This document shows, one piece after another, positions 1 through 64,000 of a stretch of DNA of 64,000 nucleotides; positions within the stretch are counted from its first letter, which is position 1; the number at the start of each line of letters is the position of its first letter. Below the pieces are notes generated by a model. The model had not been told where the DNA came from and searched no databases. It was given only the letters and a program-made list of their open reading frames with translations. Made by a program: the position numbers and the translations under genes. Source of the DNA: a bacterium (lineage in GTDB: Bacteria > Patescibacteriota > Minisyncoccia > UBA6257 > GWB1-50-10); the NCBI GenBank assembly GCA_002686365.1, contig NZBZ01000004.1, positions 98,752-162,751 on the forward strand, written 5' to 3'.

Positions 1-308
1 CAATTGCATCGGGTAAGATTGGAGAGTCGCAAGCGAGGGTTCTGTTGGCTATTAAGGATTTAGATAAGCAAAAGGCGGCATTTGAACAGCTTTTGAAGGG
101 CGGGATGAGTGTTCGGACTCTTAAGGAGAAGGTAAGGGGTTCTCAATCTGATCCAGAGAAGAGTTTTTATGAGAAACAGCTTGAAGAGAAGATTGGTGCT
201 CCGGTTCAGATTTCAAGGCGAGGTGATAAGGGGAAGGTTGTGATTAGGTTTTTTTCAGAAGATGAGATGGATGGGGTTTTTAAAAGGCTTTTGGGGGATA
301 TTGAGTAA
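1..308 (+). CDS. parB: Chromosome partitioning protein ParB, C-terminal part; 5' end lies outside the window
   Basis: The frame is open from position 3. The translation ...IASGKIGESQARVLLAIKDLDKQKAAFEQLLKGGMSVRTLKEKV... matches the ParB HTH and C-terminal dimerisation region (the conserved GHARALL-type segment). Confidence 0.55.
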   Translation, partial: IASGKIGESQARVLLAIKDLDKQKAAFEQLLKGGMSVRTLKEKVRGSQSDPEKSFYEKQLEEKIGAPVQISRRGDKGKVVIRFFSEDEMDGVFKRLLGDIE

Positions 309-392
309 CAGAAAAAACTTTTTTCACTCACAAGTCTTTACGTGTCACCATGTGGGCCTGTTCTAGAAAGTTTTTTCTGTCTATTTTAGGCA

Positions 393-2036
393 ATGTTATT
401 TAATGATTTAAAAAATTTGGTAAAGGGGGAGGTGAGAGATGACGAGGAGACACTTGAGGAATTTAGTCATGATACGAGTTTATTTGGGGTGAGGCCGAAG
501 GTAGTTGTTTCTCCGGAAGATGTAGAGGATGTAAAGACTCTTGTCCGTTATATTTCGGAGCATAAAGATTCGGATTCTTCTTTATCTTTGACTGCGCGGT
601 CTGGTGGAACTGATATGAGTGGTGGACCTCTTAATGAGTCTATTGTTCTTGATTTTATACCGCACTTTAATCATTTTTCAGTTGATTCTGAGAGTTTGTG
701 TGCAGAGATAGAGCCGGGCGTGTTTTATCGTGATTTTGAGAAGGAAACAGGGCCTAAGGGCGTGCTTATGCCGTCATATCCTGCCTCGAAGTCTATTGCA
801 GCTTTGGGAGGGATGGTTATGAATAATGCCGGAGGCGAGAAGACTCTTAGGTATGGTCAGACAAGAAAATTTGTAGAGGAAGTTCGCATGGTGCTTCGAG
901 ATGGGAATGAGTATTCGTTTGGGTCTTTAGAGGCGGAGGAATTGGAAAGAAAACTCCAGCAGGATGATTTTGAGGGAGAGGTATATCAAGGCGTGCATAA
1001 GCTCTTGGAGGAGCATTACAAGCTTGTTCAGAGCGCGCAGCCAAAGACTTCAAAGAATTCCGCGGGATACGCGCTTTGGGATGTTTGGGATAAGGAGTCG
1101 GGCAGATTTGATCTTTCTCAGCTTTTTGTTGGTTCGCAGGGAACTCTTGGCATTATGACAGGTGCGAAACTTCGTCTTATTAAAGAGAAGAAGCATAAGA
1201 TTTTGATGCCTGTGTTTTTATCGAGCTGGGATGAACTTCCGGAGATTGTGCAGGCAGTTTTGCCTCATGATCCGGAGAGCTTAGAGCTTTTTGATATTGA
1301 GACACTAAAATTGGGTCTTCGGTTTATGCCAGAGGTTGCAAAAAAGGCGGGGTCTAGTTTTATTCCGTTTGCGCTTAAGTTTTTGCCTGAGGTGTGGGTT
1401 GGAATTCGACTTATGGGTCTTCCTAAACTTGTTGTGCTTGTTCATCTGGCTGAAGATTCAGAGAGCGAGGTAAGGAGTAAGGCTGCAAAAGTTGATGCTC
1501 TGGTTCGGAGGTTTCATGTGTGCGCTCGGACAATTTATAGTGAGGAGGAGGCGGAAAAGTATTGGATAATGAGACGGGAGAGTTTTAATTTACTTAGGCA
1601 GCATGTAAAAGGGAAGAGAACAGCGCCTTTTATTGATGACTTTTGTATTTTTCCTAAGGATGTTCCTGAATTCTTGCCGAAACTTTTGAAGATTTTGAAG
1701 GAGCATAAGATTGCGGTAAATATCGCGGGACATGCTGGAGACGGGAATTTTCATATTATTCCTCTTATGGATTTGACCAAGGAGGAGGAGCAAGCAAAGA
1801 TTTGGGTTGTGGCAGATAAGGTTTATGCTCTTGTTCTGCAGTATGGCGGAACTATAACTGCAGAACATAATGACGGGCTTATTCGGAGTCCGTATTTGGA
1901 GAAAATGTATGGAAAGGAAGTTTATGCGTTATTTGAGGAGGTGAAGCGTATTTTTGACCCTGAAGGTATTTTTAATCCTGGAAAGAAGGTGGGGTCTAGC
2001 AAGAAGTACGCGATGAGGCATTTGAAACAAGAATAA
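393..2036 (+). CDS. FAD-linked oxidase (GlcD / D-lactate dehydrogenase-like, PCMH-type FAD-binding domain)
   Basis: 547-aa ORF. N-terminal FAD-binding signature ...LTARSGGTDMSGGPL...; C-terminal FAD-oxidase_C-like region. Confidence 0.65.
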   Translation: MLFNDLKNLVKGEVRDDEETLEEFSHDTSLFGVRPKVVVSPEDVEDVKTLVRYISEHKDSDSSLSLTARSGGTDMSGGPLNESIVLDFIPHFNHFSVDSESLCAEIEPGVFYRDFEKETGPKGVLMPSYPASKSIAALGGMVMNNAGGEKTLRYGQTRKFVEEVRMVLRDGNEYSFGSLEAEELERKLQQDDFEGEVYQGVHKLLEEHYKLVQSAQPKTSKNSAGYALWDVWDKESGRFDLSQLFVGSQGTLGIMTGAKLRLIKEKKHKILMPVFLSSWDELPEIVQAVLPHDPESLELFDIETLKLGLRFMPEVAKKAGSSFIPFALKFLPEVWVGIRLMGLPKLVVLVHLAEDSESEVRSKAAKVDALVRRFHVCARTIYSEEEAEKYWIMRRESFNLLRQHVKGKRTAPFIDDFCIFPKDVPEFLPKLLKILKEHKIAVNIAGHAGDGNFHIIPLMDLTKEEEQAKIWVVADKVYALVLQYGGTITAEHNDGLIRSPYLEKMYGKEVYALFEEVKRIFDPEGIFNPGKKVGSSKKYAMRHLKQE

Positions 2037-2262
2037 GGATTCACTCTTTCCTTTCTCTCGATGACTTGTCTTTGTTCAAAGAGAACTTATCTCGCTCGGC
2101 AAAAAATCTTTTACGGAATACACCGAACTCGCTTCGCTCAGACAACGGCGTATTCCTAGATTTTTCTTCTCGCTCGGAGTTCTCTTGTTGACCAAAGATT
2201 TTTAGTCAGCTCTAAAAAAGAAAAAGTGAATTTATAGAGGAGATCTCATTGTCTCTGGGGTT
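2037..2262 (+). repeat. 3'-UTR repeat family B, copy 1; related copies at 23254-23440 and 61340-61560, and a fragment at 57916-58030
   Basis: A ~100-nt core (...CTCGCTCGGCAAAAAATCTTTTACGGAATACACCGAACTCGCTTCGCTCAGACAAC...TTTTTCTTCTCGCTCGG...) is about 80% identical to the segment after alaS and similar to the segment after groEL. Confidence 0.5.
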
Positions 2263-2282
2263 GGTGAGGGAGGTCTGAAGGT

Positions 2283-2306
2283 AGCCCCGCCTTGGCGGGG
2301 CTTTTG
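2283..2306 (+). terminator. Rho-independent terminator (AGCCCCGCC-TTGG-GGCGGGGCT plus T-run), preceded by a conserved GGGAGGTCTGAAGGT motif
   Basis: 9-bp GC stem followed by TTTTGTTT. The same hairpin type recurs at 23464-23490 and 48620-48648. Confidence 0.55.
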
Positions 2307-2317
2307 TTTAGTGTAAT

Positions 2318-2349
2318 AAAAAACCGCGGGATTTTCCCGTGGTTTTTAT
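2318..2349. terminator. Bidirectional terminator hairpin (AAAAACCGCGGGA-TTTT-CCCGTGGTTTTT) between convergent genes
   Basis: A stem flanked by an A-run and a T-run lies between the + strand oxidase and the - strand glycosyltransferase, and overlaps the stop codon of the latter. Confidence 0.4.
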
Positions 2350-3626
2350 TTCTTTCCATTCCCATTTTCTGTTTTGTAGAATTGCTTGTAAATTCTTTTG
2401 TATTTTCTTGCAGTAATTTTCCAGGTGAATTTTTGTTCAACTGTTTCTCGGGCTCGCTTCCCCATTTTTCTTCGCATTCTTTTTTTCGAAAGAAGTCTGT
2501 TAACTGCTTCTGCTACCTGTTTGCTGTTTCTTGGTCGTACAAAGGTGCCGTTTACTCCTTCTTTAACAGCTAGCGGAATTCCTCCTTTTTTTGTTACTAT
2601 TACTGGAGTTTTTGCAGCCATTGCTTCAAGGATTACAAGTCCAAGCGGCTCATCCCATACAGAAGGGGCAACAAAGACGTCTGCGCGATAGTAAAAATCT
2701 ACAAGCTCTTTTTTTCTGTTCTCTCCCATGTATCCCAGAAAGTGAACATTTTTTAGCTCTAGCTTGTGTTTTAAATCTTCTAGTCGTGCTCTTTCTGGTC
2801 CATCTCCTGCAAGATAGATTTGTCCTTTGATTTGCTTTGCTGCGTTTACAAGGTAGTACACGCCTTTTTTCTCAGTTAGTTTTCCAGAGAAAAGAACTAC
2901 CTTTTTCCCTTTGAGTTTATATTTTCTGTCTAATGTTTTTGTCTCTTTTTTTATTGGGTAGTCTTCAATTGTGATTCCGCCAGGTATGATTCTTGTTTTT
3001 GTAGAGAACTCCTCTCCAAATGTTCTTAGCATCCAGTCTTTTGTATCCTTGCTTACTGGTATTACTTTTTTTGAGTGGTGCAGAGCATCTGCTGTGAGTG
3101 GTACGTAGCTTTTGTTTTCTGTTCCAGCAAGTACTCCTGTGCCATGAGCAGTAGCTATATAGTTTATTCCATATAAAGCTTTTACGAGGTTTGCGACCCA
3201 CATCATAACTGAGATGTGATGGACGTGGATAATATCCGGTTTAAAGTCATCTACTGCGTGCATGACGCTTTGCGTGAAGTTGCGGTATACGTCTACCAAC
3301 TCTCTTGGCGTAAGGTCTTTGTAGAGTTTGCATACTGGCCATGCAGGGTGTCCGGTAAATGCAACTGGGAATGGAAGATGTAGAGGATAGAGTTTTAGTC
3401 CTTGAACTTTTTTTCTATTCTCTGGACAGACAATGGCGGTTTTGACATTGTCTGATTTATTAAGCTCCCGCGCGAGTTCTCGCGCGTAGGTTCCGGATCC
3501 TGACCCCCATAGAGGAAATGCGAGAAGCATAAGAACTTTTTTGGCCTCTTTTTTGCGCGGAGCTTTTCTTTTTTTTGGAGATTTTGATGGTTTGCCCCTT
3601 TTCTTTTTTTTAGATGCTCGTTTCAT
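2346..3626 (-). CDS. Glycosyltransferase family 4 (GT-B fold) with a 30-aa lysine-rich N-terminal tail
   Basis: C-terminal motif EPLGLVILEAMAAKTPVIVTKKGGIPLAVKEGVNGTFV is typical of GT4. The N-terminus reads MKRASKKKKRGKPSKSPKKRKAPRKKEAKK. Confidence 0.7.
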   Translation of the reverse strand: MKRASKKKKRGKPSKSPKKRKAPRKKEAKKVLMLLAFPLWGSGSGTYARELARELNKSDNVKTAIVCPENRKKVQGLKLYPLHLPFPVAFTGHPAWPVCKLYKDLTPRELVDVYRNFTQSVMHAVDDFKPDIIHVHHISVMMWVANLVKALYGINYIATAHGTGVLAGTENKSYVPLTADALHHSKKVIPVSKDTKDWMLRTFGEEFSTKTRIIPGGITIEDYPIKKETKTLDRKYKLKGKKVVLFSGKLTEKKGVYYLVNAAKQIKGQIYLAGDGPERARLEDLKHKLELKNVHFLGYMGENRKKELVDFYYRADVFVAPSVWDEPLGLVILEAMAAKTPVIVTKKGGIPLAVKEGVNGTFVRPRNSKQVAEAVNRLLSKKRMRRKMGKRARETVEQKFTWKITARKYKRIYKQFYKTENGNGKK

Positions 3627-3636
3627 GTATGTTAAA

Positions 3637-3654
3637 AGCTCACATTTGTGAGCT
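3637..3654. promoter_or_regulatory. 18-bp perfect palindrome AGCTCACA-TT-TGTGAGCT in the divergent intergenic region (candidate operator)
   Basis: Perfect 8-bp arms lie 11-30 nt upstream of the - strand GT4 start codon at 3626 and upstream of the + strand gene starting at 3807. A TATAAT at about 3791-3796 sits 11 nt before the 3807 ATG. Confidence 0.25.
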
Positions 3655-3806
3655 CTTTCCCGTGTATTGTATTCTATCTGATGTTTTTGGTCAAATTGGC
3701 TGTGTATATTGATACTGCAGTGATATTGTCTGCTTTTTTCCTCTTTTTTTCGGTCTTATGGCCATTTTTTGCGTTTTTCTTCTTTTGTTTTTAAGAGTAT
3801 AATGGT

Positions 3807-5024
3807 GTGTATATGTTTAGGGAAAAAGGAGGTTTTGAGGACCCTGCGTCTGTAGAGGGTACAGCTTCGGAGCGCGAGGAGCACAAAGAGGAGGTTTTGT
3901 GGGAAGGAGATGATATTTTCGTGCGTTTCCCTGATCGTCCGGCGATTTCTCCAGATGATGGGTCTCACATTAAAATTGTTCCTTCTGGTCAGGGAAATCA
4001 TGACTGGCGCACTGCCTCTGTTCGAGAAGTTGTTCATGAGGGGTTGTATGCTCTTCCTGCGGCGCGTATGCTGGCAGATAGCGGTCGCACTTCTGATTTG
4101 TGGGCGAACATTCATTGGAATTCTTTGGCCTCTGATGGCGCGAATGTGTTTGGTCGTGCGCCAGCATCTGAAGCTGGGTGGGCAAAGCCGGTTGTTATAC
4201 AGGAAAAAGGCGCTGATTTTCCTGATAGCGATAGTGCGCGAGAGAATTTGAAAAAGTTTTCAGAGCGGTATTTTTCAAAATGGAGTCGACTTAAGGAAGA
4301 AGGTATTAGTTTATTTTCGGGCGGGGTGCGTGAGCTTGATTCTGATAGTTCTGAGTTTCAAAAAGAGGTGGAAAGTTATGCGGAACGTGAGCATCCTTGG
4401 CAGGAAACTGTGTTGTGGGTAAATGAAAAGTTCGTTCTGGTTTCAGTGGACAATCCTCATCTTTCCGGCACGCATTTAGTCATTCATCCTAGAGACGAGT
4501 ATTGGAGTAAGAAAGGAGATTTTCGAAAGCCATGGCAGACAGAGGAGGCGCGTAGCGGAGACTTGTCTTATATTGAGGGCTTTCTTGAGTCTCTTGCGAT
4601 TCTAAAGTCCGCCCAGAAAGTTCTTTCTGAGCAGGAGGATGTTCCTTTTATGAATTCTGAAATTCATTACAGCGGTAATTGGGCTGGTGATCTTCAGTCT
4701 CAGGAGAGAGGAGGGCAATTAGCAGAGGGAGAATTCGCTCAAGCACTTTCTGAATCTGATCCTCGAATTTCGGTTCGTGATCAGAAGCGAAGATATCAAC
4801 GCGGTAGGCCGGAAGAGTTTCAAACTTCTATGCATGGGCATTTGTATGCTACTGAAGACTCTGGGGAATTTGTTCATCTTCCTACTCGTCCAAAATCAGA
4901 GGCTCCGGAAGAATGGCAAGGAATATCTCTAGCTGATCAGGGAGATGTTTCTAAGATACAGAAAGTTATTCAAGAGCGTCTTGGCGCTGTATTGGAGCGT
5001 GAGGCGAAAGAGTCTATAGTGTAA
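3807..5024 (+). CDS. Hypothetical protein with two degenerate HIT-like half-domains (GalT/HIT-like fold suspected)
   Basis: Two segments, DIFVRFPDRPAISPDDGSHIKIVP and KFVLVSVDNPHLSGTHLVIHPRDEY, resemble the HIT/GalT pattern AF.D..P...GH.LVIPK. No intact HxHxH triad was found. Confidence 0.4.
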   Translation: MYMFREKGGFEDPASVEGTASEREEHKEEVLWEGDDIFVRFPDRPAISPDDGSHIKIVPSGQGNHDWRTASVREVVHEGLYALPAARMLADSGRTSDLWANIHWNSLASDGANVFGRAPASEAGWAKPVVIQEKGADFPDSDSARENLKKFSERYFSKWSRLKEEGISLFSGGVRELDSDSSEFQKEVESYAEREHPWQETVLWVNEKFVLVSVDNPHLSGTHLVIHPRDEYWSKKGDFRKPWQTEEARSGDLSYIEGFLESLAILKSAQKVLSEQEDVPFMNSEIHYSGNWAGDLQSQERGGQLAEGEFAQALSESDPRISVRDQKRRYQRGRPEEFQTSMHGHLYATEDSGEFVHLPTRPKSEAPEEWQGISLADQGDVSKIQKVIQERLGAVLEREAKESIV

Positions 5025-5036
5025 TTTGTCTTTATT

Positions 5037-6101
5037 ATGGCTTTAAAGAAATCATTTCGTATTTGTGTTGTTGCCCCACCGTTTAGTATGGTTCCACCGC
5101 GTGGGCAGGGTGGTACTGAACGGATTGCGTATCAGATGGTGGAGGGGTTTTGCGCGCGTGATCATCGAGTTACGCTTCTTGGCGTGGGGCTGGATAAGAC
5201 GTCAGCGCGTTTTGTACAGATTTTTAAGCAGCCTATTTCTCAGCGTTCTTTTGACACTGCGAAAATTGAGGCTTCGCGCTCTTTGCGTCTTGAGCTTGCC
5301 TACACTGCTCGAGTTGTTCAGTTTTTGCGCAAACATCGCAGGAATTTTGATATTGTATTTAATCATTTGCGTGGAGGCACTGTTCTTGCAGCGCTTGGTG
5401 AGGAGATTGGGCTTCCAGTAGTATCTACTCTTCATCTTCCAATGTTTCAGGAGCTTGGGGAGGCTTATTCTTCTTTGCGGCATCCTAATCTTGTAAGTAT
5501 TTCAAATAATCAGCGTAAGGATTTTCCTAAACTTAAATATCTTGCGACAGTGTACAATGGTGTCTTATTAGATGAGTTTCCATTTTCTGCGGAGGCAGAT
5601 GATTATTTTTTGTTTATGGGTTCAATTGGGGAGCATAAGAATCCTTTGGATGCGATTCTGGCTGCTAAGAAGGCTCGAGTGAAACTTGTTCTTGCCGGAG
5701 GGAAGAAGCGGGAGCCCTATTTTTCGGAGAAGATTTTGCCTCTTATTGATGGAAAGCAGATTCAATATGCGGGAGAGGTTTCCGGCGCGAAGAGGATTCA
5801 GTTGATTCAGGGGGCTCGTGCTTTTTTGTTCCCTATCTCTTGGGAGGAGCCGTTTGGATTGGTTATGACTGAGGCAATGGCATGCGGGACTCCTGTTATT
5901 GCATATCGCAGGGGCGCGACCCGGGAAATTGTTATACATGGTAAGACTGGATTTTTGGTGTCTGGTGTTTCAGAAATGGCGCGTGCGATAGGGCGTATTG
6001 ATACTATTTGTCGGAGTGTTTGCAGAGAGCGGATTGAACGCCATTTTTCTTCTCAAAAGATGATTGAGGATTATGAGGCTCTTATTTCTAAAGTAATATG
6101 A
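5037..6101 (+). CDS. Glycosyltransferase family 4
   Basis: [39 protein letters not shown] (the GT4 E-x7-E region). Confidence 0.75.
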   Translation: MALKKSFRICVVAPPFSMVPPRGQGGTERIAYQMVEGFCARDHRVTLLGVGLDKTSARFVQIFKQPISQRSFDTAKIEASRSLRLELAYTARVVQFLRKHRRNFDIVFNHLRGGTVLAALGEEIGLPVVSTLHLPMFQELGEAYSSLRHPNLVSISNNQRKDFPKLKYLATVYNGVLLDEFPFSAEADDYFLFMGSIGEHKNPLDAILAAKKARVKLVLAGGKKREPYFSEKILPLIDGKQIQYAGEVSGAKRIQLIQGARAFLFPISWEEPFGLVMTEAMACGTPVIAYRRGATREIVIHGKTGFLVSGVSEMARAIGRIDTICRSVCRERIERHFSSQKMIEDYEALISKVI

Positions 6102-7174
6102 AGAAAAAATTACGCATAGCCATGTTTTGTTCTACTGAGTGGCCAACACCGCCTCCTCAGGACGTTATATTTGCTCCCTTGTGGATTCATTATTATGTTG
6201 CTGAGGGGTTGGCAAAGCGGGGACATGAAGTTTTTTATTTCGGACCTAAGGAGTCGAAGATGAAATATGCTAAGTTGGTATCTTGTGATATGTCTGCCAT
6301 GAGGAATAATACTGAGCTTTTTCCCCTTGTTAGCATGAAAACTAGATGGGAGGCTGTTATTTTTTATGAACAGACGTTTATTTCTAAAATGTATGAGATG
6401 AATTCAAAGAAGAAATTTGATGTTATCCATACTTATCGTAATAGTTTTCCTTTTGCCTCCCTTACAAAAACTCCTACTGTTGTAACTATCCATGATCCTA
6501 TTGAGAAGATTCGAAAATATAGATATGAGTGGACTCGTCAGTTTCCGCAAATTCATTTTATTTCTATTTCAGATGCGCAGCGGAGTCCTGCTCCTGATTT
6601 GAATTATCTGGATACGATTTATCACGGGATAGATCTTCGTAGGTTTCAATTTAACGCGAAGCCGGATGATTATTTTGTTATTGCCGGTCGGATGCTTCAG
6701 AGAAAGGGGATTGGTATTGCAATACAAGTTGCTAAGAAAGCTGGCGTGAAGCTTAAGATTGCCGGCGGTCCTGCGAAGGGTTTGTACTGGGAGAAGAGTA
6801 TTAAACCGTATCTTGGTAAGGATATAGAGTATGTGGGAATGGTGGATTATTATTGCATGGGTGATTTTTTCCGCAAAGCAAAAGGCTTTATTTCTCCTCA
6901 GCGTTGGAATGAGCCGTTTGGACTTACGTTTGTTGAGGCAATGGCATGCGGGACGCCCGTTATTACTTTTCACCGAGGATCTGCGCCTGAGGTTGTGGCC
7001 CATGGAAAGACAGGCTTTGTCGTGCGTAGTGTTCCGCAGATGATTGAGGCAATAAAGAATGTGGATACAATTAAGCGCGAAGATTGCCGGAAGCACGTTG
7101 AAGAACATTTTTCTGTTAAGAAGATGGTGGATCGTTATGAGGAGGTTTTTCTGAAATTAGCAGAGAGCAAGTAG
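6098..7174 (+). CDS. Glycosyltransferase family 4 (paralog)
   Basis: [40 protein letters not shown] 4-nt overlap with the upstream gene indicates translational coupling. Confidence 0.75.
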   Translation: MKKKLRIAMFCSTEWPTPPPQDVIFAPLWIHYYVAEGLAKRGHEVFYFGPKESKMKYAKLVSCDMSAMRNNTELFPLVSMKTRWEAVIFYEQTFISKMYEMNSKKKFDVIHTYRNSFPFASLTKTPTVVTIHDPIEKIRKYRYEWTRQFPQIHFISISDAQRSPAPDLNYLDTIYHGIDLRRFQFNAKPDDYFVIAGRMLQRKGIGIAIQVAKKAGVKLKIAGGPAKGLYWEKSIKPYLGKDIEYVGMVDYYCMGDFFRKAKGFISPQRWNEPFGLTFVEAMACGTPVITFHRGSAPEVVAHGKTGFVVRSVPQMIEAIKNVDTIKREDCRKHVEEHFSVKKMVDRYEEVFLKLAESK

Positions 7175-7237
7175 TGCTTTCGTGGTACTATATAAGATAA
7201 GGGGCGTAAGATAGCATTTTATATTAGTAGATAGTTT

Positions 7238-8434
7238 ATGAGGAAACAGCTCAAAATTGGCTTGGTACTTCCTTCAATGTATGCGGCACGGCGTTTTGCC
7301 AAGCGTATTTTTGCTCCCAAGGAGCTGCTTGCGGAATTAGGGAATTCTTTTCTAGAGAAGGGGCATAAGGTGTATGCGTATACTTCTCCGGGAGTTCTTC
7401 CTGACAAAATTACTTTTGGCGGAGATTTGGAGTTGGAAAATAAGACTATTCCGTCAGCTTGGGATATGGGCGAGAAAAGCAGGCCTCCTGCTTCTGCTGC
7501 TTCGCAGATTAATATTCGGAATGCGCGCGCATATGAGGCAACTGTTATGAGGCAGGCGGTTTTGGATGCGAATAGACGCGGACTTGATATTCTGCATGTG
7601 TATCTTGGGGATAGTCCGCATCAGTTTGTGCCGTTTGCGAACATGCCAGTCGTATTTACCGTACATGATCCTGTGTGGCCGGGAACGCTTGAAGCATGGT
7701 CTTTTAAGACGTTTGCTCAGCATAATTATATAAACATATCTCATTCACAGGCAGGTCAGTATAAAAAGGCATTTGGATTTCGGAACTCTATCGTGATTCA
7801 TCATGGAGTTGATTTAGATGATTTTTCTTTTTCTGAGAGTCCTCGTGGCGAATATGTTTCTTTTATCGGCCGGTACTTGGCAAAGAAGGGTGTTGAGGAA
7901 GCAATTCGGACAGCGCAGTCATTGAAGATTCCGCTTCTGATGGCCTCGAGTAAGGGGTATCGTACGTCAAAATATTACCAGAATCATATACGTCCTCATC
8001 TTTCTTCTCGGCTTGTCACAAGGGTTGGTTTTTTGACTCCTCATAAGAGAAATGAGTTTCTTCGGAATTCAAAGGCATTTCTTTTCCCAATCAAGTGGCC
8101 TGAGCCGTTTGGAATGGTGATGATTGAGGCAATGGCGTGCGGGACTCCTGTTGTTGCATTCGCAGAAGGGTCAGTGCCGGAAGTTGTAAAGGATGGTAAG
8201 ACTGGGTTTGTTGTAAGGCGTACTCCAGAAGCAAAAGGTAATTATATTGTGAAAAAGATTGGCATGGCAGGATTTAAGGAGGCAGTAAAGAGAGTTTATG
8301 ATATGAGTCCCGAAGAGTACAAGAAGATGCGTAATGAGTGTAGGGCTCATGTTGAGAAGTATTTTACGATTGAGAAGATGGCAGAGAATCATGAGAAGGC
8401 ATATAGGCACTTTATTAAAAGGTGGAAGAAATAG
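7238..8434 (+). CDS. Glycosyltransferase family 4 (paralog)
   Basis: [39 protein letters not shown]. Confidence 0.7.
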
Positions 8435-8457
8435 TAGTTTTTGGTACTATTTTAACA

Positions 8458-9720
8458 ATGCGGCAAACAGAACTTTTTACTAGAACTAGGAAAGAGGCGC
8501 CTAAAGATGAGGTGTCAGTAAATGCGCGGCTTTTAATGCGTGCTGGTTTTGTGAATAAGCTTATGGCTGGGGTATATTCCCTGCTTCCTTTGGGCTTGCG
8601 TGTGCATCAGAAGATAGAGAATATTATTCGTCGAGAGATGGATGCGATCGGGGGGCAGGAGCTTTTAATGCCTACGCTTCAGCCAAAGGCGAATTGGGAT
8701 AAGACAGACAGGTGGGAGACATATGACTCTCTCTTTCGATTTACGAGTCATTACACAAAGAATGAGTATGCTTTAGGTCCTACGCATGAGGAGGTGGTAA
8801 CGCCTCTGGTTCAGGATCAGAATCTCTCGTATAAGGATTTTCCTGTTTATGTATATCAGATTCAGACTAAGTTTCGGGATGAGCCAAGAGCAAAGTCCGG
8901 GCTTTTGAGGGGCAGAGAGTTTTCTATGAAGGATTTGTACTCATTTCATACGAATGAGAAGGACTTGGAGAAGTATTATGAGAAGGCAAGAGATGCGTAC
9001 TTTAAGATTTTTAAAGAGGTTGGACTTGGTGATGTGACGTACTTAACTTTTGCGTCAGGCGGGTCGTTTTCAAAGTACTCCCACGAGTTTCAGACAGTTA
9101 CAGATGCTGGAGAGGATATTATTTACTTGTGTAATAAGTGTAAGGTGGCAGTTAATAAGGAGATTATTCATGAGCAGAAGGACTGCCCAGAGTGCGGAGA
9201 GAAGAAGCTAAAAGAGGAGAAGGCAGTTGAAGTTGGAAATATATTTAAGTTAAAGACTAAGTATTCGTCTGCGTTTGGGTTGAAGTTTAAGGATGAGAAG
9301 GGAAAAGAGGGAGATGTAATAATGGGGTGTTATGGAATTGGGCTGACTCGGCTTTTGGGTACGGTTGTTGAGGCTCATTATGATAAGGATGGGATGATTT
9401 GGCCTGAGGCAGTTGCGCCATTTGCAGTACATCTTATTCGGCTTGGGATAGATTCTAAGGTAGTGAAGTTTGCAGATGATGTTTATAAAAAACTTGAGAA
9501 GAATAATGTTGAAGTTTTATATGATGACAGGGACGCGTCAGCTGGAGAGAAGTTTGCTGATTCAGATTTGATTGGGATTCCTTATCGGGTTGTGGTTAGT
9601 GAGAAGACCCTTCGACAGGCTCAGGGCAAGCTGGAAAAGAAGAAGGTTGAGTTAAAAAAGAGAAGTGAGAAGAAGGAGAAGTTGGTTGGGGTAGATGAGT
9701 TAATGAAGTTGGGGGCATAG
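8458..9720 (+). CDS. proS: Prolyl-tRNA synthetase, short form without the INS editing domain
   Basis: N-terminus MRQTELFTRTRKEAPKDEVSVNARLLMRAGFVNKLMAGVYSLLPLGLRVHQKIENIIRREMD matches bacterial ProRS. A zinc-ribbon CNKCK...CPECGEKK and a C-terminal anticodon-binding region are present. The track's GTG start at 8422 overlaps the upstream gene, so the ATG at 8458 is more likely. Confidence 0.8.
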   Translation: MRQTELFTRTRKEAPKDEVSVNARLLMRAGFVNKLMAGVYSLLPLGLRVHQKIENIIRREMDAIGGQELLMPTLQPKANWDKTDRWETYDSLFRFTSHYTKNEYALGPTHEEVVTPLVQDQNLSYKDFPVYVYQIQTKFRDEPRAKSGLLRGREFSMKDLYSFHTNEKDLEKYYEKARDAYFKIFKEVGLGDVTYLTFASGGSFSKYSHEFQTVTDAGEDIIYLCNKCKVAVNKEIIHEQKDCPECGEKKLKEEKAVEVGNIFKLKTKYSSAFGLKFKDEKGKEGDVIMGCYGIGLTRLLGTVVEAHYDKDGMIWPEAVAPFAVHLIRLGIDSKVVKFADDVYKKLEKNNVEVLYDDRDASAGEKFADSDLIGIPYRVVVSEKTLRQAQGKLEKKKVELKKRSEKKEKLVGVDELMKLGA

Positions 9721-9726
9721 GAAAGA

Positions 9727-9886
9727 TCTCTTTTTCTCGTTCGTAAGTCTCCACACATTAAAATTCTTTATTCGCTCATTACGGCAATTTGCCGCCCTGT
9801 TTCGCTTTGCTCCACGGGCACCCGGCAAATTGTCTATTCGCTCATAGAATTTAAGATGTGTTTCAACACACTCACTCTGAAAAAAA
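9727..9886 (+). repeat. Interspersed repeat family A, copy 1 (~160 bp); other copies at 48329-48485 and 63338-63495
   Basis: The copies are ~95% identical and each starts 1-9 nt after a stop codon (proS, uppS, and the hypothetical gene ending at 63336). The element carries a 12-bp inverted repeat, CGGCAATTTGCCG versus CGGCAAATTGCC, and an internal ATTCGCTCAT direct repeat. No ORF is conserved across the copies. Confidence 0.7.
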
Positions 9887-9957
9887 GTTCTTTCCTAAAG
9901 GGGAAGATGGTTTTTGTAATCTTCTGTGGGGAGGTGGTGGGAGGGCTGTTGGTGGCT

Positions 9958-9996
9958 CACTTCGTCCCGATTGGGGACTCGTGAGCTTTTTTATAT
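9958..9996 (+). terminator. Two-tier terminator hairpin GCTCAC-TTCG-TCCC...GGGAC-TCG-TGAGC plus T-run
   Basis: Followed by TTTTTTATAT. The equivalent hairpin at 63528-63570 has compensatory base changes in the inner stem (GTCCC/GGGAC versus TTCCG/CGGAA). Confidence 0.55.
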
Positions 9997-10037
9997 AAAA
10001 AAATACCCACCAAAGCGTGGGTGCTGGTGGGGTTGAG

Positions 10038-10385
10038 TCAGATGTGGAGGAGAATTGCTGCAGTACCGAGGAACGTGACGATGGCGCAGAAGATTGCGAG
10101 GCAGTTCATTGCTTGGGCAGTTCTCTTGCTCCAAGGTCTTCCTGCATCGTCGTCTATCTGTGCGAATATCCACACGTCCAGATTGAACAGGATGGTGCCG
10201 ATGGCGAACAAGAGTGCCGCCCCGATCCAGTTCGAGATCATGGCGTTTTCTTGTGCGCCTACCATGGCTCCTGAGAGACATATAAACGCTGTGATCAGAC
10301 TGACGAGGCCGGCAATGAAGGTTGCGTCGCGGCCACTGGTCTCGTGATTGCCACTTTTGTGTATTGCGGCAGCAGCGGCGGTCAT
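10038..10385 (-). CDS. Small membrane protein (115 aa); N-terminus paralogous to the 54-aa ORF at 10795-10959
   Basis: The N-terminus MTAAAAAIHKSGNHE... is followed by hydrophobic segments. The local GC content looks clearly higher than the genome background. Confidence 0.45.
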   Translation of the reverse strand: MTAAAAAIHKSGNHETSGRDATFIAGLVSLITAFICLSGAMVGAQENAMISNWIGAALLFAIGTILFNLDVWIFAQIDDDAGRPWSKRTAQAMNCLAIFCAIVTFLGTAAILLHI

Positions 10386-10433
10386 TGTGCGTTCCTTCTC
10401 GGTTAGGCGGCGGATGGCTTGTGTCCGTACGTA

Positions 10434-10751
10434 CTAGCCTCCGAAGATTAGGAAGTAGATGAGCCCTACGGCTCCGCAGAGCGCGTTGACGCCGAGGATC
10501 GTTGCAGCGTTGTAGAGTCTTCTGCGCATGTCGGGCTTTGGCTCGTTCTTTAGCCCTCCCATTCCTATCATCAGGATGAAAATGACACCGATGTAGAGCG
10601 TGAAGCCGGCGGAGTGATACCAGTGCCAGTTCGTGAGGCCTGGGGTTCCGCGTACGGCGAGTACGTTCGCCCAGAAGGAGAAGAATCCTGCAATGAGACC
10701 GAAGACAGTGTACGCGGAGAGCGAGAAGTTTCTTCGAAATGCGTCGGTCAT
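10434..10751 (-). CDS. Small membrane protein (105 aa)
   Basis: Three predicted TM segments (for example GLIAGFFSFWANVLAV and FTLYIGVIFILMIGMGGL). Same strand and same GC-rich block as its neighbours. Confidence 0.45.
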   Translation of the reverse strand: MTDAFRRNFSLSAYTVFGLIAGFFSFWANVLAVRGTPGLTNWHWYHSAGFTLYIGVIFILMIGMGGLKNEPKPDMRRRLYNAATILGVNALCGAVGLIYFLIFGG

Positions 10752-10794
10752 TGTCAGATCCCTTCGGGTTGCGGTGTGTGTGGGTGGTTTTGAG

Positions 10795-10959
10795 TTACGG
10801 GTTGAGGTAGATGTGGTAGAGAATTCCTGCAGTGCCTAGGATCGCGCTGCCCGCGTAGAAGGTTATGATGACTCCTGCGGTGATGTAGGTGATGAGGGCT
10901 ATGGCGCGATCGATGAGCCCATTGTTGCCACTCTTGTGTGTCGCTGCAGCAGCGGTCAT
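10795..10959 (-). CDS. Small membrane protein (54 aa), absent from the ORF track because it is under 60 aa
   Basis: Hand translation gives MTAAAATHKSGNNGLIDRAIALITYITAGVIITFYAGSAILGTAGILYHIYLNP. Its N-terminus is shared with the 115-aa ORF, and its start overlaps the upstream ORF's stop (ATGA). Confidence 0.4.
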   Translation of the reverse strand: MTAAAATHKSGNNGLIDRAIALITYITAGVIITFYAGSAILGTAGILYHIYLNP

Positions 10960-11153
10960 GGCGTGATCCTTTTAAGTGTTGTCGGACAGATGGGAACAAG
11001 TTTGAGTATTGTTATACGCAGCGCTATGGCGCCCACCATAACATCCAGTATGCTGTGAGAGTTGGCAACTCCGTATGCTGTGATCAGCAAGCTTGCGACA
11101 AAGAACAGCATTGTGAAGATGTATAGGGTGGACCACTTGACCTTTGTCTGCAT
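10956..11153 (-). CDS. Small membrane protein (65 aa), first gene of the - strand four-gene mini-operon
   Basis: MQTKVKWSTLYIFTMLFFVASLLITAYGVANSHSILDVMVGAIAL... is a hydrophobic helix. It is divergent from mreB. Confidence 0.35.
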   Translation of the reverse strand: MQTKVKWSTLYIFTMLFFVASLLITAYGVANSHSILDVMVGAIALRITILKLVPICPTTLKRITP

Positions 11154-11237
11154 CTACATGAAGTTCTTTGCCTCCAGGCCTTCAGTTTGGGTCGCTGAAA
11201 TTACTCTACATATTTTTGTTTTTAGTGTCAATTTTTA

Positions 11238-11266
11238 TTGATATCCTTTTTTTCTTGCAGTAGAAT
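11238..11266 (+). promoter_or_regulatory. Sigma-70-like promoter for mreB (-35 TTGATA, 17-nt spacer, -10 TAGAAT) with a near-leaderless start
   Basis: TTGATA at 11238-11243 and TAGAAT at 11261-11266. The mreB ATG at 11276 is only 9 nt after the -10 box. Confidence 0.4.
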
Positions 11267-11275
11267 CAGAGGACT

Positions 11276-12310
11276 ATGACTTTGAAGAAAATAGTAGGAA
11301 TTGACCTTGGAACAGACTCTACAAGGGTGTATTTGCGGAGAGCTGGGATTGTTGTTGATGAGCCGTCTATTGTTGCATTTAATAATAGGACTAATAGGAT
11401 TATTGCGGTTGGTCTTGAGGCTAAGCGTATGATGTCTCGGACTCCTACACACATCACTGCTATTCGTTCTATTGTGCATGGGATTGTTGGGGATTTTGAT
11501 ATGGCTCGGGAGATGCTTCAGAAACTTTTGCAGAATAAGAATCTTCCATGGTCTTGGATGACAGAGGTTGCGCTTTCTGTTCCTACGAATCTTACTGAGG
11601 TTGAGCGGAAGTCATTTGAAGATCTTGTGCGGGAGGCTGGTGCTGGACAGGTTTATTTAGTGGAGCAGCCGTTACTCGCAGCGCTCGGAAGCGGTCTTGA
11701 TATTTATCAGCCAACAGCCTACTTGGTGGTGGATATTGGGGCAGGGACGACTGATATGGCAGTTGTATCTATGAATGGCATTGTGATTTCTAAGCGTTTG
11801 AAGATTGCCGGGAATCATTTTAATAATGAGATTATTAGGGCAGTGCGGGACGAGATGAAGCTTCATATTGGAGAGCCTACTGCGGAGGAAATAAAGATTG
11901 GTGTGGGATCCGCGATTCCGCAGGAGGAGCGGCTTGAGATTATGGTTCGGGGTCGGGATGTGGCATCGGGGCTTCCTCGCGAGCTCACTGTGAAGGATGT
12001 GCAAGTCAGGACGTGGCTTGTTCGGTCCCTGAAGCTTATTCTTGAGAGCGTTCGGGATCTTGTTGAAGAGACTCCTCCGGAGCTTGTTGGAGATGTGCAT
12101 AAAAATGGAATATATATATGCGGAGGAGGAAGTCTTCTTCGCGGAATTGATGAATTGCTCGAGCGAGAGATTGGTGTTGAGGTGAAAGTTGTTGAGGATC
12201 CTCTTCATTGTGTTGCGCGCGGAGCAGGGATGATTGCCGATGACATGAAGACCTACCAGCCGATTCTTAATACATTTTCAAGCCTTGGTATTGGAGATGA
12301 GTCTGAATAA
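11276..12310 (+). CDS. mreB: Rod shape-determining protein MreB
   Basis: MTLKKIVGIDLGTDSTRVYL...; actin-like ATPase motifs; 344 aa. Confidence 0.85.
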   Translation: MTLKKIVGIDLGTDSTRVYLRRAGIVVDEPSIVAFNNRTNRIIAVGLEAKRMMSRTPTHITAIRSIVHGIVGDFDMAREMLQKLLQNKNLPWSWMTEVALSVPTNLTEVERKSFEDLVREAGAGQVYLVEQPLLAALGSGLDIYQPTAYLVVDIGAGTTDMAVVSMNGIVISKRLKIAGNHFNNEIIRAVRDEMKLHIGEPTAEEIKIGVGSAIPQEERLEIMVRGRDVASGLPRELTVKDVQVRTWLVRSLKLILESVRDLVEETPPELVGDVHKNGIYICGGGSLLRGIDELLEREIGVEVKVVEDPLHCVARGAGMIADDMKTYQPILNTFSSLGIGDESE

Positions 12311-12325
12311 TTTCTCTCTTTTTAC

Positions 12326-13069
12326 ATGAGATCATTGGGAGCATATATAGGAGTTCTGGTCTTTTTTATCGTTTTGTTTGTATTTGTTATTTTTTATCGT
12401 GAGTCTATTCGTGGGTTTTTTGTAACTCGAGGATTTTTGAAGAGTTTTTTTTCTGCTCCGTTTTATTATTCGAGGGTTGAGGATTTGGAGATAGAAAATG
12501 CAGTGTTAAAGGAGATGGTGTTTCTCTTGGCGCAGGAGTCTGAAGTTCAGCTAGACGATTCTTTTGGAGTCTCTTCGGGCGTGGAGGATGGGGGATACAA
12601 GAGAGTCGGAGTGTATTCTCGGTATCCTTATCAGGATAAGCGTTCTCTTGCGATTGATTTTGGAGAGAGGGATGGTGCAATTGTTGGTATGCCGGTTCTT
12701 GCTCATTCTCGTGTTCTTTTGGGAGAGATTGTGTCTGTTTCCCGTACACAGAGTGAAGTTCGGACTATGTTTGATACTTCGTGGGCGAGTAGCGTATCTC
12801 TTAGGTCCGCTGTAGAGCTTGGGCAATCTACACAGGGAGTTTTGAGAGGGGGATCGTCTCCTCACGTAGAACTTGTTTCTTCCGACTTTTCTCTTATGGA
12901 AGGGGATGTTGTTGTTAATGCATCTGAAGAATTTCCTTTAGGCATTTTGGTTGGTGTTGTTGAATCTTTAGAGATGGGAAGCGGAAATTTCTGGTCGCAG
13001 GTTTCTCTTAGGCCTGTTGTGCGGATTGAGGAGCTTCAAGAGGTGCTTGTTCCATTAGATTTCCCTTAA
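12326..13069 (+). CDS. mreC: Rod shape-determining protein MreC
   Basis: N-terminal TM segment, a coiled-coil (LEIENAVLKEMVFLLAQE) and a beta-rich C-terminus. It sits between mreB and mreD. Confidence 0.65.
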   Translation: MRSLGAYIGVLVFFIVLFVFVIFYRESIRGFFVTRGFLKSFFSAPFYYSRVEDLEIENAVLKEMVFLLAQESEVQLDDSFGVSSGVEDGGYKRVGVYSRYPYQDKRSLAIDFGERDGAIVGMPVLAHSRVLLGEIVSVSRTQSEVRTMFDTSWASSVSLRSAVELGQSTQGVLRGGSSPHVELVSSDFSLMEGDVVVNASEEFPLGILVGVVESLEMGSGNFWSQVSLRPVVRIEELQEVLVPLDFP

Positions 13070-13074
13070 AGAGT

Positions 13075-13575
13075 ATGATGTTTCTTTTTACTCGGTTTCT
13101 TGTGCTTTCTTTGCTTCTTTTTGCCGCTTTTGCGCTTCAGTCCGCGCACGTATTTGGTTTTTTTGGAATTCAGCCGAATATTGTACTTCTTTTGCTTGTT
13201 GTTTTCTCTCTTCTTGTTCCTATTTTTAGAATGGGCATCTTTCTTTTCTTTTTTATGGAGGCAGTGTTTCTTTTGCTGGTATTTGCTCTTTTTCCATTTT
13301 GGTTTTTCGAAACACTTTTTCTTATTCTTCTCGCTTCTTTTCTTTTTTTCGGGAAGAAGCTTCTTACAGGAACTTTTGGAATAGATTTCTTTATTTCTTT
13401 TGTTATTGTGTCTGTTGCATTTTATATAGTGCTTGGAATTTCTAATGCTTCGCTTGGATTTGTTTGGTTTGCGTTTTTTGAATTTATTTTTACTCTTTTA
13501 GTTGCGCTTTTCTTCTGGTATGTTCTTTTTTACCGGAGTAGGTTTGTTCAGGATTTTTTTCAGGTGTCACTTTAA
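13075..13575 (+). CDS. mreD: Rod shape-determining protein MreD (polytopic membrane protein)
   Basis: 166 aa, extremely hydrophobic, in the canonical mreBCD position. Confidence 0.5.
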   Translation: MMFLFTRFLVLSLLLFAAFALQSAHVFGFFGIQPNIVLLLLVVFSLLVPIFRMGIFLFFFMEAVFLLLVFALFPFWFFETLFLILLASFLFFGKKLLTGTFGIDFFISFVIVSVAFYIVLGISNASLGFVWFAFFEFIFTLLVALFFWYVLFYRSRFVQDFFQVSL

Positions 13576-13594
13576 TATTTTGTAAGTAGTTTAT

Positions 13595-15565
13595 ATGAAG
13601 AGACCCGAGTTTCATTTTGAGGATATATTGCTTGATAAGGAGGCAGAAGAAGATTTTGTGGGGTTTCCTATTGCTGAGAGGATTTTTCGGGGTTTTCGGG
13701 TGCTTGTGGTTCTTACTGTTCTTTTTGTTGGGATTCAGGTATTTCGAATTGGCGTGTTTCAGCATAGTGAATATGAGGGCTTGGCATTGCAGAATACAGA
13801 GAATTATCGAGTGCTTCAGGCAGGGAGAGGTATTATCGTGGATCGTTTTGGGAAGGTGCTTGCGGAGAATAAGAGCGCGTTTCAGGCCTATTTGGTTCCA
13901 AGGGAGATTTCAGATGATGCTAATGAGCGTGATCAGATGTTTTTATCCCTTAGTGAGTTTTTCGGAATAGACACAGAAGTTCTTCGGGAGGATGTTTCGC
14001 GGAAGGAGAAGTATTTTGATGCTCGTGTTTTTCTTTCTCGTGATGTTCCTCAGGAGGATCTTGTGCCTGCGGCATCTTTTTCTTTTCCCGGGTTTTATAT
14101 GGAGGAGGGCTCTCAGAGATTTTATGGTGAGCCGGAGATTTTTTCTCATATTTTAGGATATACGGCTCTTGTTGATGAGGAGGATTTGCTTGCGAATAGT
14201 AATCTTACTCCATATGACGAGGTGGGTAAGTCTGGGCTTGAGGCGTATTATGATGAAAGTTTACGTGGAATGCACGGAGCTGAAATATATGTTCGGGATT
14301 CGCTTGGAAGTGTTCAGGAGAGTAGGGTTTTGCGGCAGCCGGAGCAGGGATATTTTCTTCAGACATATATTGATAAGGAGTTTCAGGAGTATTTTTATAA
14401 CCGGATGAGTAAGGAGCTTCGCGGGTTGGGCCGTAGTGTTGGTGTTGGTATTGCGATGAATCCGCAGAATGGAGAGGTGCTTGCGCTTTTCGGAGTTCCT
14501 GGATTTGATTCGTCAGACCTTGTGGAATATTTAGATGACGAGAATCGTCCCCTTTTTAATCGGGCTGTGAGTGGTCTTTATAGTCCGGGTTCTACTATTA
14601 AGCCATTGGTTGCTCTTGCCGCGCTTTCAGAGGGAGTAGTGACTCCGCAAAAAAATATTTTTTCTGCTGGATTTATTGAAGTTCCTAATCCTTTTGATTC
14701 TGAGGCGTTGCCGAGCGTGTTTCGGGACTGGGCTCAACATGGGTGGGTTGATGTAAGGAGCGCGCTCGCCCGCTCTAGTAATGTATATTTTTATGAGGTT
14801 GGCGGCGGATTTGAAGATCAGGAGGGTTTGGGTATTCGTCGGCTTAAGAAGTGGTGGAAAAAGTTTAAGTTGGATAAGGAGACTGGGATTGATTTGCCTG
14901 CGGAGGCACTGGGATTTTTGCCCGATCCTCAATGGAAGGATGATGTTTTCGGTCGTATGTGGCGCGTGGGAGATACATATAACGTGAGCATTGGACAGGG
15001 AGATCTTCTTGTGACTCCTCTTGGGCTTTTGTCTTATATAAATGCTTTTGCAAATGGTGGAGAGTTTTATCGGCCTCGCCTTATGGAGAAGATTTATGAG
15101 GAGAGTGGAGGAGTTTTTGAAGAGAGTTCTCCTGCGCTTGCCGGAGATGTTGGCGGGGATGGTCAGGAGTTTTTTGAGTATGTTCAGGAAGGATTGGAAG
15201 ATGCGGTAGGTAAGCCGTATGGGACAGCGTACAAGCTTTATGACTTGCCGTTTCAAGTTGCTGCAAAGACTGGAAGCGCGCAGATTCAGAATAATTCGAA
15301 AACAAATGCGTTTTTTGTCGGGTATGGGCCTATACCGCCCCGAAACCACGAATTATCCGAATCTACAAATATTCAAATGGACGAAGATGAAATGGAGAGT
15401 GATGAGGTGAAGCCGGAGATTGCGATTCTTGTTTTGGTGGAGGATGCGCTTGAGGGGAGTTTGAATGCTATTCCTATAGCCAAAGATGTTTTTGCGTGGT
15501 ACTATGAGAATCGTATTCAGGCGCGGAATAACACGGATCTAGACGCGGATATACGCGAAGACTAG
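13595..15565 (+). CDS. mrdA: Penicillin-binding protein 2 (elongasome transpeptidase)
   Basis: N-terminal TM segment and a PBP dimerisation domain. Transpeptidase motifs STIK (SxxK), SSN (SxN) and KTGS (KTG) are present. Confidence 0.8.
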   Translation: MKRPEFHFEDILLDKEAEEDFVGFPIAERIFRGFRVLVVLTVLFVGIQVFRIGVFQHSEYEGLALQNTENYRVLQAGRGIIVDRFGKVLAENKSAFQAYLVPREISDDANERDQMFLSLSEFFGIDTEVLREDVSRKEKYFDARVFLSRDVPQEDLVPAASFSFPGFYMEEGSQRFYGEPEIFSHILGYTALVDEEDLLANSNLTPYDEVGKSGLEAYYDESLRGMHGAEIYVRDSLGSVQESRVLRQPEQGYFLQTYIDKEFQEYFYNRMSKELRGLGRSVGVGIAMNPQNGEVLALFGVPGFDSSDLVEYLDDENRPLFNRAVSGLYSPGSTIKPLVALAALSEGVVTPQKNIFSAGFIEVPNPFDSEALPSVFRDWAQHGWVDVRSALARSSNVYFYEVGGGFEDQEGLGIRRLKKWWKKFKLDKETGIDLPAEALGFLPDPQWKDDVFGRMWRVGDTYNVSIGQGDLLVTPLGLLSYINAFANGGEFYRPRLMEKIYEESGGVFEESSPALAGDVGGDGQEFFEYVQEGLEDAVGKPYGTAYKLYDLPFQVAAKTGSAQIQNNSKTNAFFVGYGPIPPRNHELSESTNIQMDEDEMESDEVKPEIAILVLVEDALEGSLNAIPIAKDVFAWYYENRIQARNNTDLDADIRED

Positions 15566-15593
15566 AGAAGTGTTTCCGTGTTTCTTTATTACT

Positions 15594-16049
15594 ATGGCTA
15601 AATATCTTACTAAAAAGAGGTATGGGGAATTAAAGGAGAAGCTTGATGAGCTTAAAAATAGTGGGCGTCGCGAGATTGCGGCGCGTCTTAAACACGCGAA
15701 GTCGTTTGGAGATCTTTCTGAGAACTCCGAATATCAGGAGGCGCGGGATTCTCAAAGACAGCTTGAGCGTCGTATTGGGGAGCTTGAGGAAGTTGTTCGA
15801 ACATCGCAGATTATTGAAAAGGCGGGAGAGTCTGAAGAGGTAGGGGTTGGCAGTAAGGTAACACTAAAGAAAAATGGGGATGAGATGGTTTATACGATTG
15901 TTGGATCGAATGAGGCGCAGCCCACACAGGGACTTATTTCTAATGAGTCTTTGATTGGTCAGGCGCTTTTAGGAAAGAAGTCCGGGGAGAGCTTTGAGGT
16001 TGAAACGCCGGCTGGAAAGATGACATATAAAATTCTTGATATAGAATAA
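15594..16049 (+). CDS. greA: Transcription elongation factor GreA
   Basis: MAKYLTKKRYGELKEKLDELK...RREIAARLKHAKSFGDLSENSEYQEARD... The ATG at 15594 is preferred over the track's GTG at 15570. Confidence 0.8.
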   Translation: MAKYLTKKRYGELKEKLDELKNSGRREIAARLKHAKSFGDLSENSEYQEARDSQRQLERRIGELEEVVRTSQIIEKAGESEEVGVGSKVTLKKNGDEMVYTIVGSNEAQPTQGLISNESLIGQALLGKKSGESFEVETPAGKMTYKILDIE

Positions 16050-16074
16050 TAACTAGGGTTGTAGACACTAGTTT

Positions 16075-17466
16075 ATGTTGAAGGATTTAATTAAGGATAG
16101 ACTGAATAAGCTCGAGAAGTATCGAGAGAGTTTTGGTGATCCGTATCCTGCCCAATCCAAGCGAACATCTGATATTGCTTCTGCGTTGAAGGATTTTTCA
16201 AAACTTGAGAAATCCTCAAAGAAAATTTCTTTGGTTGGGCGCATAACATCTTTGCGGGGGCAGGGTGGGATTTTGTTTGGAGATTTTTTTGATGAGAGTG
16301 GAAAGGCGCAATTTGTGCTTCGTAAGGGTGATACAAAAGACTTTGCGGAAAAGAAGGGGTTGTTTGATCCGGGAGACTTTGTTCAGGTTACTGGTAAGTT
16401 TTTCAAAACAAAGAGAGGGGAGAAGAGTGTTTTGGTTTCAGAGGTTGTTATGCTTTCTAAGTGTCTTAGGCCGTGGCCATCTTCGTTTTATGGTGTTTCT
16501 GATGAGGAGAAGCGTCACAGGAATCGATATTTAGATTTTATTTTTAATTCAGAGTCGAAAGAAAAGATAGAGCTTCGGACGCGGATTATCTCTGAATTAT
16601 GGGGAGCAATAGAGAAGGATGGCTTTTTAGAAGTTCAGACCCCGATTTTGCAGCCTATCCCTGGTGGTGCGCTTGCCAGGCCTTTTAAGACGCGTTTTAA
16701 CGCGTTAGATACTGATGTGTATCTGCGGATTGCCCCAGAGCTTTACTTGAAGCGTTTGCTTGTTGCTGGTTTTGAGAAAGTGTTTGAGATTGCGAAGAAT
16801 TTTCGTAATGAGGGAGTTGATAAAGACCACTACCCGGAGTTTACTATGCTTGAGCTTTACTGGGCCTATCAGGACTATGAAGGCATGATGGAGGCAACAG
16901 AGAAGTGGATTCAGTCTGCGGCAAAGAACGCGGGGATTAAGGAAGTTTCGTTCCGCGGGAAGAAACTTAAAAACTTTTTTAAGAAGTGGCCGAGGAAGAG
17001 GTATGGTGATTTGATAAAACAGTATAGCGGTAAGGAGTTGAAGGATTTGAAGACAGAGGAGATTGATGAGGTCTTTAAGAAGAGTGTTAGGCCAAAGCTT
17101 GTGGAGCCTGTGTTTGTTATAGATCATCCTAAGGCGATTTCTCCGCTTTCAAAGTCTAGGAATGACGATTCTGATTTAACAGAGCGGTTTCAGGTTGTGG
17201 TTGCGGGCACAGAGCTTTTAAATGGATTTTCAGAGTTGAATGATCCAATTGACCAGCGGGAACGAATGGAAGAGCAGGAAAAGCAGTTTCGGGCGGGAAA
17301 TGAGGAGGTCACTCGTATGGATGAGGACTTTTTGGAGGCATTGGAGTATGGTATGCCTCCTGCTGCGGGTGTGGGCATTGGTGTTGATAGACTCGTTATT
17401 TTACTTACAGACAGTCATTCAATTCGGGATGTGATGACGTTTACGAATCTGCGTCCAAAGAAGTAG
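16075..17466 (+). CDS. lysS: Lysyl-tRNA synthetase, class II
   Basis: An OB-fold N-terminus is followed by the class II core (...LRTRIISELWGAIEKDGFLEVQTPILQ..., ...GMPPAAGVGIGVDRLVILLT...). Confidence 0.85.
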   Translation: MLKDLIKDRLNKLEKYRESFGDPYPAQSKRTSDIASALKDFSKLEKSSKKISLVGRITSLRGQGGILFGDFFDESGKAQFVLRKGDTKDFAEKKGLFDPGDFVQVTGKFFKTKRGEKSVLVSEVVMLSKCLRPWPSSFYGVSDEEKRHRNRYLDFIFNSESKEKIELRTRIISELWGAIEKDGFLEVQTPILQPIPGGALARPFKTRFNALDTDVYLRIAPELYLKRLLVAGFEKVFEIAKNFRNEGVDKDHYPEFTMLELYWAYQDYEGMMEATEKWIQSAAKNAGIKEVSFRGKKLKNFFKKWPRKRYGDLIKQYSGKELKDLKTEEIDEVFKKSVRPKLVEPVFVIDHPKAISPLSKSRNDDSDLTERFQVVVAGTELLNGFSELNDPIDQRERMEEQEKQFRAGNEEVTRMDEDFLEALEYGMPPAAGVGIGVDRLVILLTDSHSIRDVMTFTNLRPKK

Positions 17467-17471
17467 TTCCT

Positions 17472-17879
17472 ATGAAAAAGGTTCTTGTGTTTGGTGTATT
17501 TGATGGGGTCCATGATGGGCACCTTTCTTTTTTGAAGCAGGCTCGCGAGTGCGGGGACTACTTAATTGTTGCAGTGGCTCAAGATGAGGTTATTCAGGCT
17601 TTGAAAGGAAGGGGCCCTTTAAAAGAATTAAAAATTAGAAAGCAGGAGGTGAAGGATACAAAATTTGTGGATGAGGTGATTGATGGAGATACTGATTTGG
17701 GAAGTTGGGGCGTGATTGGAAAAGTGAAGCCCAATGTTATAGCATTAGGATATGATCAAGAGGGGTTGAGGGGCGTTTTGGAAAGAGCCTTGAAGGAGAA
17801 GGGTCTAGATATTGAGATTGTGGTTATGGGTGGGTATAGGCCAGATAAGCTGCATTCTTCAATTTTGAGTCAAAAATAG
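17472..17879 (+). CDS. Cytidylyltransferase-like nucleotidyltransferase (FAD synthetase / RibL-like, HxGH motif)
   Basis: MKKVLVFGVFDGVHDGHLSFLKQARECGDYLIVAV is a Rossmann nucleotidyltransferase signature; 135 aa. Confidence 0.5.
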   Translation: MKKVLVFGVFDGVHDGHLSFLKQARECGDYLIVAVAQDEVIQALKGRGPLKELKIRKQEVKDTKFVDEVIDGDTDLGSWGVIGKVKPNVIALGYDQEGLRGVLERALKEKGLDIEIVVMGGYRPDKLHSSILSQK

Positions 17880-17882
17880 TTT

Positions 17883-19130
17883 ATGTTGGACGTTAATTTA
17901 ATTCGTAAAGAGCCGGATAAGGTTCGTGAGGGAGTAGAGAAGAAGGGAGTTGATCCAAAGCTCGTGGATGATTTTTTGGCTGTTGATGAGAAGTGGCGTG
18001 GTATTGTTGCATCTTTAGATGAGCTTCGGTCAAAGCAGAATGAGATTACTGATAAACTTTCAGCCGGTAAGAAGGATGATTTGATTGAGGAGGCAAAAAA
18101 GTTTAAGGAGAAAATTTCGAAACTTGAGGATGAATCGAAGGGGCTGGAGAATGAGCGGAATAAGATTTTGAATGATTTGCCGAACATTCCGTTTAGAGAT
18201 GTACTAGTTGGAAAAGATGAGAATGAAAATAAAGTTCTTCGAAAAGAGGGCAAGAAGCCAAAGTTTGGTTTTAAAGTAAAAGATTCGTTTTCTCTTGGCG
18301 AGGATTTGGGAATTATTGATACGAAAAAGGCATCTCAAGTTGCAGGTACGCGATTTGGATATCTGAAGGGAGATGCTGTGATGCTTCAGTTTGCTCTTAT
18401 GCGTCTTGGGTTTGAAATGCTTATGAAGGATGGGTTTGTTCCAGTTCTTCCTCCTGTGATGATTAAGCCGGAGGTTTTCGCGGGAATGGGGCGTCTTGCA
18501 GCAGATCAGGAGCAGGAGCGGTATCATTTTTCAAAAGATGATTTGTATCTTGTAGGAAGCGCAGAGCATACGCTCGGTCCTTTGCATATGAAAGACACTT
18601 TGGATTCAAAAGATCTTCCGAGGCGGTATGTTGGGTACTCTACTTGCTTTCGTCGTGAGGCAGGGTCTTATGGAAAGGATACAAAGGGAATTTTTCGAGT
18701 GCATCAGTTTGATAAACTTGAGATGTTTTCGTTTGTAGATCCGGAGAAGTCGGGAGAGGAGCATGAGTTTATGCTTTCTTTGCAGGAGAAGCTGATGCAG
18801 AAGCTGGAGCTGCCGTATCAGGTGGTTGATATTTGTACAGGAGATATGGGATGGACTGATGCAAAGCAGTACGATATTGAGGTGTGGTTTCCTAGTGAGG
18901 ACAGGTATCGTGAGACACATTCCTGCTCAGATACAACTGATTTTCAGGCGCGGGGAATTGGTGCAAAGTATCGAAAGGATGGTAAGACGGAATTTTTGCA
19001 CATGTTAAACGCTACTGTGTTTTCACAGCGTCCGCTTCTTGCGATTTTGGAAAACTATCAGAAGAAAGATGGGACTATTGAAGTTCCGAAAGTTTTGCAG
19101 AAGGACATGGGGAAGAAGGTTATTGGATAG
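17883..19130 (+). CDS. serS: Seryl-tRNA synthetase
   Basis: N-terminal coiled-coil (MLDVNLIRKEPDKVREGVEKKG...) and a class II core (...FRREAGSYGKDTKGIFRVHQFDKLE...). Confidence 0.85.
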   Translation: MLDVNLIRKEPDKVREGVEKKGVDPKLVDDFLAVDEKWRGIVASLDELRSKQNEITDKLSAGKKDDLIEEAKKFKEKISKLEDESKGLENERNKILNDLPNIPFRDVLVGKDENENKVLRKEGKKPKFGFKVKDSFSLGEDLGIIDTKKASQVAGTRFGYLKGDAVMLQFALMRLGFEMLMKDGFVPVLPPVMIKPEVFAGMGRLAADQEQERYHFSKDDLYLVGSAEHTLGPLHMKDTLDSKDLPRRYVGYSTCFRREAGSYGKDTKGIFRVHQFDKLEMFSFVDPEKSGEEHEFMLSLQEKLMQKLELPYQVVDICTGDMGWTDAKQYDIEVWFPSEDRYRETHSCSDTTDFQARGIGAKYRKDGKTEFLHMLNATVFSQRPLLAILENYQKKDGTIEVPKVLQKDMGKKVIG

Positions 19131-19151
19131 GATTTAGGCGATAGAAATAAA

Positions 19152-19186
19152 GAGGCGCATCTTGGTAGATGCGTCTTTTTTTCGTA
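19152..19186 (+). terminator. Rho-independent terminator after serS (GGCGCATC-TTGGTA-GATGCGTC plus T7)
   Basis: The hairpin is followed by TTTTTTT. Confidence 0.5.
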
Positions 19187-19225
19187 ACAGTGGTCCCTAT
19201 TGTCCACCTTTCGTTTGCGGTGCAG

Positions 19226-19513
19226 TTACTTTCGTCGGCTACCTTTTCTCAATGGTTTACGTCCTCTGGGTCTAGGAGGTATTGCTAGTGATGTTAGGGT
19301 TCCCTGTTCAAGGCCTAGAGCGTTTTCGTACGCTCTTAAGACTGGTTTAGATGCTCGAACTTTCCCTTTTTCAATGTATGATAGAGTCTGCCTTGTAAGC
19401 GGTTTTGGATCGACGAGTATTGCTATATTTGCCAAGCTGAGCCTTGGTCTTGTCGACTCTCTTCTTCTTCGCAGCTTTTTTCCTAATGCTCGGTCTTCAG
19501 GTCGTACTATCAT
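19226..19513 (-). CDS. Possible small XRE-family HTH protein (95 aa, basic)
   Basis: ...RLSLANIAILVDPKPLTRQTLSYIEKGKVRASKPVLRAYENALGL... resembles an HTH_XRE (helix, turn, recognition helix, then IE.G...P). It lies downstream of rel on the same strand. Coding status is uncertain; an ncRNA alternative was considered. Confidence 0.3.
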   Translation of the reverse strand: MIVRPEDRALGKKLRRRRESTRPRLSLANIAILVDPKPLTRQTLSYIEKGKVRASKPVLRAYENALGLEQGTLTSLAIPPRPRGRKPLRKGSRRK

Positions 19514-19609
19514 TGTCAGCTCTTTTCTTCTGTTTCTTGAGGGGGCGTGATGGGGAGGGGAGAGCGGAGGCCTAGTATATTTTTAAGGAATAAGTTTGTT
19601 GTTGTCAAA

Positions 19610-21226
19610 CTACTTTCTTTTCCAGAAGGATTGTTCTTTTTCTCTTAGAGCTTTTCTTATGTGAGTTTTTGCCATGGAAGTTTTTACAAATTTTAACCAT
19701 GATTCTGATGGTTTTTTCTTTTTCTGGCGCTGGATTTCTACAACATCGCCGGATTCCAGCTTGTGTTCTAATTGAACTATATTCCCGTTTACCTTTGCCC
19801 CAATACATTCATCCCCAACTTCAGAGTGGATGTGGTATGCAAAGTCAACTGGTGTTGCGTCATGAGGAAGATCTATAACATCTCCTTTTGGTGTTACTGC
19901 GAAGATTCGGTCCTTGAAGAAGTCTTTTAGAGAGTTTAGGAATTCTCCTCCTGATCCTCCGTGCGTTTCCTGCCATTCTTTTAACTGTTTTAGCCAAGCA
20001 GTCTCTTTTTTGTCCGCGAATACAGCCTTTCTTTTTTTGTATGATTTTTTTTCTTTTTCTTCTTCGTATGCCCAGTGTGCGGCCATTCCGTATTGGGCCT
20101 CTTCGTGCATCTTCTCTGTTCGTATTTGGAATTCTGCTATTTTGTTATCTAGACAGAAGACTGTGGTGTGGAGTGATTGGTAGCCGTTTGGTTTTGGTAG
20201 GGCGATATAGTCTTTTATTTTTCCCGGGAGTGGTTTCCATAGGCTGTGTATGATTCCGAGGACTTTATAACACTCCTCAACGTTTTTTACGATTATTCGC
20301 ATTGCGATAAGGTCGTGGATCTGTTCAAAGTTCATGTCGTACTTTTTGAGTTTTTTATAGATGCTTGAGAGACGTTTTGCTCTAAAGTTTATTCTTGTTG
20401 GCGTTAGATTATTTTCTTTCAGTTCTTTTTCTATAACCTTTCTTACTTTTTTTAAATACTTCTCTCTCTGCTCGAGCTTTTCCGAAACGTTTTTTTGTAG
20501 CCACTTGTAGTCTTTTGGAAAGAGATAGGGGAGACAGAGGTCTTCGAGCTCTCCTGCAACTGATGCCATTCCAAGGCGATAGGCAAGAGAGGCATAGATC
20601 TCATATGTTTCTAAAGCGATACGATTACGCTTTTCTTCTGGGAGGGCGTCCAGGGTTTTCATGTTGTGCAGGCGGTCAGCAAGTTTTATAAAGATGACGC
20701 GTATGTCATCACTTATTGCAAGGATCATTTTTTTAAAGTTTTCTCCTCGCTCTTTTTCCCGCTTTTTGTCTTCTTTTCTTTCTCGGAATTTGAAGTGTCC
20801 GAGTTTTGTTACTCCGTCTACGAGGCAGGCAATTTCTTCTCCGAATTCTTTTTTTATTTCACTTAGTGAGCTGTGCGTATCTTCTGTAGTGTCGTGGAGG
20901 ATACTGGCTGCAATTACATATGGTCCTAAGCCCCACTCACAGAGAGTTTTTGCTGTTTCAAATGGATGAATAAAATAGTCTTCTCCGGACTTTCGTTTTA
21001 GGCCTTCGTGGGCCATTTTTGAGAACTCGTAGGCGCGTTTAATAAGGTCTTTTTCCTGCTTTGAGAGCTTTCCGTTTTTTATTTTTAGTAGGTCGTTTAA
21101 GTCGTACATGATTTTTGGTGTATTTTGATGATACCTTCTTTTTCTTGACTTTTCTATGGGTCTTTTTATATACTTGGTAGGCATTAGCAGGGAAAGGTCG
21201 TCACTGCTAATAAGGCGCATATTCAC
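19610..21226 (-). CDS. rel: (p)ppGpp synthetase/hydrolase Rel/SpoT, short form (HD + synthetase + TGS, no ACT)
   Basis: HD motif ...ILHDTTEDT..., a RelA/SpoT synthetase core, and a C-terminal TGS (...FAVTPKGDVIDLPHDATPVDFAYHIHSEVGD...). 538 aa. Confidence 0.8.
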   Translation of the reverse strand: MNMRLISSDDLSLLMPTKYIKRPIEKSRKRRYHQNTPKIMYDLNDLLKIKNGKLSKQEKDLIKRAYEFSKMAHEGLKRKSGEDYFIHPFETAKTLCEWGLGPYVIAASILHDTTEDTHSSLSEIKKEFGEEIACLVDGVTKLGHFKFRERKEDKKREKERGENFKKMILAISDDIRVIFIKLADRLHNMKTLDALPEEKRNRIALETYEIYASLAYRLGMASVAGELEDLCLPYLFPKDYKWLQKNVSEKLEQREKYLKKVRKVIEKELKENNLTPTRINFRAKRLSSIYKKLKKYDMNFEQIHDLIAMRIIVKNVEECYKVLGIIHSLWKPLPGKIKDYIALPKPNGYQSLHTTVFCLDNKIAEFQIRTEKMHEEAQYGMAAHWAYEEEKEKKSYKKRKAVFADKKETAWLKQLKEWQETHGGSGGEFLNSLKDFFKDRIFAVTPKGDVIDLPHDATPVDFAYHIHSEVGDECIGAKVNGNIVQLEHKLESGDVVEIQRQKKKKPSESWLKFVKTSMAKTHIRKALREKEQSFWKRK

Positions 21227-21243
21227 TAATTTAAAGGAATTTT

Positions 21244-21537
21244 ATGAATTTTAAGCCACTTTCGAATCATGTCTTCATTGAGCCTCTAGATGAGGAGAAG
21301 ACAACAGAGTCGGGGATTGTGATTCCTGATACTGCGGATAAAGAGAAGCCTATGCAGGGCAAGGTTATTGCTGTTGGCCCTGGAAAGAAAGATGATGGCG
21401 GGAAGGTTGTCCCAATGTCAGTTAAGGTCGGAGACGTTATTCTTTTTAAGAAGTATGGTCCTGATGAGATAGAGTTCGGGGGCACGGAGTATCTTGTTGG
21501 AAGCGAGGATGACATACTTGCGATAATCGAAAAATAA
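21244..21537 (+). CDS. groES: Co-chaperonin GroES
   Basis: MNFKPLSNHVFIEPLDEEKTTESGIVIPDTADKEKPMQGKVIAVGPG... Confidence 0.85.
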   Translation: MNFKPLSNHVFIEPLDEEKTTESGIVIPDTADKEKPMQGKVIAVGPGKKDDGGKVVPMSVKVGDVILFKKYGPDEIEFGGTEYLVGSEDDILAIIEK

Positions 21538-21570
21538 TTAATGTAGTGGTGGGGCTCGTTACGCTCATAG

Positions 21571-23253
<1,683 letters not shown>

Positions 23254-23440
23254 TACTTTCTCTTTCCTCGTTTCGTGCGCTTCGCTCGAATTTTCTCATC
23301 TTTACTTGTCGTAAGAAATAACGAAATTTCGCGAACTCGCTTCGCTCAAACACCGCTCGATTTCTATTTCTTGATACTCCTCGTTCAGTGAGCATTCTCT
23401 CGCTACGCGATACTCAACAAAGGAAAGATAAAGTATCTTT
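23254..23440 (+). repeat. 3'-UTR repeat family B, copy after groEL
   Basis: ...CGCGAACTCGCTTCGCTCAAACACCGCTCGATTTCTATTTCTTGATAC... and ...CGCGATACTCAACAAAGGAAAG... are shared with the copies at 2037, 61340 and 57916. Confidence 0.45.
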
Positions 23441-23463
23441 GGGGTTGGAGGGTGATTATTGAA

Positions 23464-23490
23464 AGCCCCGCCTTGGCGGGGTTTTTGGTT
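23464..23490 (+). terminator. Rho-independent terminator AGCCCCGCC-TTGG-CGGGGTTTTT
   Basis: Same hairpin family as at 2283 and 48620. Confidence 0.5.
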
Positions 23491-23562
23491 GTAAAAAAAA
23501 TGACCCTAGCATGGTGCGTAGGGTCTATATTGCGAGGCGGCATTGGGGGACTTGCTTGTCGG

Positions 23563-23952
23563 CTAGGAGGTCGCCGAGAGTTCCGGGTCCTCGGGTTCGT
23601 CATCGAGGAGCGCCATGCTAGCTGCTTGCGGGTCGAAGTGCTCGGGGAGCTTAGTCGTGTCACTATAGCTTGCCCCGAGAAGTTTCGCTCCTGCAAGGTC
23701 TGTCTTGCTAAGATCCGCCCCCCGAAGATCTGCTCCGTGAAGATTCGCGTCTCGGAGATTCGTTTCGAGAAGAGTCGCTCCTCGGAGACTTGCTCCGCGG
23801 AAATCTGCGCCTTGTAGGTTTGCCATGCTTAGGCTTGCCATGCGTAGGTCTGCCCCTGGCGCGTGTACTCCGGGTCCGAGAGCGAGGACGACGGTAACAG
23901 TGAGCCTGCCGTTCTCTTGGTTCAGGGTCGTGATCGTGCGGGGCTTGTGCAT
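23563..23952 (-). CDS. Pentapeptide-repeat protein (129 aa) in a GC-rich islet
   Basis: Tandem A(D/N)LxG pentapeptides (ANLQGADFRGASLRGATLLETNLRDANLHGADLRGADLSKTDLAGAKL). GC content looks far above the genome background. Confidence 0.6.
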   Translation of the reverse strand: MHKPRTITTLNQENGRLTVTVVLALGPGVHAPGADLRMASLSMANLQGADFRGASLRGATLLETNLRDANLHGADLRGADLSKTDLAGAKLLGASYSDTTKLPEHFDPQAASMALLDDEPEDPELSATS

Positions 23953-24155
23953 CTTGGACTCCTGTTTCAGGTTGTTTCTGGGGAGTGGTAGCGCGGGGTT
24001 GAAGAGGGGTTGGGCCTTGAGCTTCTTAGCTTGTTATGTTGTATGATATTTTTGTCTTTGTGTCAATGTTTTTTGATTTTGTCTGGCTTTTGGTTTTTTG
24101 CGCTAGTGGGGTATAATGCTAAAAAGGCCGGATTAGTTAAATATTAAGTATTTTT

Positions 24156-24734
24156 ATGTTTTTAGGTATTTCTATTGGTTTGTGGGTTGTTATCGGGGTC
24201 GTTCTTATTGTTGTACTGTGGTTTATCGGTACATATAACCGATTTGTGCGGCTTAGGAATCGCGTAGATGAGGCATGGTCGGATATTGACGTGCAGTTAA
24301 AGCGTCGCGCTAATCTTATCCCTAATGTTATAGAGACTGTAAAGGGGTATGCAAAGCATGAAGAGGGAGTGTTTACAAAGGTAACAGATGCTAGAACGCG
24401 TGTGATGGATGCGGAGAAAAAGGGTGACGTAAAGGGAACAGCACAGGCTGAAAATATGCTTTCCGGCGCACTGAAGACTCTTTTCGCGGTTTCAGAGAAT
24501 TATCCTGATTTGAAGGCAAATGCGAACTTTTTGGATTTGCAGAGAGAGCTTGCTGATACAGAGAATAAGATTCAGGCATCACGCAGATTCTATAACACGA
24601 ACGTGAAAGAACTGAACGTGAAGATAGATTCTGTGCCGAGCAATGTTGTGGCAAGTATGATTGGCGTTAAGAAGCGTGAGTACTTTGAGGTTGAGGAAGA
24701 GGGAGAAAGGAAGCCGACTAAGGTTAGCTTCTAG
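24156..24734 (+). CDS. lemA: LemA family membrane protein
   Basis: An N-terminal TM segment followed by ...YNRFVRLRNRVDEAWSDIDVQLKRRANLIPN... (LemA signature). Confidence 0.75.
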   Translation: MFLGISIGLWVVIGVVLIVVLWFIGTYNRFVRLRNRVDEAWSDIDVQLKRRANLIPNVIETVKGYAKHEEGVFTKVTDARTRVMDAEKKGDVKGTAQAENMLSGALKTLFAVSENYPDLKANANFLDLQRELADTENKIQASRRFYNTNVKELNVKIDSVPSNVVASMIGVKKREYFEVEEEGERKPTKVSF

Positions 24735-24775
24735 CTTCTAGCTTTTAGCTTATAGCTTCATTAGCTTATAGCTTT
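24724..24775 (+). repeat. Tandem TAGCTTN heptamer repeats (family D), seven units, overlapping the lemA stop codon
   Basis: TTAGCTTCTAGCTTCTAGCTTTTAGCTTATAGCTTCATTAGCTTATAGCTTTT. A 30-nt stretch is identical to the one after rpoD. Confidence 0.55.
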
Positions 24776-24823
24776 TATTTTTAGTAGATAATAGTTACAG
24801 ACTAAAGACTATTAGCCGCGTTA

Positions 24824-25729
24824 ATGGCAACTCTTTATACACACAAGGATTCGAATATCCGGAAGACATTTTTGCTCTTTACGGTATTTTTGGTATTTGT
24901 AATTGGTGTTGGATGGATTTTTGCGCAAGTGTATGGGAATTCGCTGATTTTGTATGTTGCTGTTGCATTCAGTCTGATTATGAATGTTTTGGCGTACTGG
25001 TATTCAGATAAGATTGTTTTGAAGATGGCCCGCGCTAAGGAGATTTCTAAGAAGGATTATAGAGAGCTTTATAACATTGTAGAAAATCTTTCTATTACAG
25101 CGGGTTTGCCTACGCCAAAGATATATCTAGTTGATGAGGTTCAGCCTAATGCGTTTGCAACTGGCAGGGATCCAGAGCATGGAGTGGTGGCTGTTACGCG
25201 TGGACTTTTAGAGCGATTGGATAGGAGCGAGCTTGAAGGGGTGATTGCCCATGAGCTTTCGCACATTGGAAATCGGGATATGCTTATTTCTACTGTTGCA
25301 GTTGTGCTTGTTGGGTTTATCTCTATTCTTTCTGATATATTTATGCGTTCCATGCTTTGGGGAGGGCTTGGGAGGCGGGATAGTCGGGATAGCGGGGGAC
25401 AGGTTATGTTCTTGATTGGAATTGCCGCCTCGATTTTGGCTCCTATTGGAGCAGTTTTAATGCAGCTTGCTATTTCCAGAAAGAGAGAGTTTTTAGCTGA
25501 TGCTTCTGGGGCCTTGCTTACTCGGCATCCAGAGGGGCTTGCCCTAGCGCTTGAGAAGATTTCATCTGATCAGACTCCCATGAAGAAGGCAGCTAGTTCT
25601 ACAACAGCGCACTTGTGGCTCTCCTCTCCGTTTCGGGGGCGGAAGGGCACGCCATGGTTTGCAAAAATGTTTATGACTCATCCTCCGACTCATGATAGAA
25701 CAAAGGCTCTTCGTGGGATGGATGTTTGA
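24824..25729 (+). CDS. htpX: Zinc metalloprotease HtpX (peptidase M48)
   Basis: N-terminal TM helices, the HELSHIGNRD HExxH motif, and further C-terminal TM segments. Confidence 0.8.
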   Translation: MATLYTHKDSNIRKTFLLFTVFLVFVIGVGWIFAQVYGNSLILYVAVAFSLIMNVLAYWYSDKIVLKMARAKEISKKDYRELYNIVENLSITAGLPTPKIYLVDEVQPNAFATGRDPEHGVVAVTRGLLERLDRSELEGVIAHELSHIGNRDMLISTVAVVLVGFISILSDIFMRSMLWGGLGRRDSRDSGGQVMFLIGIAASILAPIGAVLMQLAISRKREFLADASGALLTRHPEGLALALEKISSDQTPMKKAASSTTAHLWLSSPFRGRKGTPWFAKMFMTHPPTHDRTKALRGMDV

Positions 25730-25747
25730 TTGTGTGTGTGATAAACT

Positions 25748-26449
25748 TTGTTCGCTATGAGACATGAATTTGGAAAGACAATAATTATTGCGCTTGGGGG
25801 GTCTGTTATTTTTCCAGAGAAGATTGATATAAAGTTTTTGAAAGAATTTCGGGCTCTTATTATGAGTCAGATTAATCGTCACAAGAGGCGATTTATTATT
25901 GTTACTGGTGGTGGAAGAATTTGCCGGGTGTATCAGCAGGCCGCGAAAAGAGTTGTGCGTGTTGCAGATGAGGATACGGATTGGCTTGGGATTCATACTA
26001 CAAGGTGTAATGCGCATCTTTTGCGGACTATTTTTCGGAAGGATGCAAATCCTATTGTGTTTGATAAGCGGCATCGAATAAAGGGTTTGAAATATCCAAT
26101 TACGATTGCATCTGGTTGGAGGCCGGGCAATTCAACGGATTATATTGCAGTTCGTCTTGCTTGTGATTTTAAGGTGTCAGAAATTGTGATTTTAGGAAAA
26201 CCAAAGTATGTGTATGATAAGGATCCAGATAAATATAAGGGAGCAAATCCTATTCAAGATATGAGTTGGAAGGAGTGTCGCAAGCTTGTCCCTGAAAAGT
26301 GGGTGCCGGGAGCTAATTCTCCGGTAGATCCTATTGCTGCGCGAATTGGAGAGGAGCGTAATGTGAATGCTCTTGTTTTGGGTAAGAATTTAAAAAACCT
26401 TAAAAACCTTTTGGAAGGACGCGATTTCCAAGGAACTTTAATTTCATAA
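25748..26449 (+). CDS. pyrH: UMP kinase, archaeal-type (amino-acid kinase family)
   Basis: IIIALGGSVIFPEKIDIKFLKEF...FIIVTGGG...GIHTTRCNAHLL...SGWRPGNSTDYIAVRLA...VDPIAARI. This follows the archaeal PyrH pattern rather than the bacterial KRVLLKLSGE type. Confidence 0.7.
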   Translation: MFAMRHEFGKTIIIALGGSVIFPEKIDIKFLKEFRALIMSQINRHKRRFIIVTGGGRICRVYQQAAKRVVRVADEDTDWLGIHTTRCNAHLLRTIFRKDANPIVFDKRHRIKGLKYPITIASGWRPGNSTDYIAVRLACDFKVSEIVILGKPKYVYDKDPDKYKGANPIQDMSWKECRKLVPEKWVPGANSPVDPIAARIGEERNVNALVLGKNLKNLKNLLEGRDFQGTLIS

Positions 26450-26517
26450 TGTATTGCGGGGGTGTTTAGTAGGTATGGTTCTTGGCAGTTTTTTGTTATT
26501 TTACTATTTTACGATTT

Positions 26518-26557
26518 ACGATGCAGTTATGTGACGGTCGTGCTATAATTGCATCGT
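26518..26557 (+). promoter_or_regulatory. Hairpin element E (arms ACGATGCA/TGCATCGT, inner ACGGTCGTG) overlapping a TATAAT (26544-26549) and the GTG start of the downstream gene
   Basis: It forms a direct repeat pair with 27085-27124 (~85% identical). The -10-like TATAAT is 6 nt before the start codon, so the transcript is likely leaderless. Confidence 0.4.
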
Positions 26558-27056
26558 GGGTGTTGCAGATGACATTTTAACAATACTTTTTAGCTATTCC
26601 GCTGGGTATAAGCGTCTGCGTCAATTGACGTATGGGGGCTCTCCTTATCAATCGTCAGATTCTCGAAGGAAGATTAGAGATGAAACTCTTCGTTCTACAC
26701 TTTCTCGAATGAGGAAGAATAAGCTTGTGTCCCGCAAGGGGGATGAATGGGTTATCACCGCGAAAGGCAAGGCTTTTTATCGTCGTCGTAGGGAAAAGCG
26801 GAAACTTGAAGAGATTTCTGATGAATTGCGAAGTAGAAAGAAGTCTGTGATTATTGCGTTTGATGTTCCAGAAGAAAGGCGTGTTATTCGCGCATGGTTG
26901 CGGAGAGAATTAGTATTTTTAGGATTTGAGCCTATTCAGAAGAGTGTTTGGTTTGGTCCGGGTCCTTTGCCCGAGATATTTATTCAAGAATTGGGTGATA
27001 GAGATCTTTTGGGCTGTTTAAAATTTTTTAGGGCGACTGAGGATGATGTTGTTTAA
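26556..27056 (+). CDS. Winged-helix + Cas2/PaaX-like domain protein (166 aa), paralog 1
   Basis: The N-terminal wHTH region is ...TLSRMRKNKLVSRKGDEWVITAKGKAF.... The C-terminus VIIAFDVPEERRVIRAWLRRELVFLGFEPIQKSVWFGP matches the Cas2 N-terminal strand pattern (hhhYDI...RR...L...G.R.Q.SVF) and the PaaX middle domain. 57% identity-level paralog at 50061-50546. Confidence 0.5.
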   Translation: MGVADDILTILFSYSAGYKRLRQLTYGGSPYQSSDSRRKIRDETLRSTLSRMRKNKLVSRKGDEWVITAKGKAFYRRRREKRKLEEISDELRSRKKSVIIAFDVPEERRVIRAWLRRELVFLGFEPIQKSVWFGPGPLPEIFIQELGDRDLLGCLKFFRATEDDVV

Positions 27057-27084
27057 ATATTGTTTAGTATTGTTTAGTGATTTT

Positions 27085-27124
27085 ACGATGCACTTTTAGC
27101 ACGACCGTGCTATAGGTGCATCGT
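27085..27124 (+). repeat. Hairpin element E, downstream copy (ACGATGCAC...ACGACCGTG...GTGCATCGT)
   Basis: A 9-bp outer stem plus a 6-bp inner stem. Direct repeat of 26518-26557. Confidence 0.4.
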
Positions 27125-27699
27125 TGGTTGGTTTTTGATTGATAGATTAATGCTTGAGGGTTTTGGGGATTTGCAGATTCGCGGATTTGCGGATTTATCT
27201 CATTGTTTGTATATTGTTTGTACGTTCTTTGACCTATGGAATGGAGAAAATGCGCTATGTCGTTAAGAAAAGGCGTCAGGCGGCAGGTTCGCAAGAGGCG
27301 CGCTTCTAAGGCGCGCAGAGAGGCTCTGGTTAATGAGCAGTTCTTAAGTCTAGTCGGTCGAATTCCAGGAGAAGGAGAATTGGATCGTCTTGCTGCTCAG
27401 ATATAATTCGGAGATGCTCAGCCCTTGTCTGAGGCATTGGGCTTTGTGGGCGCCTATGTGGTGGCAACTGATGATCGTGATGTCTGGGTAAGTGTCCGCT
27501 TTAATAGCGCCACCAGGCAGATCTTCGGTGTGTCGCGGCCGCCCTCTAATGAGCATCTTGACAGCTTGCACAATCTCAGTGCCTGTGGGGAGTCTTCTGG
27601 TTCTGATTGGGTTTCGTCGTAGACGTCCCGCATGCCTTTATGGATGCGGGACGTTGTCATGTTTAGATAATGCTTATAACTTGAGAAGTTTGGATTTTT

Positions 27700-27733
27700 C
27701 CATGTATCAGTGTACTAGTACACTGATACATGG
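27700..27733. repeat. 34-bp perfect palindrome CCATGTATCAGTGTAC-TA-GTACACTGATACATGG
   Basis: Reverse-complement identity checked base by base. Located ~110 bp upstream of tRNA-Ser, and preceded by an 11-bp-stem hairpin at 27634-27667 (ACGTCCCGCAT...ATGCGGGACGT). Confidence 0.6.
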
Positions 27734-27841
27734 AGTGGGCGGAGCGGACTGCGGAGAGGACTTGAGAAATTTGGGGGTTTGGGTATTGTAAGTGTATTGA
27801 AGGTCGTTTTTTCCGCCAATTGGCGGATTCGGCGTACCAAT

Positions 27842-27926
27842 GGAGGGATGCCGGAGTGGTCAAACGGAACGGCTTGGAAAGCCGTGGCCCTAACAGGCCC
27901 CGTGGGTTCGAATCCCACTCCCTCCG
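27842..27926 (+). tRNA. tRNA-Ser (anticodon GGA), long variable arm, no encoded CCA
   Basis: Acceptor stem GGAGGGA/TCCCTCC. Anticodon stem-loop ACGGC-TTGGAAA-GCCGT. Long variable arm. T-arm GTGGG-TTCGAAT-CCCAC. Discriminator G. Confidence 0.85.
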
Positions 27927-28014
27927 CAGAATGCTTCTCCAAGAGCCCCCATGGGGCTTATGGAGAAGCATAGTGTTGATGAAGTAGCGGGATTCGAAGG
28001 GTGTTTTTAGAAAG

Positions 28015-28046
28015 CAAACTGCTTTGCTTTCTAAAAAACCCGGGCT
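28015..28046. other. Perfect 14-bp-stem hairpin TTTTAGAAAGCAAA-CTGC-TTTGCTTTCTAAAA
   Basis: Perfect inverted repeat with a 4-nt loop, lying between the tRNA and repeat C. A/T-rich ends suggest a terminator or attachment-site-like element. Confidence 0.4.
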
Positions 28047-28077
28047 CCGAAGGAGGAGCGGAGCATGTGCCAGAGGC

Positions 28078-28200
28078 ACCGCGGAGCGACGGGTGAGGAG
28101 GAATTCCTGCCTACCGGCAGGCAGGTCACTCTTACATTCATTTAGCCATTCAACAATTCCATGGAATTGTTGAATGGGCGGGGGAGCGGGAATCCCACCT
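28078..28200 (+). repeat. Repeat family C, copy 1 (X module GAGCGACGGGTGAGGAGGAAT, 30-bp palindrome CATTCAACAATTCCATGGAATTGTTGAATG, Y module GGGCGGGGGAGCGGGAATCCCACCT)
   Basis: Near-identical copy at 31478-31565. Partial Y-X copy at 49937-49990, and a related hairpin at 33926-33948. Confidence 0.6.
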
Positions 28201-28217
28201 ATGTTAAAATAAATACA

Positions 28218-30593
28218 ATGATGGAATTAACAAAAAATTTTAGAAATTTAAATAAAGATGATGTTTTTTTAGCTGGCGGCAAAGGTGCTTCTCTTGGCGA
28301 GATGACGTATGCAGGAATTCCAGTGCCCCCTGGCTTTGTTGTGTTATCTACTACTTTTGATGAATTTATTAAAAAATCTGATTTGGCTCAAGAGATAGAT
28401 GCTATTTTAGACAAAGTTGATCACAAGGAAGTTCATTTGGTTGAAAATGCTTCAGAAAAAATTCAAGGTTTGATTAAAAATGCGGTGATGCCAGAAAATA
28501 TCGCTAAAGAAATCAAAAAAAAGTTCAAACAATTGAATACTGAGTATGTTGCTGTTCGTTCTTCTGCTACTGCAGAAGATGGTGTTGAAAATGCTTGGGC
28601 TGGACAGCTTGACTCATTTTTAAACACGAAAGACGATAATTTATTGGGAAAGATACAACATTGTTGGGCGTCTCTTTTTACTCCGAGAGCAATATTTTAT
28701 AGATTTGAGAAGGGTTTGCACTCAACCAAAATATCAGTAGCCGTAGTAGTGCAGAAAATGGTCAATTCTGAAATTTCAGGCATTGCTTTTTCTGTCCATC
28801 CAATTACAGAAGATCGAAATCAAATTATTATTGAGTCAGGGTTTGGATTAGGTGAAGCTATTGTGTCGGGACAAATTACACCAGATAGTTATGTGGTAGA
28901 AAAAGAACCGAGAAGAATTATTGATATTAATATTGCTACTCAAAGCAAGGGACTTTATCGTATTACCACTGGTGGTAATGAATGGATTGATATTCCTGAG
29001 CCAAAATCATCGTCTCAGGTTCTTTCTGAAGCTCAGATTTTAGAATTTGCTGATTTGATAATGAAAATCGAAAATCACTATGGCTTCCCCTGTGATATTG
29101 AATGGGCATATGAAGACGGGAAATTTTATATTGTTCAAAGTAGACCGATCACCACTCTCTTGAATGAGAAACATAATGATTTAAACAGGTTTACAAATAA
29201 AAATACATCACTTGAGCATGCGGACGGATTGCCTGTGTATTTTGAAATGACAATGGCAGGATTTACCGATAGATTGAGAAATAATAATTTATCATCGTAC
29301 GAAATTGGAATCAGTCACTTCATGAAAGATGAGCTTGATTACATTTCTCTTATTCAAGATCAGAATAAAATTGGTAGCGCAATTATAAAAGATTTTCTAA
29401 ATAATCCATCGAGTATATACAATCTCTATAAAGAATGGGCGATCGGGTACGAAAAAATGCTTGATCGTTTTAGTGTGGTTTTTGATTACGATTTAAAGAA
29501 ATTTAGTGATAAAAAACTTTTGTCATTATCAGATGATCTTTACTCTTTTTATCGCGAAGAGGTGTCAATGCCCGGTTTTACTGATGGCTTTATGTTCTAT
29601 GCCGAGAAGCGCTTGAACGATTTAATAATGGAATATTGCGATATTAATAAATTAAAGAATTTTACAGAAATATTCACAACGCTTACAGCTTCTACTGAAC
29701 CATCATTCTTTAACGAAAAAGAGTCTGATTTAAGTCATGTTTCGGATACAGAGTCAAAAAATAATTTATTAAAAAAATATGCGTGGTTAAATTCAAGTTA
29801 TTCAGGCTATAAACCATATTCAAAGAAAAATCTTGAGGATGACTTAAAAGATGTTAAAGACCCAGCTTTGGCGAAAAAACAATTGTCTGACAATAAATTA
29901 GCAAAGCAGGATTTAATAAAGAAGCATAAATTTAATGATGAGATATTGGCAATAGTTAAGCTAACTGATTTATTTATTAAATGGCAAGATCAAAGAAAGG
30001 TCTACACTCTTTCGTATGCAGTATTGCGAAGCAGGATATTGCATGAAATTGCTCAGCGTTTTAAGTTTGATATAAAACTTCTTGAATTTGCATTAACAGA
30101 AGAACTTCCACTAGTTTTAAATAGAAGTCTCAGTATCGATGTTTTAAAAAATCGTAGAGATAGTGGAGTGTTATTTATTCATAAAAATGGAAAATTGCAG
30201 GAAATTATAGTTGGCGAGGCGTCTGAATCTTTTGTTGCCAAATTGCAGGCTCCAGAAAATAGTGGGGCTTCTGAAATTTCAGGAACAATTGCCTCAAGAG
30301 GTAAAGTTACTGGAAAAGTTAGAATAGTTATGACTGCAAAAAATATAAACGAGGTTGAGGAAGGCGAAATTTTGGTTGCTCCAATGACTAGACCCGAACA
30401 CTTAATAGGCATGAAAAAAGCCGCGGCGATTGTTACTGATGATGGCGGAATCACATGTCATGCGGCAATTGTTTCTCGAGAGCTTGGCAAACCTTGTATT
30501 ATTGGAACAAAGAATGCCACTAAGATTTTAAAAAATGGCGATTTGGTTGAGGTTGACGCGGAAAATGGCGTAGTGAAAATTATTAAGAAGTAA
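28218..30593 (+). CDS. PEP-utilising phosphotransferase, PEP-synthase-like N-terminus and C-terminal phospho-His swivel domain but no PEP-binding TIM barrel (rifampin-phosphotransferase-like architecture)
   Basis: N-terminus: LAGGKGASLGEMTYAGIPVPPGF and VAVRSSATAEDGVENAWAGQLDSF (PPDK_N ATP-grasp). C-terminus: DDGGITCHAAIVSRELGKPCIIGT (PEP-utilisers mobile His domain). The ORF ends immediately after it. The ATG at 28218 is preferred because the track's start at 28161 lies inside repeat C. The gene is noticeably AT-rich. Confidence 0.65.
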   Translation: MMELTKNFRNLNKDDVFLAGGKGASLGEMTYAGIPVPPGFVVLSTTFDEFIKKSDLAQEIDAILDKVDHKEVHLVENASEKIQGLIKNAVMPENIAKEIKKKFKQLNTEYVAVRSSATAEDGVENAWAGQLDSFLNTKDDNLLGKIQHCWASLFTPRAIFYRFEKGLHSTKISVAVVVQKMVNSEISGIAFSVHPITEDRNQIIIESGFGLGEAIVSGQITPDSYVVEKEPRRIIDINIATQSKGLYRITTGGNEWIDIPEPKSSSQVLSEAQILEFADLIMKIENHYGFPCDIEWAYEDGKFYIVQSRPITTLLNEKHNDLNRFTNKNTSLEHADGLPVYFEMTMAGFTDRLRNNNLSSYEIGISHFMKDELDYISLIQDQNKIGSAIIKDFLNNPSSIYNLYKEWAIGYEKMLDRFSVVFDYDLKKFSDKKLLSLSDDLYSFYREEVSMPGFTDGFMFYAEKRLNDLIMEYCDINKLKNFTEIFTTLTASTEPSFFNEKESDLSHVSDTESKNNLLKKYAWLNSSYSGYKPYSKKNLEDDLKDVKDPALAKKQLSDNKLAKQDLIKKHKFNDEILAIVKLTDLFIKWQDQRKVYTLSYAVLRSRILHEIAQRFKFDIKLLEFALTEELPLVLNRSLSIDVLKNRRDSGVLFIHKNGKLQEIIVGEASESFVAKLQAPENSGASEISGTIASRGKVTGKVRIVMTAKNINEVEEGEILVAPMTRPEHLIGMKKAAAIVTDDGGITCHAAIVSRELGKPCIIGTKNATKILKNGDLVEVDAENGVVKIIKK

Positions 30594-30599
30594 TTAAAT

Positions 30600-31427
30600 A
30601 TGCGTGGAGAAGATTTTTTTACAAGACATTCAACCAAACCAAAGGATGAAGATCCAGAATCCTCGGAATTTTCCGGCATTTCTGAAAAAGGGGTTGAACT
30701 TGCAAAAGAGAGAGCAGGAGAAATTTTAGCGAATTTAGAGAAACAAGAAAATGGAACTGTGATGTTAATTAGTGGTGTTTCGGAAATGCCGAGAACAAAA
30801 TCAACGGCCATGATTTATGGTCAGGAAATTAAAAATATAATAGAACTGCAAAAAATAGATGATGTGCTTGTTTTTTTGCCAGAGGATTTAGGGAATATTG
30901 ATGGATATACAAATAAAGTTAATTTTTTGATTGAACAAATTAAAGCAAATCCAAACAAAAAAATAGTATTGGATTTCCCGTTGTTTATTAAAGAACTTTC
31001 TTTCAAAGATAGATGGGCAGATGAAGAAGGAAATTTATCAGAATATACGAAACAATTATTAGAACGAAACAGTGACGATGACGAGGAAGCGATGAAGGAT
31101 TGGTTTGATAATCAAGGCAGAATTGATGATTTAATTGGTCCAAATCCAACTGAAGTTGCGGAGCAGCAATTGGCTGGAATTGAAAGATTAAGAGAGTTTG
31201 CCAAAAAATATATTTCAGACAGGCCATTAGTCATTGGTTCGGTTGGACATAGTTGGAGTTTAGACGCAGTTGCTGTTTATCTGGCAAACAACGGAGAAAT
31301 AAACAAAGAATCGTTTGAGAAAATGAAAGCTAAAATGATTGGAGAAACAAAAATGATTAAACTATCGGAACGAGATGGAAAACAAGTTTTGGAGTATGGA
31401 GATCTTGTAATTCCTTTAGAAAAATAA
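30600..31427 (+). CDS. Hypothetical protein (275 aa), possibly a degenerate histidine-phosphatase (SixA/PGM-like) fold
   Basis: The C-terminal PLVIGSVGHSWSLDAVAVYL resembles the second His motif of the histidine-phosphatase superfamily. The N-terminal RHG motif is replaced (VMLISGVSEMPRTKS). It is 6 nt downstream of the phosphotransferase gene. Confidence 0.4.
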   Translation: MRGEDFFTRHSTKPKDEDPESSEFSGISEKGVELAKERAGEILANLEKQENGTVMLISGVSEMPRTKSTAMIYGQEIKNIIELQKIDDVLVFLPEDLGNIDGYTNKVNFLIEQIKANPNKKIVLDFPLFIKELSFKDRWADEEGNLSEYTKQLLERNSDDDEEAMKDWFDNQGRIDDLIGPNPTEVAEQQLAGIERLREFAKKYISDRPLVIGSVGHSWSLDAVAVYLANNGEINKESFEKMKAKMIGETKMIKLSERDGKQVLEYGDLVIPLEK

Positions 31428-31477
31428 GACAGCGCGTCAATGAAATTGGTACAGCTACATTATTCGTAGGAGCGACG

Positions 31478-31565
31478 GGTGAGGAGGAATCCCACTCCTA
31501 CATTCATTTAGTCATTCAACAATTCCATGGAATTGTTGAATGGGCGGGTGAGCGGGAATCCCACC
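31478..31565 (+). repeat. Repeat family C, copy 2 (same X, palindrome and Y modules)
   Basis: ...GGAGCGACGGGTGAGGAGGAATCCCACTCCTACATTCATTTAGTCATTCAACAATTCCATGGAATTGTTGAATGGGCGGGTGAGCGGGAATCCCACCT... Confidence 0.6.
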
Positions 31566-31594
31566 TCCTCTAGCTAGCCTTAGGTGGGTTTTAT

Positions 31595-31789
31595 ATGAAA
31601 ATTTTTACAAGGACAACAATTAATATTATATCGGTAATTGGTATTACTTTTGTTTCGATTCTTATACAAATGGCAGATAGTAGGTTAACGTCTCATCAAA
31701 ATGAAATTATTATCAAACAAGGTTCTATTAACCAAACGCTGATTGAGCAGGCGGAGATATCTCGCGATTTGTATGACTTGTATGAATAG
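31595..31789 (+). CDS. Small membrane-anchored hypothetical protein (64 aa)
   Basis: An N-terminal TM helix (TINIISVIGITFVSILIQ). AT-rich. Confidence 0.25.
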   Translation: MKIFTRTTINIISVIGITFVSILIQMADSRLTSHQNEIIIKQGSINQTLIEQAEISRDLYDLYE

Positions 31790-32121
31790 CATGGTGATGC
31801 CACATCTCAACCGATTAAGCTGTTTTTAGAAGGTAGAATTGGGAATCAAAGAAGAAGTTATTTTGAATTTGTCTCAAGTACTGATGAATTGATAATAGGG
31901 CGAGATGAATTGAAGGGCGAGACCCCGCATTTTCTTGGATTCAATGCCGAGACAATAAAGAGCGTCTTGTATGTTGTTCAGTTTTTTACGATTATTCTTT
32001 TAATTATTTCACAAAACTGGACTAACAAAAAAGAAGATCATGTCTAAAAAACAAGGTGTTTGAGGATTCTTGTTTTAATAAAACAAGCTTGGCACGCGGA
32101 TTATAAGAGATAAACCCTCCC

Positions 32122-32793
32122 ATGAAAAACCGTTACGAAAATAAGTTAAAAAAATATAACGCGCAAATACTTAATTTGTATCCTGCGCATTTCATTTCAA
32201 GGCTTATTCTTGCTCTTGAAATGAAAAAAATTGAGAAAGAGGGCTTAATCGTATTAGAAATAGGTTGTGGCGAGGGGGATTCGGCAATGCCGATTTTGGA
32301 AAACACTAATCTGCATTTGGATTTGTCTGATGTTTCAGAAGAAATGATTGAGGAGTGCAAATCCAAGTTGAGTTCTTACAAAGACCGTATTAATTATATC
32401 TGCGAAGATGGTTTATCGTATTTACAAAATTGTAAGCCCTACGACATTATATTTTCAGAATGGGTAATTCATAATTTTACTTGGGATGAAAAAAAAGATC
32501 TGTTTAGCGCGATTTACAACAAATTGAATCAGGGAGGATCCTTTTTTCTTATGGATAAAATTTATCCAGCTGAAGGCGCAAAAGAAATGTTTGATACGCA
32601 GATGAAGAGATTTGAATATTTAGAGACTGAAGCAAAAGAAGGAATAGTGAAATACGAAACTCAAGATTGCCTTCCTGAGTTTAAGATGGATGAAAAAAAT
32701 ACAATGGAGGGTCTGAAAGATGCAGGATTCAATGATGTTGTCATTGTTGATAGATTAGAAAGAGATGTGGTTTTAATAGCTAAGAAAGAATAA
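32122..32793 (+). CDS. Class I SAM-dependent methyltransferase
   Basis: Motif I VLEIGCGEGDSAMPILE, followed by the acidic loop and DIIFSEWVIHNF (motif IV region). Confidence 0.6.
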   Translation: MKNRYENKLKKYNAQILNLYPAHFISRLILALEMKKIEKEGLIVLEIGCGEGDSAMPILENTNLHLDLSDVSEEMIEECKSKLSSYKDRINYICEDGLSYLQNCKPYDIIFSEWVIHNFTWDEKKDLFSAIYNKLNQGGSFFLMDKIYPAEGAKEMFDTQMKRFEYLETEAKEGIVKYETQDCLPEFKMDEKNTMEGLKDAGFNDVVIVDRLERDVVLIAKKE

Positions 32794-32826
32794 GTCGTGC
32801 GAGAAAAATCTCATTAAATTTATTGT

Positions 32827-33396
32827 ATGACTAAGATTATACTTCACGGTGGGTTTACTAGTGAGGATAATGAGCTAAATAGGGGATATTATCGTGAAAT
32901 AACCAAAGACTTGAAAGATGGAGCAACTGTTCTGGCGGTTTTATTTGCCAGAGAGAAAGAGGAACATTCAAAACTATTTCAAGATGAAATACAAAAACTT
33001 ACTGCAAGCATAGATAAGCATTTGGATATAGTTCAGGCCTCAGAAGATAAATTTATCAATCAGGTTAAAGAAGCTGATGTGATAGTAATTAGGGGAGGTG
33101 ATACATCTAAGTTAATTAAGACATTTAAACAGTATCCAGACTTTATGGAATCGGCCAGAGATAAGGTGATAGGTGGTTCCTCTGCGGGAGCGTATTTGTT
33201 TTCTAAATATTATCACTCGGCTAGCAAGGGCAAGGTATTTGAGGGATTAGGGATTTTACCTATACGTATTGTTTGTCATCACAACAGCAAGGAGTTCAAG
33301 GTGAAGAAAAGCGCTGTTGAGCAACTAGAAAAATATCCTAATGATTTAGAATTAGTTATTCTCAAAGACTACGAATGGCGAGTGTTTGAGATATAA
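32827..33396 (+). CDS. Peptidase S51-like (dipeptidase E / cyanophycinase family) protein
   Basis: VIVIRGGDTSKLIKTF and VIGGSSAGAYLFS (G-x-S-A-G nucleophile elbow). Confidence 0.45.
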   Translation: MTKIILHGGFTSEDNELNRGYYREITKDLKDGATVLAVLFAREKEEHSKLFQDEIQKLTASIDKHLDIVQASEDKFINQVKEADVIVIRGGDTSKLIKTFKQYPDFMESARDKVIGGSSAGAYLFSKYYHSASKGKVFEGLGILPIRIVCHHNSKEFKVKKSAVEQLEKYPNDLELVILKDYEWRVFEI

Positions 33397-33443
33397 ATCT
33401 TTTTTATCTTGAAACGTATTTGTTACGAATATATCATGGAGAT

Positions 33444-33839
33444 ATGGCTAAATTGGTAGCAAGGAAAGGGGGCACTGTCGTATACAGAGTTGCTTTTGGT
33501 TTTGGGCTTGCAGGAGCCTTTCTCCTTTTTTGGGTAAATGGCGCTGTTGGTATTATTGGGAATGAGGCACAGCCTGCTAATTTGTTGTATGGAGCAGTAT
33601 TTGCTGTTGGGCTTGTTGGTTCTCTTATATCACGTTTTAAGCCGCGCGGAATGGCGCGTACACTCATTGCTGCAGCATTTACTCAAATGTTAGTTCCTAT
33701 AGTCGCGCTTTTTATCTGGCCTCCTCCAGCTATTTCATGGTCGCCTAGTGTATTTGGTGTGTTTGTTCTTAGCGCGTTCTTTGCTATGCTGTTTATCATA
33801 TCAGCCTTGCTTTTTCGACGCGCAAGCGCTGCGGGCTAG
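33444..33839 (+). CDS. Hypothetical membrane protein (about four TM segments)
   Basis: Hydrophobic throughout. ATG at 33444; the track's TTG start at 33420 is less likely. Confidence 0.4.
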   Translation: MAKLVARKGGTVVYRVAFGFGLAGAFLLFWVNGAVGIIGNEAQPANLLYGAVFAVGLVGSLISRFKPRGMARTLIAAAFTQMLVPIVALFIWPPPAISWSPSVFGVFVLSAFFAMLFIISALLFRRASAAG

Positions 33840-33982
33840 GGCCTATTGGTAGACAGGCCATTTATGTTTATGACCACAATCAATTACGACGAATTTGAAA
33901 AAGTAGATATTCGTTTGGAAAAATAGATTAGGGGAGTGGAATTCCCACTCCCCTCTGAGCGCTTCTCCTTTGTATTGGGTCG

Positions 33983-34765
33983 CTATGTAGCCTTTACTAC
34001 TAGGGGCTTGTGGTCTGAACCGGGCATGTCGAGCATGTAGGCTGAATCGATGCCCATGTTTTTGGTGAAGATGTAGTCTAACCGGAATCGTAACTTCACC
34101 CTCAGCACTCTGCATATTTTTGCGACGGTTTCCCACTTGTCCTGTGGAGCCGTATAGGACATGTCACAACTCCATGGAAGATCCGGCAAGACATTTCTGT
34201 ACTTTTTGCCTAATAGCACCTCTATCTGTTGTATGTGGCGCTTTTTAGAACCGGGCGGTGTGACTGTGTTGAAATCTCCGGCAAGGATGACCCCGCCGGT
34301 TTTGTGCAAATCCATCACTTCTTTGATACATCGCAATTGAGCTAATCTGTGGCGCGTGCCGCCTTCCCATGCTAAATGGGTATTCACGACGATCACAACT
34401 TTATTGCCGTATCGGAACGTTCCGAATACGGCTGCTCTCTGTATCACCGTGTTGGGAAACTTTAGGCGCTGTATTGGGCCCGGTGATGTGGTTGGAAGTA
34501 AAAGCGTCTCCGTGTTTTCCAGTCGTACTCTAGAGCTGTTCCGCACAAAGGCCAGATGAGTGCCTACTCCGTGATGGGTGGAGCTTATTTTCCAAGAGCT
34601 TAAACCGTTGGCGTCGAGATGTTTCCCAAGACTCGTCTCAAATGGACTGTCGGCCTCTTGGAGGCAGATGATATCCATTCCTTTTTGGATCAATGCGCTT
34701 ACGTTCCCTAGGATAAGGCCTTCATAATGCCCGTGAAGAATGTTATATGTAGCCAATGTGAACAT
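33983..34765 (-). CDS. Endonuclease/exonuclease/phosphatase (EEP) family protein
   Basis: MFTLATYNILHG...DIICLQEAD...GDFN...SDHKPLVVKAT (EEP catalytic motifs). Confidence 0.7.
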   Translation of the reverse strand: MFTLATYNILHGHYEGLILGNVSALIQKGMDIICLQEADSPFETSLGKHLDANGLSSWKISSTHHGVGTHLAFVRNSSRVRLENTETLLLPTTSPGPIQRLKFPNTVIQRAAVFGTFRYGNKVVIVVNTHLAWEGGTRHRLAQLRCIKEVMDLHKTGGVILAGDFNTVTPPGSKKRHIQQIEVLLGKKYRNVLPDLPWSCDMSYTAPQDKWETVAKICRVLRVKLRFRLDYIFTKNMGIDSAYMLDMPGSDHKPLVVKAT

Positions 34766-34831
34766 AGCTTTAACCCTTCTCCTACTTTGTTCTTATGTGG
34801 TGATCTATAGGTAGATTATCAACACTGTATT

Positions 34832-35464
34832 TTGGTTGCAAGGGTTTGTGCTATAGTGTTATTAAGTATGAGTATATTACGTATCCGTAAAGAGCTTTTA
34901 CCTCTTTTATATGTGAACCTCGCAGTTATCGGGGTGTTTTCAGTCCTCTTTTTTCAGCGGAAGAATTATGAGTTTTTGATTTATGAGGGGGTGGTGGTGT
35001 TTTTCTTTCTTCTTATTATATATAGCGATAAGAAGGTTCAATATCCTTTAGATGTGCTTTGGGGACTTAGCTTCTGGTCTCTTATGCATATGGCAGGGGG
35101 AGGGATTTTTATTAAAGGAGTGAAGCTTTATGAGATGATGATACTTCCGCTTTCTTCTGAGTATTCAATTTTGCGATATGATCAGGTGGTGCATATTATT
35201 GGTTTTGGAGTGGCAACGTATCTGATGTATATTCTTTTGCGACCGCTTTTGGACATGGAAAAAATCACGTGGGTCAGACTTGGTATTGTTGTGGTCATGG
35301 CTGGGCTTGGAGTGGGCGCATTAAATGAGATTATTGAGTTTTCTCTTGTTGTTATTTTGCCGGAAACAGGAGTTGGGGGATATATAAATACCTCGCTTGA
35401 TTTAGTTGCGGACCTTGTTGGAGCGCTTTTGGCGCTTTGGTATATCAAGTTTCGTAAAATTTAG
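34832..35464 (+). CDS. Hypothetical polytopic membrane protein
   Basis: About five TM segments; no recognised motif. Confidence 0.45.
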   Translation: MVARVCAIVLLSMSILRIRKELLPLLYVNLAVIGVFSVLFFQRKNYEFLIYEGVVVFFFLLIIYSDKKVQYPLDVLWGLSFWSLMHMAGGGIFIKGVKLYEMMILPLSSEYSILRYDQVVHIIGFGVATYLMYILLRPLLDMEKITWVRLGIVVVMAGLGVGALNEIIEFSLVVILPETGVGGYINTSLDLVADLVGALLALWYIKFRKI

Positions 35465-35481
35465 AATATAGATAACTCATT

Positions 35482-36099
35482 ATGAAACCCCCCATCAAAC
35501 ACATTTGGTTTGATTTTAGTCAGACACTCGCGTTTATTAAAAAAGAGCCGCACGATCGATTGTGCTATGAAACCTATTCTCAAATAATAGGGAAGCCTGT
35601 TAGTGAAGAGCTGATTGCTGAATATAAAGATTTGTATAAAAAATACAGCAGTAATTCAGCTGTTTTTCGTTCTCTGGGCCAGACTTCGAATTTTTGGTCT
35701 GAAAAGCTTAATTCTCTCGAGTCTGGTGACTTATACAAGATTACAGATGAAAATGTGCCAGAGGTTTTGCAGAAGGTTAGGGAGCTTGTTCCTATGTCGC
35801 TTTTTTCTAATATGCATCTTGAAAAGGTTTTACCAGCGCTTAATATTAATCTGGATTGGTTTACGCATATTATTAGCGCTGGAATGGTTAAGGAGCCTAA
35901 GCCGGTATTGGATGGCTTTTATAAAATGATTGAGTTGAGCAAGGTGTCTGCTAAAGAGATTTTGTATATTGGTGATGATATTGAAAAAGATGTAAGGCCT
36001 GCAAAAAAAGTAGGAATTCAAACAGGATTAGTGTGGAAGAAGTCATATGAGGCAGATTACTCATTTGAGAAGTTTGAGGATATTTTAACGATTTTTTAA
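35482..36099 (+). CDS. HAD-superfamily hydrolase
   Basis: Motif I IWFDFSQTL and motif IV LYIGDDIEKDVRPAKKVG. Confidence 0.55.
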   Translation: MKPPIKHIWFDFSQTLAFIKKEPHDRLCYETYSQIIGKPVSEELIAEYKDLYKKYSSNSAVFRSLGQTSNFWSEKLNSLESGDLYKITDENVPEVLQKVRELVPMSLFSNMHLEKVLPALNINLDWFTHIISAGMVKEPKPVLDGFYKMIELSKVSAKEILYIGDDIEKDVRPAKKVGIQTGLVWKKSYEADYSFEKFEDILTIF

Positions 36100-36150
36100 A
36101 TAATTCTTGGTTTAGCATTCTCCTTCTGTATAATATGGTATACTGGTTTT

Positions 36151-37404
36151 ATGGCAAATCAGCAGTTGCTTGACTATATTAGGGGGCAGAAACAGCAGGG
36201 TGTAGATCAGCAGAGTCTTCGAGGCTCGCTTCTTGCAAGTGGTTGGGATACTGCTCAGGTTGATGAGGCATTCCGTCTTTTAGATTCTCCTGTTCAACAG
36301 CCCGTTCAGCCAGTTCCTCCAGAGAGCAGTGCGCCCGCACAGACATTTTCTGCTCAGCCATCGCGAAAGCTTATTCGAATCTTGCTGATAAGCATTTTTG
36401 TGATTGCGGTCTTAGTGATTGGCGCAGGAGCGTTTGGCTATTTGCCTGGTTTTCAGTCACTTGCACCTGAGGAAGTTATCCAGAAAATGTTTTCTCGTTT
36501 GTCTGATATTCGGTCTTTAGAGTATTCGGGAGAGGTGGAGGCTTTATTTGATACTGGGGGAGTGCCTATTGGCGGGGCTGGTTTTTCTTCGCTTACTCGA
36601 TCATTTTCAGGAGGGGTAGGTATTTTTTCCATTAGCTTTGACGGGGCTTTTGATTATCGTGATTCTGAAGATCCTTTGTATTCTTTATCTTTGCGAGTGG
36701 AAGATGATTCATTGTTGGAGAAGAGTGTTGTTGCTGATGTGGAGGCGAGGGTTCTTGATGGGATTGTATACATTAAGCTTAATCGTGTGCCGGAATTAGA
36801 CATTTTTGATATTAGTTTTCTTCAGGGTCAGTGGGTGAAGATTGATCCTGAAGTTCTTAGAAAGCAGTTCGGATTGAATGCGGAGGAATATTTTGCCAAC
36901 ATACAGGAGCAGCAGGGAGTATCTTTGCGTCAAGCCGAGGACATTAGAGAAGCTGTTTCGCGTGTTCAGATCCTTGATGTGACTGATGTGCTGCCGGATG
37001 AAAAGATTGGGGGAGTAGATACGCATCATTATGCGTTTACTGTTCGTAAGGAGGGCTTGAGAGAGTTGGTTATTGATCTGTATTATAATACGCAGGGCCA
37101 TTCATTAGATGAGAGAGAACTTGCTGAGTTTGATAGAAACTTGGAATTAGCAGAGTTTCCTAATGGTGAGATTTGGATTGGCAAGAAAGATTCATTCCCT
37201 TATAAGCTTGTTTTGAGTTCTGTTGCTGAAGATTCTTATGGATATGGGTTTACTGGATCGTTTTCTACTGTTTTGCTGTTTAAGAGCTTTAATCAGCCTG
37301 TTCGTGTGGATGTTCCTGCTTCGGCTATTCCGCTGGAGGAAATTTTTGGCGCATTACTTGGGGGCGTACAGGGTTCCTCAAGTGGTACATTTTTTCCTGA
37401 ATAA
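36151..37404 (+). CDS. Hypothetical membrane-anchored protein (N-terminal soluble domain, Pro-rich linker, TM segment, large ectodomain)
   Basis: PVQQPVQPVPPESSAPAQ, then the TM segment LIRILLISIFVIAVLVIGAGAF. No catalytic motif seen. Confidence 0.45.
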   Translation: MANQQLLDYIRGQKQQGVDQQSLRGSLLASGWDTAQVDEAFRLLDSPVQQPVQPVPPESSAPAQTFSAQPSRKLIRILLISIFVIAVLVIGAGAFGYLPGFQSLAPEEVIQKMFSRLSDIRSLEYSGEVEALFDTGGVPIGGAGFSSLTRSFSGGVGIFSISFDGAFDYRDSEDPLYSLSLRVEDDSLLEKSVVADVEARVLDGIVYIKLNRVPELDIFDISFLQGQWVKIDPEVLRKQFGLNAEEYFANIQEQQGVSLRQAEDIREAVSRVQILDVTDVLPDEKIGGVDTHHYAFTVRKEGLRELVIDLYYNTQGHSLDERELAEFDRNLELAEFPNGEIWIGKKDSFPYKLVLSSVAEDSYGYGFTGSFSTVLLFKSFNQPVRVDVPASAIPLEEIFGALLGGVQGSSSGTFFPE

Positions 37405-37506
37405 ATAAGTTGATGAGGGTTCTGATTTTGTCTGCGTTGGTTTTTAGCAGGTTGGTTTGAGATTTTTTCCTCCGCCATTTTTGAAAAGAGTGTATAATAA
37501 AAAGCA

Positions 37507-39051
37507 ATGAAAAAGTTTCTAATATTTTTTCTCATTATTTTGATTGGGATTGTGGTGGGGGTGTTTTTGCTTACATCTCGTGATGAGGAGTCTGCATATG
37601 ATACGGTTGAGGCAGAAAGAACCGAGCTTATTCAGGAGGTTAATGTAACAGGAAGTGTTCGGCCTGCTGATGAGGTTCAGCTTGCGTTTGAGAAGGCAGG
37701 AAAGGTTACTTCAGTTTTGGCTCGTGTGGGGAGTCAGGTTCGCACTGGGGATTCGCTTGTTCGGCTTGATAGTGATGAGCTTGAGGCTCAGCTTGCAGGA
37801 GCAGAGGCAACGCTTCAGAAACGAAATGCTGAGCTTGATGAGCTTCTTCGCGGAACTCGTGAAGAGGAGGTGAAGATAAAGGAGTCTGAGCTTGATACAG
37901 CAAAACAGACTCTTCAGAATTATTATGATAATGCACTTACTGTTTTGGACGATGTATATTTGAAGGCGGATGACGCGGTTCTTACTAAGACTGCCGGAGT
38001 TTTTCAGGGCACTGGAGGGGCAAGTATTTATAGTCTTACATTTACGACATGCAATAGTGAGTTGGAGCTGGATGTTGTTGCAGGAAGGGTTCAGAGCGCG
38101 GATAAGCTGAATTCTTGGCTTGGAGAATTAAATGAGTTTGACTCTGGTTTTATTCAGTCTGAGCTTGATGATGCTTTTCAGAGCAGTAAGGCGTATCTCA
38201 CATTTTTCAGAGGCTTTTTGGATGATGTGAGCGCGGCGCTTACTGATAATTGTGTGGCAGATGATTCCTCTTTGGATACATATCGTACAGCTGTAAGTAC
38301 AGCCCGTACGAATATTCTTACAGCGCTTACTTCTATAGATAGTCAGGAACAGGATATTGCTTCACAGAAGATAGCAGTTCAGTCTGCCTTAGACGAGCTT
38401 GATTTGAAGCTTGCTGGCTCAAGGCCGGAGCAGATTTCAGCGCAGAGAGCATTGGTGCTGCAGGCAGAGGCAGATATTGATGTTATTGAGGCTCAAATTA
38501 TAAAGACTGTGCTTATCTCACCTATTGATGGTGTTGTGACATTGCGGGATGTTGAGGTTGGAGAGATTGTGTCTGCCAATACATCAGTTGTTTCTATTAT
38601 TTCTGATGGCGCGTTTGAGATTGAGGCGAATATCCCAGAAGTTGATATTGCAAATGTTAGGGCGGGAAATTTGGCAGAGGTTACTCTTGATCCATATGGA
38701 GATGATGTGAAGTTCAGGGCAAAGGTGCTTTCTATTGATCCTGCAGAGACGGTTATTGACGGCGTTGTTACTTACAAGACTACTCTGCTTTTTGAGGAAG
38801 ATGATTCCCGCATAAGGTCTGGGATGACTGCAAATGTTGATATTCTTACTGCTGAGCGATTTGGTGTGATTACTATTCCTCAACGGACAGTTATATTTAA
38901 GAATGGCTCGAAGATTGTTCGTCTGCTTGAAGGAGAAAAGGTAGTAGAGACAGAGGTTCGCACTGGTCTTAGCGGAACTCATGGAGAGATTGAGATTCTG
39001 GATGGGATTCAGGAAGGGGATATTATTGTTACCTCAATTAGAGAAAAATAA
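37507..39051 (+). CDS. Periplasmic adaptor / membrane-fusion protein (HlyD/MacA-like)
   Basis: N-terminal TM segment, a long coiled-coil (LEAQLAGAEATLQKRNAELDELL...) and C-terminal beta-barrel domains. Confidence 0.7.
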   Translation: MKKFLIFFLIILIGIVVGVFLLTSRDEESAYDTVEAERTELIQEVNVTGSVRPADEVQLAFEKAGKVTSVLARVGSQVRTGDSLVRLDSDELEAQLAGAEATLQKRNAELDELLRGTREEEVKIKESELDTAKQTLQNYYDNALTVLDDVYLKADDAVLTKTAGVFQGTGGASIYSLTFTTCNSELELDVVAGRVQSADKLNSWLGELNEFDSGFIQSELDDAFQSSKAYLTFFRGFLDDVSAALTDNCVADDSSLDTYRTAVSTARTNILTALTSIDSQEQDIASQKIAVQSALDELDLKLAGSRPEQISAQRALVLQAEADIDVIEAQIIKTVLISPIDGVVTLRDVEVGEIVSANTSVVSIISDGAFEIEANIPEVDIANVRAGNLAEVTLDPYGDDVKFRAKVLSIDPAETVIDGVVTYKTTLLFEEDDSRIRSGMTANVDILTAERFGVITIPQRTVIFKNGSKIVRLLEGEKVVETEVRTGLSGTHGEIEILDGIQEGDIIVTSIREK

Positions 39052-39178
39052 TAAATAATAAATGCGTAGCGGATACCCACGCACTCATTTTGTAAACGTG
39101 TAGAGTAGGAGACGGCAAAATGAGTGCGGGATGCTCATATTTCTAGCTACTCGCTGCGCTCGTAAAGAAATATGGCAC

Positions 39179-39901
39179 ATGGCACTCATTGAGGTCAATG
39201 ACTTAGAGAAAACCTATTTTGGAGAGGAGGTAGAGACGCGCGTACTTCACGGGCTTACTTTTGATATTAAAGAGGGCGAGTTTGTAACGATTATGGGTCC
39301 ATCCGGCTCTGGCAAATCTACTCTTATGCATATTTTGGGATTTTTGGACAGATTGACTGGGGGGCGGTATATATTTGACGGGAAGAATGTTGATACGTTT
39401 TCAGACAAGGAGCTTGCTTTGCTTCGCGGTGAGCAGATTGGATTTGTTTTTCAGGCATTTAACTTATTGCCTCGGACTACTTTGTTTGAGAATGTGAAAC
39501 TTCCTCTTACTTATATTAAGAGGCGCGGGAGTATGAAGGACAGGGTTGAGAGCGTGCTTGAAAGTGTTGGGCTTTCTCATCGGCTTCATTATTATACTAA
39601 TCAGATTTCTGGAGGTGAGCAGCAGAGAGCTGCGATTGCGCGCGCCTTAGTGAATGAGCCGTCTGTTGTATTTGCTGATGAGCCCACCGGGAATCTGGAT
39701 TCAAAGTCCGGAGCGCAGGTTATAGAGGTTTTGCAGAAATTAAATGACGCGGGTACTACTATTATCTTGGTTACTCATGATGGGAATCTTGCAAAGAGCG
39801 CAAAGAGGATAATTCATATAAAGGATGGGCTCATTACTACTGATAGTGAGGTAAAGCACAGGAGGATTGCTCGGGATGGGGAGATACATATTAGCGAGTG
39901 A
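39179..39901 (+). CDS. ABC transporter ATP-binding protein (MacB/LolD-type)
   Basis: Walker A GPSGSGKST; signature LSGGEQQRAAIARAL; Walker B VVFADEPTGNLD. The ATG at 39179 is preferred over the track's 39131. Confidence 0.85.
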   Translation: MALIEVNDLEKTYFGEEVETRVLHGLTFDIKEGEFVTIMGPSGSGKSTLMHILGFLDRLTGGRYIFDGKNVDTFSDKELALLRGEQIGFVFQAFNLLPRTTLFENVKLPLTYIKRRGSMKDRVESVLESVGLSHRLHYYTNQISGGEQQRAAIARALVNEPSVVFADEPTGNLDSKSGAQVIEVLQKLNDAGTTIILVTHDGNLAKSAKRIIHIKDGLITTDSEVKHRRIARDGEIHISE

Positions 39902-39951
39902 CCTGTAACGTGGGACCAGTAACCAGTAATTTGTAACCTGTAGTTCGTACA

Positions 39952-41205
39952 ATGATTCAGATGTTTGCACAATCTGTTCGGATGGCAATTACTGCTCTCC
40001 TTTCTAACAAAGGAAGGAGCTTTTTAACTATGCTTGGGATTATTATTGGTGTTTCAGCTGTGATTATTATTGTTTCTATTGGGGCTGGAGCGCAGAGTAT
40101 GATTTTGTCGCAGATTGAGGATTTGGGAACTAATCTGGTTGGCGTTATGCCCGGATATTCTGAAGAGGGTTCTCCTCCTACTTCTGTTATGGGCATTGTT
40201 ATTACTACTCTTACCTATGAAGATGCGATGGCTTTGGGGGAGAAGAGAAATGTTCCGAATATTGTAGAGGCGGTTGCGTATTATAAGAGTGTTGGGACTG
40301 TGACGTGGAGGTCTGAGTCGTATGATACGAATTTGAATGGTGTGAGTGCGGGCTATCTTGATGTGGAGGGCGGTGAGATAGAGAAGGGACGATTTTTTAC
40401 AGAAGAGGAGGAGAGAACTTTGGGAAGAGTTGCAATTTTGGGCAGCGCTGTTCGAGATGAGCTCTTTGGCCCGTCTGAAGCAATAGGGCAGAAGGTAAAG
40501 ATTGAGAATCAGGCATTTGAGGTGATTGGAGTTATGGAGGAGCGTGGGGTTGTTGCTATGCAGGATTATGATGATCAGGTGTTTGTTCCGGTTCGTACTA
40601 TGCAGAAACTCGTTGCAGGCGTAAATCATCTAGGGCTTATTCGCGCTAAAGTTGATTCAGAGGATAATATAAATGCTGCATTGGAAGACATTAGAGCAGT
40701 GCTTAGGGAGCGTCATGATATTCGGGATTCGAGCGGGGCAGGTGATGATTTTACGGTTCGGAGCGCAACGCAGGCGCTTGAGATGATTACTTCTATTACT
40801 GATGGGCTTAGATTTTTTCTTGCTGGAATGGCAGCTCTTTCTTTGATTGTTGGGGGGGTGGGAATAATGAATATTATGCTTATCTCTGTTGCAGAGAGGA
40901 CGCGGGAGATTGGTTTGCGTAAGGCGATTGGCGCGGACAATCTTCATGTGTTTATTCAATTTTTGGCAGAGGCGATTACCATTACTGTTTTGAGCGGAGC
41001 TTTGGGAGTTGTTGGCGGAATTCTTATCTCGTATCTTATCTCGCTTGGCGTGCAGTTTGCCGGATTTGACTGGGAGTTTATTGTTTCTCCTTTTTCAGTA
41101 GGCTTGGCTTTATCAGTATCTCTTTTTGTTGGACTTTTGTTTGGTATGTATCCCGCAAGTAAGGCGTCTCGGCTCGATCCTATTGATGCTTTACGATACG
41201 AATAG
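39952..41205 (+). CDS. ABC transporter permease, MacB periplasmic core domain + FtsX
   Basis: N-terminal TM segment, a large periplasmic domain and a C-terminal FtsX four-TM bundle (...AIGADNLHVFIQFLAEAITI...). Confidence 0.75.
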   Translation: MIQMFAQSVRMAITALLSNKGRSFLTMLGIIIGVSAVIIIVSIGAGAQSMILSQIEDLGTNLVGVMPGYSEEGSPPTSVMGIVITTLTYEDAMALGEKRNVPNIVEAVAYYKSVGTVTWRSESYDTNLNGVSAGYLDVEGGEIEKGRFFTEEEERTLGRVAILGSAVRDELFGPSEAIGQKVKIENQAFEVIGVMEERGVVAMQDYDDQVFVPVRTMQKLVAGVNHLGLIRAKVDSEDNINAALEDIRAVLRERHDIRDSSGAGDDFTVRSATQALEMITSITDGLRFFLAGMAALSLIVGGVGIMNIMLISVAERTREIGLRKAIGADNLHVFIQFLAEAITITVLSGALGVVGGILISYLISLGVQFAGFDWEFIVSPFSVGLALSVSLFVGLLFGMYPASKASRLDPIDALRYE

Positions 41206-41231
41206 GACATAAGATATAGGACATAAGACAC

Positions 41232-42521
41232 ATGAGATTTTTAATACTTTTTAAAATTTCAATTAAGGCCATGCATTCGAATCTTGTTCGGACTGGTCTT
41301 ACAGTTTTAGGAATGGTGATTGGTATTGCAACTATTGTTGTTGTATTTTCCGCAGGAGAAGGTGTTCGCGGGCTTCTACTTGGACAGATTGAGGCGTTTG
41401 GTACTGATGTGATTGAGACAGAGATTAAGGTTCCTTCCAGTAAGACTGGGGGAGCGAGTGAGCGGCAGAGCGCTACAAATCTTGCCCAGGGTGTTCAGGT
41501 TACTACTCTTACTTTGGATGATATGGAGGATATTATGAGGTTGCCTAATGTGAAGGATGGATATGCTGGAATTATGAGTCAGGAGACGGTTAGTTATGAG
41601 GGGGAGAGGAGGAAGGCATTTCTTTTGGGCGCGAGCGCGAGCTATATTGATATTGATCAGAGTGAGATGGGTGAGGGGCGGTTTTTCACTGATGGAGAGG
41701 ATCGTTCCCTTTCTCCTGTTGTTGTTTTGGGTACGAAGATGAAGGAGATACTTTTTGGAGAGAGTGATGCTATTGGGAGGTCTGTTAAGATTCGGGATGC
41801 CAAGTACAGGGTGATAGGCATTATGGAGGAGCGGGGCGCGGTTATGGGTATAGACTTTGATGATTTTGTGTATATGCCTTTAGAGACTCTCCAGAAGCGG
41901 GTGTCGGGGATTGGTCACATTCTTTATATGGTTCATCAGCTGCATGATTTAGAGATTGCAGAGGAGACTGCAGAGGATATTCGGGCTATTTTGAGGATGA
42001 ATCATAGTATTCCGCCTCCTGCCTTGGATGAGAAAAGGGGATGGGCTGATACAGGCAAGGATGATTTTCGAGTAATGACTATGGCTGAGGCTATGGATGT
42101 ATGGGAGAACATTATGAGTACCCTTACTATTCTTTTGCTTGGCATTGTGGCTGTCTCTCTTGTGGTTGGCGGAGTTGGGATTATGAATGTGATGTACGTT
42201 ATTGTTACAGAAAGGACGCACGAGATTGGTTTGCGTAAGGCAGTTGGAGCAAAGTATTCGGATATTATGTGGCAGTTTTTGATTGAGGCAGTTCTTATTG
42301 CTCTTACTGGAGGGATTGTTGGTATTATTCTTGGGTTGCTTCTTTCATATGGAATGTCTATTGGGGCGGGCTCGTATGGTTTGGATTGGGGCTTTTCAGT
42401 GCCTATTCAGGCGTTTGTTGTATCAATTCTTTTCTCTTTTGGATTTGGAATACTTTTTGGAGTTTTCCCTGCGCGAAAAGCAGCGCGAATGGATCCTATT
42501 GTTGCGCTTAGAAGTGAATAG
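41232..42521 (+). CDS. ABC transporter permease, MacB periplasmic core domain + FtsX (paralog)
   Basis: Same architecture as the preceding permease. Confidence 0.75.
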   Translation: MRFLILFKISIKAMHSNLVRTGLTVLGMVIGIATIVVVFSAGEGVRGLLLGQIEAFGTDVIETEIKVPSSKTGGASERQSATNLAQGVQVTTLTLDDMEDIMRLPNVKDGYAGIMSQETVSYEGERRKAFLLGASASYIDIDQSEMGEGRFFTDGEDRSLSPVVVLGTKMKEILFGESDAIGRSVKIRDAKYRVIGIMEERGAVMGIDFDDFVYMPLETLQKRVSGIGHILYMVHQLHDLEIAEETAEDIRAILRMNHSIPPPALDEKRGWADTGKDDFRVMTMAEAMDVWENIMSTLTILLLGIVAVSLVVGGVGIMNVMYVIVTERTHEIGLRKAVGAKYSDIMWQFLIEAVLIALTGGIVGIILGLLLSYGMSIGAGSYGLDWGFSVPIQAFVVSILFSFGFGILFGVFPARKAARMDPIVALRSE

Positions 42522-42532
42522 GTTGTTTGGAA

Positions 42533-44335
42533 TTAGGCAACTTCTTTTTGGTAGCAAGTCTCGCAGTAGACAATTTCTTTTCGTTCTGGGTCGTAGGATG
42601 TTTCGAATTCATTTGTACATCGTCCTTCTGGATGGTGTTCGTGTTTTGCGGAATTTTTGTATACTTCGTAGTCACATACGCACTGTCTATGCCAGAGTTT
42701 TAATGGGGTTCGTTTTGCAAGGCGCGCGTAATGCCTACAGTTTGGGCAGAGGCGAGGAAGGGGGAGCGATGCGTTTTTATACATCTGGAGTTCCTCGGGC
42801 AGAATACGGAATGCTGTTGTGCACTGGTGTGTGCATTTTCCCCCATGTTCGCATCCTATGATGTCTTTCGTTATAGAAGTTGGTGCGTTTTCTATATTGT
42901 CTGGCAGGGTCTCTGTTGGAAGGGAAATTTTATAATTTTTGGTTTCTGGCTCATTCCATTGGTATCCTTGTTTTTCTATCTCGTTTTTTGAGAGTGGAAA
43001 AAATTCTTGACTTAACGATTCATTATATGCGTGAGGTGAGCAATTAAATGGAAAGAATTCGCCGTAGCGGTATTTTTTTTCTTTTGTGTCTGTGTATGGT
43101 ATTGCATTCATCTGCTCTATTATTTCCGGAACAAGTTTTTCGTATTCCTCTTTTGAGTATTTCTTATTTAAGATGTAGTATTCTGCGTTTTGAAGACCAA
43201 TACATCCGAAAAGGTTTTTTGAGTTGTGGCAGTTCATTACATATTGGCTTTCTGTAAGTCCGCTCCAGCATTCGTGTGCAAATGCGACATTCGAGCATTG
43301 GATTCCTATGTTTACGGCTTCGTAGATGAGTTCTGACTCTTTTCCCCAATATGTATAGTCCATTACATCTTTTGCTCCGCTTATTGCAAAGCAATATCGT
43401 CCGTCTTCGACGTCGAGTGAGCTAAATGAATCCCGTAGGTTTTTTGAGTTCTCAATCCAGTTTCCGCTTACGTTTTTATTTCGGTGGCCCGAGATTGCGG
43501 GGACTATGAATTGCTTTCGAAAATCTTGAAATTTTGCGTGGATCCCCGCGAGCGTAAGTGCACTTCCGGATCGGAGTGGCTGAACCATTTTTTCGTATTC
43601 TTCTTTGGAGTATTGCTTATTCCAAATGCAGTAGTTTTTGTTTCTGAGATTGACGCACCCAAAGCAGTTTTGGCAATTTATGCAGTCCATAAGAAACCAA
43701 GAGTCTATGCAGTTTGAAGATTCTTCAGAAAATGCCGTTTGGTAGCATTGCACGCAGTCAATGCATTCGTAGCATTGTTCGGACTTTTGGACGTTGTAGC
43801 AGTCCATACATTCTTTGGAGTCGTTCAGCCACACGCTGTATTTGCAAAATTCATCGTTGATGGCTCCGAAGACTAGGTAGCAGTTTCGCATGTCCGTTAC
43901 TCGATTGGTATATTCGCTGTCTGTATTATTTCCTTGTTGAATTGTACCTGGCCTAGGTACAGCGTGGAGAAGTTCTTTGAATTGTTTGAAGAATGGTTTT
44001 GATGGATTATATTCTTTTGCATATGATTTTGGGTCCCATGTATCAGACCACCAGCATTCTTTGCAGTAGACCGTATATGGGGCGTTTGTGTGGTACATGA
44101 AGATTTTTTCCTTTTTACAGAGATCGCAGGTGCGTTTGTAGAGCGACCTCTCATTTCGGAAAGTCATTCGTCGTACGAGGCGGCACTCTGGGCACCATGT
44201 TGGCGGAGGGGTTTTTACCTTCTCGTAGAAATCGAGGTCGTCAGGAGTGATTTGGAAGTCTGTGTTGCAGTTTGCGCACTTTTTGGTTTCTGTAGTCATG
44301 CTGGGATTATATCTTGTTTTTTTGCGCGAGTACAT
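42533..44335 (-). CDS. Large cysteine-rich protein (~600 aa) with multiple CxxC zinc-ribbon pairs and an internal duplication
   Basis: N-terminal CANC...CPEC and CDLC...CKEC. The central repeats NCQNCFGCVNLRNKNYCIWNKQYSKEEYEKMV and NCHNSKNLFGCIGLQNAEYYILNKKYSKEEYEKLV are duplicates. C-terminal CPNC...CVC. The ATG at 44335 is preferred because the track's first ~84 codons look like low-complexity read-through. Confidence 0.5.
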   Translation of the reverse strand: MYSRKKTRYNPSMTTETKKCANCNTDFQITPDDLDFYEKVKTPPPTWCPECRLVRRMTFRNERSLYKRTCDLCKKEKIFMYHTNAPYTVYCKECWWSDTWDPKSYAKEYNPSKPFFKQFKELLHAVPRPGTIQQGNNTDSEYTNRVTDMRNCYLVFGAINDEFCKYSVWLNDSKECMDCYNVQKSEQCYECIDCVQCYQTAFSEESSNCIDSWFLMDCINCQNCFGCVNLRNKNYCIWNKQYSKEEYEKMVQPLRSGSALTLAGIHAKFQDFRKQFIVPAISGHRNKNVSGNWIENSKNLRDSFSSLDVEDGRYCFAISGAKDVMDYTYWGKESELIYEAVNIGIQCSNVAFAHECWSGLTESQYVMNCHNSKNLFGCIGLQNAEYYILNKKYSKEEYEKLVPEIIEQMNAIPYTDTKEKKYRYGEFFPFNCSPHAYNESLSQEFFPLSKNEIEKQGYQWNEPETKNYKISLPTETLPDNIENAPTSITKDIIGCEHGGKCTHQCTTAFRILPEELQMYKNASLPLPRLCPNCRHYARLAKRTPLKLWHRQCVCDYEVYKNSAKHEHHPEGRCTNEFETSYDPERKEIVYCETCYQKEVA

Positions 44336-44375
44336 ATTGTTTGCTTTCCCAGCCTTCTCTTTGTAGACTGGATAG

Positions 44376-44942
44376 ATGAGTGATACAGAGATTGAAATTA
44401 AGGTTGGGGTAGAGCATACAGACAAGCTTTTAGAATTCTTGGAGAAGGAGGGAAAGTTTTTAGGAGAAAGACAACAGAAGGATGAGTATTTTACTCCAGC
44501 ACATCGTGACTTTTTGAAAGTGCGGCCTGTTAAGGAGTGGCTTCGTTTGCGGGATGCGGATGGGCAGTGTTCTTTCACGTACAAGAACTATTACTATGAT
44601 GAGCGCGGCAAGAGTAGTCATTGTGATGAGTATGAGGCGGAACTTACAAGCATGGATCAGTCTAAGAAGATGTTTAACGCGCTTGATTTTAAATCTATCT
44701 GCTTGGTGGATAAGGTACGGAGGAGTTGGATGTATAAGGATTATGAAGTATCACTCGACTCGGTGAAGGATTTAGGAGATTTTGTGGAAATTGAGTATAA
44801 AGGCAAGGATGAGAACGTGGAGCCAAAAAAGGTAACAGCAGATATGGTGAAGTTTTTAAAGGATTTGGGGTGCGGAAAGATTCAGAGGGATTATGTTGGG
44901 TATCCGTTTCTTTTAATGTTTCCAGATGAGGCAGATAGGTAG
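44376..44942 (+). CDS. CYTH-domain protein (class IV adenylate cyclase CyaB / triphosphate-tunnel metalloenzyme-like)
   Basis: The N-terminal EIEIKV motif is the hallmark of the CYTH tunnel (ExExK). 188 aa. Confidence 0.55.
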   Translation: MSDTEIEIKVGVEHTDKLLEFLEKEGKFLGERQQKDEYFTPAHRDFLKVRPVKEWLRLRDADGQCSFTYKNYYYDERGKSSHCDEYEAELTSMDQSKKMFNALDFKSICLVDKVRRSWMYKDYEVSLDSVKDLGDFVEIEYKGKDENVEPKKVTADMVKFLKDLGCGKIQRDYVGYPFLLMFPDEADR

Positions 44943-44993
44943 GAGGTTTGACGAAATTTTCAATTTCTAATTTTCAATATTTTTGATAATTTA

Positions 44994-45308
44994 ATGGATC
45001 ATTATCTAAAACTTGAGCTTGCAGCAACGTCTGAGGAAGAGGCAGGACAATTTTTGGATGTGCTCTTGGAAAAGCATTTAGTTGCGGGCGGACACCTTTT
45101 TCCTGGTGAGACGCGGCATTGGTGGAAAGGAAAAATTGATATTGCGAAGTATTGGTATGTGAAGGCGTATACAGTTTCTGCTCACAAAAAGAAAATTATT
45201 TCGGAGATTGAGTCTATTTCAAAAGACGAGGTTCCGGGTATCGTGTTTTATGAAATCAGTTCTGCGAATGAGAGCTTTTTGAAGTGGATTCGAGATAATA
45301 CATTATGA
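44994..45308 (+). CDS. cutA: Divalent-cation tolerance protein CutA-like
   Basis: ...HLVAGGHLFPGETRHWWKGKI...DEVPGIVFYEI...FLKWIRDN fits the CutA1 pattern (AC..Q.P..S.Y.WKG.I...HPYE.PE...YL.WI). Confidence 0.45.
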   Translation: MDHYLKLELAATSEEEAGQFLDVLLEKHLVAGGHLFPGETRHWWKGKIDIAKYWYVKAYTVSAHKKKIISEIESISKDEVPGIVFYEISSANESFLKWIRDNTL

Positions 45309-45862
45309 AGAAGCGTTGTGCGTGGGCTACGGAGGAGTCTTTGCTCGAGTATCATGATAAGGAGTGGGGAGTGCCATCGCATGATGATCGGCTGCTTTTT
45401 GAGTTTTTGATTTTAGAGGGAGCTCAAGCAGGACTTAGTTGGACTACTATTTTGAAGAAGCGGGAGAATTATCGGAAAGCATTTGATAATTTTGATGCAA
45501 AGAAGATTGCGAAGTATGGAGAGAAGAAGATTCAGTCTTTATTGCAGGATGAGAGTATTGTGCGTAACCGTCTGAAGATACGGGGGGCAGTGCAGAATGC
45601 GAAAGTATTTTTGGAGATTCAGAGAGAGTTTGGGTCCTTTGACGCATATATCTGGCAGTTTGTTGTTGGTCGAGTGAAGAAGAATAGATTGAGAAGCGAA
45701 AAGCAGATTCCAGCAACAACTTTAGAGTCAGATGCAATGAGTAAGGACTTGAAGAAGCGCGGATGCACATTCGTAGGGGCAACGATTTGTTATGCCTTTA
45801 TGCAGGCAGTAGGGATGGTCAATGACCATACAGTGAACTGTTTTCGTTACAAGCAGGTTTAG
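45305..45862 (+). CDS. tag: DNA-3-methyladenine glycosylase I
   Basis: EYHDKEWGVPSHDDRLLFEFLILEGAQAGLSWTTILKKRENYRKAF... is the canonical Tag sequence. Confidence 0.8.
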   Translation: MKKRCAWATEESLLEYHDKEWGVPSHDDRLLFEFLILEGAQAGLSWTTILKKRENYRKAFDNFDAKKIAKYGEKKIQSLLQDESIVRNRLKIRGAVQNAKVFLEIQREFGSFDAYIWQFVVGRVKKNRLRSEKQIPATTLESDAMSKDLKKRGCTFVGATICYAFMQAVGMVNDHTVNCFRYKQV

Positions 45863-46431
45863 GATACTATATGGTCTAAGATTGCGTGTAGGATGACAGA
45901 GTGTGAGCTTTCCGCAACTCCATAAGAGGCGGTAGGAGTGTAGATGTTTATGTCGCCTTTTTGGGAAAGTGGATTTCCTTCCTCAAATCCTGATAGTGTA
46001 ATTGTTTTACATCCAATACTTTTTGCTGCTTTTACACCATTCAAGATGTTTGGAGACTTGCCAGAGCTTGAGATTGCAAAGAGTACATCGCCCTCATCAG
46101 CATATATTTCAATTGCTTTTTCAAAGGCCTCCTCAAATGAGTAGTCATTTGAAAGGCAGGTTAGGAGGGGTCCGTTATTAAATGAGAGTCCGCGGATATT
46201 TGCCATTTTTGAGAAGTCTTCTGCAAGATGGTCTGCTATTGTGGCGCTTCCTCCATTTCCAATAAAGAGAAGTTTTTTCTTATTCGCTTTTACTTCTTTT
46301 ATTGTGTTTTCTATCTCTTTTAGCGCCTCTTCTTTGGAGATTTCTTTTTGTCCTTGTCTAAGGAACTTTGCGTTTTTGATGCAGTTTTGGATTCCAGAGA
46401 TATAGGCCTCAAGATTTGTATTTTGTGTCAT
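45859..46431 (-). CDS. gmhA: SIS-domain phosphoheptose isomerase (GmhA/DiaA-like)
   Basis: ...LLFIGNGGSATIADHLAEDF... and ...DVLFAISSSGKSPNIL... Confidence 0.6.
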   Translation of the reverse strand: MTQNTNLEAYISGIQNCIKNAKFLRQGQKEISKEEALKEIENTIKEVKANKKKLLFIGNGGSATIADHLAEDFSKMANIRGLSFNNGPLLTCLSNDYSFEEAFEKAIEIYADEGDVLFAISSSGKSPNILNGVKAAKSIGCKTITLSGFEEGNPLSQKGDINIYTPTASYGVAESSHSVILHAILDHIVS

Positions 46432-46481
46432 TGGAACATTATACTACAGTAGTAAGTATTGGGTATCAATAGTAAATAATT

Positions 46482-46817
46482 ATGAAAGACACAATTTCTT
46501 TTGGTGATTTTCAAAAATTGGATTTGCGAATAGGCAAGGTTTTGGAGGCAGAGTCTGTGGAGGAGTCAGATAAACTTGTGAAACTGCAGGTTGATTTGGG
46601 GCCTGATATTGGAGCGCGGCAGATTTTGGCTGGTGTGGGAAAGAAGTACTCTGCTGCAGACTTAGTTGGGCGTATGATTGTAGTAGTTGTGAATCTTGAA
46701 TCAAAAGAGATGATGGGTTTGGAGAGTGAGGGAATGCTTTTGGCTGCAAGTAAAGATGAAGGGCCTGTTTTACTTACGATTTCAGAGGATATTTTGCCTG
46801 GGGCAGAGGTTGGGTGA
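46482..46817 (+). CDS. tRNA-binding protein (CsaA/Trbp111, EMAP-like OB fold)
   Basis: ...DLRIGKVLEAESVEESDKLVKLQVDLG... (Myf-domain pattern). Confidence 0.65.
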   Translation: MKDTISFGDFQKLDLRIGKVLEAESVEESDKLVKLQVDLGPDIGARQILAGVGKKYSAADLVGRMIVVVVNLESKEMMGLESEGMLLAASKDEGPVLLTISEDILPGAEVG

Positions 46818-46928
46818 TTTTTGCCTTTTTTTGAGGATTTTGATAGGATATTTGTCGTATACAGAGCTTCCATAATTTGAGGGAGCAAGGGGGTATAGGT
46901 CGATTTTTTCTATTTTTCTTGAATAATT

Positions 46929-47543
46929 ATGAATAAAAATACTTGGATTGCGGCAATTATAGCCTTTATTCTTGGATTCGTTATTTCTTGGGGCATTTTT
47001 GGACGTAATGATGTTCCTGCGCTTCAGGATGGTGATGATGCTGATATTTCTGATATAGGGGAAGTATTAGAAGATGGTACACCTTTGGATTCTTCTGATT
47101 CTTTGGGTCTAGATGAGGTGATTCCTCCTTCTTCTTCTACTCAGACAGGAGAGGGATCTATCATAGTTTCTAATCAGTTGGCAGGAGATATGGTTTCGAT
47201 TGCTGAAGCTACTCTTGGAGCTGGTGGATGGATTGCTATTCGGGAAGATCTTGATGGAGAGCCATGGAATATTCTTGGAGCTGGCTGGTTCCCTGAAGGA
47301 GTTTCGAATTCTGTAATTGTTGAGCTTCTTCGCGCAACAGATCCCGGAAGTGTATATTATGCAGAACTTCGAAGTGATGATGGCGATCGAGAGTTCGACA
47401 ACAAGAAAGATTTGCTGCTTGAGGATCTTGATGGAAAGATCTTGAGGGTGAGTTTTGAGACTCTTCCTGATTCTGTTGATTTAGTTCCTGATGATTCAGA
47501 GGAGGCATGGGATTCAGGGGAGTCAGAGGAGGTAGAGCTTTAG
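46929..47543 (+). CDS. Hypothetical membrane-anchored acidic protein
   Basis: An N-terminal TM segment followed by an Asp/Glu-rich ectodomain. Confidence 0.4.
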   Translation: MNKNTWIAAIIAFILGFVISWGIFGRNDVPALQDGDDADISDIGEVLEDGTPLDSSDSLGLDEVIPPSSSTQTGEGSIIVSNQLAGDMVSIAEATLGAGGWIAIREDLDGEPWNILGAGWFPEGVSNSVIVELLRATDPGSVYYAELRSDDGDREFDNKKDLLLEDLDGKILRVSFETLPDSVDLVPDDSEEAWDSGESEEVEL

Positions 47544-47607
47544 TAGATATTATGCAAGACTGCCCATAGCTGGGCAGTCTTGTGTTTTATAGTGGTATAC
47601 TAAGTAG

Positions 47608-48327
47608 TTGAAATGGATAAATAATATGGAAAATGTTCCACAACATGTTGCTGCTATCCCTGATGGGAATAGGCGGTGGGCAAAGAAGCGGGGCCTTCCC
47701 GGTACTGCTGGCCATACAGAAGGGGTAAAGCGTTTTTATGATGTAATGGAGGAGGCGTTTGATAAGGGCGTCAAGTACTTTACGTTTTGGGGCGCATCAG
47801 AGAGTAATCTTACCAATCGTACAAAGGTAGAGGTGAAATTTTTGATGGATATTTTTCAAAATGAGATTTTGCGGCATTTTGATTCAAAGAAGTTTAAGGA
47901 GAATAAGATTCGGGTTCGGGTTCGCGGCAAGGGTGTGGAAATGATTGATAATCCAAAGCTTACTGAGACTGTGAAAAAGCTTGAGGAGGAGTCTGCGGAG
48001 TTTACAGATAAGAACTTAACAATTCTTTTTGGATATAGCGGGACTACAGAGATACGTGAGGCGATTTCTAAAATAAAGGAAGAGGATTTGGAAGTTACTG
48101 ATGAGAATATAAAGAAGTCTTTGTGGACTGGGGATTTGCCGCCAGTAGATTTTGTGATAAGAACTGGAATAGAAGGAGATCCTCATGTTTCTGCTGGATT
48201 TATGATGTGGCAGACAGCAGAGAGTCAGCTTTACTTTACAGAAATGTGCTGGCCTGATTTTGGAAAGAAGGAGCTTGCAAAGGTTTTGGAAGAGTATGGG
48301 GCAAGGGAGAGGAGGTTGGGGAAATAA
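47608..48327 (+). CDS. uppS: Undecaprenyl-diphosphate synthase
   Basis: HVAAIPDGNRRWAKKRGLP... is the canonical cis-prenyltransferase motif. Confidence 0.85.
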   Translation: MKWINNMENVPQHVAAIPDGNRRWAKKRGLPGTAGHTEGVKRFYDVMEEAFDKGVKYFTFWGASESNLTNRTKVEVKFLMDIFQNEILRHFDSKKFKENKIRVRVRGKGVEMIDNPKLTETVKKLEEESAEFTDKNLTILFGYSGTTEIREAISKIKEEDLEVTDENIKKSLWTGDLPPVDFVIRTGIEGDPHVSAGFMMWQTAESQLYFTEMCWPDFGKKELAKVLEEYGARERRLGK

Positions 48328-48328
48328 A

Positions 48329-48485
48329 ATCCTTTTTCTCGTTCGTAAGTCTCCACACATTAAAATTCTTTATTTGCTCATTACGGCAATTTGCCGCCCT
48401 GTTTCGCTTTGCTCCACGGGCACCCGGCAAATTGCCTATTCGCTCATAGAATTTAAGATGTGTTTCAACACACTCACTCTGAAAA
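48329..48485 (+). repeat. Interspersed repeat family A, copy 2
   Basis: Starts 2 nt after the uppS TAA; ~95% identical to copies 1 and 3. Confidence 0.7.
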
Positions 48486-48619
48486 ATAATTTTATTTTTC
48501 TATGGGAAGTCGTTCTAGGTGCTTTTTACAAAGTAACTTTTTTAAGTCGTCTCAAGAAAGAAAAGATGAATTGTGAGTAATAGAATTTTTCCTCATTCTG
48601 TAGTGGGATGGAGGAGGTC

Positions 48620-48648
48620 TGTAGGTAGCCCCGCCAGGGCGGGGCTTT
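48620..48648 (+). terminator. Rho-independent terminator AGCCCCGCC-AGG-GCGGGGCT plus T7, preceded by GGAGGAGGTCTGTAGGT
   Basis: GC-rich hairpin followed by TTTTTTT. Confidence 0.55.
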
Positions 48649-48697
48649 TTTTGTAATTTCTTGAACCTTTTGGGAGGTTTGGTACAATTGGTTTTGT

Positions 48698-49765
48698 ATG
48701 GAGCTTTTATCCTTTTTAGACCGCATTCCATATGCGGATTATGTAATTTTAGGGAATAGTGTGCGGGATTATGTTGTTGCTTTGGCAGTGCTTGCTGCAG
48801 CGCTTATTGTGTTTCGAATATTTCAGCAGGTTCTTATACAGCGTTTTAAGAAGTTTGCAAAGCAAACAAAGACAGATATTGATGATATGTTTTTGCAGAT
48901 TGTGGAGAGCTTGAGACCTCCTTTCTATGTATTTCTCGCGTTTTATGTTGGGATTCGATTTTTGGCAGTTGATGTAACAGTTCAGAAGGTTATTGATTCT
49001 CTTCTTGTTATTTGGGTTGTGTATCAGGTGGTTTTGGCAGTTCAGATTTTGATTGATTATGGAATAAAGAAGGGTGTTCGTGGAGGGGAGGATAAGGGTA
49101 CAAAGGCGGCGCTTGGGGCAATGAGCAGAATTGTTAAGTGGGTGCTTTGGGCAGTTGCTATACTTTTTGTACTTTCTAACTTGGGGGTGAATGTGAGTTC
49201 TGTTCTTGCAGGGCTTGGTATTGGCGGAATCGCGATTGCGCTTGCTGCTCAGAATATCTTGGGAGATTTGTTTAGTTCGTTTGCAATTTATTTTGATAAG
49301 CCGTTTATGGTTGGGGACTTTATTGTATTGGGTAAGCATAAGGGTACGGTTGAGAAGATTGGCATAAAGACTACGCGACTTCGGTCTTTAAGCGGTGAGG
49401 AGATTGTTATTTCTAATAAGGAGCTTACCTCTACTAGAATTCAGAACTTTCGGAGAATGGAGAAACGGAGGATTGCTTTTAAGATTGGAGTTATATATGA
49501 GACTTCAACGGAGAAATTGAAGAAAATACCAAAGATTGTAAAGGAGATTTTTAATAAAGTTGAAACAGCAGAGTTAAACCGAGTACATTTCGCGCAATTT
49601 GATGATTTTGCTTTAACGTTTGAGATTGTGTATTATGTGACCTCGCGAGAGTTTGAAATATATATGGATACACAGCAGGATGTGAATTTTGCTCTGAAAG
49701 AACGGTTTGAAAAGGAGGGTATTGAATTTGCCTATCCAACGCAGATGGTATATGTAAAGAAATGA
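48698..49765 (+). CDS. Mechanosensitive ion channel, MscS family
   Basis: N-terminal TM helices and an MscS beta domain (...GDFIVLGKHKGTVEKIGIKTTRLRSLSGEEIVISN...). Confidence 0.75.
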   Translation: MELLSFLDRIPYADYVILGNSVRDYVVALAVLAAALIVFRIFQQVLIQRFKKFAKQTKTDIDDMFLQIVESLRPPFYVFLAFYVGIRFLAVDVTVQKVIDSLLVIWVVYQVVLAVQILIDYGIKKGVRGGEDKGTKAALGAMSRIVKWVLWAVAILFVLSNLGVNVSSVLAGLGIGGIAIALAAQNILGDLFSSFAIYFDKPFMVGDFIVLGKHKGTVEKIGIKTTRLRSLSGEEIVISNKELTSTRIQNFRRMEKRRIAFKIGVIYETSTEKLKKIPKIVKEIFNKVETAELNRVHFAQFDDFALTFEIVYYVTSREFEIYMDTQQDVNFALKERFEKEGIEFAYPTQMVYVKK

Positions 49766-49784
49766 TACGGGCAAAGAAATGGTG

Positions 49785-49855
49785 CGGGCCGTAGTATACC
49801 GGTAGTACGCCTGTTTTGGGAACAGGTAGACCGGGTTCGATTCCCGGCGGCCCGA
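49785..49855 (+). tRNA. tRNA-Pro (anticodon UGG)
   Basis: Acceptor stem CGGGCCG/CGGCCCG. D-arm GTAT-ACCGGTA-GTAC. Anticodon stem-loop CCTGT-TTTGGGA-ACAGG. T-arm CCGGG-TTCGATT-CCCGG. Discriminator A. Confidence 0.8.
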
Positions 49856-49865
49856 CTAAGGTATC

Positions 49866-49894
49866 AAAAGGAGCTCTCATGAGCTCCTTTTGAG
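49866..49894 (+). terminator. Terminator hairpin AAGGAGCTC-TCAT-GAGCTCCTT plus TTTT
   Basis: 9-bp stem followed by a U-run, directly after tRNA-Pro. Confidence 0.5.
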
Positions 49895-50019
49895 ACTCTA
49901 TGTGGTCGGGAATCGAAGGGAACCCCGACATTTATCGTCGGGGTGGGGGAGCGGGATTCCCGGCCTCCTATTGAGCGACGTGAGATTCCCCGGCCCGACA
50001 GCGATTTTTATAGATTTTT

Positions 50020-50054
50020 ATAACATTTCCTACGATCGTAGGAAATGTTATAAT
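50020..50054 (+). promoter_or_regulatory. 32-bp perfect palindrome ATAACATTTCCTACGA|TCGTAGGAAATGTTAT overlapping a TATAAT (50049-50054) 6 nt before the start codon: candidate autoregulated, leaderless promoter-operator
   Basis: Perfect 16-bp arms with the same ACGATCGT core as hairpins 26518, 27085 and 50556. Confidence 0.45.
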
Positions 50055-50060
50055 TTGTGT

Positions 50061-50546
50061 ATGGCTTTTAATAATGATTTGCTTACAGTTCTTTTTCGCA
50101 ACACGATGAGCTATAAACTGCTTAGGGAGTTTGCGCATAAACGTCGTCAAAAAGAAGTAAAGGATTCGGTTTTGCGAACAACTCTCTATCGTTTACGAAA
50201 ACAGGGCTTGGTTGTTCAAAAAGATGGAAAGTGGAGCATAACAAATCTAGGTAAGGACTTTTTGAAACGTAAGGAAAAGGCAAAGATTTGGGAGCATGGT
50301 TTGTACGACAAGTCTTTACGTGAGCGTGACAAGAATATGATTATTGCTTTTGATATTCCAGAATCTGAAAGGAGAAAACGGGATTGGTTAAGAGTTGAGC
50401 TGCGTCTTCTTGGCTTTGATCCTATTCAGAAGAGTGTTTGGTTTGGTCCATATCCGTTGCCTCGAGAGTTTATTCAGTCTTTGGGTAAATTGGAGCTTAT
50501 TACGTACTTGAAGTTTTTTCGTGCTCGGAAAGATGAGGTTGTTTGA
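50061..50546 (+). CDS. Winged-helix + Cas2/PaaX-like domain protein (161 aa), paralog 2
   Basis: MAFNNDLLTVLF...TLYRLRKQGLVVQKDGKWSITNLGKDF...MIIAFDIPESERRKRDWLRVELRLLGFDPIQKSVWFGPYPLP. It aligns end to end with 26556-27056. The ATG at 50061 is preferred; the track's 49890 start runs through repeat sequence. Confidence 0.5.
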   Translation: MAFNNDLLTVLFRNTMSYKLLREFAHKRRQKEVKDSVLRTTLYRLRKQGLVVQKDGKWSITNLGKDFLKRKEKAKIWEHGLYDKSLRERDKNMIIAFDIPESERRKRDWLRVELRLLGFDPIQKSVWFGPYPLPREFIQSLGKLELITYLKFFRARKDEVV

Positions 50547-50555
50547 CTTTTTGTA

Positions 50556-50583
50556 AACAAACCTTACGATCGTGAGGTTTGTT
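50556..50583 (+). repeat. Hairpin element E (AACAAACCT-TACGATCGTG-AGGTTTGTT) downstream of paralog 2
   Basis: Direct repeat of the upstream palindrome, with the ACGATCGT core. Confidence 0.4.
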
Positions 50584-50621
50584 ATATTTTTTTGAGTGTG
50601 ATTTTTTGGTATACTAAAAGC

Positions 50622-51005
50622 ATGAATAAAAAAGATTCGAAGACAATACTTTTAGTCGAGGATGATCAGATTTTATTGAAGACTGTTACGGAGGAGCTAG
50701 AAGAGCATGGGTATAATGTCCTTTAGGCTATAGATGGTGAGGTTGGTTTGAAGTCCGCATTTGAAGCTCATCCGGATTTGGTGATGCTTGATGTAAAGCT
50801 TCCTGGTATGGATGGAATGGAGGTGATGAAAAATATCCGTGAGGATTCGTGGGGGAAGAATGTTCCTCTTATTATTTTTACTGTTATTCATCCTGATGAT
50901 GAGATGGTAAAAATGATAGAGAAGTATGAGCCTTCGCATTATCTTGTAAAGTCTGAGTGGAGTTTGGAGAAGGTTGTTGAAAAGGTAAAGGATGTTTTGA
51001 AATAA
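50622..51005 (+). pseudogene. CheY-like single-domain response regulator (REC) interrupted by an in-frame TAG at about 50724-50726
   Basis: MNKKDSKTILLVEDDQILLKTVTEELEEHGYNVL*AIDGEVGLKSAFEAHPDLVMLDVKLPGMDGMEV... The stop falls between V-L and A-x-DG of the conserved receiver core. The track reports only the C-terminal 85 aa (50748-51005, TTG start). The minus-strand track ORF 50697-50939 is consistent with a single TAG and no frameshift. By eye I could not exclude an additional 1-nt indel near 50700. Confidence 0.45.
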
Positions 51006-51103
51006 GTAGAATGTCGGGGGCTATGAGAAATAATTTATTTATAGCTGAATCTTTGGTTTGGCTTTTTATTGATTAGTTTAGGGGCCATAGATTTTCTTAT
51101 GTA

Positions 51104-51319
51104 GTGAAATTGCGTATAGTGAAAAAGCGTAAGAAGCAGACTCGAGAAATGAATCAGATACTTCGTAAGGCGTTTGATTCGCTAGATAAGGGTGTTCGTG
51201 AGCAAATTAAAGTATTAGAGAAAGCTAAATCAAAACGTAGACTTACTAAAGAAGAGGAAGAGGTAATGAGGGGGCTTAGAAAGGAGGTGCGCGACGCAAA
51301 AAAGTCAGCAAAGAAATAG
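51104..51319 (+). CDS. Small basic hypothetical protein (71 aa)
   Basis: Lys/Arg/Glu-rich helical sequence with no motif; weak support. Confidence 0.25.
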   Translation: MKLRIVKKRKKQTREMNQILRKAFDSLDKGVREQIKVLEKAKSKRRLTKEEEEVMRGLRKEVRDAKKSAKK

Positions 51320-51395
51320 GGTAATCAATAAGGAATAATTATCTTAGTAATACACAGAGGTCTTCTTCTGGGATGGTTTTTTGTGGTACATTTAG

Positions 51396-52673
51396 GTGTA
51401 TATGAGAATACAAAATTATAAAGAGCTTGCTCAGTCGGATTTGCGGGAGAAGGCATTTCAGATTGTTAATGCTGGCTTGGAGGCGATTGATACGGAGAGG
51501 GCTGTACGTAATGGAATTCGTTTAGAGGGTAATACATTTTTTGTCAGGGATGAGAAGTTTTCTCTTACAGGAGTAGAGAAGATTCATGTAGTTGGATTTG
51601 GGAAGGTGTCTTTGGACGCGTGCAAAGCCTTAGAGGAGGTTTTGGGAGATCGTTTAGATGGAGGCATTTGTTTGGATGTCCGAGAAGGAGATTTGAAGAA
51701 GATTCAGGTGTTGGTTGGGACGCATCCATTTCCATCTGAAGATAATGAGAGGGCAACAAAGGAGATTATTGAGTTTTTGTCTGGGCTTACAGAAAAGGAT
51801 TTTGTGATTTTTGTGATTTCCGGCGGAGGATCTACGCTTTTGGTTCAGCCTGAAGGTATGTCTGTTGAAGATGAGGTAGAGACCTTAAAGGCGCTTTTCG
51901 TAGGAGGCGCGAATATTGAAGAGATGAATACGATTCGTAAGCATGTTTCGCATGCGCGCGGAGGATGGCTTGCGCGCCATGTGTATCCCGCATCATCTTT
52001 GTCTTTGATTTTTTCTGATGTGCCGGGTGATGATGTTCAAGTGATTTCTTCAGGACCAACTGTGAAAGATGGAACCACAATGGAAGATGCGCGTCGTGTT
52101 ATGAAGAGGTATAAGGTTAGCTTGCCAAATGAGGCGATTTTTGAGACGCCAAAAGAAGAGAAGTGTTTTAAGAATGCAAAGCATGTGATTTTTGTTTCAA
52201 ATAAAATTGCGCTTGGTGCTATGGAGGAGAAGGCAAAAGAGCTTGGTATGAGTCCGGATATACGAGAGACCGCGCTTCAGGGTGAGGCGCAGGATGTTGG
52301 CAAGAAGGTTTTGGGCGATTTGCGTAAAGCTTCGTCTGGGGATGTGCTTTTGTATGGCGGGGAGACTACGGTTACGATTTCTGGGGATGGTAAGGGAGGA
52401 CGGAATCAGGAGGTTTCTCTTGGAGCACTTTCAGGCGTGGAGGATGGAGAGCTCTTGCTTCCGTTTGCTTCAGACGGGAGAGATAATACTGATTTTGCGG
52501 GAGGAGTGTGTGATATACTAACTAAGAAGAAGGCAGAGAGGATGGATTTGAGTCCAGAAGAGTTTCTTAAAAATAATGATTCGTTTCATTTTTTTGAGAG
52601 AGTTGGGAGTGCTTTGATTTTGGGGAGGACAGGGTCAAATGTTTCAGACTTAATTATTGCTATGAAGGCCTAG
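51396..52673 (+). CDS. Glycerate 2-kinase (MOFRL family)
   Basis: N-terminal DUF4147-like region (...HVVGFGKVSLDAC...) and C-terminal MOFRL (...LLYGGETTVTISGDGKGGRNQEVSLGAL...). Confidence 0.7.
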   Translation: MYMRIQNYKELAQSDLREKAFQIVNAGLEAIDTERAVRNGIRLEGNTFFVRDEKFSLTGVEKIHVVGFGKVSLDACKALEEVLGDRLDGGICLDVREGDLKKIQVLVGTHPFPSEDNERATKEIIEFLSGLTEKDFVIFVISGGGSTLLVQPEGMSVEDEVETLKALFVGGANIEEMNTIRKHVSHARGGWLARHVYPASSLSLIFSDVPGDDVQVISSGPTVKDGTTMEDARRVMKRYKVSLPNEAIFETPKEEKCFKNAKHVIFVSNKIALGAMEEKAKELGMSPDIRETALQGEAQDVGKKVLGDLRKASSGDVLLYGGETTVTISGDGKGGRNQEVSLGALSGVEDGELLLPFASDGRDNTDFAGGVCDILTKKKAERMDLSPEEFLKNNDSFHFFERVGSALILGRTGSNVSDLIIAMKA

Positions 52674-52682
52674 TGGTAGATT

Positions 52683-53885
52683 ATGACAATACAGGATATA
52701 CGAATTCGGCAGATATTTGATTCGAGGGGGGATAAGACTCTTGAGATAGTTTTATATGATGCAGGGGGTCGAGAGTTTACTGCGCAGATTCCTTCTGGTA
52801 AGGGAAGAGGCGAGGAGGAGGTTCAGTCATTTGATTATGAAAAGGCAGAGGATGTACTTTTGAATATTTTGAAGAAGGAGATTGTTGGGAAAGACCTCCC
52901 TTCAGTTATGGAGCTGGATAAGGCGCTTATTGCGCTTGACGGGACTCCTTCTAAAGAGAAGATTGGAGGGAATGTGATGCTTGGTATATCGATTGCGTTT
53001 GCTAGGGCCTTGGCTTTTCAGGAAAAGAAGCAGTTGTGGGAGATTTTTAGGGGGGAGTTTTTTTCTGGGATAGCAGAAGAAAAGAAGCCGCTTATTTTTT
53101 CGAACTTTATTAATGGCGGGGTTCATGCGCGGAATAATCTGGATATTCAGGAGTATTTGGTAGTTGTAGATCCAAAGGATTCTTTGGTGGACAGTATTCA
53201 TCGTTTGAGTGTGCTTTATAAGAACTTGGGGACGTTTTTGGAGCAGAGGGACAATGTGAATAATCCTCCTATTGGAGATGAGAGCGGGTATTCTGTTGAT
53301 TTTCCGAATAATTTTGAGCCTTTGAATGTGTTGGGTGAGTTTATTACAGAGTTTCATTTGGAAAATGAGGTTTTGATTGGTCTTGATGCTGCTGCTTCAG
53401 GATTTTATAAGGATGGCAAGTATGTATTTGAGAGCAATACATTCTCAAATGAGGATTTGCTTTCTCTTTATGTTGATTATTACAGGCGATCCAAGTTTCT
53501 GTATTCGATTGAGGATCCGTTTGATCCAGAAGATGGGGAGTCGTTTAGGAAGCTTTTGGGAGAGTTGCGGGATAAGCTCGTAGTTGGAGATGATCTTACT
53601 ACGACGCATCCTGATTCTATTGAGAAGTATGCGACAATGGAGGCGGTAAATAGTGTGATTATTAAGCCGAATCAGATTGGGACGGTTTCAGAGGCGTGCC
53701 AGGCAATGAAGATTGCTCGGGAGAGGAAGGTGAAGACGATTGTGTCGCATAGGTCAGGGGAGACAGAGGATAATTTTATTATTCATCTTGCAAAAGCCGG
53801 AGGAGCGGATGGAGTGAAGATTGGAGTTCCTGTTCATGAGCGTATTTTTAAATTCAACGAGCTCATAAGAGTTTATGAGGATTAG
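52683..53885 (+). CDS. eno: Enolase
   Basis: ...IRIRQIFDSRGDKTLEIV...IPSGKGRGEEE... and the C-terminal ...SHRSGETEDNFIIHLA... Confidence 0.85.
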   Translation: MTIQDIRIRQIFDSRGDKTLEIVLYDAGGREFTAQIPSGKGRGEEEVQSFDYEKAEDVLLNILKKEIVGKDLPSVMELDKALIALDGTPSKEKIGGNVMLGISIAFARALAFQEKKQLWEIFRGEFFSGIAEEKKPLIFSNFINGGVHARNNLDIQEYLVVVDPKDSLVDSIHRLSVLYKNLGTFLEQRDNVNNPPIGDESGYSVDFPNNFEPLNVLGEFITEFHLENEVLIGLDAAASGFYKDGKYVFESNTFSNEDLLSLYVDYYRRSKFLYSIEDPFDPEDGESFRKLLGELRDKLVVGDDLTTTHPDSIEKYATMEAVNSVIIKPNQIGTVSEACQAMKIARERKVKTIVSHRSGETEDNFIIHLAKAGGADGVKIGVPVHERIFKFNELIRVYED

Positions 53886-53896
53886 ACTTATTCGGT

Positions 53897-53930
53897 TTTA
53901 GGAAAAAAACCGACCTTGCGGTCGGTTTTT
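53897..53930 (+). terminator. Rho-independent terminator AAACCGACC-TTGC-GGTCGGTTT plus T-run
   Basis: 9-bp stem followed by TTTGATTT, directly after eno. Confidence 0.55.
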
Positions 53931-53943
53931 GATTTAGGGTACA

Positions 53944-54219
53944 ATGGTGAACATGGTAAAACAGATGGAAAAAATGCTGGAATTGTACCAGTTTGAGGAG
54001 TGTCCGTATTGTAAGGTAGTTCGAACTAAGCTCACAGACTTGGGAATTAGCTATATTATTCATAATGTGTCGCGAGAGCAAGAGGAGCGAACAGATCTGG
54101 AGAAAATTTCAGAGCAGAAGTTTGTTCCGGTTTTAGTTGATCCAAATACTGATATGATGATTTCAGATGATGATGAGAAGGCAGTTAAGTATTTAGAAGA
54201 GACATATGGGGCTGAATAA
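53944..54219 (+). CDS. Glutaredoxin-like protein (CPYC active site)
   Basis: ...LELYQFEECPYCKVVRTKL... is a thioredoxin-fold CxxC motif. Confidence 0.6.
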   Translation: MVNMVKQMEKMLELYQFEECPYCKVVRTKLTDLGISYIIHNVSREQEERTDLEKISEQKFVPVLVDPNTDMMISDDDEKAVKYLEETYGAE

Positions 54220-54254
54220 ATATATAGGTCGAGTTTATTAATTTTTTTGTTCTT

Positions 54255-54716
54255 ATGAAGAAATTTTTAATTTTTGTGATTTTGGTGGCTGCAGTCGGGG
54301 TTTTGGTATTTTTGCTTCGAACAGATAGGAGTCTTTTGCCTGGGTCTGGAGATGAAGGTTCGGAAGATGCGGCGACAGAGGAGGATGCTGCTGCAGACTA
54401 TGGAGAAAATACAATAGTGTACACTGATGATGGATTCTCTCCTGTTGAGATTATTGTAAGTGTTGGTGAGATAGTTACATTTGTGAATGACTCAAGCCGT
54501 GTGGTTTGGCCTGCGACAGCAGAGCATCCTACACATACTGTCTATCCTGGGAGTGATATAACAAAGTGTGATTCTGCAGAGGCAGCAGATATGTTTGACT
54601 CCTGTGGACCTGTGATGTCAGATGAGAGTTGGTCTTTTGCGTTTGATGAGGTAGGAGAGTGGGGATACCACGATCATCTGGATTCTAGTTATTTTGGAAA
54701 AGTTATCGTTGAATAA
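54255..54716 (+). CDS. Secreted or membrane-anchored cupredoxin-like protein (plastocyanin/amicyanin fold suspected)
   Basis: An N-terminal TM or signal segment. GEIVTFVNDSSRVVWPATAEHPTH resembles the amicyanin GDTVTWVN.D..HN strand. The C-terminal YHDHL...GKVIV lacks the canonical Cys. Confidence 0.35.
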   Translation: MKKFLIFVILVAAVGVLVFLLRTDRSLLPGSGDEGSEDAATEEDAAADYGENTIVYTDDGFSPVEIIVSVGEIVTFVNDSSRVVWPATAEHPTHTVYPGSDITKCDSAEAADMFDSCGPVMSDESWSFAFDEVGEWGYHDHLDSSYFGKVIVE

Positions 54717-54744
54717 CTTCGTTAGCTTATTAGCTTCAGATCCG
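54717..54744 (+). repeat. TAGCTT-type short repeat (family D) immediately after the stop codon
   Basis: CTTCGTTAGCTTATTAGCTTCAG. Confidence 0.4.
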
Positions 54745-54807
54745 TTGTTCTTTATAGAGCGGCGGATTTGTTTTGCTTTTGGGTTTTTGAGTGATAGAAT
54801 CTAGGTA

Positions 54808-56538
54808 ATGTCTGGTGAGGTTGAAGAGATAAAAAAGAGGATTGACGTGGTGGAGTTTTTGAAGGGTTATCTGGACTTACAGCCGGCTGGGAAGAATTTT
54901 AAGGCGCTTTGTCCATTTCACTCGGAGAAGACGCCGTCTTTTGTTGTGTCTCCTGATAGATCAAGGTGGCACTGCTTTGGCTCGTGCGGAGAGGGAGGTG
55001 ACATCTTCACCTTTCTTATGAAGTATGAGAATTTGGAGTTTTATGAGGCGCTTCAGGTTTTAGCAGAACGGGCAGGAGTTCCTTTGAGACAGCTTGATCC
55101 GCAGAAGCAGAAAGAGTTTGGAATTCTGTACGATATTAATGAGGAGGCAAATAATTTCTTTCAAGAAGAGTTAAAGAAGAATGAGGAGGCATTAGGATAT
55201 CTTCGGGCGCGTGGTTTGAAGGATAAAACTATAGAGGAGTTTGAGCTTGGTTATTCGCCCGGAGGTGAGGCTCTTACTATGCACTTACTTCAGAAGGGTC
55301 ATTCTATTGAGGATATTGTTCGTGCCGGAGTTTCGTATAAAAATAGGCGGGGTATGTATTGGGATAAGTTTCAGCGCAGGATTATGTTTCCTATTGCCAG
55401 CGGCGTAGGCAAGACAGTAGCGTTTACCGGACGGATGATGCCTTCGGATGAGGAGCGCGGGATTGAGGCGCCGAAATATTTGAATAGTCCCGAAACTCTT
55501 ATTTTCAGCAAATCAAAGATTTTGTACGGGCTTCATCTTTCAAAAAGAGACATTTCAAAGTCGAGGACTGCGTTTTTAGTGGAGGGGCAGATGGATGTTT
55601 TGATGGCGTGGCAGTCAGGAGTGAAAAATGTTATTGCAGTCTCTGGTACCGGACTTACGCAGTTTCATCTGCAGAGACTTGGGCGTATTGCTGATACTAT
55701 ACTTCTTAGTTTTGATAATGATGAGGCAGGGCTGAAAGCTATGGAGCGTGGACTTGATATTTTTGGTGATTTCGACTTTTATGTTAAGGTAGTTCATTTG
55801 GGGGAGCATAAGGATCCGGCAGATGCTGCGCAGGCGGATCCTGAATTTTTGAAAGGCGCGATGGAGAAGGCGCGAGGCGCGTTTACCAATCTTTTTGAGA
55901 CTCGTTTTCATGGGGTTCAGGGGGATGATGTGGCAGAGCGGAAGCGGTTAGTTCGGCACTTTCTTTCAAAGATAAGGGGGGTTCGAAGCGCTACAGAGCA
56001 GGATGCATGGATAAAGGAGCTTTCTAGAGTGTCTGGAGTGCCGGAGACAGCTCTTCTTGAGGAGTTTTCTTCAGCTGAAGCGCCTTCTTCCGGTAGCCCT
56101 AATGTGATTTCTGAGGCAGAGGGTAGTGAATCTGAAACATTGGATTTTTCTTCCTCGAATCTTCAGAGAGTTGATAGGATTTGCAGAAGGTTGTTTTCTT
56201 TAGCGTTTGCCTATGATGGATTTCTTGAAGAGCTAAAAAAGAAGGCAGAGCTTGTTCCTAATGAATATAGGAAGATGCTTGATAATCCAGAGAGTGAAGA
56301 TGCACTTCAATTTAGTATGCAGGGGACGTATAATGCAGGAGATTTGGAAGAAGAGATACTTCAGGCAGAATTTGAGGGTCTTTTACTTCAGCTTCATATA
56401 GAGGCGTTAAAGAGGCAGAAGAATGAGATTCGTACAAAAATACGTGAATCAGAACAGCAGGGGTCAGAGGAGGATTCCTTGCGATTTTTAGAAGAGTTTC
56501 AGCAGGTTGCGATTGAGATGGATAAGTTGAAGCAGTAA
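54808..56538 (+). CDS. dnaG: DNA primase
   Basis: Zinc-binding CPFHSEKTPSF...WHCFGCGEGGD and TOPRIM (...FLVEGQMDVLM...). Confidence 0.85.
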   Translation: MSGEVEEIKKRIDVVEFLKGYLDLQPAGKNFKALCPFHSEKTPSFVVSPDRSRWHCFGSCGEGGDIFTFLMKYENLEFYEALQVLAERAGVPLRQLDPQKQKEFGILYDINEEANNFFQEELKKNEEALGYLRARGLKDKTIEEFELGYSPGGEALTMHLLQKGHSIEDIVRAGVSYKNRRGMYWDKFQRRIMFPIASGVGKTVAFTGRMMPSDEERGIEAPKYLNSPETLIFSKSKILYGLHLSKRDISKSRTAFLVEGQMDVLMAWQSGVKNVIAVSGTGLTQFHLQRLGRIADTILLSFDNDEAGLKAMERGLDIFGDFDFYVKVVHLGEHKDPADAAQADPEFLKGAMEKARGAFTNLFETRFHGVQGDDVAERKRLVRHFLSKIRGVRSATEQDAWIKELSRVSGVPETALLEEFSSAEAPSSGSPNVISEAEGSESETLDFSSSNLQRVDRICRRLFSLAFAYDGFLEELKKKAELVPNEYRKMLDNPESEDALQFSMQGTYNAGDLEEEILQAEFEGLLLQLHIEALKRQKNEIRTKIRESEQQGSEEDSLRFLEEFQQVAIEMDKLKQ

Positions 56539-56541
56539 TAT

Positions 56542-57873
56542 ATGGCTACTAAAAGAAAAAAAACTACAAGCTCACGAACTCGAAAAAAGACAAAAGTTCG
56601 AAAGAATGCAGCTCCTCGGAAAAAGGCGTCTAAGAAACGGGCACAGAAGAGAGCTGCGCGAGGCCGTAAGCCGACAAAGAGACAGCCTCGAAAAACTTCG
56701 TCTCGTGGCAGGCCTAAAAAGACTTCTGCGCAGGTTCGTAAGGCGTATCCGCGTAAGAAAGTTCCGCGCAGGAAGCTTACAAAAAAGCAGCAGGAGCTTT
56801 TGGATGAGTATAATAAGCGGCTTGATGATCTTGCATATCGTGGGCGGTCCCGCGGATTTGTTACTGATTCAGAGGTCTTGAGTTTCTTCCCTGATATTGA
56901 GCAGTATCTTCCATTTTTGGAGACTGTGTATGAGCGTCTTGAAAATGATGGAATTAAGATTCGTGAGTCATCTTCTTTGAAGGGCGATGTTCGGGAGGAG
57001 ATCTCCGCGAAGGAGTTAAAGGATGCTACGCGTATTGGGCAGGACTTGCCGGATGCAGTACAGATGTATTTGAAAGAGATTGGGCGGACTCTATTGCTTA
57101 CTTCAAAGGATGAGAAGGAGCTTGCAAAACGCGCTGAAGGAGGAGATGAGGAGGCGCGTAAGAAACTTATTCAGGCGAACTTGAGACTCGTTGTCTCTAT
57201 CGCAAAGCGGTATGTGAATCGCAGTCCGCATCTTTCGATTTTGGATTTGATTCAGGAGGGGAATATTGGGCTTTCGCGGGCGGTTGATAAGTTTGATTAT
57301 CGAAAGGGATTTAAGTTTTCAACGTATGCAACATGGTGGATTCGTCAGGCGATTACTCGCGCTCTTGCGGATTATTCTAGGACAATCCGCATACCTGTGC
57401 ATATGGTTGAGACGATTACAAAATATACACAGTTGAAGCGGCGGCTTATGCAGGAGCTTGGGCGTGAGCCATTGCCGGAAGAGGTGGCAGCAGAGATGGG
57501 TGTGGAGGTAGATAAGGTGCATTATATTCAGAAGATTTCACAAGAGGTTGTATCTTTAGAGGCGCCAATTGGAGATGATGAGGAGGACTCGGTTTTATCT
57601 GATTTTATTAAGGATGAGCAGAGTTTGTCTCCGGACCAGCAGGCAAGTTTTGGGCTTTTGAAAGATCAGATTCGGGAGGTAATGTCAGACCTTAGTGAGC
57701 GGGAGAGGAAAATTTTGTCTATGCGGTTTGGGCTGGATGATGGAATTTCTCGTACTCTTGAGGAGGTTGGAAAGGTGTTTGGAGTTACACGTGAGAGGAT
57801 TCGGCAGATTGAGGCAAAGGCTTTAGAGAAGATTAGGCAGAATGATAAGGTTAGGAAGTTGGAGGGATATTAA
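56542..57873 (+). CDS. rpoD: RNA polymerase sigma factor RpoD with an ~85-aa Lys/Arg-rich N-terminal tail
   Basis: Regions 2-4 are conserved (...[29 protein letters not shown]..., ...[23 protein letters not shown]...). The N-terminus reads [51 protein letters not shown]... Confidence 0.9.
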
Positions 57874-57915
57874 CGTTAGCTTTTAGCTTATAGCTTCATT
57901 AGCTTTTAGGTTTTC
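57874..57915 (+). repeat. Tandem TAGCTTN heptamers (family D) directly after the rpoD stop
   Basis: CGTTAGCTTTTAGCTTATAGCTTCATTAGCTTTTAG shares a 30-nt identical stretch with 24740-24770. A B-family fragment follows (GCGATACTCAAAGACGAAAAGGA). Confidence 0.55.
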
Positions 57916-58076
57916 GCCTTTTTCTTTGTTTTCGTCGTTTAATATTTCATTTCCTCACTTTGCGATACTCAAAGACGAAAAGGATGTGTGCTTCCTAGCC
58001 TTTTCATTTTTTGAGAGGTTGGGGGGTGGATGGTTATTGACACTGGGCCTGTAGAGTGTAGGATATAGGCCATTAT

Positions 58077-59402
58077 ATGAGATATCTTTCTTTTCTGGTT
58101 TTTGGCTTTATTTTTTTTGGCCTTGTAATTGGAGCGCGAGTTATAGGGGATAATCCGGGAGGCCGGGCTCTTTTAACTGAGCCAAAGATTTCCAGAACAA
58201 GAACAATGCCGGGAAGTTCTTTGTACTTTTTTAAGGAGTTTCGTAGGAGCATTGATCAGGCGCTTTCATTTGGAAGTCTTTCAAAAATTCGAAATCGGCT
58301 AGATGTTCTTGATGAGCGCCTTGGCGAGCTGCATGAGCTTTTAGTGCATCGTGAGGCTTCTCCAGATGAGTTTTTGAGTGTTTCAGGGGAGTATCAGAAT
58401 GATTTAGATTATATTCGTTCGAAGATTGGCGCGTCTGAAGAACGCGCTTTGGATTTTTCAGATGAGTTTTTGGAGAGGACTTTTTATCATTTCCAGATTT
58501 TTGAGAAGCTTCGATGGGAAGTTCCTGAATTTCGTTCTGATGTAGTTTTTTTGGAGGAGAAGATGCTTGAGACAGCGGCATTTGTTTTTGGTATAGCAGG
58601 GGATGGGGCAGAGGTTGATACTGATATATTTGAAAAAAACTCTCTTCCTGGGCTTCAGTTTCTTCAGAAATTTGCTGATTTTTTGCCGGCAGCAATTTCT
58701 CGCGCGCGTGTTTCCGCGGCCAAGCAGGAAATTGTTTCCATTCTTCGGGGATACTACTTAGCTAACGAACTTTCTCCTACCAGCCTTGTTGGATTTTTAA
58801 TAGATGAGGCGAATGGTGATTTTATTTCTCGCGTGAGGGCTGTAGATGTTTTGCGGGAGGGTTTTCAGGATGAGGAGATGAAGAATCAGCTTGTATTTTT
58901 GCGGCAGAAGATGTTTGAGGAAGTTGATGCGTCTTTGTTTTTTGAGGATGGAGTGATTGATGATGAGATTGAGCGTCTTTCTTCTTTTATTTCTGAGCTT
59001 AGGGAAAATGATGCTGATTTGAGTGAGGATCTGCAGGAGAAGTTAGAGAAGGCGGAGTTTACTTATGATAGATCTCTTGAGTTTTATTCTTCAGGGCTTT
59101 ATGATCGGGTGTTTAGCCAGCTTTCTCTTACTTCTGTAACTTTGGATTCTTTGCTTTTGGATGTTTCTCTTCCTTCTGCTTTTTTTGAACACTCTGTAAA
59201 TTCTTTGAAGAATGAGTTTGAGTCGTTGAAGGGTAAGATTGACGGCAATGGAGAGGATGGTGTTATTTCGGAATTTTTTCATGAGGCAGAGGAGAATATC
59301 GCGGAACTTTTGGTTTCTATAGGACAGGAAGTTTCTTTTGACTTTCGTCTTATTTCTAGAACCAAGTCTATTTTGGTGGCGTTGAGGGAGGCGCTTCGTT
59401 AG
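58077..59402 (+). CDS. Hypothetical membrane-anchored helical protein
   Basis: An N-terminal TM segment; Glu/Leu/Phe-rich and predicted helical; no motif. Confidence 0.45.
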   Translation: MRYLSFLVFGFIFFGLVIGARVIGDNPGGRALLTEPKISRTRTMPGSSLYFFKEFRRSIDQALSFGSLSKIRNRLDVLDERLGELHELLVHREASPDEFLSVSGEYQNDLDYIRSKIGASEERALDFSDEFLERTFYHFQIFEKLRWEVPEFRSDVVFLEEKMLETAAFVFGIAGDGAEVDTDIFEKNSLPGLQFLQKFADFLPAAISRARVSAAKQEIVSILRGYYLANELSPTSLVGFLIDEANGDFISRVRAVDVLREGFQDEEMKNQLVFLRQKMFEEVDASLFFEDGVIDDEIERLSSFISELRENDADLSEDLQEKLEKAEFTYDRSLEFYSSGLYDRVFSQLSLTSVTLDSLLLDVSLPSAFFEHSVNSLKNEFESLKGKIDGNGEDGVISEFFHEAEENIAELLVSIGQEVSFDFRLISRTKSILVALREALR

Positions 59403-59459
59403 CTTATAGCTTCGTTAGCTTTCAGCTTCGTTAGCTTCTGGAGCTTCCGGAGCTTTTTT
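59393..59459 (+). repeat. Family D repeat variant (GCTTCGTTAGCTTATA x3, then GCTTC(T/C)GGAGCTT) overlapping the stop codon
   Basis: GCTTCGTTAGCTTATAGCTTCGTTAGCTTTCAGCTTCGTTAGCTTCTGGAGCTTCCGGAGCTTTTTT. Confidence 0.5.
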
Positions 59460-59473
59460 GATACCATAACTTC

Positions 59474-61339
59474 ATGACCATTCATGAGGTTCGAAAAAAG
59501 TACCTCGAGTTTTTTGAGAGTAGGGGGCATGTTGTTATTTCTTCAGCCTCTCTTTATCCAGAGAATGATCCAACAACTTTGTTTACGGGTTCTGGCATGC
59601 AGTCTATGATTCCGTATCTGCTTGGCGAGGAGTATCCAAAGGGCAATAGAGTTGCTGATTCGCAAAAGTGTTTTCGAACACAGGACATAGAAGAAGTGGG
59701 CGATAATCGGCATACGACATATTTTGAGATGCTTGGGAACTGGTCTTTGGGCGACTATTTTAAGAAGGAACAGATTCCGTGGGTGTTTGAATTTTATACA
59801 AAGGTTCTTGGACTTGATCCTAAGCGGCTTTACGTTACGGTATTTTGTGGAAATGAGGATATAGGTATTCCAAAAGATGAAGAGAGCGTGAATATTTGGA
59901 AGGAGGTGTTTTCAAATGTTGGGATTGAGGCAAAGGATGTGGATAATTCAGAAGATAGGGGCATGTGTGATGGGAGAATTTTTTATTATGATGAGACTAA
60001 AAATTGGTGGTCACGCGCAGGAGCTCCTCAAGATATGCCGGAGGGAGAGTTGGGTGGGCCGGATTCGGAAGTGTTTTGGGATTTTGACCCTGATGAGTTA
60101 AAGAAAACTCATGAAAATTCAGAGTTTTCAAAAAAACCATGCCATGTGAATTGTGATTGCGGGAGATTTTTGGAGATTGGGAATAGCGTGTTTATGGAGT
60201 ATCAGAAGACTGCGGATGGATTTGAGCAGTTGAAGCAGAAGAATGTAGACTTTGGCGGAGGGCTTGAGAGAATGGTTGCGGCAGCTTTAGATGAGCAGGA
60301 CATGTTAAGGATTCCCGTGTTTACATCTTCTCGAAGAGTTTTAGAGTCTTTGTCTGGAAAAAAGTATGGTGATGACAAGGAAGAGACTCGCGCGTTTCGG
60401 GTTATTCTGGATCATTTGCGCGCCGCATCATTTCTTATGGGTGATGAGTGTGGAGTAGAGCCGTCGAATACTGATCAGGGATATGTTGTTCGTCGGCTTG
60501 TTAGAAGAGCTATTCGGTATGGAAGGCAGCTTGGGATAAAGGAGGGTCCTTGGACGCAAAAGCTTGTAGAGGCAGTTGCAGGCGAGTATGAGGAGTCGTA
60601 TCCGGAAATTCGTAAGAACGAGAAGCGAATTTCAAAATGGATGCAGGACGAGGAGGAGAAATTTATGAAGACTGTTGAGAGGGGACTGAAGGAACTGCAG
60701 AAGATGGAAAAGCCGACTGGCAAAGAGCTTTTTGTTCTTTATTCCACCTATGGATTTCCTCTTGAGATGAGCTTTGAGGAGCTTGGGACTTTGGCAAGTG
60801 ATCAAGAGGTGCTTACAGAGGAGTTTCATAAGGAGGCAAAGAAGCATGGTGAGCTTTCGCGGACTGCTTCAGCAGGGAAGTTTACCGGAGGATTGGCAGA
60901 TCAGTCAGAGGAGGTTATTCGTCTTCATACTGCAACGCATCTGCTGAATGAGGCTCTTCGGCAGAAAGTTGATCCTAGTATTACGCAGAAGGGATCAAAT
61001 ATAACATCAGAGCGGCTTCGATTTGACTTTAGTTTTGACAGGAAACTCACAGATAAGGAGGTTGCAGATGTTGAAGAGCTTGTGAATAAAAAGATAGGGG
61101 AGGGGATTTCAGTTGAGCGAAAGGAGATGCCTTTACAGAAGGCATTGGATTCCGGAGCACAGGCTGAGTTTGGAGCAAAATATCCTGATACGGTTTCCGT
61201 ATATTCTATTGGAGATTTTTCTAAGGAGCTTTGCGCAGGTCCGCATGTTTCAAGTACTTCGGAAATTGGGAAGTTTAAGGTTTTAAAGCAGGAGGCAGTT
61301 GCAGCAGGAGTGCGGAGGATTAAGGCTACGGTTGAGTGA
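59474..61339 (+). CDS. alaS: Alanyl-tRNA synthetase, short form lacking the C-terminal C-Ala domain
   Basis: The N-terminal catalytic core (...FFESRGHVVISSASLYPENDPTTLFTGSGMQ...WSLGDYFK...) and the editing-domain HxxxH (HTATHLLNEAL) plus CAGPHV are present. 621 aa. Confidence 0.85.
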   Translation: MTIHEVRKKYLEFFESRGHVVISSASLYPENDPTTLFTGSGMQSMIPYLLGEEYPKGNRVADSQKCFRTQDIEEVGDNRHTTYFEMLGNWSLGDYFKKEQIPWVFEFYTKVLGLDPKRLYVTVFCGNEDIGIPKDEESVNIWKEVFSNVGIEAKDVDNSEDRGMCDGRIFYYDETKNWWSRAGAPQDMPEGELGGPDSEVFWDFDPDELKKTHENSEFSKKPCHVNCDCGRFLEIGNSVFMEYQKTADGFEQLKQKNVDFGGGLERMVAAALDEQDMLRIPVFTSSRRVLESLSGKKYGDDKEETRAFRVILDHLRAASFLMGDECGVEPSNTDQGYVVRRLVRRAIRYGRQLGIKEGPWTQKLVEAVAGEYEESYPEIRKNEKRISKWMQDEEEKFMKTVERGLKELQKMEKPTGKELFVLYSTYGFPLEMSFEELGTLASDQEVLTEEFHKEAKKHGELSRTASAGKFTGGLADQSEEVIRLHTATHLLNEALRQKVDPSITQKGSNITSERLRFDFSFDRKLTDKEVADVEELVNKKIGEGISVERKEMPLQKALDSGAQAEFGAKYPDTVSVYSIGDFSKELCAGPHVSSTSEIGKFKVLKQEAVAAGVRRIKATVE

Positions 61340-61560
61340 TTTCACCCCTTCTTTCTTTCGTCTCCTTTTCCGTTCCTTAGATAACACAATTTTCACTCGT
61401 CAGAAAAAACTTACGGAAAAGAGTGAACTCGCTACGCTCAAACAACACTCTTTTCCTATTTTTTCTTTCTCGCTCAACGTGTTCTTTACGAAGGAACTCT
61501 TTTAAGTCGTCGAGAAGAAAGAAGCGGTGAAGTTAAGGAGGAAAATGTTTGGTTGAGGTT
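61340..61560 (+). repeat. 3'-UTR repeat family B, copy after alaS
   Basis: ...CACTCGTCAGAAAAAACTTACGGAAAAGAGTGAACTCGCTACGCTCAAACAAC...TTTTTTCTTTCTCGCTCAAC... Confidence 0.5.
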
Positions 61561-61608
61561 TTCCACTGGTCAGAACAGCTTTTCGGGTTTATAATTTAAG
61601 TAATCATT

Positions 61609-63336
61609 ATGGCGAAAGCAGGTTCAACAAAGAAGCTTTTTTTGGAGGCAGAGGATGATATAGATGAAGCATTGGAGAGGATTTCCGCGTTTGAAGGGAA
61701 GAATGTTGTTTTGAATATTCCAAAGGGTTCTGTGCTCGGAGGTTCTGTTAAGAACTTCCGTTTTTTGCGTAAGAAGACGGATGAGCTTGAGAAGAATTTG
61801 GTTATTGAGTCTGTTGATGATCATGTGCTTGAGCTTGCAGAGGTTGCTGATATTGATGCTGTAAATCCCGTGTTTCGTACAAAAGGCAAGGCAGTTGTTG
61901 ATATTGTTCCGGGCGGTTCTGGAGAGTCTCGTTCAGGGCGCAGTAAAAAGACTGAGAAAATATCTCTTCAGCAAGTAAAAGAAGAGGAGGTTGAAGAGGA
62001 AGAGGGTGAAGAAGAGCCTGACGCAGAGCCAGAGGAGAAAGCAGAGGATGTGGTTCAGGATGAGATTCCGCAAAAGGTAGTTCATTTTTGGGAGAGAGAT
62101 CGTGCAGCAAAGGCGCCTCAGCCCGCGAAGATGGGTTTTCTTTCGTTTTTGCAGAGAGGTAAGAAGTCGAAGGGCGGCATTCAGCTTCCTTCTGCGCGTT
62201 TTGTCCGGTTTGCTGTAGTTTTTCTTGTGATTATTGCTTTAGGTTGGGGACTTGCGACAATTCTTCCTAAGGCAACTATTACACTTGCGCTTAAGCGATA
62301 CCCAGTATCTTTTGTTGAGACGGTGAAGGTTGATACAAAGACTCCTCTGCCAAGCTTTGCCGGAGAGACGGTCTTTTTACCCGGAGAGCTTCTTACTGCA
62401 GTAAAAAATCTTGAGATGAGTTTTCCTGCTACTGGAGAGGATGAGGTAGAGCGGAAAGCAACAGGGAAGATTAAAATTTTTAATGAGTTTAGTTCAAAAT
62501 CTCAGGCTTTGGTTGCGCGTACTAGATTTGAGACGCCGGATGGGCTTGTATACCGATTGTTTGAGCAGGTCACTGTGCCTGGGGCAGATGTTGTAGAAGG
62601 GGAGATAGAGGCATCATCTATTGAGGTTGAGGTATATGCTGATGAAGCAGGAGAGGAGTATAACATTGGGCCGGTTCCGAAGTTTACTATTCCCGGATTT
62701 AAGGGAGGACCTCGGTACGATGGATTTTATGCCGCGTCCGTCGGGTCCATGAAGGGAGGATTTGTAGGAGTTCAGAGAGTTCCAACAGATGCGGACTTAG
62801 AGGTGGCTACAGAGACAATTACGGACAGCTTGCTTGATTCTCTTGAGGGAGAGCTTGCTATTTTAATGAGTGACAGCTTTAAAGTTTTTGATGACACAAC
62901 ATTGTTTCAGATAGTTCGGGAGGAGGTTTATCCGCCTTCCCCCGGAGAGGAGATGTTTAGCGTATTTGTTGAGGGGCAGCTTCAGCAGTTTGTGTTTCGG
63001 GAGGATGATTTGGAGGAGGCTCTTGTTGGCCGCGCTAAGGAGAGTTTAACAGAGGATGTGAGTTTTAATGTTGATGATTTTTCCGTGGAGTTTACAGACC
63101 TTTCAGTTGATTTGTCAGCTGAACGTTTACAGTTTGGAGTTGAGGGAGAGGCTGTGTTTATCGCGGACATTGATTCTTCTGGGCTTACAGCAGAGCTTTT
63201 AGGTAAGAGTTCTGAAGATGTGAAAAAGGAGATTTTTAAACTTCCTGGGCTTGATAGGGCACGTGTGTCGCTTTGGCCATTCTGGGTAAAGAAGGTTCCT
63301 GGGAAAGAAGGGAAGGTGACGATTGAGGTAGAATAA
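61609..63336 (+). CDS. Hypothetical membrane protein with a poly-Glu acidic segment
   Basis: EEEVEEEEGEEEPDAEPEEKAED, then the TM segment FVRFAVVFLVIIALGWGLATIL, then a large C-terminal domain. Confidence 0.45.
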   Translation: MAKAGSTKKLFLEAEDDIDEALERISAFEGKNVVLNIPKGSVLGGSVKNFRFLRKKTDELEKNLVIESVDDHVLELAEVADIDAVNPVFRTKGKAVVDIVPGGSGESRSGRSKKTEKISLQQVKEEEVEEEEGEEEPDAEPEEKAEDVVQDEIPQKVVHFWERDRAAKAPQPAKMGFLSFLQRGKKSKGGIQLPSARFVRFAVVFLVIIALGWGLATILPKATITLALKRYPVSFVETVKVDTKTPLPSFAGETVFLPGELLTAVKNLEMSFPATGEDEVERKATGKIKIFNEFSSKSQALVARTRFETPDGLVYRLFEQVTVPGADVVEGEIEASSIEVEVYADEAGEEYNIGPVPKFTIPGFKGGPRYDGFYAASVGSMKGGFVGVQRVPTDADLEVATETITDSLLDSLEGELAILMSDSFKVFDDTTLFQIVREEVYPPSPGEEMFSVFVEGQLQQFVFREDDLEEALVGRAKESLTEDVSFNVDDFSVEFTDLSVDLSAERLQFGVEGEAVFIADIDSSGLTAELLGKSSEDVKKEIFKLPGLDRARVSLWPFWVKKVPGKEGKVTIEVE

Positions 63337-63337
63337 A

Positions 63338-63495
63338 CTCCTTTTTCTCGTTCGTAAGTCTCCACACATTAAAATTCTTTATTCACTCATTACGGCAATT
63401 TGCCGCCCTGTTTCGCTTTGCTTCACGGGCACCCGGCAAATTGCCTATTCGCTCATAGAATTTAAGATGTGCTCCAACACACTCACTCTGAAAAA
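63338..63495 (+). repeat. Interspersed repeat family A, copy 3
   Basis: Starts 2 nt after the TAA at 63334-63336. Confidence 0.7.
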
Positions 63496-63527
63496 GGAGT
63501 TTATTCTTATGGGTTTATGGGAGGTCT

Positions 63528-63570
63528 GATGGTAGCTCACTTCGTTCCGGCTCGGAACTAGTGAGCTTTT
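63528..63570 (+). terminator. Two-tier terminator hairpin GCTCAC-TTCG-TTCCG-GCT-CGGAA-CTAG-TGAGC plus T5
   Basis: Covaries with the hairpin at 9958-9996. Preceded by TGGGAGGTCTGATGGTA. Confidence 0.55.
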
Positions 63571-63623
63571 TAATTATGTATAGGGGTTTACATGTTTGGT
63601 TTTATGTGGCATAATTGTCCATT

Positions 63624-64000
63624 ATGAAACTTGGGTATTTTGCGCTTATATCTCTTATAGTATTTACCCTGCTTTTTGCAGTTTTAGGGCTATTTGGGCC
63701 TGTTTTTGCGCATTCTGGGGTATCAGTGGATGAAGATGGGTGTCATGAGTGTCGTTCTGAAGATGGATGCTTATTTTTCAATTATTGGAGTGTTCCATAT
63801 GTTAGGAAGCACTGCCATGGCTTGCCTGCGACTTCCACTATTCACATAGGATTTTTTGCAGCAACTTCTACTACAAAAGTTATTGAGGTTTTGCAGGGAG
63901 ATTTGCTTGAAGTTGAGTTTTCTGATGGAGACACTGCGGAGATTCGGCTTCTTGGAGTTCAGAATCCTGATGCTCATGAGTCTCATGACGCATCAGAGTG
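63624..64000 (+). CDS. Secreted thermonuclease (SNase-like) protein; 3' end lies outside the window
   Basis: Hand translation gives MKLGYFALISLIVFTLLFAVLGLFGPVFA... (signal peptide), then ...KVIEVLQGDLLEVEFSDGDTAEIRLLGVQNPDAHE, which matches the SNase pattern V.RVIDGDT......G....VRL.GID.PE. Confidence 0.4.
   Translation, partial: MKLGYFALISLIVFTLLFAVLGLFGPVFAHSGVSVDEDGCHECRSEDGCLFFNYWSVPYVRKHCHGLPATSTIHIGFFAATSTTKVIEVLQGDLLEVEFSDGDTAEIRLLGVQNPDAHESHDASE

What the first reader, a model, noticed from the sequence alone, without database searches (positions are those of the whole stretch)
2037..2262. Second 3'-UTR repeat family (B) after the FAD oxidase, groEL, alaS and rpoD genes
Segments at 2037-2262, 23254-23440, 61340-61560 and 57916-58030 share a ~100-nt core (CTCGCTCGGCAAAAAATCTTTTACGGAA...GAACTCGCTTCGCTCAGACAAC...TTTTTCTTCTCGCTCGG) plus a CT-rich leader. 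All sit between a stop codon and a terminator. The host genes are highly expressed housekeeping genes, which would fit a role in mRNA stability or as 3'-UTR-derived sRNAs.
Basis: seen in the sequence. Interest (0 to 1): 0.5.

Follow-up and report, generated by a model that had tools for sequence, protein, structure and literature searches.

The report
Mobile hairpin repeats behind stop codons
Three of the four segments are complete copies, and one a remnant, of a ~200-base hairpin-forming repeat that begins at the stop codon of unrelated genes in a marine candidate-phyla-radiation bacterium; its conserved tip also occurs in multi-copy intergenic repeats of Pasteurellaceae, Bacteroidota and Lachnospiraceae, so it looks like a widespread, apparently undescribed palindromic repeat element rather than a dedicated 3'-UTR regulator.

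Summary
The similarity is real. B1 (2037-2233), B2 (23253-23436) and B3 (61337-61535) share a 94-nt core at 62-71% identity (shuffles reach at most 56%) and a 20-nt tip motif with no chance matches. The fourth segment is only a remnant of a 3' half.

Each full copy is a ~190-nt imperfect hairpin ("rod"). The "CT-rich leader" is its 5' arm. The rod starts at or inside the stop codon.

The tip module, ACGGAA-P1-GAACTCG-minihairpin-CTCARACA-P1', recurs with covarying stems in Pasteurellaceae (many copies per genome), Bacteroidota, Lachnospiraceae and other Patescibacteria. There it lies in either orientation, beside unrelated genes, with filled and empty orthologous sites. Rfam 15 has no matching family, and sequence-string searches of the literature found nothing.

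The complementary strand folds better than the sense strand: it has tandem G·A pairs and a GCGNAGC mini-hairpin tip.

Best reading: a REP/ERIC/MITE-like palindromic repeat family that turns over between sites and is co-transcribed here as a 3'-UTR hairpin. A dedicated regulatory role is not supported. How the element moves and what recognises it are unknown.

The parts
2037..2233 (+). B1 rod: a 197-nt imperfect hairpin starting directly after the TAA (2034-2036) of the FAD-linked oxidase gene. Tip core at 2113-2156. The identical 9-mer CTCGCTCGG lies on both arms (2091-2099 and 2169-2177).
   Evidence: (67.3 bits)
23253..23436 (+). B2 rod: a 184-nt hairpin starting at the third base of the groEL stop codon (23251-23253). 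Tip core at about 23321-23364.
   Evidence: (59.8 bits)
61337..61535 (+). B3 rod: a 199-nt hairpin. The alaS stop codon UGA (61337-61339) is paired in the basal helix (UGAUUUCACC / GGUGAAGUUA). Tip core at about 61413-61456.
   Evidence: (74.8 bits)
57916..58030 (+). B4: a remnant resembling the 3' half of a B2-like rod plus the GGTTGG tract. It has no tip core and lies behind rpoD.
9718..9897 (+). The stop codon TAG (9718-9720) begins TAGGAAAGA, which is complementary to TCTTTCCTA (9889-9897). TTCGCTCA lies on both arms.
48318..48501 (+). A2 rod behind uppS. The stop codon TAA (48325-48327) is paired in the basal helix. 98.7% identical to A1 over 155 nt.
63330..63507 (+). A3 rod. An 18-bp perfect basal helix, AGAATAAACTCCTTTTTC / GAAAAAGGAGTTTATTCT, includes the stop codon TAA (63334-63336).
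48510..48600 (+). Orphan B3-like 3' arm directly after A2 (81% identical to 61470-61511).
   Evidence: (D19)
2269..2309 (+). Pre-terminator motif GGAGGTCTGAAGGTAGC followed by an intrinsic terminator hairpin and T-run (2284-2309) downstream of B1. The same motif precedes the terminators after A1 (9940-9956), A2 (48613-48629) and A3 (63520-63536).
   Evidence: (D8, D11)
23465..23486 (+). Intrinsic terminator (GCCCCGCC TT GGCGGGG + T-run) downstream of B2.

Best explanation
The segments are copies of a modular palindromic intergenic repeat of the same general kind as REP/REPIN, ERIC, Correia and MITE elements.

Structure. Each copy is a ~190-nt rod of nested helices. The helices are separated by symmetric 'loops' that carry the same word, YTCGCTCR, on both arms. 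The rod is capped by a conserved tip: P1 stem, 5-nt strand AACTC, a mini-hairpin, 7-8-nt strand TCARACA, then P1'.

Distribution. The tip is shared with multi-copy intergenic elements in at least four bacterial phyla.

In this genome. The rods sit with their first base at or inside the stop codon, ahead of the terminator. They are therefore transcribed as part of the 3' UTR, where they must form a very long hairpin.

Shown: the repeat family, its architecture, its homology across phyla, its turnover between sites, the covariation of its stems, and the better fold of the complementary strand.

Inferred: the element spreads as a selfish or commensal unit through a folded single-stranded intermediate recognised at the conserved asymmetric tip loop. 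Basal complementarity to the gene end arises by fold-back template switching at the hairpin (palindrome growth) or by selection for a longer stem. Any effect on mRNA, as a 3' exonuclease barrier or an RNase III target, is a by-product, as for REP and ERIC, and not the reason the element exists.
For: 1. Recent duplication within the genome. A1 and A2 are 98.7% identical over 155 nt, and A3 is 94% identical, behind three unrelated genes.
2. Turnover between sites. The alaS 3' gap is 83-126 nt and lacks the element in three relatives. An 84%-identical B3-like rod sits behind the next gene in L003 (a related one in L004), although alaS third-codon positions are only 51% identical.
3. Remnants and mosaics: B4, and the orphan arm at 48510-48600.
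4. A genome scan with the tip pattern gave 62 loci. About 50 of them are structured copies, in isolates of Aggregatibacter, Avibacterium, Gallibacterium, Phocaeicola, Sphingobacterium and Blautia and in Patescibacteria MAGs. In the metagenome scan 105 of 122 matches were structured.
5. Stems covary. There are 27 distinct P1 strands; own-partner pairing is 10.65 of 11 against 7.99 of 11 with other copies' partners. On the model alignment 87% of cells pair against 68% when shuffled, 15 of 16 pairs change on both sides, and slid controls give 34-64%.
6. Orientation relative to flanking genes is mixed outside the window: Pasteurellaceae 13 '--', 8 '++', 3 '+-'.
7. Flanking genes are functionally unrelated and no shared neighbouring gene exists.
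8. Orthologous filled and empty sites occur in sister Aggregatibacter species.
9. Copies cluster with other repeats in Sphingobacterium.
10. Inverted repeats that overlap the stop codon are specific to these elements, not a general feature of genes here.
Against: - No direct target-site duplication was found. The flanks are inverted, not direct.
- No transposase or other shared gene lies near any copy. The source genome outside this contig could not be searched.
- The conserved part is the centre of the hairpin, not its ends, which is the opposite of classical MITEs.
- A survey of MITEs found that clusters rarely cross genus boundaries: 14 clusters at class or phylum level (PMC11602168). Conservation of a MITE-like element across phyla is therefore unusual and may mean a host factor constrains the tip.
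- All six full copies in this window share one orientation and abut stop codons, which also fits an RNA-level role.
- B3 and L003 are 84% identical against 51% at synonymous sites. That could reflect purifying selection rather than recent movement.
Confidence: 0.55

Rival explanations
1. Dedicated cis-acting 3'-UTR RNA element. The sense-strand hairpin, anchored on the stop codon, stabilises the upstream mRNA against 3' exonucleases, or is processed into a 3'-UTR-derived sRNA whose pyrimidine loops (CUCGCUCA) are binding sites.
For: - All six full rods in the window are on the coding strand and start 0-3 nt from, or include, the stop codon.
- B1, B2 and A1-A3 lie upstream of intrinsic terminators.
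- The same stop-codon abutment is seen in another Patescibacteria genome (L030) and at several Pasteurellaceae loci, where the stop lies 87-95 nt before the core.
- The stems covary.
- B3 and L003 are 84% identical although neutral sites are near saturation.
Against: - The element is not kept at orthologous genes: it is absent behind alaS in three relatives.
- In other genomes the same element is often antisense to both neighbouring genes or sits in divergent promoter regions.
- The mRNA-sense strand is the poorer folder by 10-16 kcal/mol in every window copy.
- Host genes have no common function.
- No transcript evidence is available.
Confidence: 0.2
2. A functional structured nucleic-acid module that acts on the complementary strand, as single-stranded DNA or as antisense RNA. 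For example, an SSB-resistant hairpin serving as a priming or initiation signal, or as a recognition site for a conserved host enzyme. The multiple copies would then be functional sites rather than parasites.
For: - The complementary strand folds better in every group. Window copies give -54 to -72 against -44 to -58 kcal/mol. Pasteurellaceae have 170 G·U pairs on the complement against 73 on the sense strand.
- The 'loop' word on both arms reads UGAGCGAG on the complement. Paired against itself this gives two tandem G·A pairs in 5'-YGAR-3' context around a GC core (read from the sequence).
- Minimal tips read GCGAAGC, GCGTAGC, GCGCAGC or GCGTCAGC on the complement in 26 of 26 genome-scan copies and 48 of 52 metagenome copies. 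That is the GCGNAGC/GCGNNAGC 'mini-hairpin DNA' consensus, reported at phage G4 and ssiA priming origins and as a poor SSB binder (PMC13037366).
- The asymmetric tip loop is conserved across four phyla.
Against: - Orientation relative to genes is mixed, and its relation to local GC skew is inconclusive because many loci are orthologous duplicates.
- Filled and empty orthologous sites and remnants argue against essential sites.
- In this window the complement is the template strand of the genes, which is not the strand expected to be exposed as lagging-strand template if genes run with replication.
- No partner protein is known.
Confidence: 0.15
3. Independent local palindromes produced by fold-back template switching, with no common descent or mobility. 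Alternatively, mere CT/A-rich low-complexity similarity.
For: The 3' flank complements the unique gene end in each copy. Lachnospiraceae copies have arms of more than 150 nt that are almost perfectly complementary, at -180 to -196 kcal/mol. Both fit palindrome growth.
Against: - The non-palindromic tip and loop words are shared at sequence level: 0 chance matches expected, 60-79 bits, cores 62-71% identical against at most 56% in shuffles.
- Whole rods are 84-98.7% identical at unrelated sites.
- Template switching can explain growth of the arms but not the shared core.
Confidence: 0.04

Closest known systems
REP / REPIN elements mobilised by RAYT (TnpA-REP) transposases
   Same: Multi-copy extragenic palindromes that fold as hairpins in single strands. 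They often lie just downstream of stop codons and are co-transcribed. They persist at orthologous sites yet show insertion polymorphism. No transposase lies within the element. The proteobacterial copies carry a 5' hairpin whose stem ends in CTAC...GTAG.
   Different: REPs are 20-40 nt, and REPINs about 70-110 nt, with the arms conserved and the loop variable. Here the centre is conserved and the arms vary. REP families are lineage-specific, whereas this tip is shared across four phyla. No GTAG or CGTC tag is evident in the window copies. No RAYT gene could be looked for in the rest of the genome.
ERIC/IRU, Correia (CREE), BOX/RUP and other bacterial MITE-like repeats
   Same: Imperfect palindromes of 100-200 nt in transcribed intergenic regions, in either orientation, forming long RNA hairpins that can alter mRNA stability or be cut by RNase III (from established knowledge; review PMC3184786). 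Modular, mosaic and truncated copies occur.
   Different: No sequence similarity: a distant BLAST of the Aggregatibacter copy against 5,426 E. coli genomes found nothing. No terminal inverted repeats matching an IS and no TA or other direct target duplication were seen. Conservation across phyla is atypical for MITEs (PMC11602168).
Integron attC sites
   Same: They sit directly after the stop codon of the upstream gene. They are imperfect palindromes whose structure rather than stem sequence is conserved, are recognised as folded single-stranded DNA with strand choice set by asymmetric unpaired bases, and have a highly variable terminal structure.
   Different: No R''/R' core sites (RYYYAAC / GTTRRRY) at the base. 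The hosts are core housekeeping genes, not cassettes. No integrase or cassette array is present. Here the conserved part is apical, not basal.
Mini-hairpin DNA (GCGNAGC) at single-strand initiation signals (phage G4 ori-c, RSF1010 ssiA)
   Same: The complement of the rod tip matches the GCGNAGC/GCGNNAGC consensus in nearly all minimal tips (PMC13037366). It sits on a long hairpin containing purine-purine mismatches.
   Different: Those signals are single sites in phage or plasmid origins, not dispersed chromosomal repeats. No priming function has been tested here.

Membership tests
Any Rfam 15 RNA family | Match to a curated covariance model at or near its gathering score | tested here: not met
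   Window at gathering and at E<=5: only 2 tRNAs and chance-level hits; the rods matched nothing except RsmY-like terminator noise. Homologous copies in 21 other loci also matched nothing.
Classical MITE | Direct target-site duplication flanking the element | tested here: not met
   The flanks of A1-A3, B1 and B3 are inverted complements of each other (for example AGAATAAA...TTTATTCT), not direct repeats. No duplication was visible at the Aggregatibacter filled/empty site, though divergence blurs the ends.
Classical MITE | Terminal inverted repeats matching those of an autonomous IS with a transposase | tested here: inconclusive
   The arms are complementary along their whole length but differ between copies. 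No transposase-like or other shared gene lies within 2.5 kb of copies in four phyla. Whole genomes were not searchable.
Classical MITE / mobile repeat in general | Multiple near-identical copies at unrelated sites and presence/absence at orthologous sites | tested here: met
   A1/A2 98.7%, A3 94%. B3 and the L003 copy are 84% identical at non-orthologous sites; alaS sites are empty in L003, L004 and L006. Aggregatibacter L010 is filled where L054 is empty.
REP/REPIN-RAYT | GTAG (or CGTC) tetranucleotide tag at one end of a 20-40-nt palindrome | tested here: inconclusive
   The proteobacterial 5' module CTACTTTTCTTTGC-loop-GCAAAGAAAAGTAG has CTAC/GTAG inside the stem. The module is absent from the window. 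CTCGTC words occur in some loops but not as an end tag.
REP/REPIN-RAYT | A single-copy RAYT gene in the same genome, flanked by the repeats | not testable with these tools
   Only one ~64-kb contig of the source genome is available.
3'-UTR regulatory element / 3'-UTR-derived sRNA | Retained behind the same gene in related genomes | tested here: not met
   Absent behind alaS in L003, L004 and L006 (72-76% AlaS identity), where the intergenic gap is 83-126 nt against 269 nt here.
3'-UTR regulatory element / 3'-UTR-derived sRNA | Consistent sense orientation with respect to the upstream gene | tested here: inconclusive
   6 of 6 in the window, but nearly all genes there are on the + strand. Orientation is mixed in other Patescibacteria and in Pasteurellaceae.
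3'-UTR regulatory element / 3'-UTR-derived sRNA | Defined transcript 3' ends or a processed stable RNA | not testable with these tools
   No transcriptome data. The A. actinomycetemcomitans sRNA survey does not mention repeats, and no Aa sRNA family in Rfam overlaps the element.
Integron attC | R''/R' core sites, a neighbouring integrase and a cassette array | tested here: not met
   No RYYYAAC...GTTRRRY at the rod bases. Hosts are GroEL, AlaS, sigma-70 and similar genes.
Intrinsic terminator | GC-rich hairpin immediately followed by a U-run | tested here: not met
   The rods are AT-rich, about 190 nt long, and not followed by a U-run. Separate canonical terminators lie 35-50 nt downstream of B1 and B2.

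The most novel reading that the evidence does not exclude
The tip module (P1, AACUC, a GCNNNGC mini-hairpin of variable length, UCARACA, P1') and the self-pairing loop words are conserved across Patescibacteria, Pseudomonadota, Bacteroidota and Bacillota because a still-unidentified, widely distributed machinery recognises the folded single strand, most plausibly the complementary strand with its G·A-rich helices and GCGNAGC tip. That machinery could be an unknown hairpin-specific recombinase or nickase, or a replication or repair enzyme. The rods would then represent a new class of structure-defined mobile or functional DNA/RNA elements. Their habit of starting on the stop codon and copying the gene end into their 3' flank would reveal how they insert or grow.
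Probability: 0.25. Interest if true: 0.8.

Novelty: new variant of a known kind. Interest (0 to 1): 0.55.

Why it matters
If the reading is right, an abundant repeat present in cultivable, well-studied bacteria (Aggregatibacter actinomycetemcomitans, Blautia, Phocaeicola, Sphingobacterium) as well as in uncultivated Patescibacteria has gone unnamed. It matches no Rfam family.

Its conserved centre and variable arms invert the usual logic of MITEs and REPs. That points to recognition of a folded single strand by something shared across phyla. Because tractable hosts carry it, the partner, the strand that matters and the effect on neighbouring mRNAs can all be tested directly.

For genome annotation of candidate-phyla-radiation bacteria, it explains most of the unusually long 3' intergenic gaps in this window. 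It also warns against reading covariation in such hairpins as proof of an RNA function, because palindromes can keep their arms complementary at the DNA level.

Tried and rejected
- Rfam at gathering and at permissive E-values, on the window and on homologous loci: nothing.
- Exact-sequence searches of the paper library for the tip and for the proteobacterial 5' module: no paper.
- Keyword searches for Pasteurellaceae or CPR repeats: nothing relevant.
- Exact look-up of the GroEL protein: not on record. AlaS worked instead.
- Search for a shared neighbouring gene (transposase, reverse transcriptase, integrase): none.
- E. coli genomes: no homologue. Viral contigs: only two Pasteurellaceae prophage-flank copies.
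- Hypothesis that stop codons are generally buried in hairpins in this genome: rejected. Over 61 genes the mean inverted-repeat length is 6.0 nt, against 5.3 nt for the control.
- Family A as a clear homologue of the tip model: only marginal, 10-12 bits. It is grouped with B by architecture and shared loop words, not by a significant score.
- Local GC skew as a proxy for replication strand: 86 to 43 in favour of the sense strand on the G-rich strand, but dominated by repeated sampling of the same loci, so inconclusive.
- A promoter for an antisense transcript, and small ORFs after the rods: inspected by eye only, nothing consistent, not pursued.
- boxA, K-turn, T-loop and parS resemblances: considered from memory and dropped for lack of a consistent match.

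Full report
**1. What is in the sequence**

The segments at 2037-2262, 23254-23440 and 61340-61560 are related.
- They share the 20-nt word GAACTCGCT[T/A]CGCTCA[A/G]ACA. There are three matches with at most one mismatch each, against none expected in 100 shuffles.
- Their 94-nt cores are 62-71% identical, against a shuffle mean of 49% and a maximum of 56%.
- A covariance model of the core scores them at 60-75 bits and finds nothing comparable elsewhere in the window.

The fourth segment (57916-58030) has no core. It resembles only the 3' part of B2 plus a GGTTGG tract (local score 26.5, null maximum 20). It is a remnant.

Pfam and an AlaS homology search confirm the host genes: FAD-linked oxidase, GroEL, sigma-70 and AlaS.

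**2. Anatomy**

Each full copy folds as one long imperfect hairpin:
- B1, 2037-2233
- B2, 23253-23436
- B3, 61337-61535

The stems differ between copies but stay complementary. For example, next to the tip:
- B1: CGGAAUACACCG / CGGCGUAUUCC
- B2: CGAAAUUUCGCG / CGCUCGAUUUC
- B3: GGAAAAGAGUG / CACUCUUUUCC

The helices are interrupted by symmetric "loops" that carry the same word on both arms. In B1 this is CTCGCTCGG at 2091 and 2169. The tip reads CUCG-CUUCG-CUCA.

The rod begins at the stop codon. UGA is fully paired in B3, the last base of UAA is paired in B2, and the stem starts at the next base in B1.

**3.

The 177-nt repeats at 9721, 48323 and 63332 (D1) are also rods. They carry TTCGCTCA on both arms, a tip UUCGCUUUGCUCC, and the same UUACGG...CCUA frame around the inner stem. 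The tip model detects them only marginally, at 10-12 bits.

A1 and A2 are 98.7% identical over 155 nt.

Beyond the shared core, each copy's 3' flank is the reverse complement of that gene's own end, stop codon included:
- A3: AGAATAAACTCCTTTTTC / GAAAAAGGAGTTTATTCT (18 bp)
- A1: TAGGAAAGA / TCTTTCCTA
- A2: AAATAAAAT / ATTTTATTT

These were found. Such inverted repeats over the stop codon are not a general property of the 61 genes tested (mean 6.0 nt against 5.3 nt for a control anchor). They belong to these elements, plus one more hairpin at 306-385.

A B3-like orphan 3' arm follows A2 (48510-48600, D19).

Four of the rods are followed by GGAGGTCTGWWGGTAGC and then an intrinsic terminator.

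**4. Source and relatives**

AlaS is 100% identical to a protein on ENA and Tara marine-metagenome contigs. The next relatives, at 72-76% identity, are unnamed; named hits at about 60% are Patescibacteria (Uhr-, Moran-, Pace- and Falkowbacteria).

In three relatives the gap behind alaS is only 83-126 nt and carries no B element.

Two of them carry a B3-like rod behind the next gene, which is the position occupied by A3 in the window.

The L003 rod is 84% identical to B3 over 194 nt. The alaS coding sequences are 73.5% identical, and only 51% at third codon positions. In L003 and L004 the tip holds an extra GC hairpin between GAACTCG and CTCAAACA.

So whole rods change place or turn over, and they are far better conserved than neutral sites.

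**5. The tip is not confined to this lineage**

Scanning one genome per species with ACGGAA-N6-GAACTCG-N3-33-CTCARACA gave 62 loci. About 11 are unstructured matches inside coding sequence. The rest have a complementary P1 and a P2 hairpin. They come from:
- Pasteurellaceae: Aggregatibacter kilianii, A. actinomycetemcomitans and A. segnis, Avibacterium, Gallibacterium, Lonepinella and Conservatibacter, often with several copies per genome
- Bacteroidota: Phocaeicola, Parabacteroides, Bacteroides, Sphingobacterium, Chitinophaga
- Lachnospiraceae: Blautia
- a Pseudomonadales MAG
- other Patescibacteria

The letters in the search pattern are invariant by construction. Three things were not imposed:
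- the complementarity of P1: 27 distinct strands; own-partner pairing 10.65 of 11 against 7.99 of 11
- the variable P2 hairpin: more than 25 different inserts
- the recurrent UUYCUA after P1'

On a model-guided alignment of 72 hits, 87.4% of cells pair against 68.2% after shuffling. Fifteen of 16 pairs change on both sides, and slid controls give 34-64%. That alignment is fitted to the model, and many rows are related.

**6. Behaviour in other genomes**

- Orientation relative to the flanking genes is mixed. Pasteurellaceae: 13 antisense to both neighbours, 8 sense, 3 between convergent genes. Other Patescibacteria show both orientations.
- Neighbouring genes are unrelated housekeeping genes (asd, nrdD, purM-like, transketolase, ABC transporters). 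No gene family recurs next to the element across phyla.
- One orthologous intergenic region is filled in A. kilianii and empty in A. actinomycetemcomitans. The copy behind nrdD is shared by several species.
- Lachnospiraceae copies have arms of more than 150 nt that are almost perfectly complementary, at -180 to -196 kcal/mol.
- Sphingobacterium has three copies in a 2.4-kb repeat-rich spacer.
- Proteobacterial copies carry an additional 5' module, CTACTTTTCTTTGC-loop-GCAAAGAAAAGTAG followed by GCAAAAGAAAG. That module alone occurs at 37 or more places per Paraburkholderia megaplasmid/chromid record (40, the reporting limit, in three records), there followed by other long hairpins.
- Rfam has no family for any of these. 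Two sequence-string searches of the paper library returned nothing.

**7. Which strand folds**

In every group the complementary strand is the better folder. Window copies give -54 to -72 against -44 to -58 kcal/mol. Pasteurellaceae have 170 G·U pairs on the complement against 73 on the sense strand.

Reading the sequence explains this. On the complement the loop word is UGAGCGAG on both arms. Paired against itself it gives U·G, G·A, A·G, G-C, C-G, G·A, A·G, G·U. That is two tandem G·A pairs in 5'-YGAR-3' context, which from established nucleic-acid thermodynamics is the favourable context.

This also explains why the same word must sit on both arms.

On the complement the minimal tips read GCGAAGC, GCGTAGC, GCGCAGC or GCGTCAGC, in 26 of 26 and 48 of 52 copies. 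This is the GCGNAGC/GCGNNAGC "mini-hairpin DNA" consensus, known from phage G4 and ssiA priming sites and reported to bind SSB poorly (PMC13037366).

These counts are not phylogenetically independent. A few longer tips carry a UUCG tetraloop on the sense strand. The strand question therefore remains open.

**8. Interpretation**

The evidence best fits a palindromic repeat family that duplicates and turns over. It is of the same kind as REP/REPIN, ERIC, Correia and MITE elements. In this compact genome it lodges exactly behind stop codons and is therefore transcribed as a 3'-UTR hairpin.

That it spreads through a folded single-stranded intermediate recognised at the asymmetric tip loop is inference, by analogy with IS200/IS605, RAYT-REP and integron attC systems.

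The 8-18-nt complementarity to the unique gene end is most economically explained by fold-back template switching at a very stable hairpin, which extends palindromes outward. Selection for a longer stem cannot be excluded. The same DNA-level process could keep the arms complementary, so covariation here is weaker evidence for an RNA function than it would normally be.

As the element's purpose it is contradicted by the lack of retention at orthologous genes, the mixed orientation elsewhere and the poorer fold of the sense strand.

**9. What does not fit the mobile-repeat reading**

- There is no direct target duplication and no identified transposase.
- The conserved part is the centre, not the ends.
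- The core is conserved across four phyla, although MITE clusters rarely cross even genus boundaries (PMC11602168).

These points keep open a more novel reading: that the tip is the recognition site of a widespread, unidentified machinery. I put that at about 0.25.

**10. Limits**

- Only one ~64-kb contig of the source genome was available.
- The collection scans used a pattern derived from B copies, so the real diversity and the true conservation of the tip letters are unknown.
- Model E-values are rough.
- No transcript or replication-direction data were available.
- Local GC skew as a proxy was inconclusive.

Noticed in passing
It should be treated together with B.
   Followed up: yes
window 2269-2285, 9940-9956, 48613-48629, 63520-63536 (also L003 ~4055-4075, L004 ~4228-4250 and ~4370-4395): A conserved motif, GGAGGTCTGWWGGTAGC, sits immediately 5' of the intrinsic terminator hairpins that follow the rods (4 matches, 0.31 expected). 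It is also present in two relatives. It may be part of a terminator cassette that travels with the rods.
   Followed up: partly
window 306-385: Another hairpin starts on a stop codon (gene 3-308): a 14-bp perfect basal helix ACAGAAAAAACTTT/AAAGTTTTTTCTGT and the word TTTTCACTC, which also occurs in B3's 5' arm. z-score -3.7. Possibly a degenerate rod without the tip.
   Followed up: partly
window 24739-24799, 57877-57914, 59377-59430: Short stop-rich mini-repeats, TAGCTT(A/T)TAGCTT..., lie directly after the stop codons of three genes. Relatives have analogous AGGACAT or CTAAAT repeats behind alaS.
   Followed up: no
window 27842-31566: Direct repeats of ~118 nt (28083-28200 and 31469-31566, 96% identical, containing the palindrome ATTCAACAATTCCATGGAATTGTTGAAT) lie 3.4 kb apart, next to tRNA-Ser (27842-27927). 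They bracket the first part of a low-GC stretch (35-37% from 28 to 34 kb, against about 43% elsewhere). That first part encodes a PEP-utilising enzyme (PPDK_N domain) and an unknown protein. It looks like an integrated island with att-like repeats.
   Followed up: partly
window 26515-26561 and 27082-27128; 26709-27056 and 50061-50546: Two paralogous PaaX_M (Cas2-like domain) genes. A 79%-identical palindromic upstream element (TTTACGATGCA...TGCATCGT) lies upstream of the first gene (26515-26561) and recurs just downstream of it (27082-27128).
   Followed up: no
window 9990-11275 and 23500-24155: Two GC-rich (~50%), strongly structured stretches downstream of A1 and B2, with only short minus-strand ORFs. 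One encodes a pentapeptide-repeat protein (23563-23952). There were no Rfam hits and their nature is unclear.
   Followed up: partly
L069 (Paraburkholderia largidicola plasmid PPGU16_p1) 1994-2045 and two more copies; L070 (Pasteurella multocida): The 5' module of the proteobacterial copies (CCTACTTTTCTTTGC-loop-GCAAAGAAAAGTAGGCAAAAGAAAG) occurs at 37 or more places per Paraburkholderia megaplasmid/chromid record (40, the reporting limit, in three). It is followed by long hairpins with entirely different tips. This suggests a larger modular superfamily. Sub-threshold Rfam Bp1_Cand684 hits lie next to it.
   Followed up: partly
L006 2047-2120 and 3873-3965: A relative with 72% AlaS identity has different, nearly perfect long hairpins right after the same two stop codons. 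They share the loop word CTTAGTCTC and may be another rod family occupying the same niche.
   Followed up: no
L026 (Sphingobacterium sp. MYb382) 1000-2650: A 2.4-kb ORF-free spacer upstream of an rRNA operon is packed with three rod copies interleaved with another repeat (TTGTCATGCTGAGCTTGTCGAAGCATC...).
   Followed up: no

What the first reader, a model, noticed from the sequence alone, without database searches (positions are those of the whole stretch)
9727..9886. A ~160-bp element present three times at ~95% identity, each starting 1-9 nt after a stop codon (also 48329-48485 and 63338-63495)
The three copies are in the same orientation as the upstream genes (proS, uppS, and the hypothetical gene ending at 63336). 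They lie between the stop codon and a downstream intrinsic terminator, so they would be transcribed as 3' UTR. The element carries a 12-bp inverted repeat (CGGCAATTTGCCG / CGGCAAATTGCC) and an internal direct repeat ATTCGCTCAT. No ORF is conserved across the copies. Such near-identical copies at a fixed position relative to stop codons could mean a MITE-like element with a target preference, or a 3'-UTR-encoded structured RNA. Neither is a standard annotation category for reduced genomes.
Basis: seen in the sequence. Interest (0 to 1): 0.65.

Follow-up and report, generated by a model that had tools for sequence, protein, structure and literature searches.

The report
Stop-codon-abutting long hairpin repeat family
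The three near-identical 160-base copies are real and are the youngest members of an undescribed family of long hairpin-forming repeats placed directly after stop codons in a marine Patescibacteria genome; their flanks, strand bias and loop motifs suggest a single-stranded-DNA hairpin element, not a classical transposon fragment or a simple 3'-UTR RNA.

Summary
In detail: three + strand copies (core 9730-9884, 48332-48486, 63341-63495), 94-97.5% identical, each between a stop codon and an intrinsic terminator. There is no Rfam match, no transposase in 83 kb, and no other copy in GTDB representative genomes, JGI metagenomes or IMG/VR.

New findings:
1. Each copy has copy-specific inverted flanks that include the stop codon. 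There is no direct target duplication.
2. The window holds three more, diverged elements of the same build ("family 2": 2037-2233, 23253-23436, 61337-61535). All six point the same way.
3. Both families occur in relatives sharing 52-54% protein identity, with compensatory stem changes. Other relatives have empty orthologous sites.
4. All six are C-rich on the mRNA strand (GC skew -0.24, against +0.27 for the genome), and the complementary strand always folds better.
5. On that complementary strand the "direct repeat" reads ATGAGCGAATA, a published self-pairing tandem G:A duplex. The family-2 apex reads GCGNAGC, the "mini-hairpin DNA" motif.
6. The 20-nt family-2 loop has 20 exact hits in viral contigs (about 0.2-0.4 expected), often again as a hairpin loop.

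Best reading: a non-autonomous palindromic DNA element family, REP/ERIC/MITE-like in lifestyle, whose relevant structure is probably a single-stranded DNA hairpin. How it spreads is unresolved.

The parts
9718..9897 (+). Family-1 copy A. The 19-nt arms 9718-9736/9879-9897 comprise the copy-specific flanks TAGGAAAGA (includes the proS stop TAG) / TCTTTCCTA plus the outer element ends.
   Evidence: (I8: 19-nt arms, 89% complementary, 142 nt apart)
48322..48497 (+). Family-1 copy B. The 17-nt arms 48322-48338/48481-48497 comprise the flanks AAATAAAAT (includes the uppS stop TAA, which is native coding sequence) / ATTTTATTT plus the outer element ends.
   Evidence: I23; the relative's uppS ends in the same RERRLGK*
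63330..63507 (+). Family-1 copy C, with a perfect 18-bp basal stem AGAATAAACTCCTTTTTC/GAAAAAGGAGTTTATTCT that includes the stop TAA.
   Evidence: (I3: 100% complementary)
2037..2233 (+). Family-2 element R1, directly after the stop of the FAD-oxidase gene 393..2036. Apical loop GAACTCGCTTCGCTCAGACA.
23253..23436 (+). Family-2 element R2, directly after the stop of the Cpn60 (GroEL-type) chaperonin gene 21577..23253.
   Evidence: (I16)
61337..61535 (+). Family-2 element R3, directly after the alaS stop TGA (59474..61339).
   Evidence: (I14)
48505..48590 (+). Remnant of the right half of a family-2 element, just downstream of copy B. It is homologous to R3 61470-61535.
   Evidence: (D11, 81%)
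2269..2308 (+). GGAGGTCTGAAGGTAGC plus a GC hairpin plus a T run: the terminator module that follows R1.
   Evidence: (D6)
23450..23489 (+). Degenerate copy of the same terminator module, after R2.
   Evidence: (D6)
48613..48652 (+). The same terminator module, after copy B.
   Evidence: (D6)
63520..63572 (+). GGAGGTCTGATGGTAGC plus the terminator GCTCAC...GTGAGC and a T run, after copy C.
9928..9992 (+). G-rich tract plus the terminator GCTCAC...GTGAGC and a T run, after copy A (a degenerate form of the module).

Best explanation
The three copies are the most recently homogenised or spread subfamily of a lineage-specific family of non-autonomous, rod-like palindromic DNA elements, 180-200 nt long. 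The elements occupy the space between a stop codon and the transcription terminator in this marine Patescibacteria genome and its relatives.

Shown:
- Several families share one architecture: a basal stem touching the stop codon, two inner stems, and TCGCTC-type motifs in both internal loops and at the apex.
- All six elements in the window have the same orientation.
- Different family members, or nothing at all, occupy the same site in different genomes.
- There is no direct target duplication, but there are copy-specific inverted flanks.
- The composition is C-rich on the mRNA strand.
- The complementary strand folds better in every case.

Inferred:
- The structure that matters is a single-stranded DNA hairpin of the strand complementary to the mRNA. 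That strand carries ATGAGCGAATA facing ATGAGCGAATA (tandem sheared G:A pairs) and a GCGNAGC mini-hairpin apex.
- The arms are kept complementary, and are extended outward into the gene end, by intrastrand (fold-back) template switching during replication. This would create the inverted flanks and the layered structure.
- Copies arise by copying or replacing pre-existing hairpins (gene conversion or template switching) or through a trans-acting enzyme encoded elsewhere. Classical cut-and-paste is unlikely.
- Being transcribed as 3' UTR is a consequence of where such insertions are tolerated. It may still affect mRNA stability or translation termination.
For: - Copy number and identity.
- Flanks: each copy's own flanks are in-register complements (11, 11 and 12 of 16 positions; chance P 3e-4 to 2e-5 each). 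Cross-copy pairs score 4-9, and there is no direct repeat of 2 nt or more.
- Native left arm: the left arm of copy B is native uppS coding sequence, because the relative L019 ends in the same RERRLGK* without any palindrome.
- Second family: same build and same orientation. The family-2 covariance model picks up family-1 copy C full-length at E=0.048.
- Turnover: a remnant lies beside copy B. The orthologous alaS and 575-aa-gene ends are empty in L019 and L026, carry other hairpins in L021 and L024, and carry a family-2 element in L022.
- Homologues in relatives: a family-1-like element in L022 (1-135) and one in L019 (13675-13822). 11 of 17 family-2 pairs and 4 of 15 family-1 pairs show double compensatory changes.
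- Layering: the L019 element runs from stop codon to stop codon between convergent genes and corresponds to the inner layers of family 1.
- Strand asymmetry: GC skew is -0.15 to -0.29 in all six, against +0.25 in other intergenic DNA. The minus strand is more stable in 6/6 with RNA parameters (z-scores against 13, 36-38) and with DNA parameters.
- Motifs: ATGAGCGAATA occurs four times in the window, only on the minus strand and only inside copies A-C. d(ATGAGCGAATA)2 and GCGNAGC are published stable DNA motifs.
- No transposase, reverse transcriptase or integrase in the window or flanks.
- Strain SNPs: 2 of about 7 fall inside copies, at exactly the positions where copies differ, and both change toward the consensus. 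This fits gene conversion.
- Precedent: template switching as a keeper and maker of perfect inverted repeats (PMC5941160).
Against: - No mechanism of spread was demonstrated, and no enzyme was identified.
- Only 83 kb of one genome could be examined, so genome-wide copy number and orientation are unknown.
- Uniform orientation relative to the upstream gene also holds for one minus-strand gene in L019. That points to transcription rather than to DNA alone.
- Near-exact conservation of a 20-nt loop between organisms sharing about 54% protein identity, and in unrelated viral contigs, suggests a recognised functional site rather than neutral selfish DNA.
- Junction mismatches in copies A and B (2 each, next to GAAAAA) are not predicted by a clean fold-back copy.
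- The right flank of copy B may be partly pre-existing T-rich sequence of the family-2 remnant.
- The SNPs inside repeats could be assembly mixing.
- Folding programs do not model sheared G:A pairs, so the DNA-motif argument rests on the literature, not on a test made here.
Confidence: 0.45

Rival explanations
1. Cis-acting 3'-UTR RNA. The sense transcript folds into a long hairpin that starts at the stop codon. It acts on the upstream mRNA by blocking 3' exonucleases, by providing an RNase III site, or by slowing ribosomes at termination. The last effect is reported for E. coli REP sequences within about 15 nt of stop codons (Liang, Rudd and Deutscher 2015; cited from my own knowledge). The conserved C-rich loops would bind a protein.
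For: - All six hairpins begin between -7 and +1 nt of a stop codon and lie upstream of a separate terminator.
- All are sense to the upstream gene, including one behind a minus-strand gene in L019.
- Sense folds give z = -5.4 to -6.1 for family 1.
- The stems show compensatory changes.
- The GGAGGTCTGNAGGTAGC-terminator module occurs only after elements in the window and is conserved in L022.
Against: - The sense strand folds worse than the antisense strand in 6/6 elements. Sense z-scores for family 2 are only -0.9 to -3.0.
- Mismatches are C.A/U.C in the sense strand, where a selected RNA helix would show G.U.
- With downstream context the basal stem of copy A is not in the minimum-energy fold.
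- The L033 and L036 homologues are antisense to the adjacent genes.
- There is no Rfam family.
Confidence: 0.2
2. A functional single-stranded-DNA signal. The hairpin on the strand complementary to the mRNA would be a priming or initiation or recombination site (ssi/sso-like, or an HUH-nuclease or recombinase substrate), recognised through its conserved 20-nt loop. The copies would be kept because of that function.
For: - The GCGNAGC mini-hairpin sits at the family-2 apex, and ATGAGCGAATA pairs with itself in family 1, both on the same strand.
- Such mini-hairpins occur at primase-dependent ssDNA initiation sites of G4, St-1 and alpha3 phages and at ssiA of RSF1010 (PMC13037366).
- The 20-mer has 20 exact hits in viral contigs, against about 0.2-0.4 expected. 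They include a group of filamentous-vibriophage-like contigs near the RstA/RstR replication module.
- In 6 loci the motif is again closed by an unrelated stem.
Against: - No priming or nicking enzyme is linked to the motif, and the neighbouring proteins are unrelated to each other.
- The annotated vibriophages VAI2 and FR1 lack the 20-mer itself.
- In roughly half of the viral contexts the motif is not a hairpin loop.
- The structured strand appears to be the leading-strand template, which is not where priming signals are expected. This is an inference from GC skew and gene orientation.
Confidence: 0.15
3. An ordinary IS-derived MITE or a REPIN, mobilised by a transposase (an IS or RAYT/IS200-605 type) encoded elsewhere in the genome. 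The target would be the loops of pre-existing palindromes at gene ends, as IS1397 targets REP loops (cited from my own knowledge).
For: - 10-bp terminal inverted repeats, three near-identical copies and non-coding sequence.
- Inverted flanks would follow automatically from insertion into the centre of a palindrome.
- Palindromes are abundant in this genome and its relatives.
Against: - There is no direct duplication, not even 2 nt.
- Other gene ends in the window do not carry AT-rich palindromes over their stop codons.
- The site in relative L019 that corresponds to copy B has no palindrome.
- The termini are the least conserved part across the family.
- There is no transposase in 83 kb. The element has no match in 185,579 representative genomes or in IMG/VR.
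Confidence: 0.12
4. An independent small-RNA gene transcribed from the opposite strand (antisense to the 3' end of the upstream gene). The G-rich, better-folding strand would be the product.
For: - The minus strand folds better, with z = -3.3 to -7.8.
- The composition of that strand resembles the sense strands of this genome.
Against: - No promoter-like site was found on the minus strand next to any of the three copies.
- The downstream terminators are unidirectional for the + strand.
- There is no Rfam family.
Confidence: 0.05

Closest known systems
REP/BIME and ERIC (IRU) elements of enterobacteria; Correia elements of Neisseria (cited from my own knowledge; REP survey PMC3733652 seen only as a search listing)
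   Same: - Non-coding, imperfect palindromes, present in several copies.
- Located in transcribed intergenic DNA at the 3' ends of genes, upstream of terminators.
- They fold into hairpins.
- Some REPs within about 15 nt of a stop codon affect translation of the upstream gene.
   Different: - These elements are 180-200 nt rods, not 20-40-nt REPs.
- There is no GTAG/CGTC head and no TA duplication (copy A has AA...TT at the equivalent position).
- There is no sequence similarity to those families.
- The flanks are copy-specific inverted complements.
- Conservation is highest in the loops.
- Strand composition is strongly biased.
Repetitive hairpin-forming elements of compact organelle genomes (sponge mitochondria, PMC2800124)
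   Same: - Families of hairpin-forming repeats.
- They invade the short intergenic regions of a very compact genome.
- They differ between close relatives and have no associated enzyme.
   Different: - A different domain of life, with no homology.
- That abstract reports no stop-codon abutment, no inverted flanks and no conserved loop motif.
Template-switch (quasi-palindrome) mutagenesis (Ripley model; PMC5941160)
   Same: - It explains perfect or corrected inverted repeats.
- It explains compensatory-looking changes without selection on RNA.
- It explains outward growth of a palindrome by copying the adjacent flank in inverted orientation.
   Different: - It is a mutational process, not an element family.
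- It does not explain the shared, conserved loops or the appearance of the same core at three loci.
Mini-hairpin DNA GCGNAGC / GCGNNAGC at single-strand initiation sites (G4, St-1, alpha3 phages; ssiA of RSF1010; PMC13037366), and the d(ATGAGCGAATA)2 tandem G:A duplex (Chou, Cheng and Reid 1992)
   Same: - The exact motifs occur on the strand complementary to the mRNA.
- They sit where they would stabilise the hairpin: at the apex and across the internal 'loop'.
   Different: - Those are origins of small replicons with a known primase.
- Here the motifs lie in chromosomal elements behind housekeeping genes, and no partner enzyme is known.
- Function was not tested.
Integron attC sites
   Same: - Imperfect palindromes directly 3' of a gene.
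- Active as a folded single strand of one particular DNA strand.
- Variable stems.
   Different: - No RYYYAAC/GTTRRRY boxes.
- No array and no intI.
- The copies are 15-38 kb apart, behind proS, uppS, alaS and the Cpn60 chaperonin gene.

Membership tests
IS-derived MITE | Terminal inverted repeats | tested here: met
   CTCCTTTTTC...GAAAAAGGAG, perfect in copy C.
IS-derived MITE | Direct target-site duplication flanking each copy | tested here: not met
   No direct repeat of 2 nt or more at any of the three copies. The flanks are inverted complements.
IS-derived MITE | A parent IS or transposase with the same ends in the genome | tested here: inconclusive
   None in 83 kb.
REP / REPIN-RAYT | 20-40-nt palindromic unit with a conserved GTAG or CGTC head, plus a RAYT gene | tested here: not met
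   The unit is a single 155-200-nt hairpin. Reading the three aligned copies showed no GTAG/CGTC head at the element ends. No Y1-transposase gene lies in 83 kb; the whole genome was not seen.
ERIC / Correia type | TA target duplication and family consensus sequence | tested here: not met
   At the position equivalent to TA...TA in copies B and C, copy A has AA...TT (hand reading). The comparison with the ERIC primer sequences was made from memory only.
Integron attC | R''/R' core sites (RYYYAAC / GTTRRRY), a cassette array and an integrase | tested here: not met
   The core sites are absent on reading the ends. The copies are dispersed behind housekeeping genes. There is no integrase.
Any Rfam RNA family | Covariance-model match | tested here: not met
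   Only two tRNAs at gathering threshold in the window. Nothing on R3 or copy C at E<=10. Nothing in 12 viral loci that carry the loop motif.
Intrinsic terminator | Short GC-rich stem followed at once by a U run | tested here: not met
   The elements are 60-pair rods that are not followed by a U run. Separate canonical terminators lie 25-125 nt downstream.
IS200/IS605-type PATE | Separate subterminal hairpins at the left and right ends, a fixed 4-5-nt target 5' of the left end, and tnpA/tnpB nearby | tested here: not met
   There is one continuous hairpin. The left flanks differ (GGAAAGA / ATAAAAT / AATAAAC). No tnpA or tnpB lies in 83 kb.
Single-strand initiation signal (ssi/sso) | Hairpin on one DNA strand that directs primer synthesis | not testable with these tools
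   Only the motif resemblance (GCGNAGC; PMC13037366) and the strand asymmetry are available.

The most novel reading that the evidence does not exclude
The elements belong to a cross-phylum class of strand-specific single-stranded-DNA hairpins. Their 20-nt loop, GAACTCGCTWCGCTCARACA (a GNA mini-hairpin on the complementary strand), would be read by a conserved replication or recombination enzyme. They would insert or grow by making an inverted copy of the adjacent gene end. That would be a mode of spread with an inverted rather than a direct target duplication, which I know of for no bacterial element.
Probability: 0.2. Interest if true: 0.8.

Novelty: new variant of a known kind. Interest (0 to 1): 0.62.

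Why it matters
Patescibacteria have very small genomes, and repeats in them are rarely described. Six such elements in 83 kb, at about 8% of gene ends, is a substantial load.

The family combines features that are usually separate. It turns over like mobile DNA. Its loops are conserved and its stems show compensatory changes, like a functional structure. It has a fixed position at stop codons. It shows a strand asymmetry that runs against the strong mutational skew of the genome.

Three consequences would follow:
- If the inverted flanks are made during insertion or by fold-back synthesis, this is a natural, repeated example of template switching building long hairpins at defined places. That would be a route to new structured 3' ends.
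- If the 20-nt loop is a recognised site, it marks an unknown protein-nucleic acid interaction shared by CPR bacteria, Pasteurellaceae prophages and other phage-like contigs.
- On the practical side, the repeat yields at least one spurious database protein (P0121).

Tried and rejected
- Exact-pattern scans. Scanning GTDB representative genomes for both arms of the inner repeat gave 7 chance palindromes in unrelated phyla. The JGI metagenome scan found only the same strain. IMG/VR had no family-1 hit.
- Six-frame peptide search, meant to find other copies through spurious ORFs, returned only copy B.
- Coding reading: rejected, because the substitutions are mostly non-synonymous and there are no homologues.
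- TA or other direct duplication: rejected.
- Ribosome-controlled alternative pairing (basal stem against a terminator-like hairpin): copy A has such an alternative (9889-9907), but constrained folds gave no consistent switch across the six elements.
- Promoters on the minus strand next to the elements: none found.
- A protein shared by the viral loci that carry the 20-mer: none; the neighbours are NrdD, Mor, terminase, a PLD-like protein and a cNMP-binding protein.
- blastn of the Pasteurellaceae-type element against phage and plasmid collections: no match.
- Literature search for the printed motif: only coincidental primers.
- Resemblances recalled from memory to boxA, to 5S rRNA (GAUGGUAG) and to the 5' end of 16S rRNA were too weak and were not pursued.
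- GGAGGTCTGNAGGTAGC in IMG/VR (11 hits) is within chance for 16 specified bases. It was used only as a control on database size.

Full report
1. OBSERVATION

The three copies exist as described. A 53-nt core pattern hits only 9780, 48382 and 63391, all on the + strand, with at most one mismatch; none is expected by chance. Alignment and BLAST give 94-97.5% identity over 155-177 nt. There is no further copy, even a diverged one, in about 83 kb of this genome: the window plus L017 upstream and L009 downstream.

The upstream genes are proS, uppS and a 575-aa protein with no Pfam match. A canonical terminator follows each copy. The organism is a marine (TARA) Patescibacteria MAG. The closest homologue of the 575-aa protein is only 56% identical, so no close relative is available.

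One + frame is open through all three copies, and copy B's ORF is in public databases as a 94-aa protein, P0121. However, I counted by hand from the translations that 5 of the 7 inter-copy differences are non-synonymous. A six-frame peptide search of 5.8 billion proteins found nothing else. The element is non-coding. No Rfam family matches.

(a) Inverted flanks. Each copy is bracketed by sequence that differs between copies but is complementary within a copy, and that contains the stop codon:
- A: TAGGAAAGA...TCTTTCCTA
- B: AAATAAAAT...ATTTTATTT
- C: AGAATAAACTCC...GGAGTTTATTCT

These appear and as I3, I8 and I23. In register, a copy's own flanks pair at 11, 11 and 12 of 16 positions (chance P 3e-4, 3e-4 and 2e-5). 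Cross-copy combinations pair at 4-9 positions. There is no direct repeat of even 2 nt. The left arm of copy B is native coding sequence, because the uppS gene of relative L019 ends in the same RERRLGK* and is followed by a tRNA, not a palindrome.

(b) A second family. Three other gene ends carry 185-200-nt hairpins that start at the stop codon: the FAD-oxidase gene (2037-2233), the Cpn60 chaperonin gene (23253-23436) and alaS (61337-61535). They have a 20-nt apical loop GAACTCGCT(T/A)CGCTCA(A/G)ACA and TCGCTC-type motifs in both internal loops. Family 1 has the same plan: basal stem, weak region, stem ACACAT.AAAATTCT, internal loop ATTCGCTCAT on both sides, stem CGGCAATTTGCCG, and apex TTTCGCTTTGCTCCA. 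A covariance model of family 2 finds family-1 copy C full-length, on the same strand, at E=0.048. All six elements point the same way. Right behind copy B lies the right half of a family-2 element, so one family member has displaced another at the uppS end.

(c) A conserved tail. GGAGGTCTGNAGGTAGC followed by a GC hairpin and a T run occurs three times in the window, only after elements R1, B and C. Degenerate forms follow A and R2.

3. RELATIVES (proteins 40-56% identical)

- L022 (54% identity) has a family-2 element directly after the orthologue of the 575-aa gene, the site where this genome has family-1 copy C. Its apex reads CGGAAAAGAGCGAACTCG[GC-hairpin insert]CTCAAACAGCGCTCTTTTCC. L022 also has a family-1-like element (CGCGATTTTGCCACCCTG...CGGGTACCCGGCAAAATCGC). 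Both are followed by the same terminator module.
- L019 (52% identity) has an element between convergent genes whose outer arms start exactly at both stop codons (free energy -128 kcal/mol, z = -10). Its inner hairpin is homologous to the inner layers of family 1. Its alaS and 575-aa-gene ends are empty, with spacers of 24 and 41 nt.
- L026 is empty at both sites. L021, L024 and L028 carry other long, often perfect, hairpins next to stop codons.

The stems differ between genomes by double compensatory changes: 11 of 17 pairs in family 2 and 4 of 15 in family 1. The family is therefore old in this clade, turns over at individual sites, and is most conserved in its loops, not at its ends.

4. 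WHICH STRAND

The genome has a very strong GC skew: +0.27 overall, +0.25 in other intergenic DNA. All six elements have the opposite skew, -0.15 to -0.29.

The strand complementary to the mRNA folds better in all six. With RNA parameters it is 8-17 kcal/mol more stable. Z-scores are -7.8, -5.3, -3.3 and -4.0, against -6.1, -2.6, -0.9 and -3.0 for the sense strand (against 13, 36-38). With DNA parameters it is 2.6-6.7 kcal/mol more stable.

The reason can be read in the sequence. Where the sense strand has C.A and U.C mismatches, the other strand has G.U and G.A.

It occurs four times in the window, only there. d(ATGAGCGAATA)2 is the published duplex with two tandem sheared G:A pairs (Chou, Cheng and Reid 1992, listed in PMC10085684).

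The family-2 apex reads GAGCG(A/T)AGCGAG, which contains GCGNAGC. This is the 'mini-hairpin DNA' found at primase-dependent single-strand initiation sites (PMC13037366). These are resemblances to published DNA motifs. They were not tested here.

5. THE LOOP OUTSIDE THIS CLADE

The 20-mer has 20 exact hits in IMG/VR. A 16-base control pattern gave 11 hits, which puts the chance expectation for the 20-mer near 0.2.

The hits fall into at least 12 contexts, from high-GC to AT-rich. In six loci the motif is again closed by a stem of unrelated sequence (null P <= 0.02 each). Two loci (L033, L036) match the whole family-2 model, including the flanking TCGCT motifs (E = 1e-12 and 3e-11). L036 is a P2-like prophage region carrying the Pasteurellaceae uptake sequence. 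There the element lies between two late genes and antisense to them.

One group of seven contigs has flanking sequence similar to filamentous vibriophages, near RstA/RstR. The annotated phages themselves lack the 20-mer.

No common neighbouring protein was found. There is no Rfam family, no printed occurrence in the searchable literature, and no blastn match for the L036 element in the phage or plasmid collections.

6. INTERPRETATION

The elements share the lifestyle of REP, ERIC and Correia elements and of organellar hairpin repeats (PMC2800124). They fail the defining tests for MITE (no direct duplication), REP/REPIN, attC, PATE and terminator.

I favour a palindromic DNA element whose selected structure is a single-stranded DNA hairpin of the strand complementary to the mRNA. 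Its arms would be kept and extended by intrastrand template switching (mechanism reviewed in PMC5941160). This accounts for:
- the inverted flanks;
- the layered structure (compare L019 with family 1);
- compensatory-looking changes;
- the two strain SNPs that convert copies toward the consensus.

It does not explain the fixed orientation relative to genes, the loop conserved across phyla, or how the same core reached three loci. A sense 3'-UTR RNA role, a functional ssDNA signal, a classical MITE with a distant transposase, and an antisense sRNA remain as rivals, with the weights given above.

No step of the mechanism has been shown experimentally. The flank geometry, the strand asymmetry, the family structure and the turnover are shown by computation.

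7. VERDICT

This is a real, non-trivial repeat family, not previously catalogued in the resources I could search. It is a new variant of the palindromic intergenic repeat theme, with two unusual properties (inverted flanks and strand-specific DNA-type motifs) and an unexplained, widely distributed loop. Interest is moderate to high. The main limitation is that only 83 kb of the host genome and no close relative could be examined.

Noticed in passing
window 24725-24780, 57877-57915, 59400-59450, 54714-54745: Runs of the heptamer TAGCTTN start at, or directly after, the stop codons of four genes: LemA, rpoD, a DUF5667 protein and the 153-aa ORF 54255..54716. The pattern TAGCTTNTAGCTT hits 10 times against 0.55 expected. 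The runs put UAG in several frames and resemble spaced-UAG protein-binding sites.
   Followed up: partly
window 2269-2308, 48613-48652, 63520-63572; L022 189-225 and 4374-4410: The terminator module GGAGGTCTGNAGGTAGC plus GC hairpin plus T run is conserved in sequence between this genome and a relative whose homologue of the 575-aa protein is only 54% identical. That is unusual for a terminator. In the window it occurs only behind hairpin elements.
   Followed up: partly
window 28127-28200 and 31493-31566: Two 74-nt copies (96% identical) each contain a perfect 32-nt palindrome, CCATTCAACAATTCCATGGAATTGTTGAATGG. One overlaps the start of the PPDK-like gene; the other lies in the 695-nt gap after 30600..31427.
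   Followed up: no
window 27699-27734 and 50018-50053; L009 16248-16285: Perfect 36-38-nt palindromes with no spacer lie in the two largest intergenic regions. L009 15800-16400 holds a further small hairpin family with CCCCGTTAGA arms.
   Followed up: no
whole window: GC skew is very strong and uniform (+0.22 to +0.36 per 8 kb), and about 87% of genes are on the + strand. The window lies entirely on one leading strand.
   Followed up: partly
window 9833 and 63385 (L018, L010): Assemblies from other samples differ from the window at only about 0.1 site per kb. Two of the roughly 7 differences lie inside family-1 copies, at positions where the copies differ, and both change toward the consensus. 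This is either gene conversion or read mixing during assembly.
   Followed up: partly
window 61557-61589 against L012 1-33: A 2.2-kb contig from another sample has a completely different 33 nt upstream of the -10 box of the 575-aa gene. The divergence starts about 55 nt beyond the end of element R3. It may be an alternative junction or a contig-end artefact.
   Followed up: partly
L019 1975-2180: ARAGORN calls a tRNA-Pro(TGG) at 2026-2097. It is flanked by what look like the 5' and 3' halves of a second tRNA-Pro, as if one tRNA gene sat inside the anticodon-loop region of another.
   Followed up: partly
window about 61555-61565; L026 about 4135, L022 about 2295, L024 about 3875, L021 about 2120: A DnaA-box-like TTATCCAC(T) is conserved upstream of the promoter of the 575-aa gene in several relatives. 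This genome has TTTTCCACT at the corresponding place.
   Followed up: no
window 26556-27056 and 49890-50546: Two paralogous PaaX_M (Cas2-like domain) regulators share an 85% identical 55-nt stretch (repeat D7).
   Followed up: no
window 48296-48580 (protein P0121): A 94-aa 'protein' deposited in NCBI and ENA is simply the open frame running through repeat copy B. It is probably a spurious gene call.
   Followed up: yes
window 9889-9907: The right flank arm of copy A can alternatively pair with the downstream GGGGAAGA to form a terminator-like hairpin followed by a T-rich tail. No equivalent was seen at copies B and C.
   Followed up: partly

Follow-up and report, generated by a model that had tools for sequence, protein, structure and literature searches.

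In a marine Patescibacteria/CPR genome, the stretch that separates proS from the mreBC(D)-pbp2 genes very probably contains a real, lineage-specific cassette of membrane proteins. It is best read as an accessory small-membrane-protein cassette with no domain, fold or neighbour pointing to a function. Within the analysed stretch of 64,000 nucleotides (the window), the cassette lies on the minus strand at 10005-11231 as a compact unit of a promoter-like site, four hydrophobic ORFs of 65, 54, 105 and 115 aa and an intrinsic terminator. The proS-mreB gap here is 1.55 kb and holds no ORF of at least 100 aa besides the cassette's own.

Organization and boundaries of the cassette

The ORFs are named after the lengths of their products. 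The features of the cassette and its borders are as follows:

11238-11266, plus strand: mreB promoter-like site, back to back with that of the cassette
11203-11231, minus strand: promoter-like site TTGACA-17 nt-TAGAGT, 5' of o65, with 10 of 12 matches in a consensus scan
10956-11153, minus strand: o65, 65 aa
10795-10959, minus strand: o54, 54 aa
10434-10751, minus strand: o105, 105 aa
10386-10433, minus strand: o105-o115 intergenic spacer, carrying the o115 SD-like site AAGGAA
10038-10385, minus strand: o115, 115 aa
10005-10022, minus strand: intrinsic terminator, a hairpin followed by a T-run, 15 nt past the o115 stop codon and kept in the orthologous contig
9955-9992, plus strand: convergent hairpin GCTCAC...GTGAGC with a T-run, read from the sequence, a boundary feature outside the cassette

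The two promoter-like sites are consensus matches only, and 1.2 such sites are expected in the region by chance. No minus-strand terminator was found between the two ends of the cassette. The plus-strand hairpin probably terminates proS, and pairwise alignment shows that it is also kept in the orthologous contig. The proS-side junction is confirmed by an independent assembly (L024). Pfam annotation of ten neighbouring genes places proS and mreB, mreC, a probable mreD and pbp2 in the immediate flanks, with glycosyltransferase genes further upstream. The host genes are nearly all on the plus strand. No mobility genes, flanking direct repeats or tRNA were found at the island.

SD-like sites precede three of the ORFs. 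The o54 ATG overlaps the o65 stop codon (ATGA), with AAGGA 7-8 nt upstream of o54, and GAAGGGA lies upstream of the o105 ATG. In front of o65, GGAGG is located 11 nt before an ATG-TAG start-stop that directly abuts the o65 ATG, so the SD-like site of o65 is poorly placed.

The cassette was found in two related marine lineages only. Because more distant relatives have mreB directly after proS, the cassette represents a lineage-specific insertion. In four relatives (L005, L006, L007 and L012), mreB follows proS after 2-81 nt; the order is proS and then mreB-mreC-mreD-pbp2 in the first three and proS and then mreB in L012. These synteny relatives are distant (50-56% ProS identity), and the two closest ones (61%) lack the proS-mreB adjacency. 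The block is absent from this junction in all four. The search for the same block in other genomes recovered one orthologous locus (o115 and part of o105).

The setting also bears on the possibility that the products serve a membrane machine whose genes lie elsewhere, such as a transporter or the elongasome, either as small accessory subunits or as factors in its assembly. Many small membrane proteins serve in this way, the neighbours are mreB, mreC, a probable mreD and pbp2, and the promoter-like sites at 11231-11203 (minus) and 11238-11266 (plus) are divergent and abutting. However, relatives keep proS-mreBCD-pbp2 without the cassette, and fast evolution is unusual for subunits of a conserved machine. 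No transporter lies nearby, the flanks being proS, mreBC(D)-pbp2 and glycosyltransferases, which also speaks against the transporter-accessory function guessed originally. A subunit role is improbable.

Coding evidence

Four ATG-started ORFs of at least 54 aa on one strand, each with a GRAVY of at least 0.6, occurred in 0 of 1000 dinucleotide-preserving shuffles (maximum 2, mean 0.04). The four consecutive minus-strand hydrophobic mini-proteins of the original prediction are confirmed in their coordinates, hydrophobicity and coding signal. The 54-aa ORF had been reported as missing from the ORF track, and its absence is explained by its length, which is below a 60-aa listing threshold. In each of the four ORFs, GC3 exceeds both GC1 and GC2. 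The 81-aa His/Arg-rich ORF at 10999-10754, in another frame of the minus strand, has the opposite pattern (GC of 0.67, 0.49 and 0.46 by codon position), and gene callers on the independent ENA contigs L001 and L002 picked the 54-aa frame instead, consistent with the earlier view that the His/Arg-rich ORF is an off-frame artefact.

Only o115 has a full-length orthologue, P0003, of 120 aa (51-55% identity, E = 5.6e-25). The orthologous locus (L022 and L023) comes from another Tara Oceans organism. Nucleotide alignment of o115 with its orthologue showed that all five indels are multiples of three and that there are no stop codons. The mean BLOSUM62 score at non-identical sites is +0.04 in the o115 frame versus -0.53 to -1.21 in the other five frames. 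When dN/dS was computed for the six frames, none of the open ones stood out by a clearly low value; thus, the frame is settled by the indel pattern and the conservativeness of the replacements. The comparative coding signal, whose lack the original prediction had named as a refutation, is present in the in-frame indels, the lack of stops and the conservative replacements of the o115 orthologue.

The same data weigh against two other readings of the GC-rich block, together very improbable: a large structured non-coding RNA, and a gene on the plus strand, for example the ORF at 10021-10347. In AT-richer genomes a GC-rich island often turns out to be an RNA gene, the plus strand carries nearly all of the host genes, and the antisense frame sharing its wobble position with o115 stays open in the two lineages, for 108 aa and 101 aa. 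However, no Rfam match was obtained even at E <= 1, the folding z-scores over 10001-11200 are mostly +1.2 to -1.8 with a lowest value of -3.1 in one 200-nt window, and indels in multiples of three are not required of an RNA gene. The plus-strand ORFs fail to tile the island, and the replacements are less conservative in the antisense frames. The open antisense frame is explained by its stops needing a sense Tyr, or His/Gln after a T-ending codon, as o115 has no Tyr; read from the sequence, the antisense ORF stops precisely where o115 has AAT-CAC (N13-H14). A neighbouring repeat element has a folding z-score that reaches -5.

Predicted membrane topology

The four products have GRAVY values of 0.60-1.00, with two hydrophobic segments in o65, one or two in o54 and three each in o105 and o115. 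The helices span residues 2-33, 40-68 and 75-104 of o105 and residues 17-43, 49-81 and 87-114 of o115. AlphaFold2 predicts three long helices for each of these two proteins at low confidence (pLDDT 55 and 67.5). All four products are predicted to be almost entirely transmembrane helix, without a soluble domain, and no partner enzyme or transporter accompanies them. The K/R residues of o115 are confined to the N-tail and loop 2, and the concentration of those of o105 in its N-tail and loop 2 suggests an N-in topology. In a reading of the sequences, the predicted inside tails and loops hold 18 K/R residues versus 1 in the predicted outside loops. The predicted loop charges fit the positive-inside rule with the N-terminus inside, as expected of real inner-membrane proteins.

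The K/R residues at both termini of o65 suggest an N-in/C-in topology. o65 is the least certain of the four genes. Its GC3 is 0.58, the gene calls on ENA contigs L001 and L002 include it in partial form, no recorded gene matches the exact o65 product, and no orthologue of it was recovered.

Relationship between o54 and o115

Comparison of o54 and o115 showed two common modules. The N-termini (MTAAAAAIHKSGN versus MTAAAATHKSGN) have 70% DNA identity over 64 nt, and the C-terminal modules (FLGTAAILLHI versus ILGTAGILYHI) have 76% DNA identity over 66 nt, the latter repeat extending 8 nt beyond the o115 stop codon. The N-terminus that the original prediction described as common to two proteins is thus present in both protein and DNA. 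The domain shuffling at the N-terminus that was derived from it gives way to an internal indel, as o54 matches both termini of o115. An internal deletion or insertion of about 60-75 residues separates the two genes, and o54 is the shortened paralogue, retaining the cytoplasmic N-tail and last helix of o115. Over the 24 codons of the common modules, dN is 0.12 and dS is 0.57, giving a dN/dS of about 0.2. No further paralogues were found in the 64 kb. The repeated modules raised the possibility of a diversity-generating retroelement, which was rejected since mismatches between the copies show no adenine specificity and no other ORF of at least 100 aa lies between proS and mreB.

Conservation of the orthologous locus and rate of evolution

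DNA conservation was estimated by pairwise alignment of the window with the merged L023 and L022 contig. The o105-o115 spacer and its immediate flanks are the best-conserved DNA, with about 87-90% identity versus 74% for the o115 coding sequence, and the spacer and terminators together are about 85-90% identical between the two lineages. The orthologue contigs also carry the same spacer with its SD-like site and the same terminator pair. In L023, the C-terminal 51 codons of the o105 orthologue are open, the end NALCGA-G--YFLIFGG is conserved and loop 2 is still basic. The dN/dS is about 0.9 for full-length o115 and about 0.75 for the o105 C-terminus. The sole population SNP seen, N52H, is non-synonymous. 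The cassette thus appears, from these alignments, to evolve fast, and the high dN/dS and N52H fit weak selection as well as diversifying selection.

Under weak selection, the island would be decaying foreign DNA, with young orphan genes, transcribed and possibly also translated, of little or no selected function drifting towards loss. The two dN/dS values, the lower identity of the coding DNA than of the spacer and terminators, the non-synonymous SNP and the lack of detectable relatives of o115 and o105 beyond one orthologous locus all agree with such decay. However, both lineages preserve the reading frame (five in-frame indels, no stops), and replacements are conservative solely in the proposed frame. 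The basic inside loops are kept despite sequence change, the modules common to o54 and o115 have the low dN/dS given above, and the SD-like site and terminator are conserved. Decay is on balance rather unlikely.

Under diversifying selection, the products would form a previously unseen modular family of small membrane proteins, conserved in the N-tail and last helix but with a core that can vary or be deleted, engaged in an envelope arms race of ultra-small marine CPR cells (phage or toxin exclusion, or interaction between episymbiont and host cell). This is an unlikely reading. If it is true, the near-neutral dN/dS would be a mix of strongly constrained end modules and positively selected loops and helices.

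Composition and strand bias

The GC content of the cassette is 0.54 compared with 0.43 for the window. In 500-nt segments across 10001-11000, it is 0.54-0.56 versus 0.41-0.45 on either side. The GC content of 10038-11153 is 0.539 (z = 3.4 relative to all 1116-nt segments of the 64 kb), a value reached by 0.3% of the segments, essentially those overlapping the island. The profile is therefore not uniform, and the local rise in GC that was noticed originally is seen. However, the genome has an extreme strand asymmetry, with third-position C at 6-9% in plus-strand genes and 20-33% in host minus-strand genes. C-ending codons amount to 47-56% in three of the island ORFs, and the pooled GC3 of the island (0.66) is higher than that of all five host minus-strand genes (0.33-0.55).

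Since the C-rich third positions are partly ordinary minus-strand bias in this strand-asymmetric genome, the compositional argument for horizontal transfer is weaker than it looks. The horizontal acquisition proposed earlier keeps the support of a GC3 above that of every host minus-strand gene and loses part of that of the C-ending codons. The strong third-position C>G skew of the island fits long residence on the minus strand rather than recent arrival.

Homology searches and rejected identities

Searches of collections of about 15 billion proteins gave no relative of o115 and o105 besides the one orthologous locus. Word-indexed searches of 5.8 billion protein clusters recovered nothing beyond P0003 and the sequences of the query itself, and in an exhaustive phmmer search of 1.84 billion representatives P0003 was the single true homologue. 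Two other phmmer matches, P0004 and P0005, were rejected on inspection as spurious repetitive eukaryote-like proteins. Pfam, NCBIfam, PHROGs and PADLOC searches with the four proteins and P0003 gave sub-threshold noise only. Mntp (E 0.1) and CbiM (E 0.011) fell far below their cut-offs, the best PHROG E-values (0.012-0.5, none below 0.01) belong to families of unrelated or unassigned function, and the sole PADLOC match was that of o115 to a generic '2TM effector' model (E 0.044). PDB sequence searches gave nothing meaningful, and Foldseek comparison of the o105 model with PDB and BFVD gave nothing with E < 1. Protein-guided and DNA-pattern scans of JGI metagenome contigs yielded no further copies and no extension of the locus. 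IMG/VR scans and tblastn/blastn searches of phage and plasmid records, including 50,697 phage records, gave no match.

The pilin-like identity guessed by the original prediction fails on the class III signal motif. A regular expression for G-F/M-T/S-L-I/V-E found no match in the first 40 residues of o65, o54, o105, o115 or P0003, and type IV pilins and pseudopilins were rejected. CPR genomes are rich in pilins (PMC6744442), and the proteins are small with hydrophobic N-terminal regions. However, they have two to three transmembrane segments and no globular pilin domain or Pfam pilin match, and no pilus assembly genes adjoin them (the neighbours are proS, glycosyltransferases and mreBC-pbp2). 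That the cassette encodes type IV pilin or pseudopilin-like subunits is extremely improbable.

The holin-like guess is likewise unsupported. A relic of a phage lysis cassette with its holin and antiholin, or a toxin-antidote module whose toxin is small and hydrophobic, would account for small proteins with two to three transmembrane segments in an autonomous unit of atypical composition, and the paralogues of different length could resemble a holin/antiholin pair. However, no lysin was found among the neighbours examined, nor any endolysin, spanin, integrase or other phage gene. The C-termini are mostly uncharged, the net charge of the last 12 residues being 0 for o54, o105, o115 and P0003 and +2 only for o65. 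No significant PHROG match (E < 0.01) or PADLOC match was obtained, and neither the 50,697 phage records nor IMG/VR contain a match. Such a lysis or toxin module is quite improbable. As for a class II bacteriocin/immunity locus, the first 30 residues contain no GG, and no ABC exporter lies in the vicinity.

Discussion

The reading that joins a real cassette with an immunity or exclusion role is held with moderate confidence, and the immunity or exclusion role by itself is possible but doubtful. We propose that the cassette may be a moron-like insertion between two conserved genes, acquired as an autonomous unit that brought its own promoter and terminator and an atypical composition. The four products would form a small accessory complex in the cytoplasmic membrane. 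Their most likely role would be envelope-level protection or exclusion, such as conferring immunity to a membrane-active toxin or keeping out phage or foreign DNA; roles in pilus assembly, lysis or transport have a lower probability.

Alone, the cassette matters little, as one more lineage-restricted unannotated membrane-protein family in CPR, where such families are common (PMC6744442). Among 106 CPR-enriched families, most are poorly annotated and 76 have at least one transmembrane helix (Meheust et al. 2019, PMC6744442). The cassette products are likewise unannotated with predicted transmembrane helices. However, those families are widespread across CPR, whereas the cassette is confined to two closely related marine lineages.

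The cassette serves as a worked case in two respects. A GC-rich island on the minority strand of an extremely strand-asymmetric genome is only partial evidence of foreign origin, and one orthologue can suffice to demonstrate that a tiny orphan operon is coding, through in-frame indels, replacements that are conservative in one frame only and the retention of positive-inside loops. Should an arms race underlie the fast evolution, the cassette would give a small, testable entry point to conflicts at the envelope of uncultured ultra-small marine bacteria.

In size, number of transmembrane segments, paralogues of different length and rapid evolution, the cassette resembles holin/antiholin pairs and bacteriocin immunity proteins. 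Unlike those loci, it lacks a lysin, a bacteriocin precursor, a double-glycine leader and an ABC exporter, its C-termini are uncharged in three of the four proteins, and there is no sequence or fold match.

The closest parallel may be the morons, reportedly described by Hendrix and co-workers as autonomous extra prophage genes with their own promoter and terminator and atypical composition. Many moron-encoded exclusion proteins are small membrane proteins. The cassette differs from morons in lying between the chromosomal housekeeping genes proS and mreB rather than in a prophage, in comprising four genes rather than one, and in having no phage homologue or context found. It appears to have its own promoter-like site (a consensus match) and terminator. 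Like morons, it encodes small membrane proteins, lies between genes that are adjacent in relatives, is transcribed against its neighbours and deviates in third-position composition.

A gene cluster in the proS-mreB spacer

The 1.55-kb spacer between proS and mreB consists mostly of a GC-rich block, the minus strand of which is tiled by four open reading frames (o65, o54, o105 and o115) for hydrophobic proteins of 65, 54, 105 and 115 residues.

Features of the proS-mreB region (window positions)
8422-9720, plus strand: proS (ProS relatives found)
11276-12310, plus strand: mreB (Pfam MreB_Mbl, E 2e-113)
11231-11203, minus strand: promoter-like site TTGACA-17-TAGAGT, upstream of the cassette
11153-10956, minus strand: ORF o65
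10959-10795, minus strand: ORF o54
10751-10434, minus strand: ORF o105
10385-10038, minus strand: ORF o115
10022-10005, minus strand: hairpin and T-run, 15 nt past the final cassette stop codon

An ATGA overlap joins the stop codon of o65 to the start codon of o54, and AAGGA or AAGGGA is read from the sequence 6-8 nt 5' of the ATG of o54, o105 and o115. No minus-strand terminator was found inside the cassette between the promoter-like site and the hairpin at 10022-10005. Four such hydrophobic ORFs on one strand occurred in 0 of 1000 dinucleotide shuffles of the region, which, with the ORF positions and the hydropathy of the products (GRAVY 0.60-1.00), upholds the original observation of four consecutive minus-strand mini-protein ORFs. 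Upstream of o65 (11153-11175, minus strand), GGAGG-11 nt-ATG-TAG-ATG forms a one-codon start-stop ORF at a normal SD distance, abutting the o65 start codon, which could be a chance occurrence or a re-initiation device.

The products contain two (o65), one or two (o54) and three (o105 and o115) hydrophobic segments. AlphaFold2 predicts three long helices each for o115 (17-43, 49-81 and 87-114; pLDDT 55) and o105 (2-33, 40-68 and 75-104; pLDDT 67.5). Lys and Arg residues, as read from the sequences, are almost confined to the N-tails and alternate loops (18 predicted inside vs. 1 in the predicted outside loops), as the positive-inside rule predicts for genuine inner-membrane proteins.

Coding status

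When 1.84 billion representative proteins were searched exhaustively with phmmer, the sole true relative of o115 was P0003, a 120-residue orthologue (E 5.6e-25). Its gene lies on two short contigs that come from other marine metagenomes, one of Tara Oceans origin. The merged contigs (789 nt) further include the final 51 codons of an orthologue of o105, along with a matching spacer and SD-like site and a matching pair of convergent terminators. In a nucleotide-only alignment, all five o115 indels are multiples of three and both copies are free of stop codons. Replacements are most conservative in the proposed frame among six (mean BLOSUM62 at non-identical sites of +0.04 vs. -0.53 to -1.21 in the other five), where the hydropathy correlation is 0.80. 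In each of the four ORFs, GC3 is above both GC1 and GC2; the order is reversed in an off-frame 81-residue His/Arg-rich ORF, confirming it as an out-of-frame artefact, as had been proposed.

A 108-residue antisense ORF (10021-10347, plus strand) is open in both lineages and shares its wobble position with o115. Stops in the antisense frame are possible only at sense Tyr codons, or at His or Gln codons following a T-ending codon, and o115 has no Tyr. The antisense ORF is thus a by-product of the sense gene and was rejected as a gene. An RNA gene or a plus-strand gene is very improbable here. Rfam gave no match to the island, even at E <= 1, and folding energies of the island are unremarkable, z = -5 being reached in the adjoining repeat element. 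We take all four minus-strand ORFs to be genes, with o65 the least certain because of its lack of orthologue data, its awkward SD-like site and the lack of a recorded gene with exactly this product.

Rate of evolution and paralogy

Comparison of o115 with P0003 showed 74% nucleotide and 51-55% amino-acid identity, with a dN of 0.32 and a dS of 0.35 (a ratio of ~0.9 by three methods); dN/dS of the o105 C-terminus is ~0.75. Conservation is a mosaic, with ~87-90% identity in the o105 end, spacer and o115 start, ~85% in the terminators and 60-70% in the middle of o115. The best-conserved stretch (10340-10490, minus strand) comprises the last 17 o105 codons, the 48-nt spacer and the first 14 o115 codons, at ~87-90% vs. 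60-75% in the remaining coding sequence. Its synonymous sites are also conserved, suggesting nucleotide-level constraint or recent exchange. Four further assemblies of this organism show almost no variation at the locus, the single difference being the non-synonymous N52H in o115. The rate pattern fits either relaxed selection or constrained modules mixed with diversifying positions, which one orthologue cannot separate.

The N-terminus MTAAAA-x-HKSGN is common to o54 and o115, as originally noticed, and the similarity holds at the DNA level (64 nt beginning in the SD region, 70% identity). The C-terminal helix end (F/I)LGTA(A/G)IL-HI is also common to both (66 nt, 76% identity), and this similarity runs 8 nt past the o115 stop codon, where o54 continues as YLNP. 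Thus, o54 corresponds to o115 minus an internal block of ~60-75 residues, or o115 to o54 plus the block. This is a tandem paralogue rather than the product of the N-terminal domain shuffling initially suggested. No further cassette paralogues were found in the 64-kb window. The 24 shared codons include six synonymous-only and five non-synonymous codon differences (dN 0.12, dS 0.57), indicating that the end modules are constrained at the protein level. That the ORFs are orphan genes drifting near neutrality towards loss, a reading that the o115 ratio would suit and the constrained end modules would not, is rather unlikely.

Composition and origin

The window has a GC content of 43%, and nearly all its long ORFs lie on the plus strand. 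GC is 0.54-0.56 over 10001-11000 vs. 0.41-0.45 on either side, and 0.539 over 10038-11153 (z = 3.4 among all 1116-nt windows), in agreement with the GC-rich region first noted. Strand asymmetry is extreme, with the GC skew at +0.2 to +0.5 in most of the window. Third positions of plus-strand genes have a C of 0.06-0.09 and a G+T of ~0.7, and the five host minus-strand genes are their mirror image (A 0.28-0.47, C 0.20-0.33). The C-ending codons TTC, ATC and CTC of the island (0.86, 0.59 and 0.57 vs. 0.13, 0.10 and 0.07 in the plus-strand majority) deviate in the same direction as those of host minus-strand genes (0.51, 0.42 and 0.27). C3 is 0.47-0.56 in three cassette genes, and the orthologue shares the bias (GC3 0.68). 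The compositional case for the proposed horizontal acquisition is thereby weakened: the bias is partly normal for the minus strand, but the pooled island GC3 of 0.66 is above that of all the host minus-strand genes (0.33-0.55). A strong C>G skew in the island argues against a very recent arrival, and neither mobility genes nor flanking direct repeats nor a tRNA were found at it. A foreign origin is plausible but not proven, and calling foreign DNA from composition in this genome requires treating each strand separately.

Three other segments of the window have unusual composition. A second GC-rich islet on the minority strand (23563-23952, minus strand; GC 0.60), between groEL and a LemA gene, encodes a 129-residue pentapeptide-repeat protein (Pfam PF00805, E 4.5e-17) and is another candidate acquired gene. 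An island deviating the other way in composition (28300-33400, GC 0.31-0.36 vs. 0.43 for the window) carries genes for a PPDK_N/PEP-utilising enzyme (810 residues), a methyltransferase and a peptidase S51, and an unannotated 275-residue ORF. The ~785 nt at 27057-27841 (GC ~0.50), between the gene of a PaaX_M (Cas2-like domain) protein and tRNA-Ser(GGA), hold only short overlapping ORFs of <=99 residues, match nothing in Rfam even at E <= 1, and could represent decayed DNA or an RNA gene that has escaped recognition.

Insertion and neighbouring repeats

The closest ProS relatives among 185,579 species genomes belong to Patescibacteria/CPR MAGs (<=61% identity). An o105 copy is sourced by name to a mesopelagic Tara sample, size fraction 0.1-0.22 um, which fits ultra-small cells. 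The order proS-mreB-mreC-mreD-pbp2 recurs in three relatives' loci (L005, L006 and L007) with proS-mreB gaps of 20-81 nt, and the gap in L012 is 2 nt; these relatives are distant, and the two closest ones (L003 and L004) differ in gene order. The short gaps indicate that the cassette, a repeat element and two terminators are a lineage-specific insertion, the proS-side junction of which is confirmed in an independent assembly (L024). It is improbable that the products serve as subunits of some host machine whose genes lie elsewhere, perhaps one connected with the divergently transcribed mreB genes.

The repeat (~155-165 nt) occurs in three copies of ~97% identity (9721-9885, 48326-48486 and 63341-63495, all plus strand), each 3' of a plus-strand ORF and 5' of a terminator hairpin; two of the three begin directly at the stop codon. 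Its predicted fold is a single long hairpin with imperfect pairing (-46.7 kcal/mol, z = -6.3), and the bases flanking its conserved core are inverted repeats that differ among copies. It resembles a palindromic, MITE-like element that has inserted into hairpins already present, or else a structured RNA in several copies. No match was found in Rfam, IMG/VR or the relatives' loci, and short metagenome contigs break at the repeat. The motif GGAGGNCTGNNGGTNGC occurs four times on the plus strand (2269-2285, 9940-9956, 48613-48629 and 63520-63536; 0.05 expected by chance) and also in the orthologous contig L022. Every copy in the window leads directly into a terminator hairpin and T-run, 3' of a plus-strand gene and palindromic element, and could represent a lineage-specific module associated with terminators, or the 3' end of a small RNA.

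Possible function

The cassette proteins have no match in Pfam, NCBIfam, PHROGs or PADLOC, in PDB sequence searches, in Foldseek searches of PDB and BFVD, in phage and plasmid records, or in IMG/VR and JGI metagenome contigs; the NCBI entry for the 115-residue protein is a hypothetical protein. They are a new sequence family with two orthologous loci known. The three functional likenesses initially proposed fell away. The class III pilin motif is absent, and a pilin can be virtually dismissed. The C-terminal tail, which would be charged in a holin, is uncharged in three of the four proteins, with no lysin among the neighbouring genes and no phage context; a lysis or toxin remnant, which small hydrophobic products might resemble, is quite improbable. 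No transporter that the products could assist lies nearby. What remains is an apparently autonomous unit of four helix-only membrane proteins, fast-evolving and confined to one small clade, and a real lineage-specific membrane-protein cassette is probable. Our tentative best reading, at a low probability, is that the products form a hetero-oligomer, a small accessory complex in the membrane that would be moron-like in origin and serve in protection or exclusion.

In CPR genomes, membrane proteins that lack annotation are the norm: of 106 CPR-enriched families, 76 include TM helices, and the majority of the 106 are poorly annotated (PMC6744442). The cassette would not surprise a specialist; mildly unusual are the paralogy of the end modules, an overall dN/dS close to neutral beside non-coding signals that are conserved, and a codon usage rich in C3 that both lineages retain.
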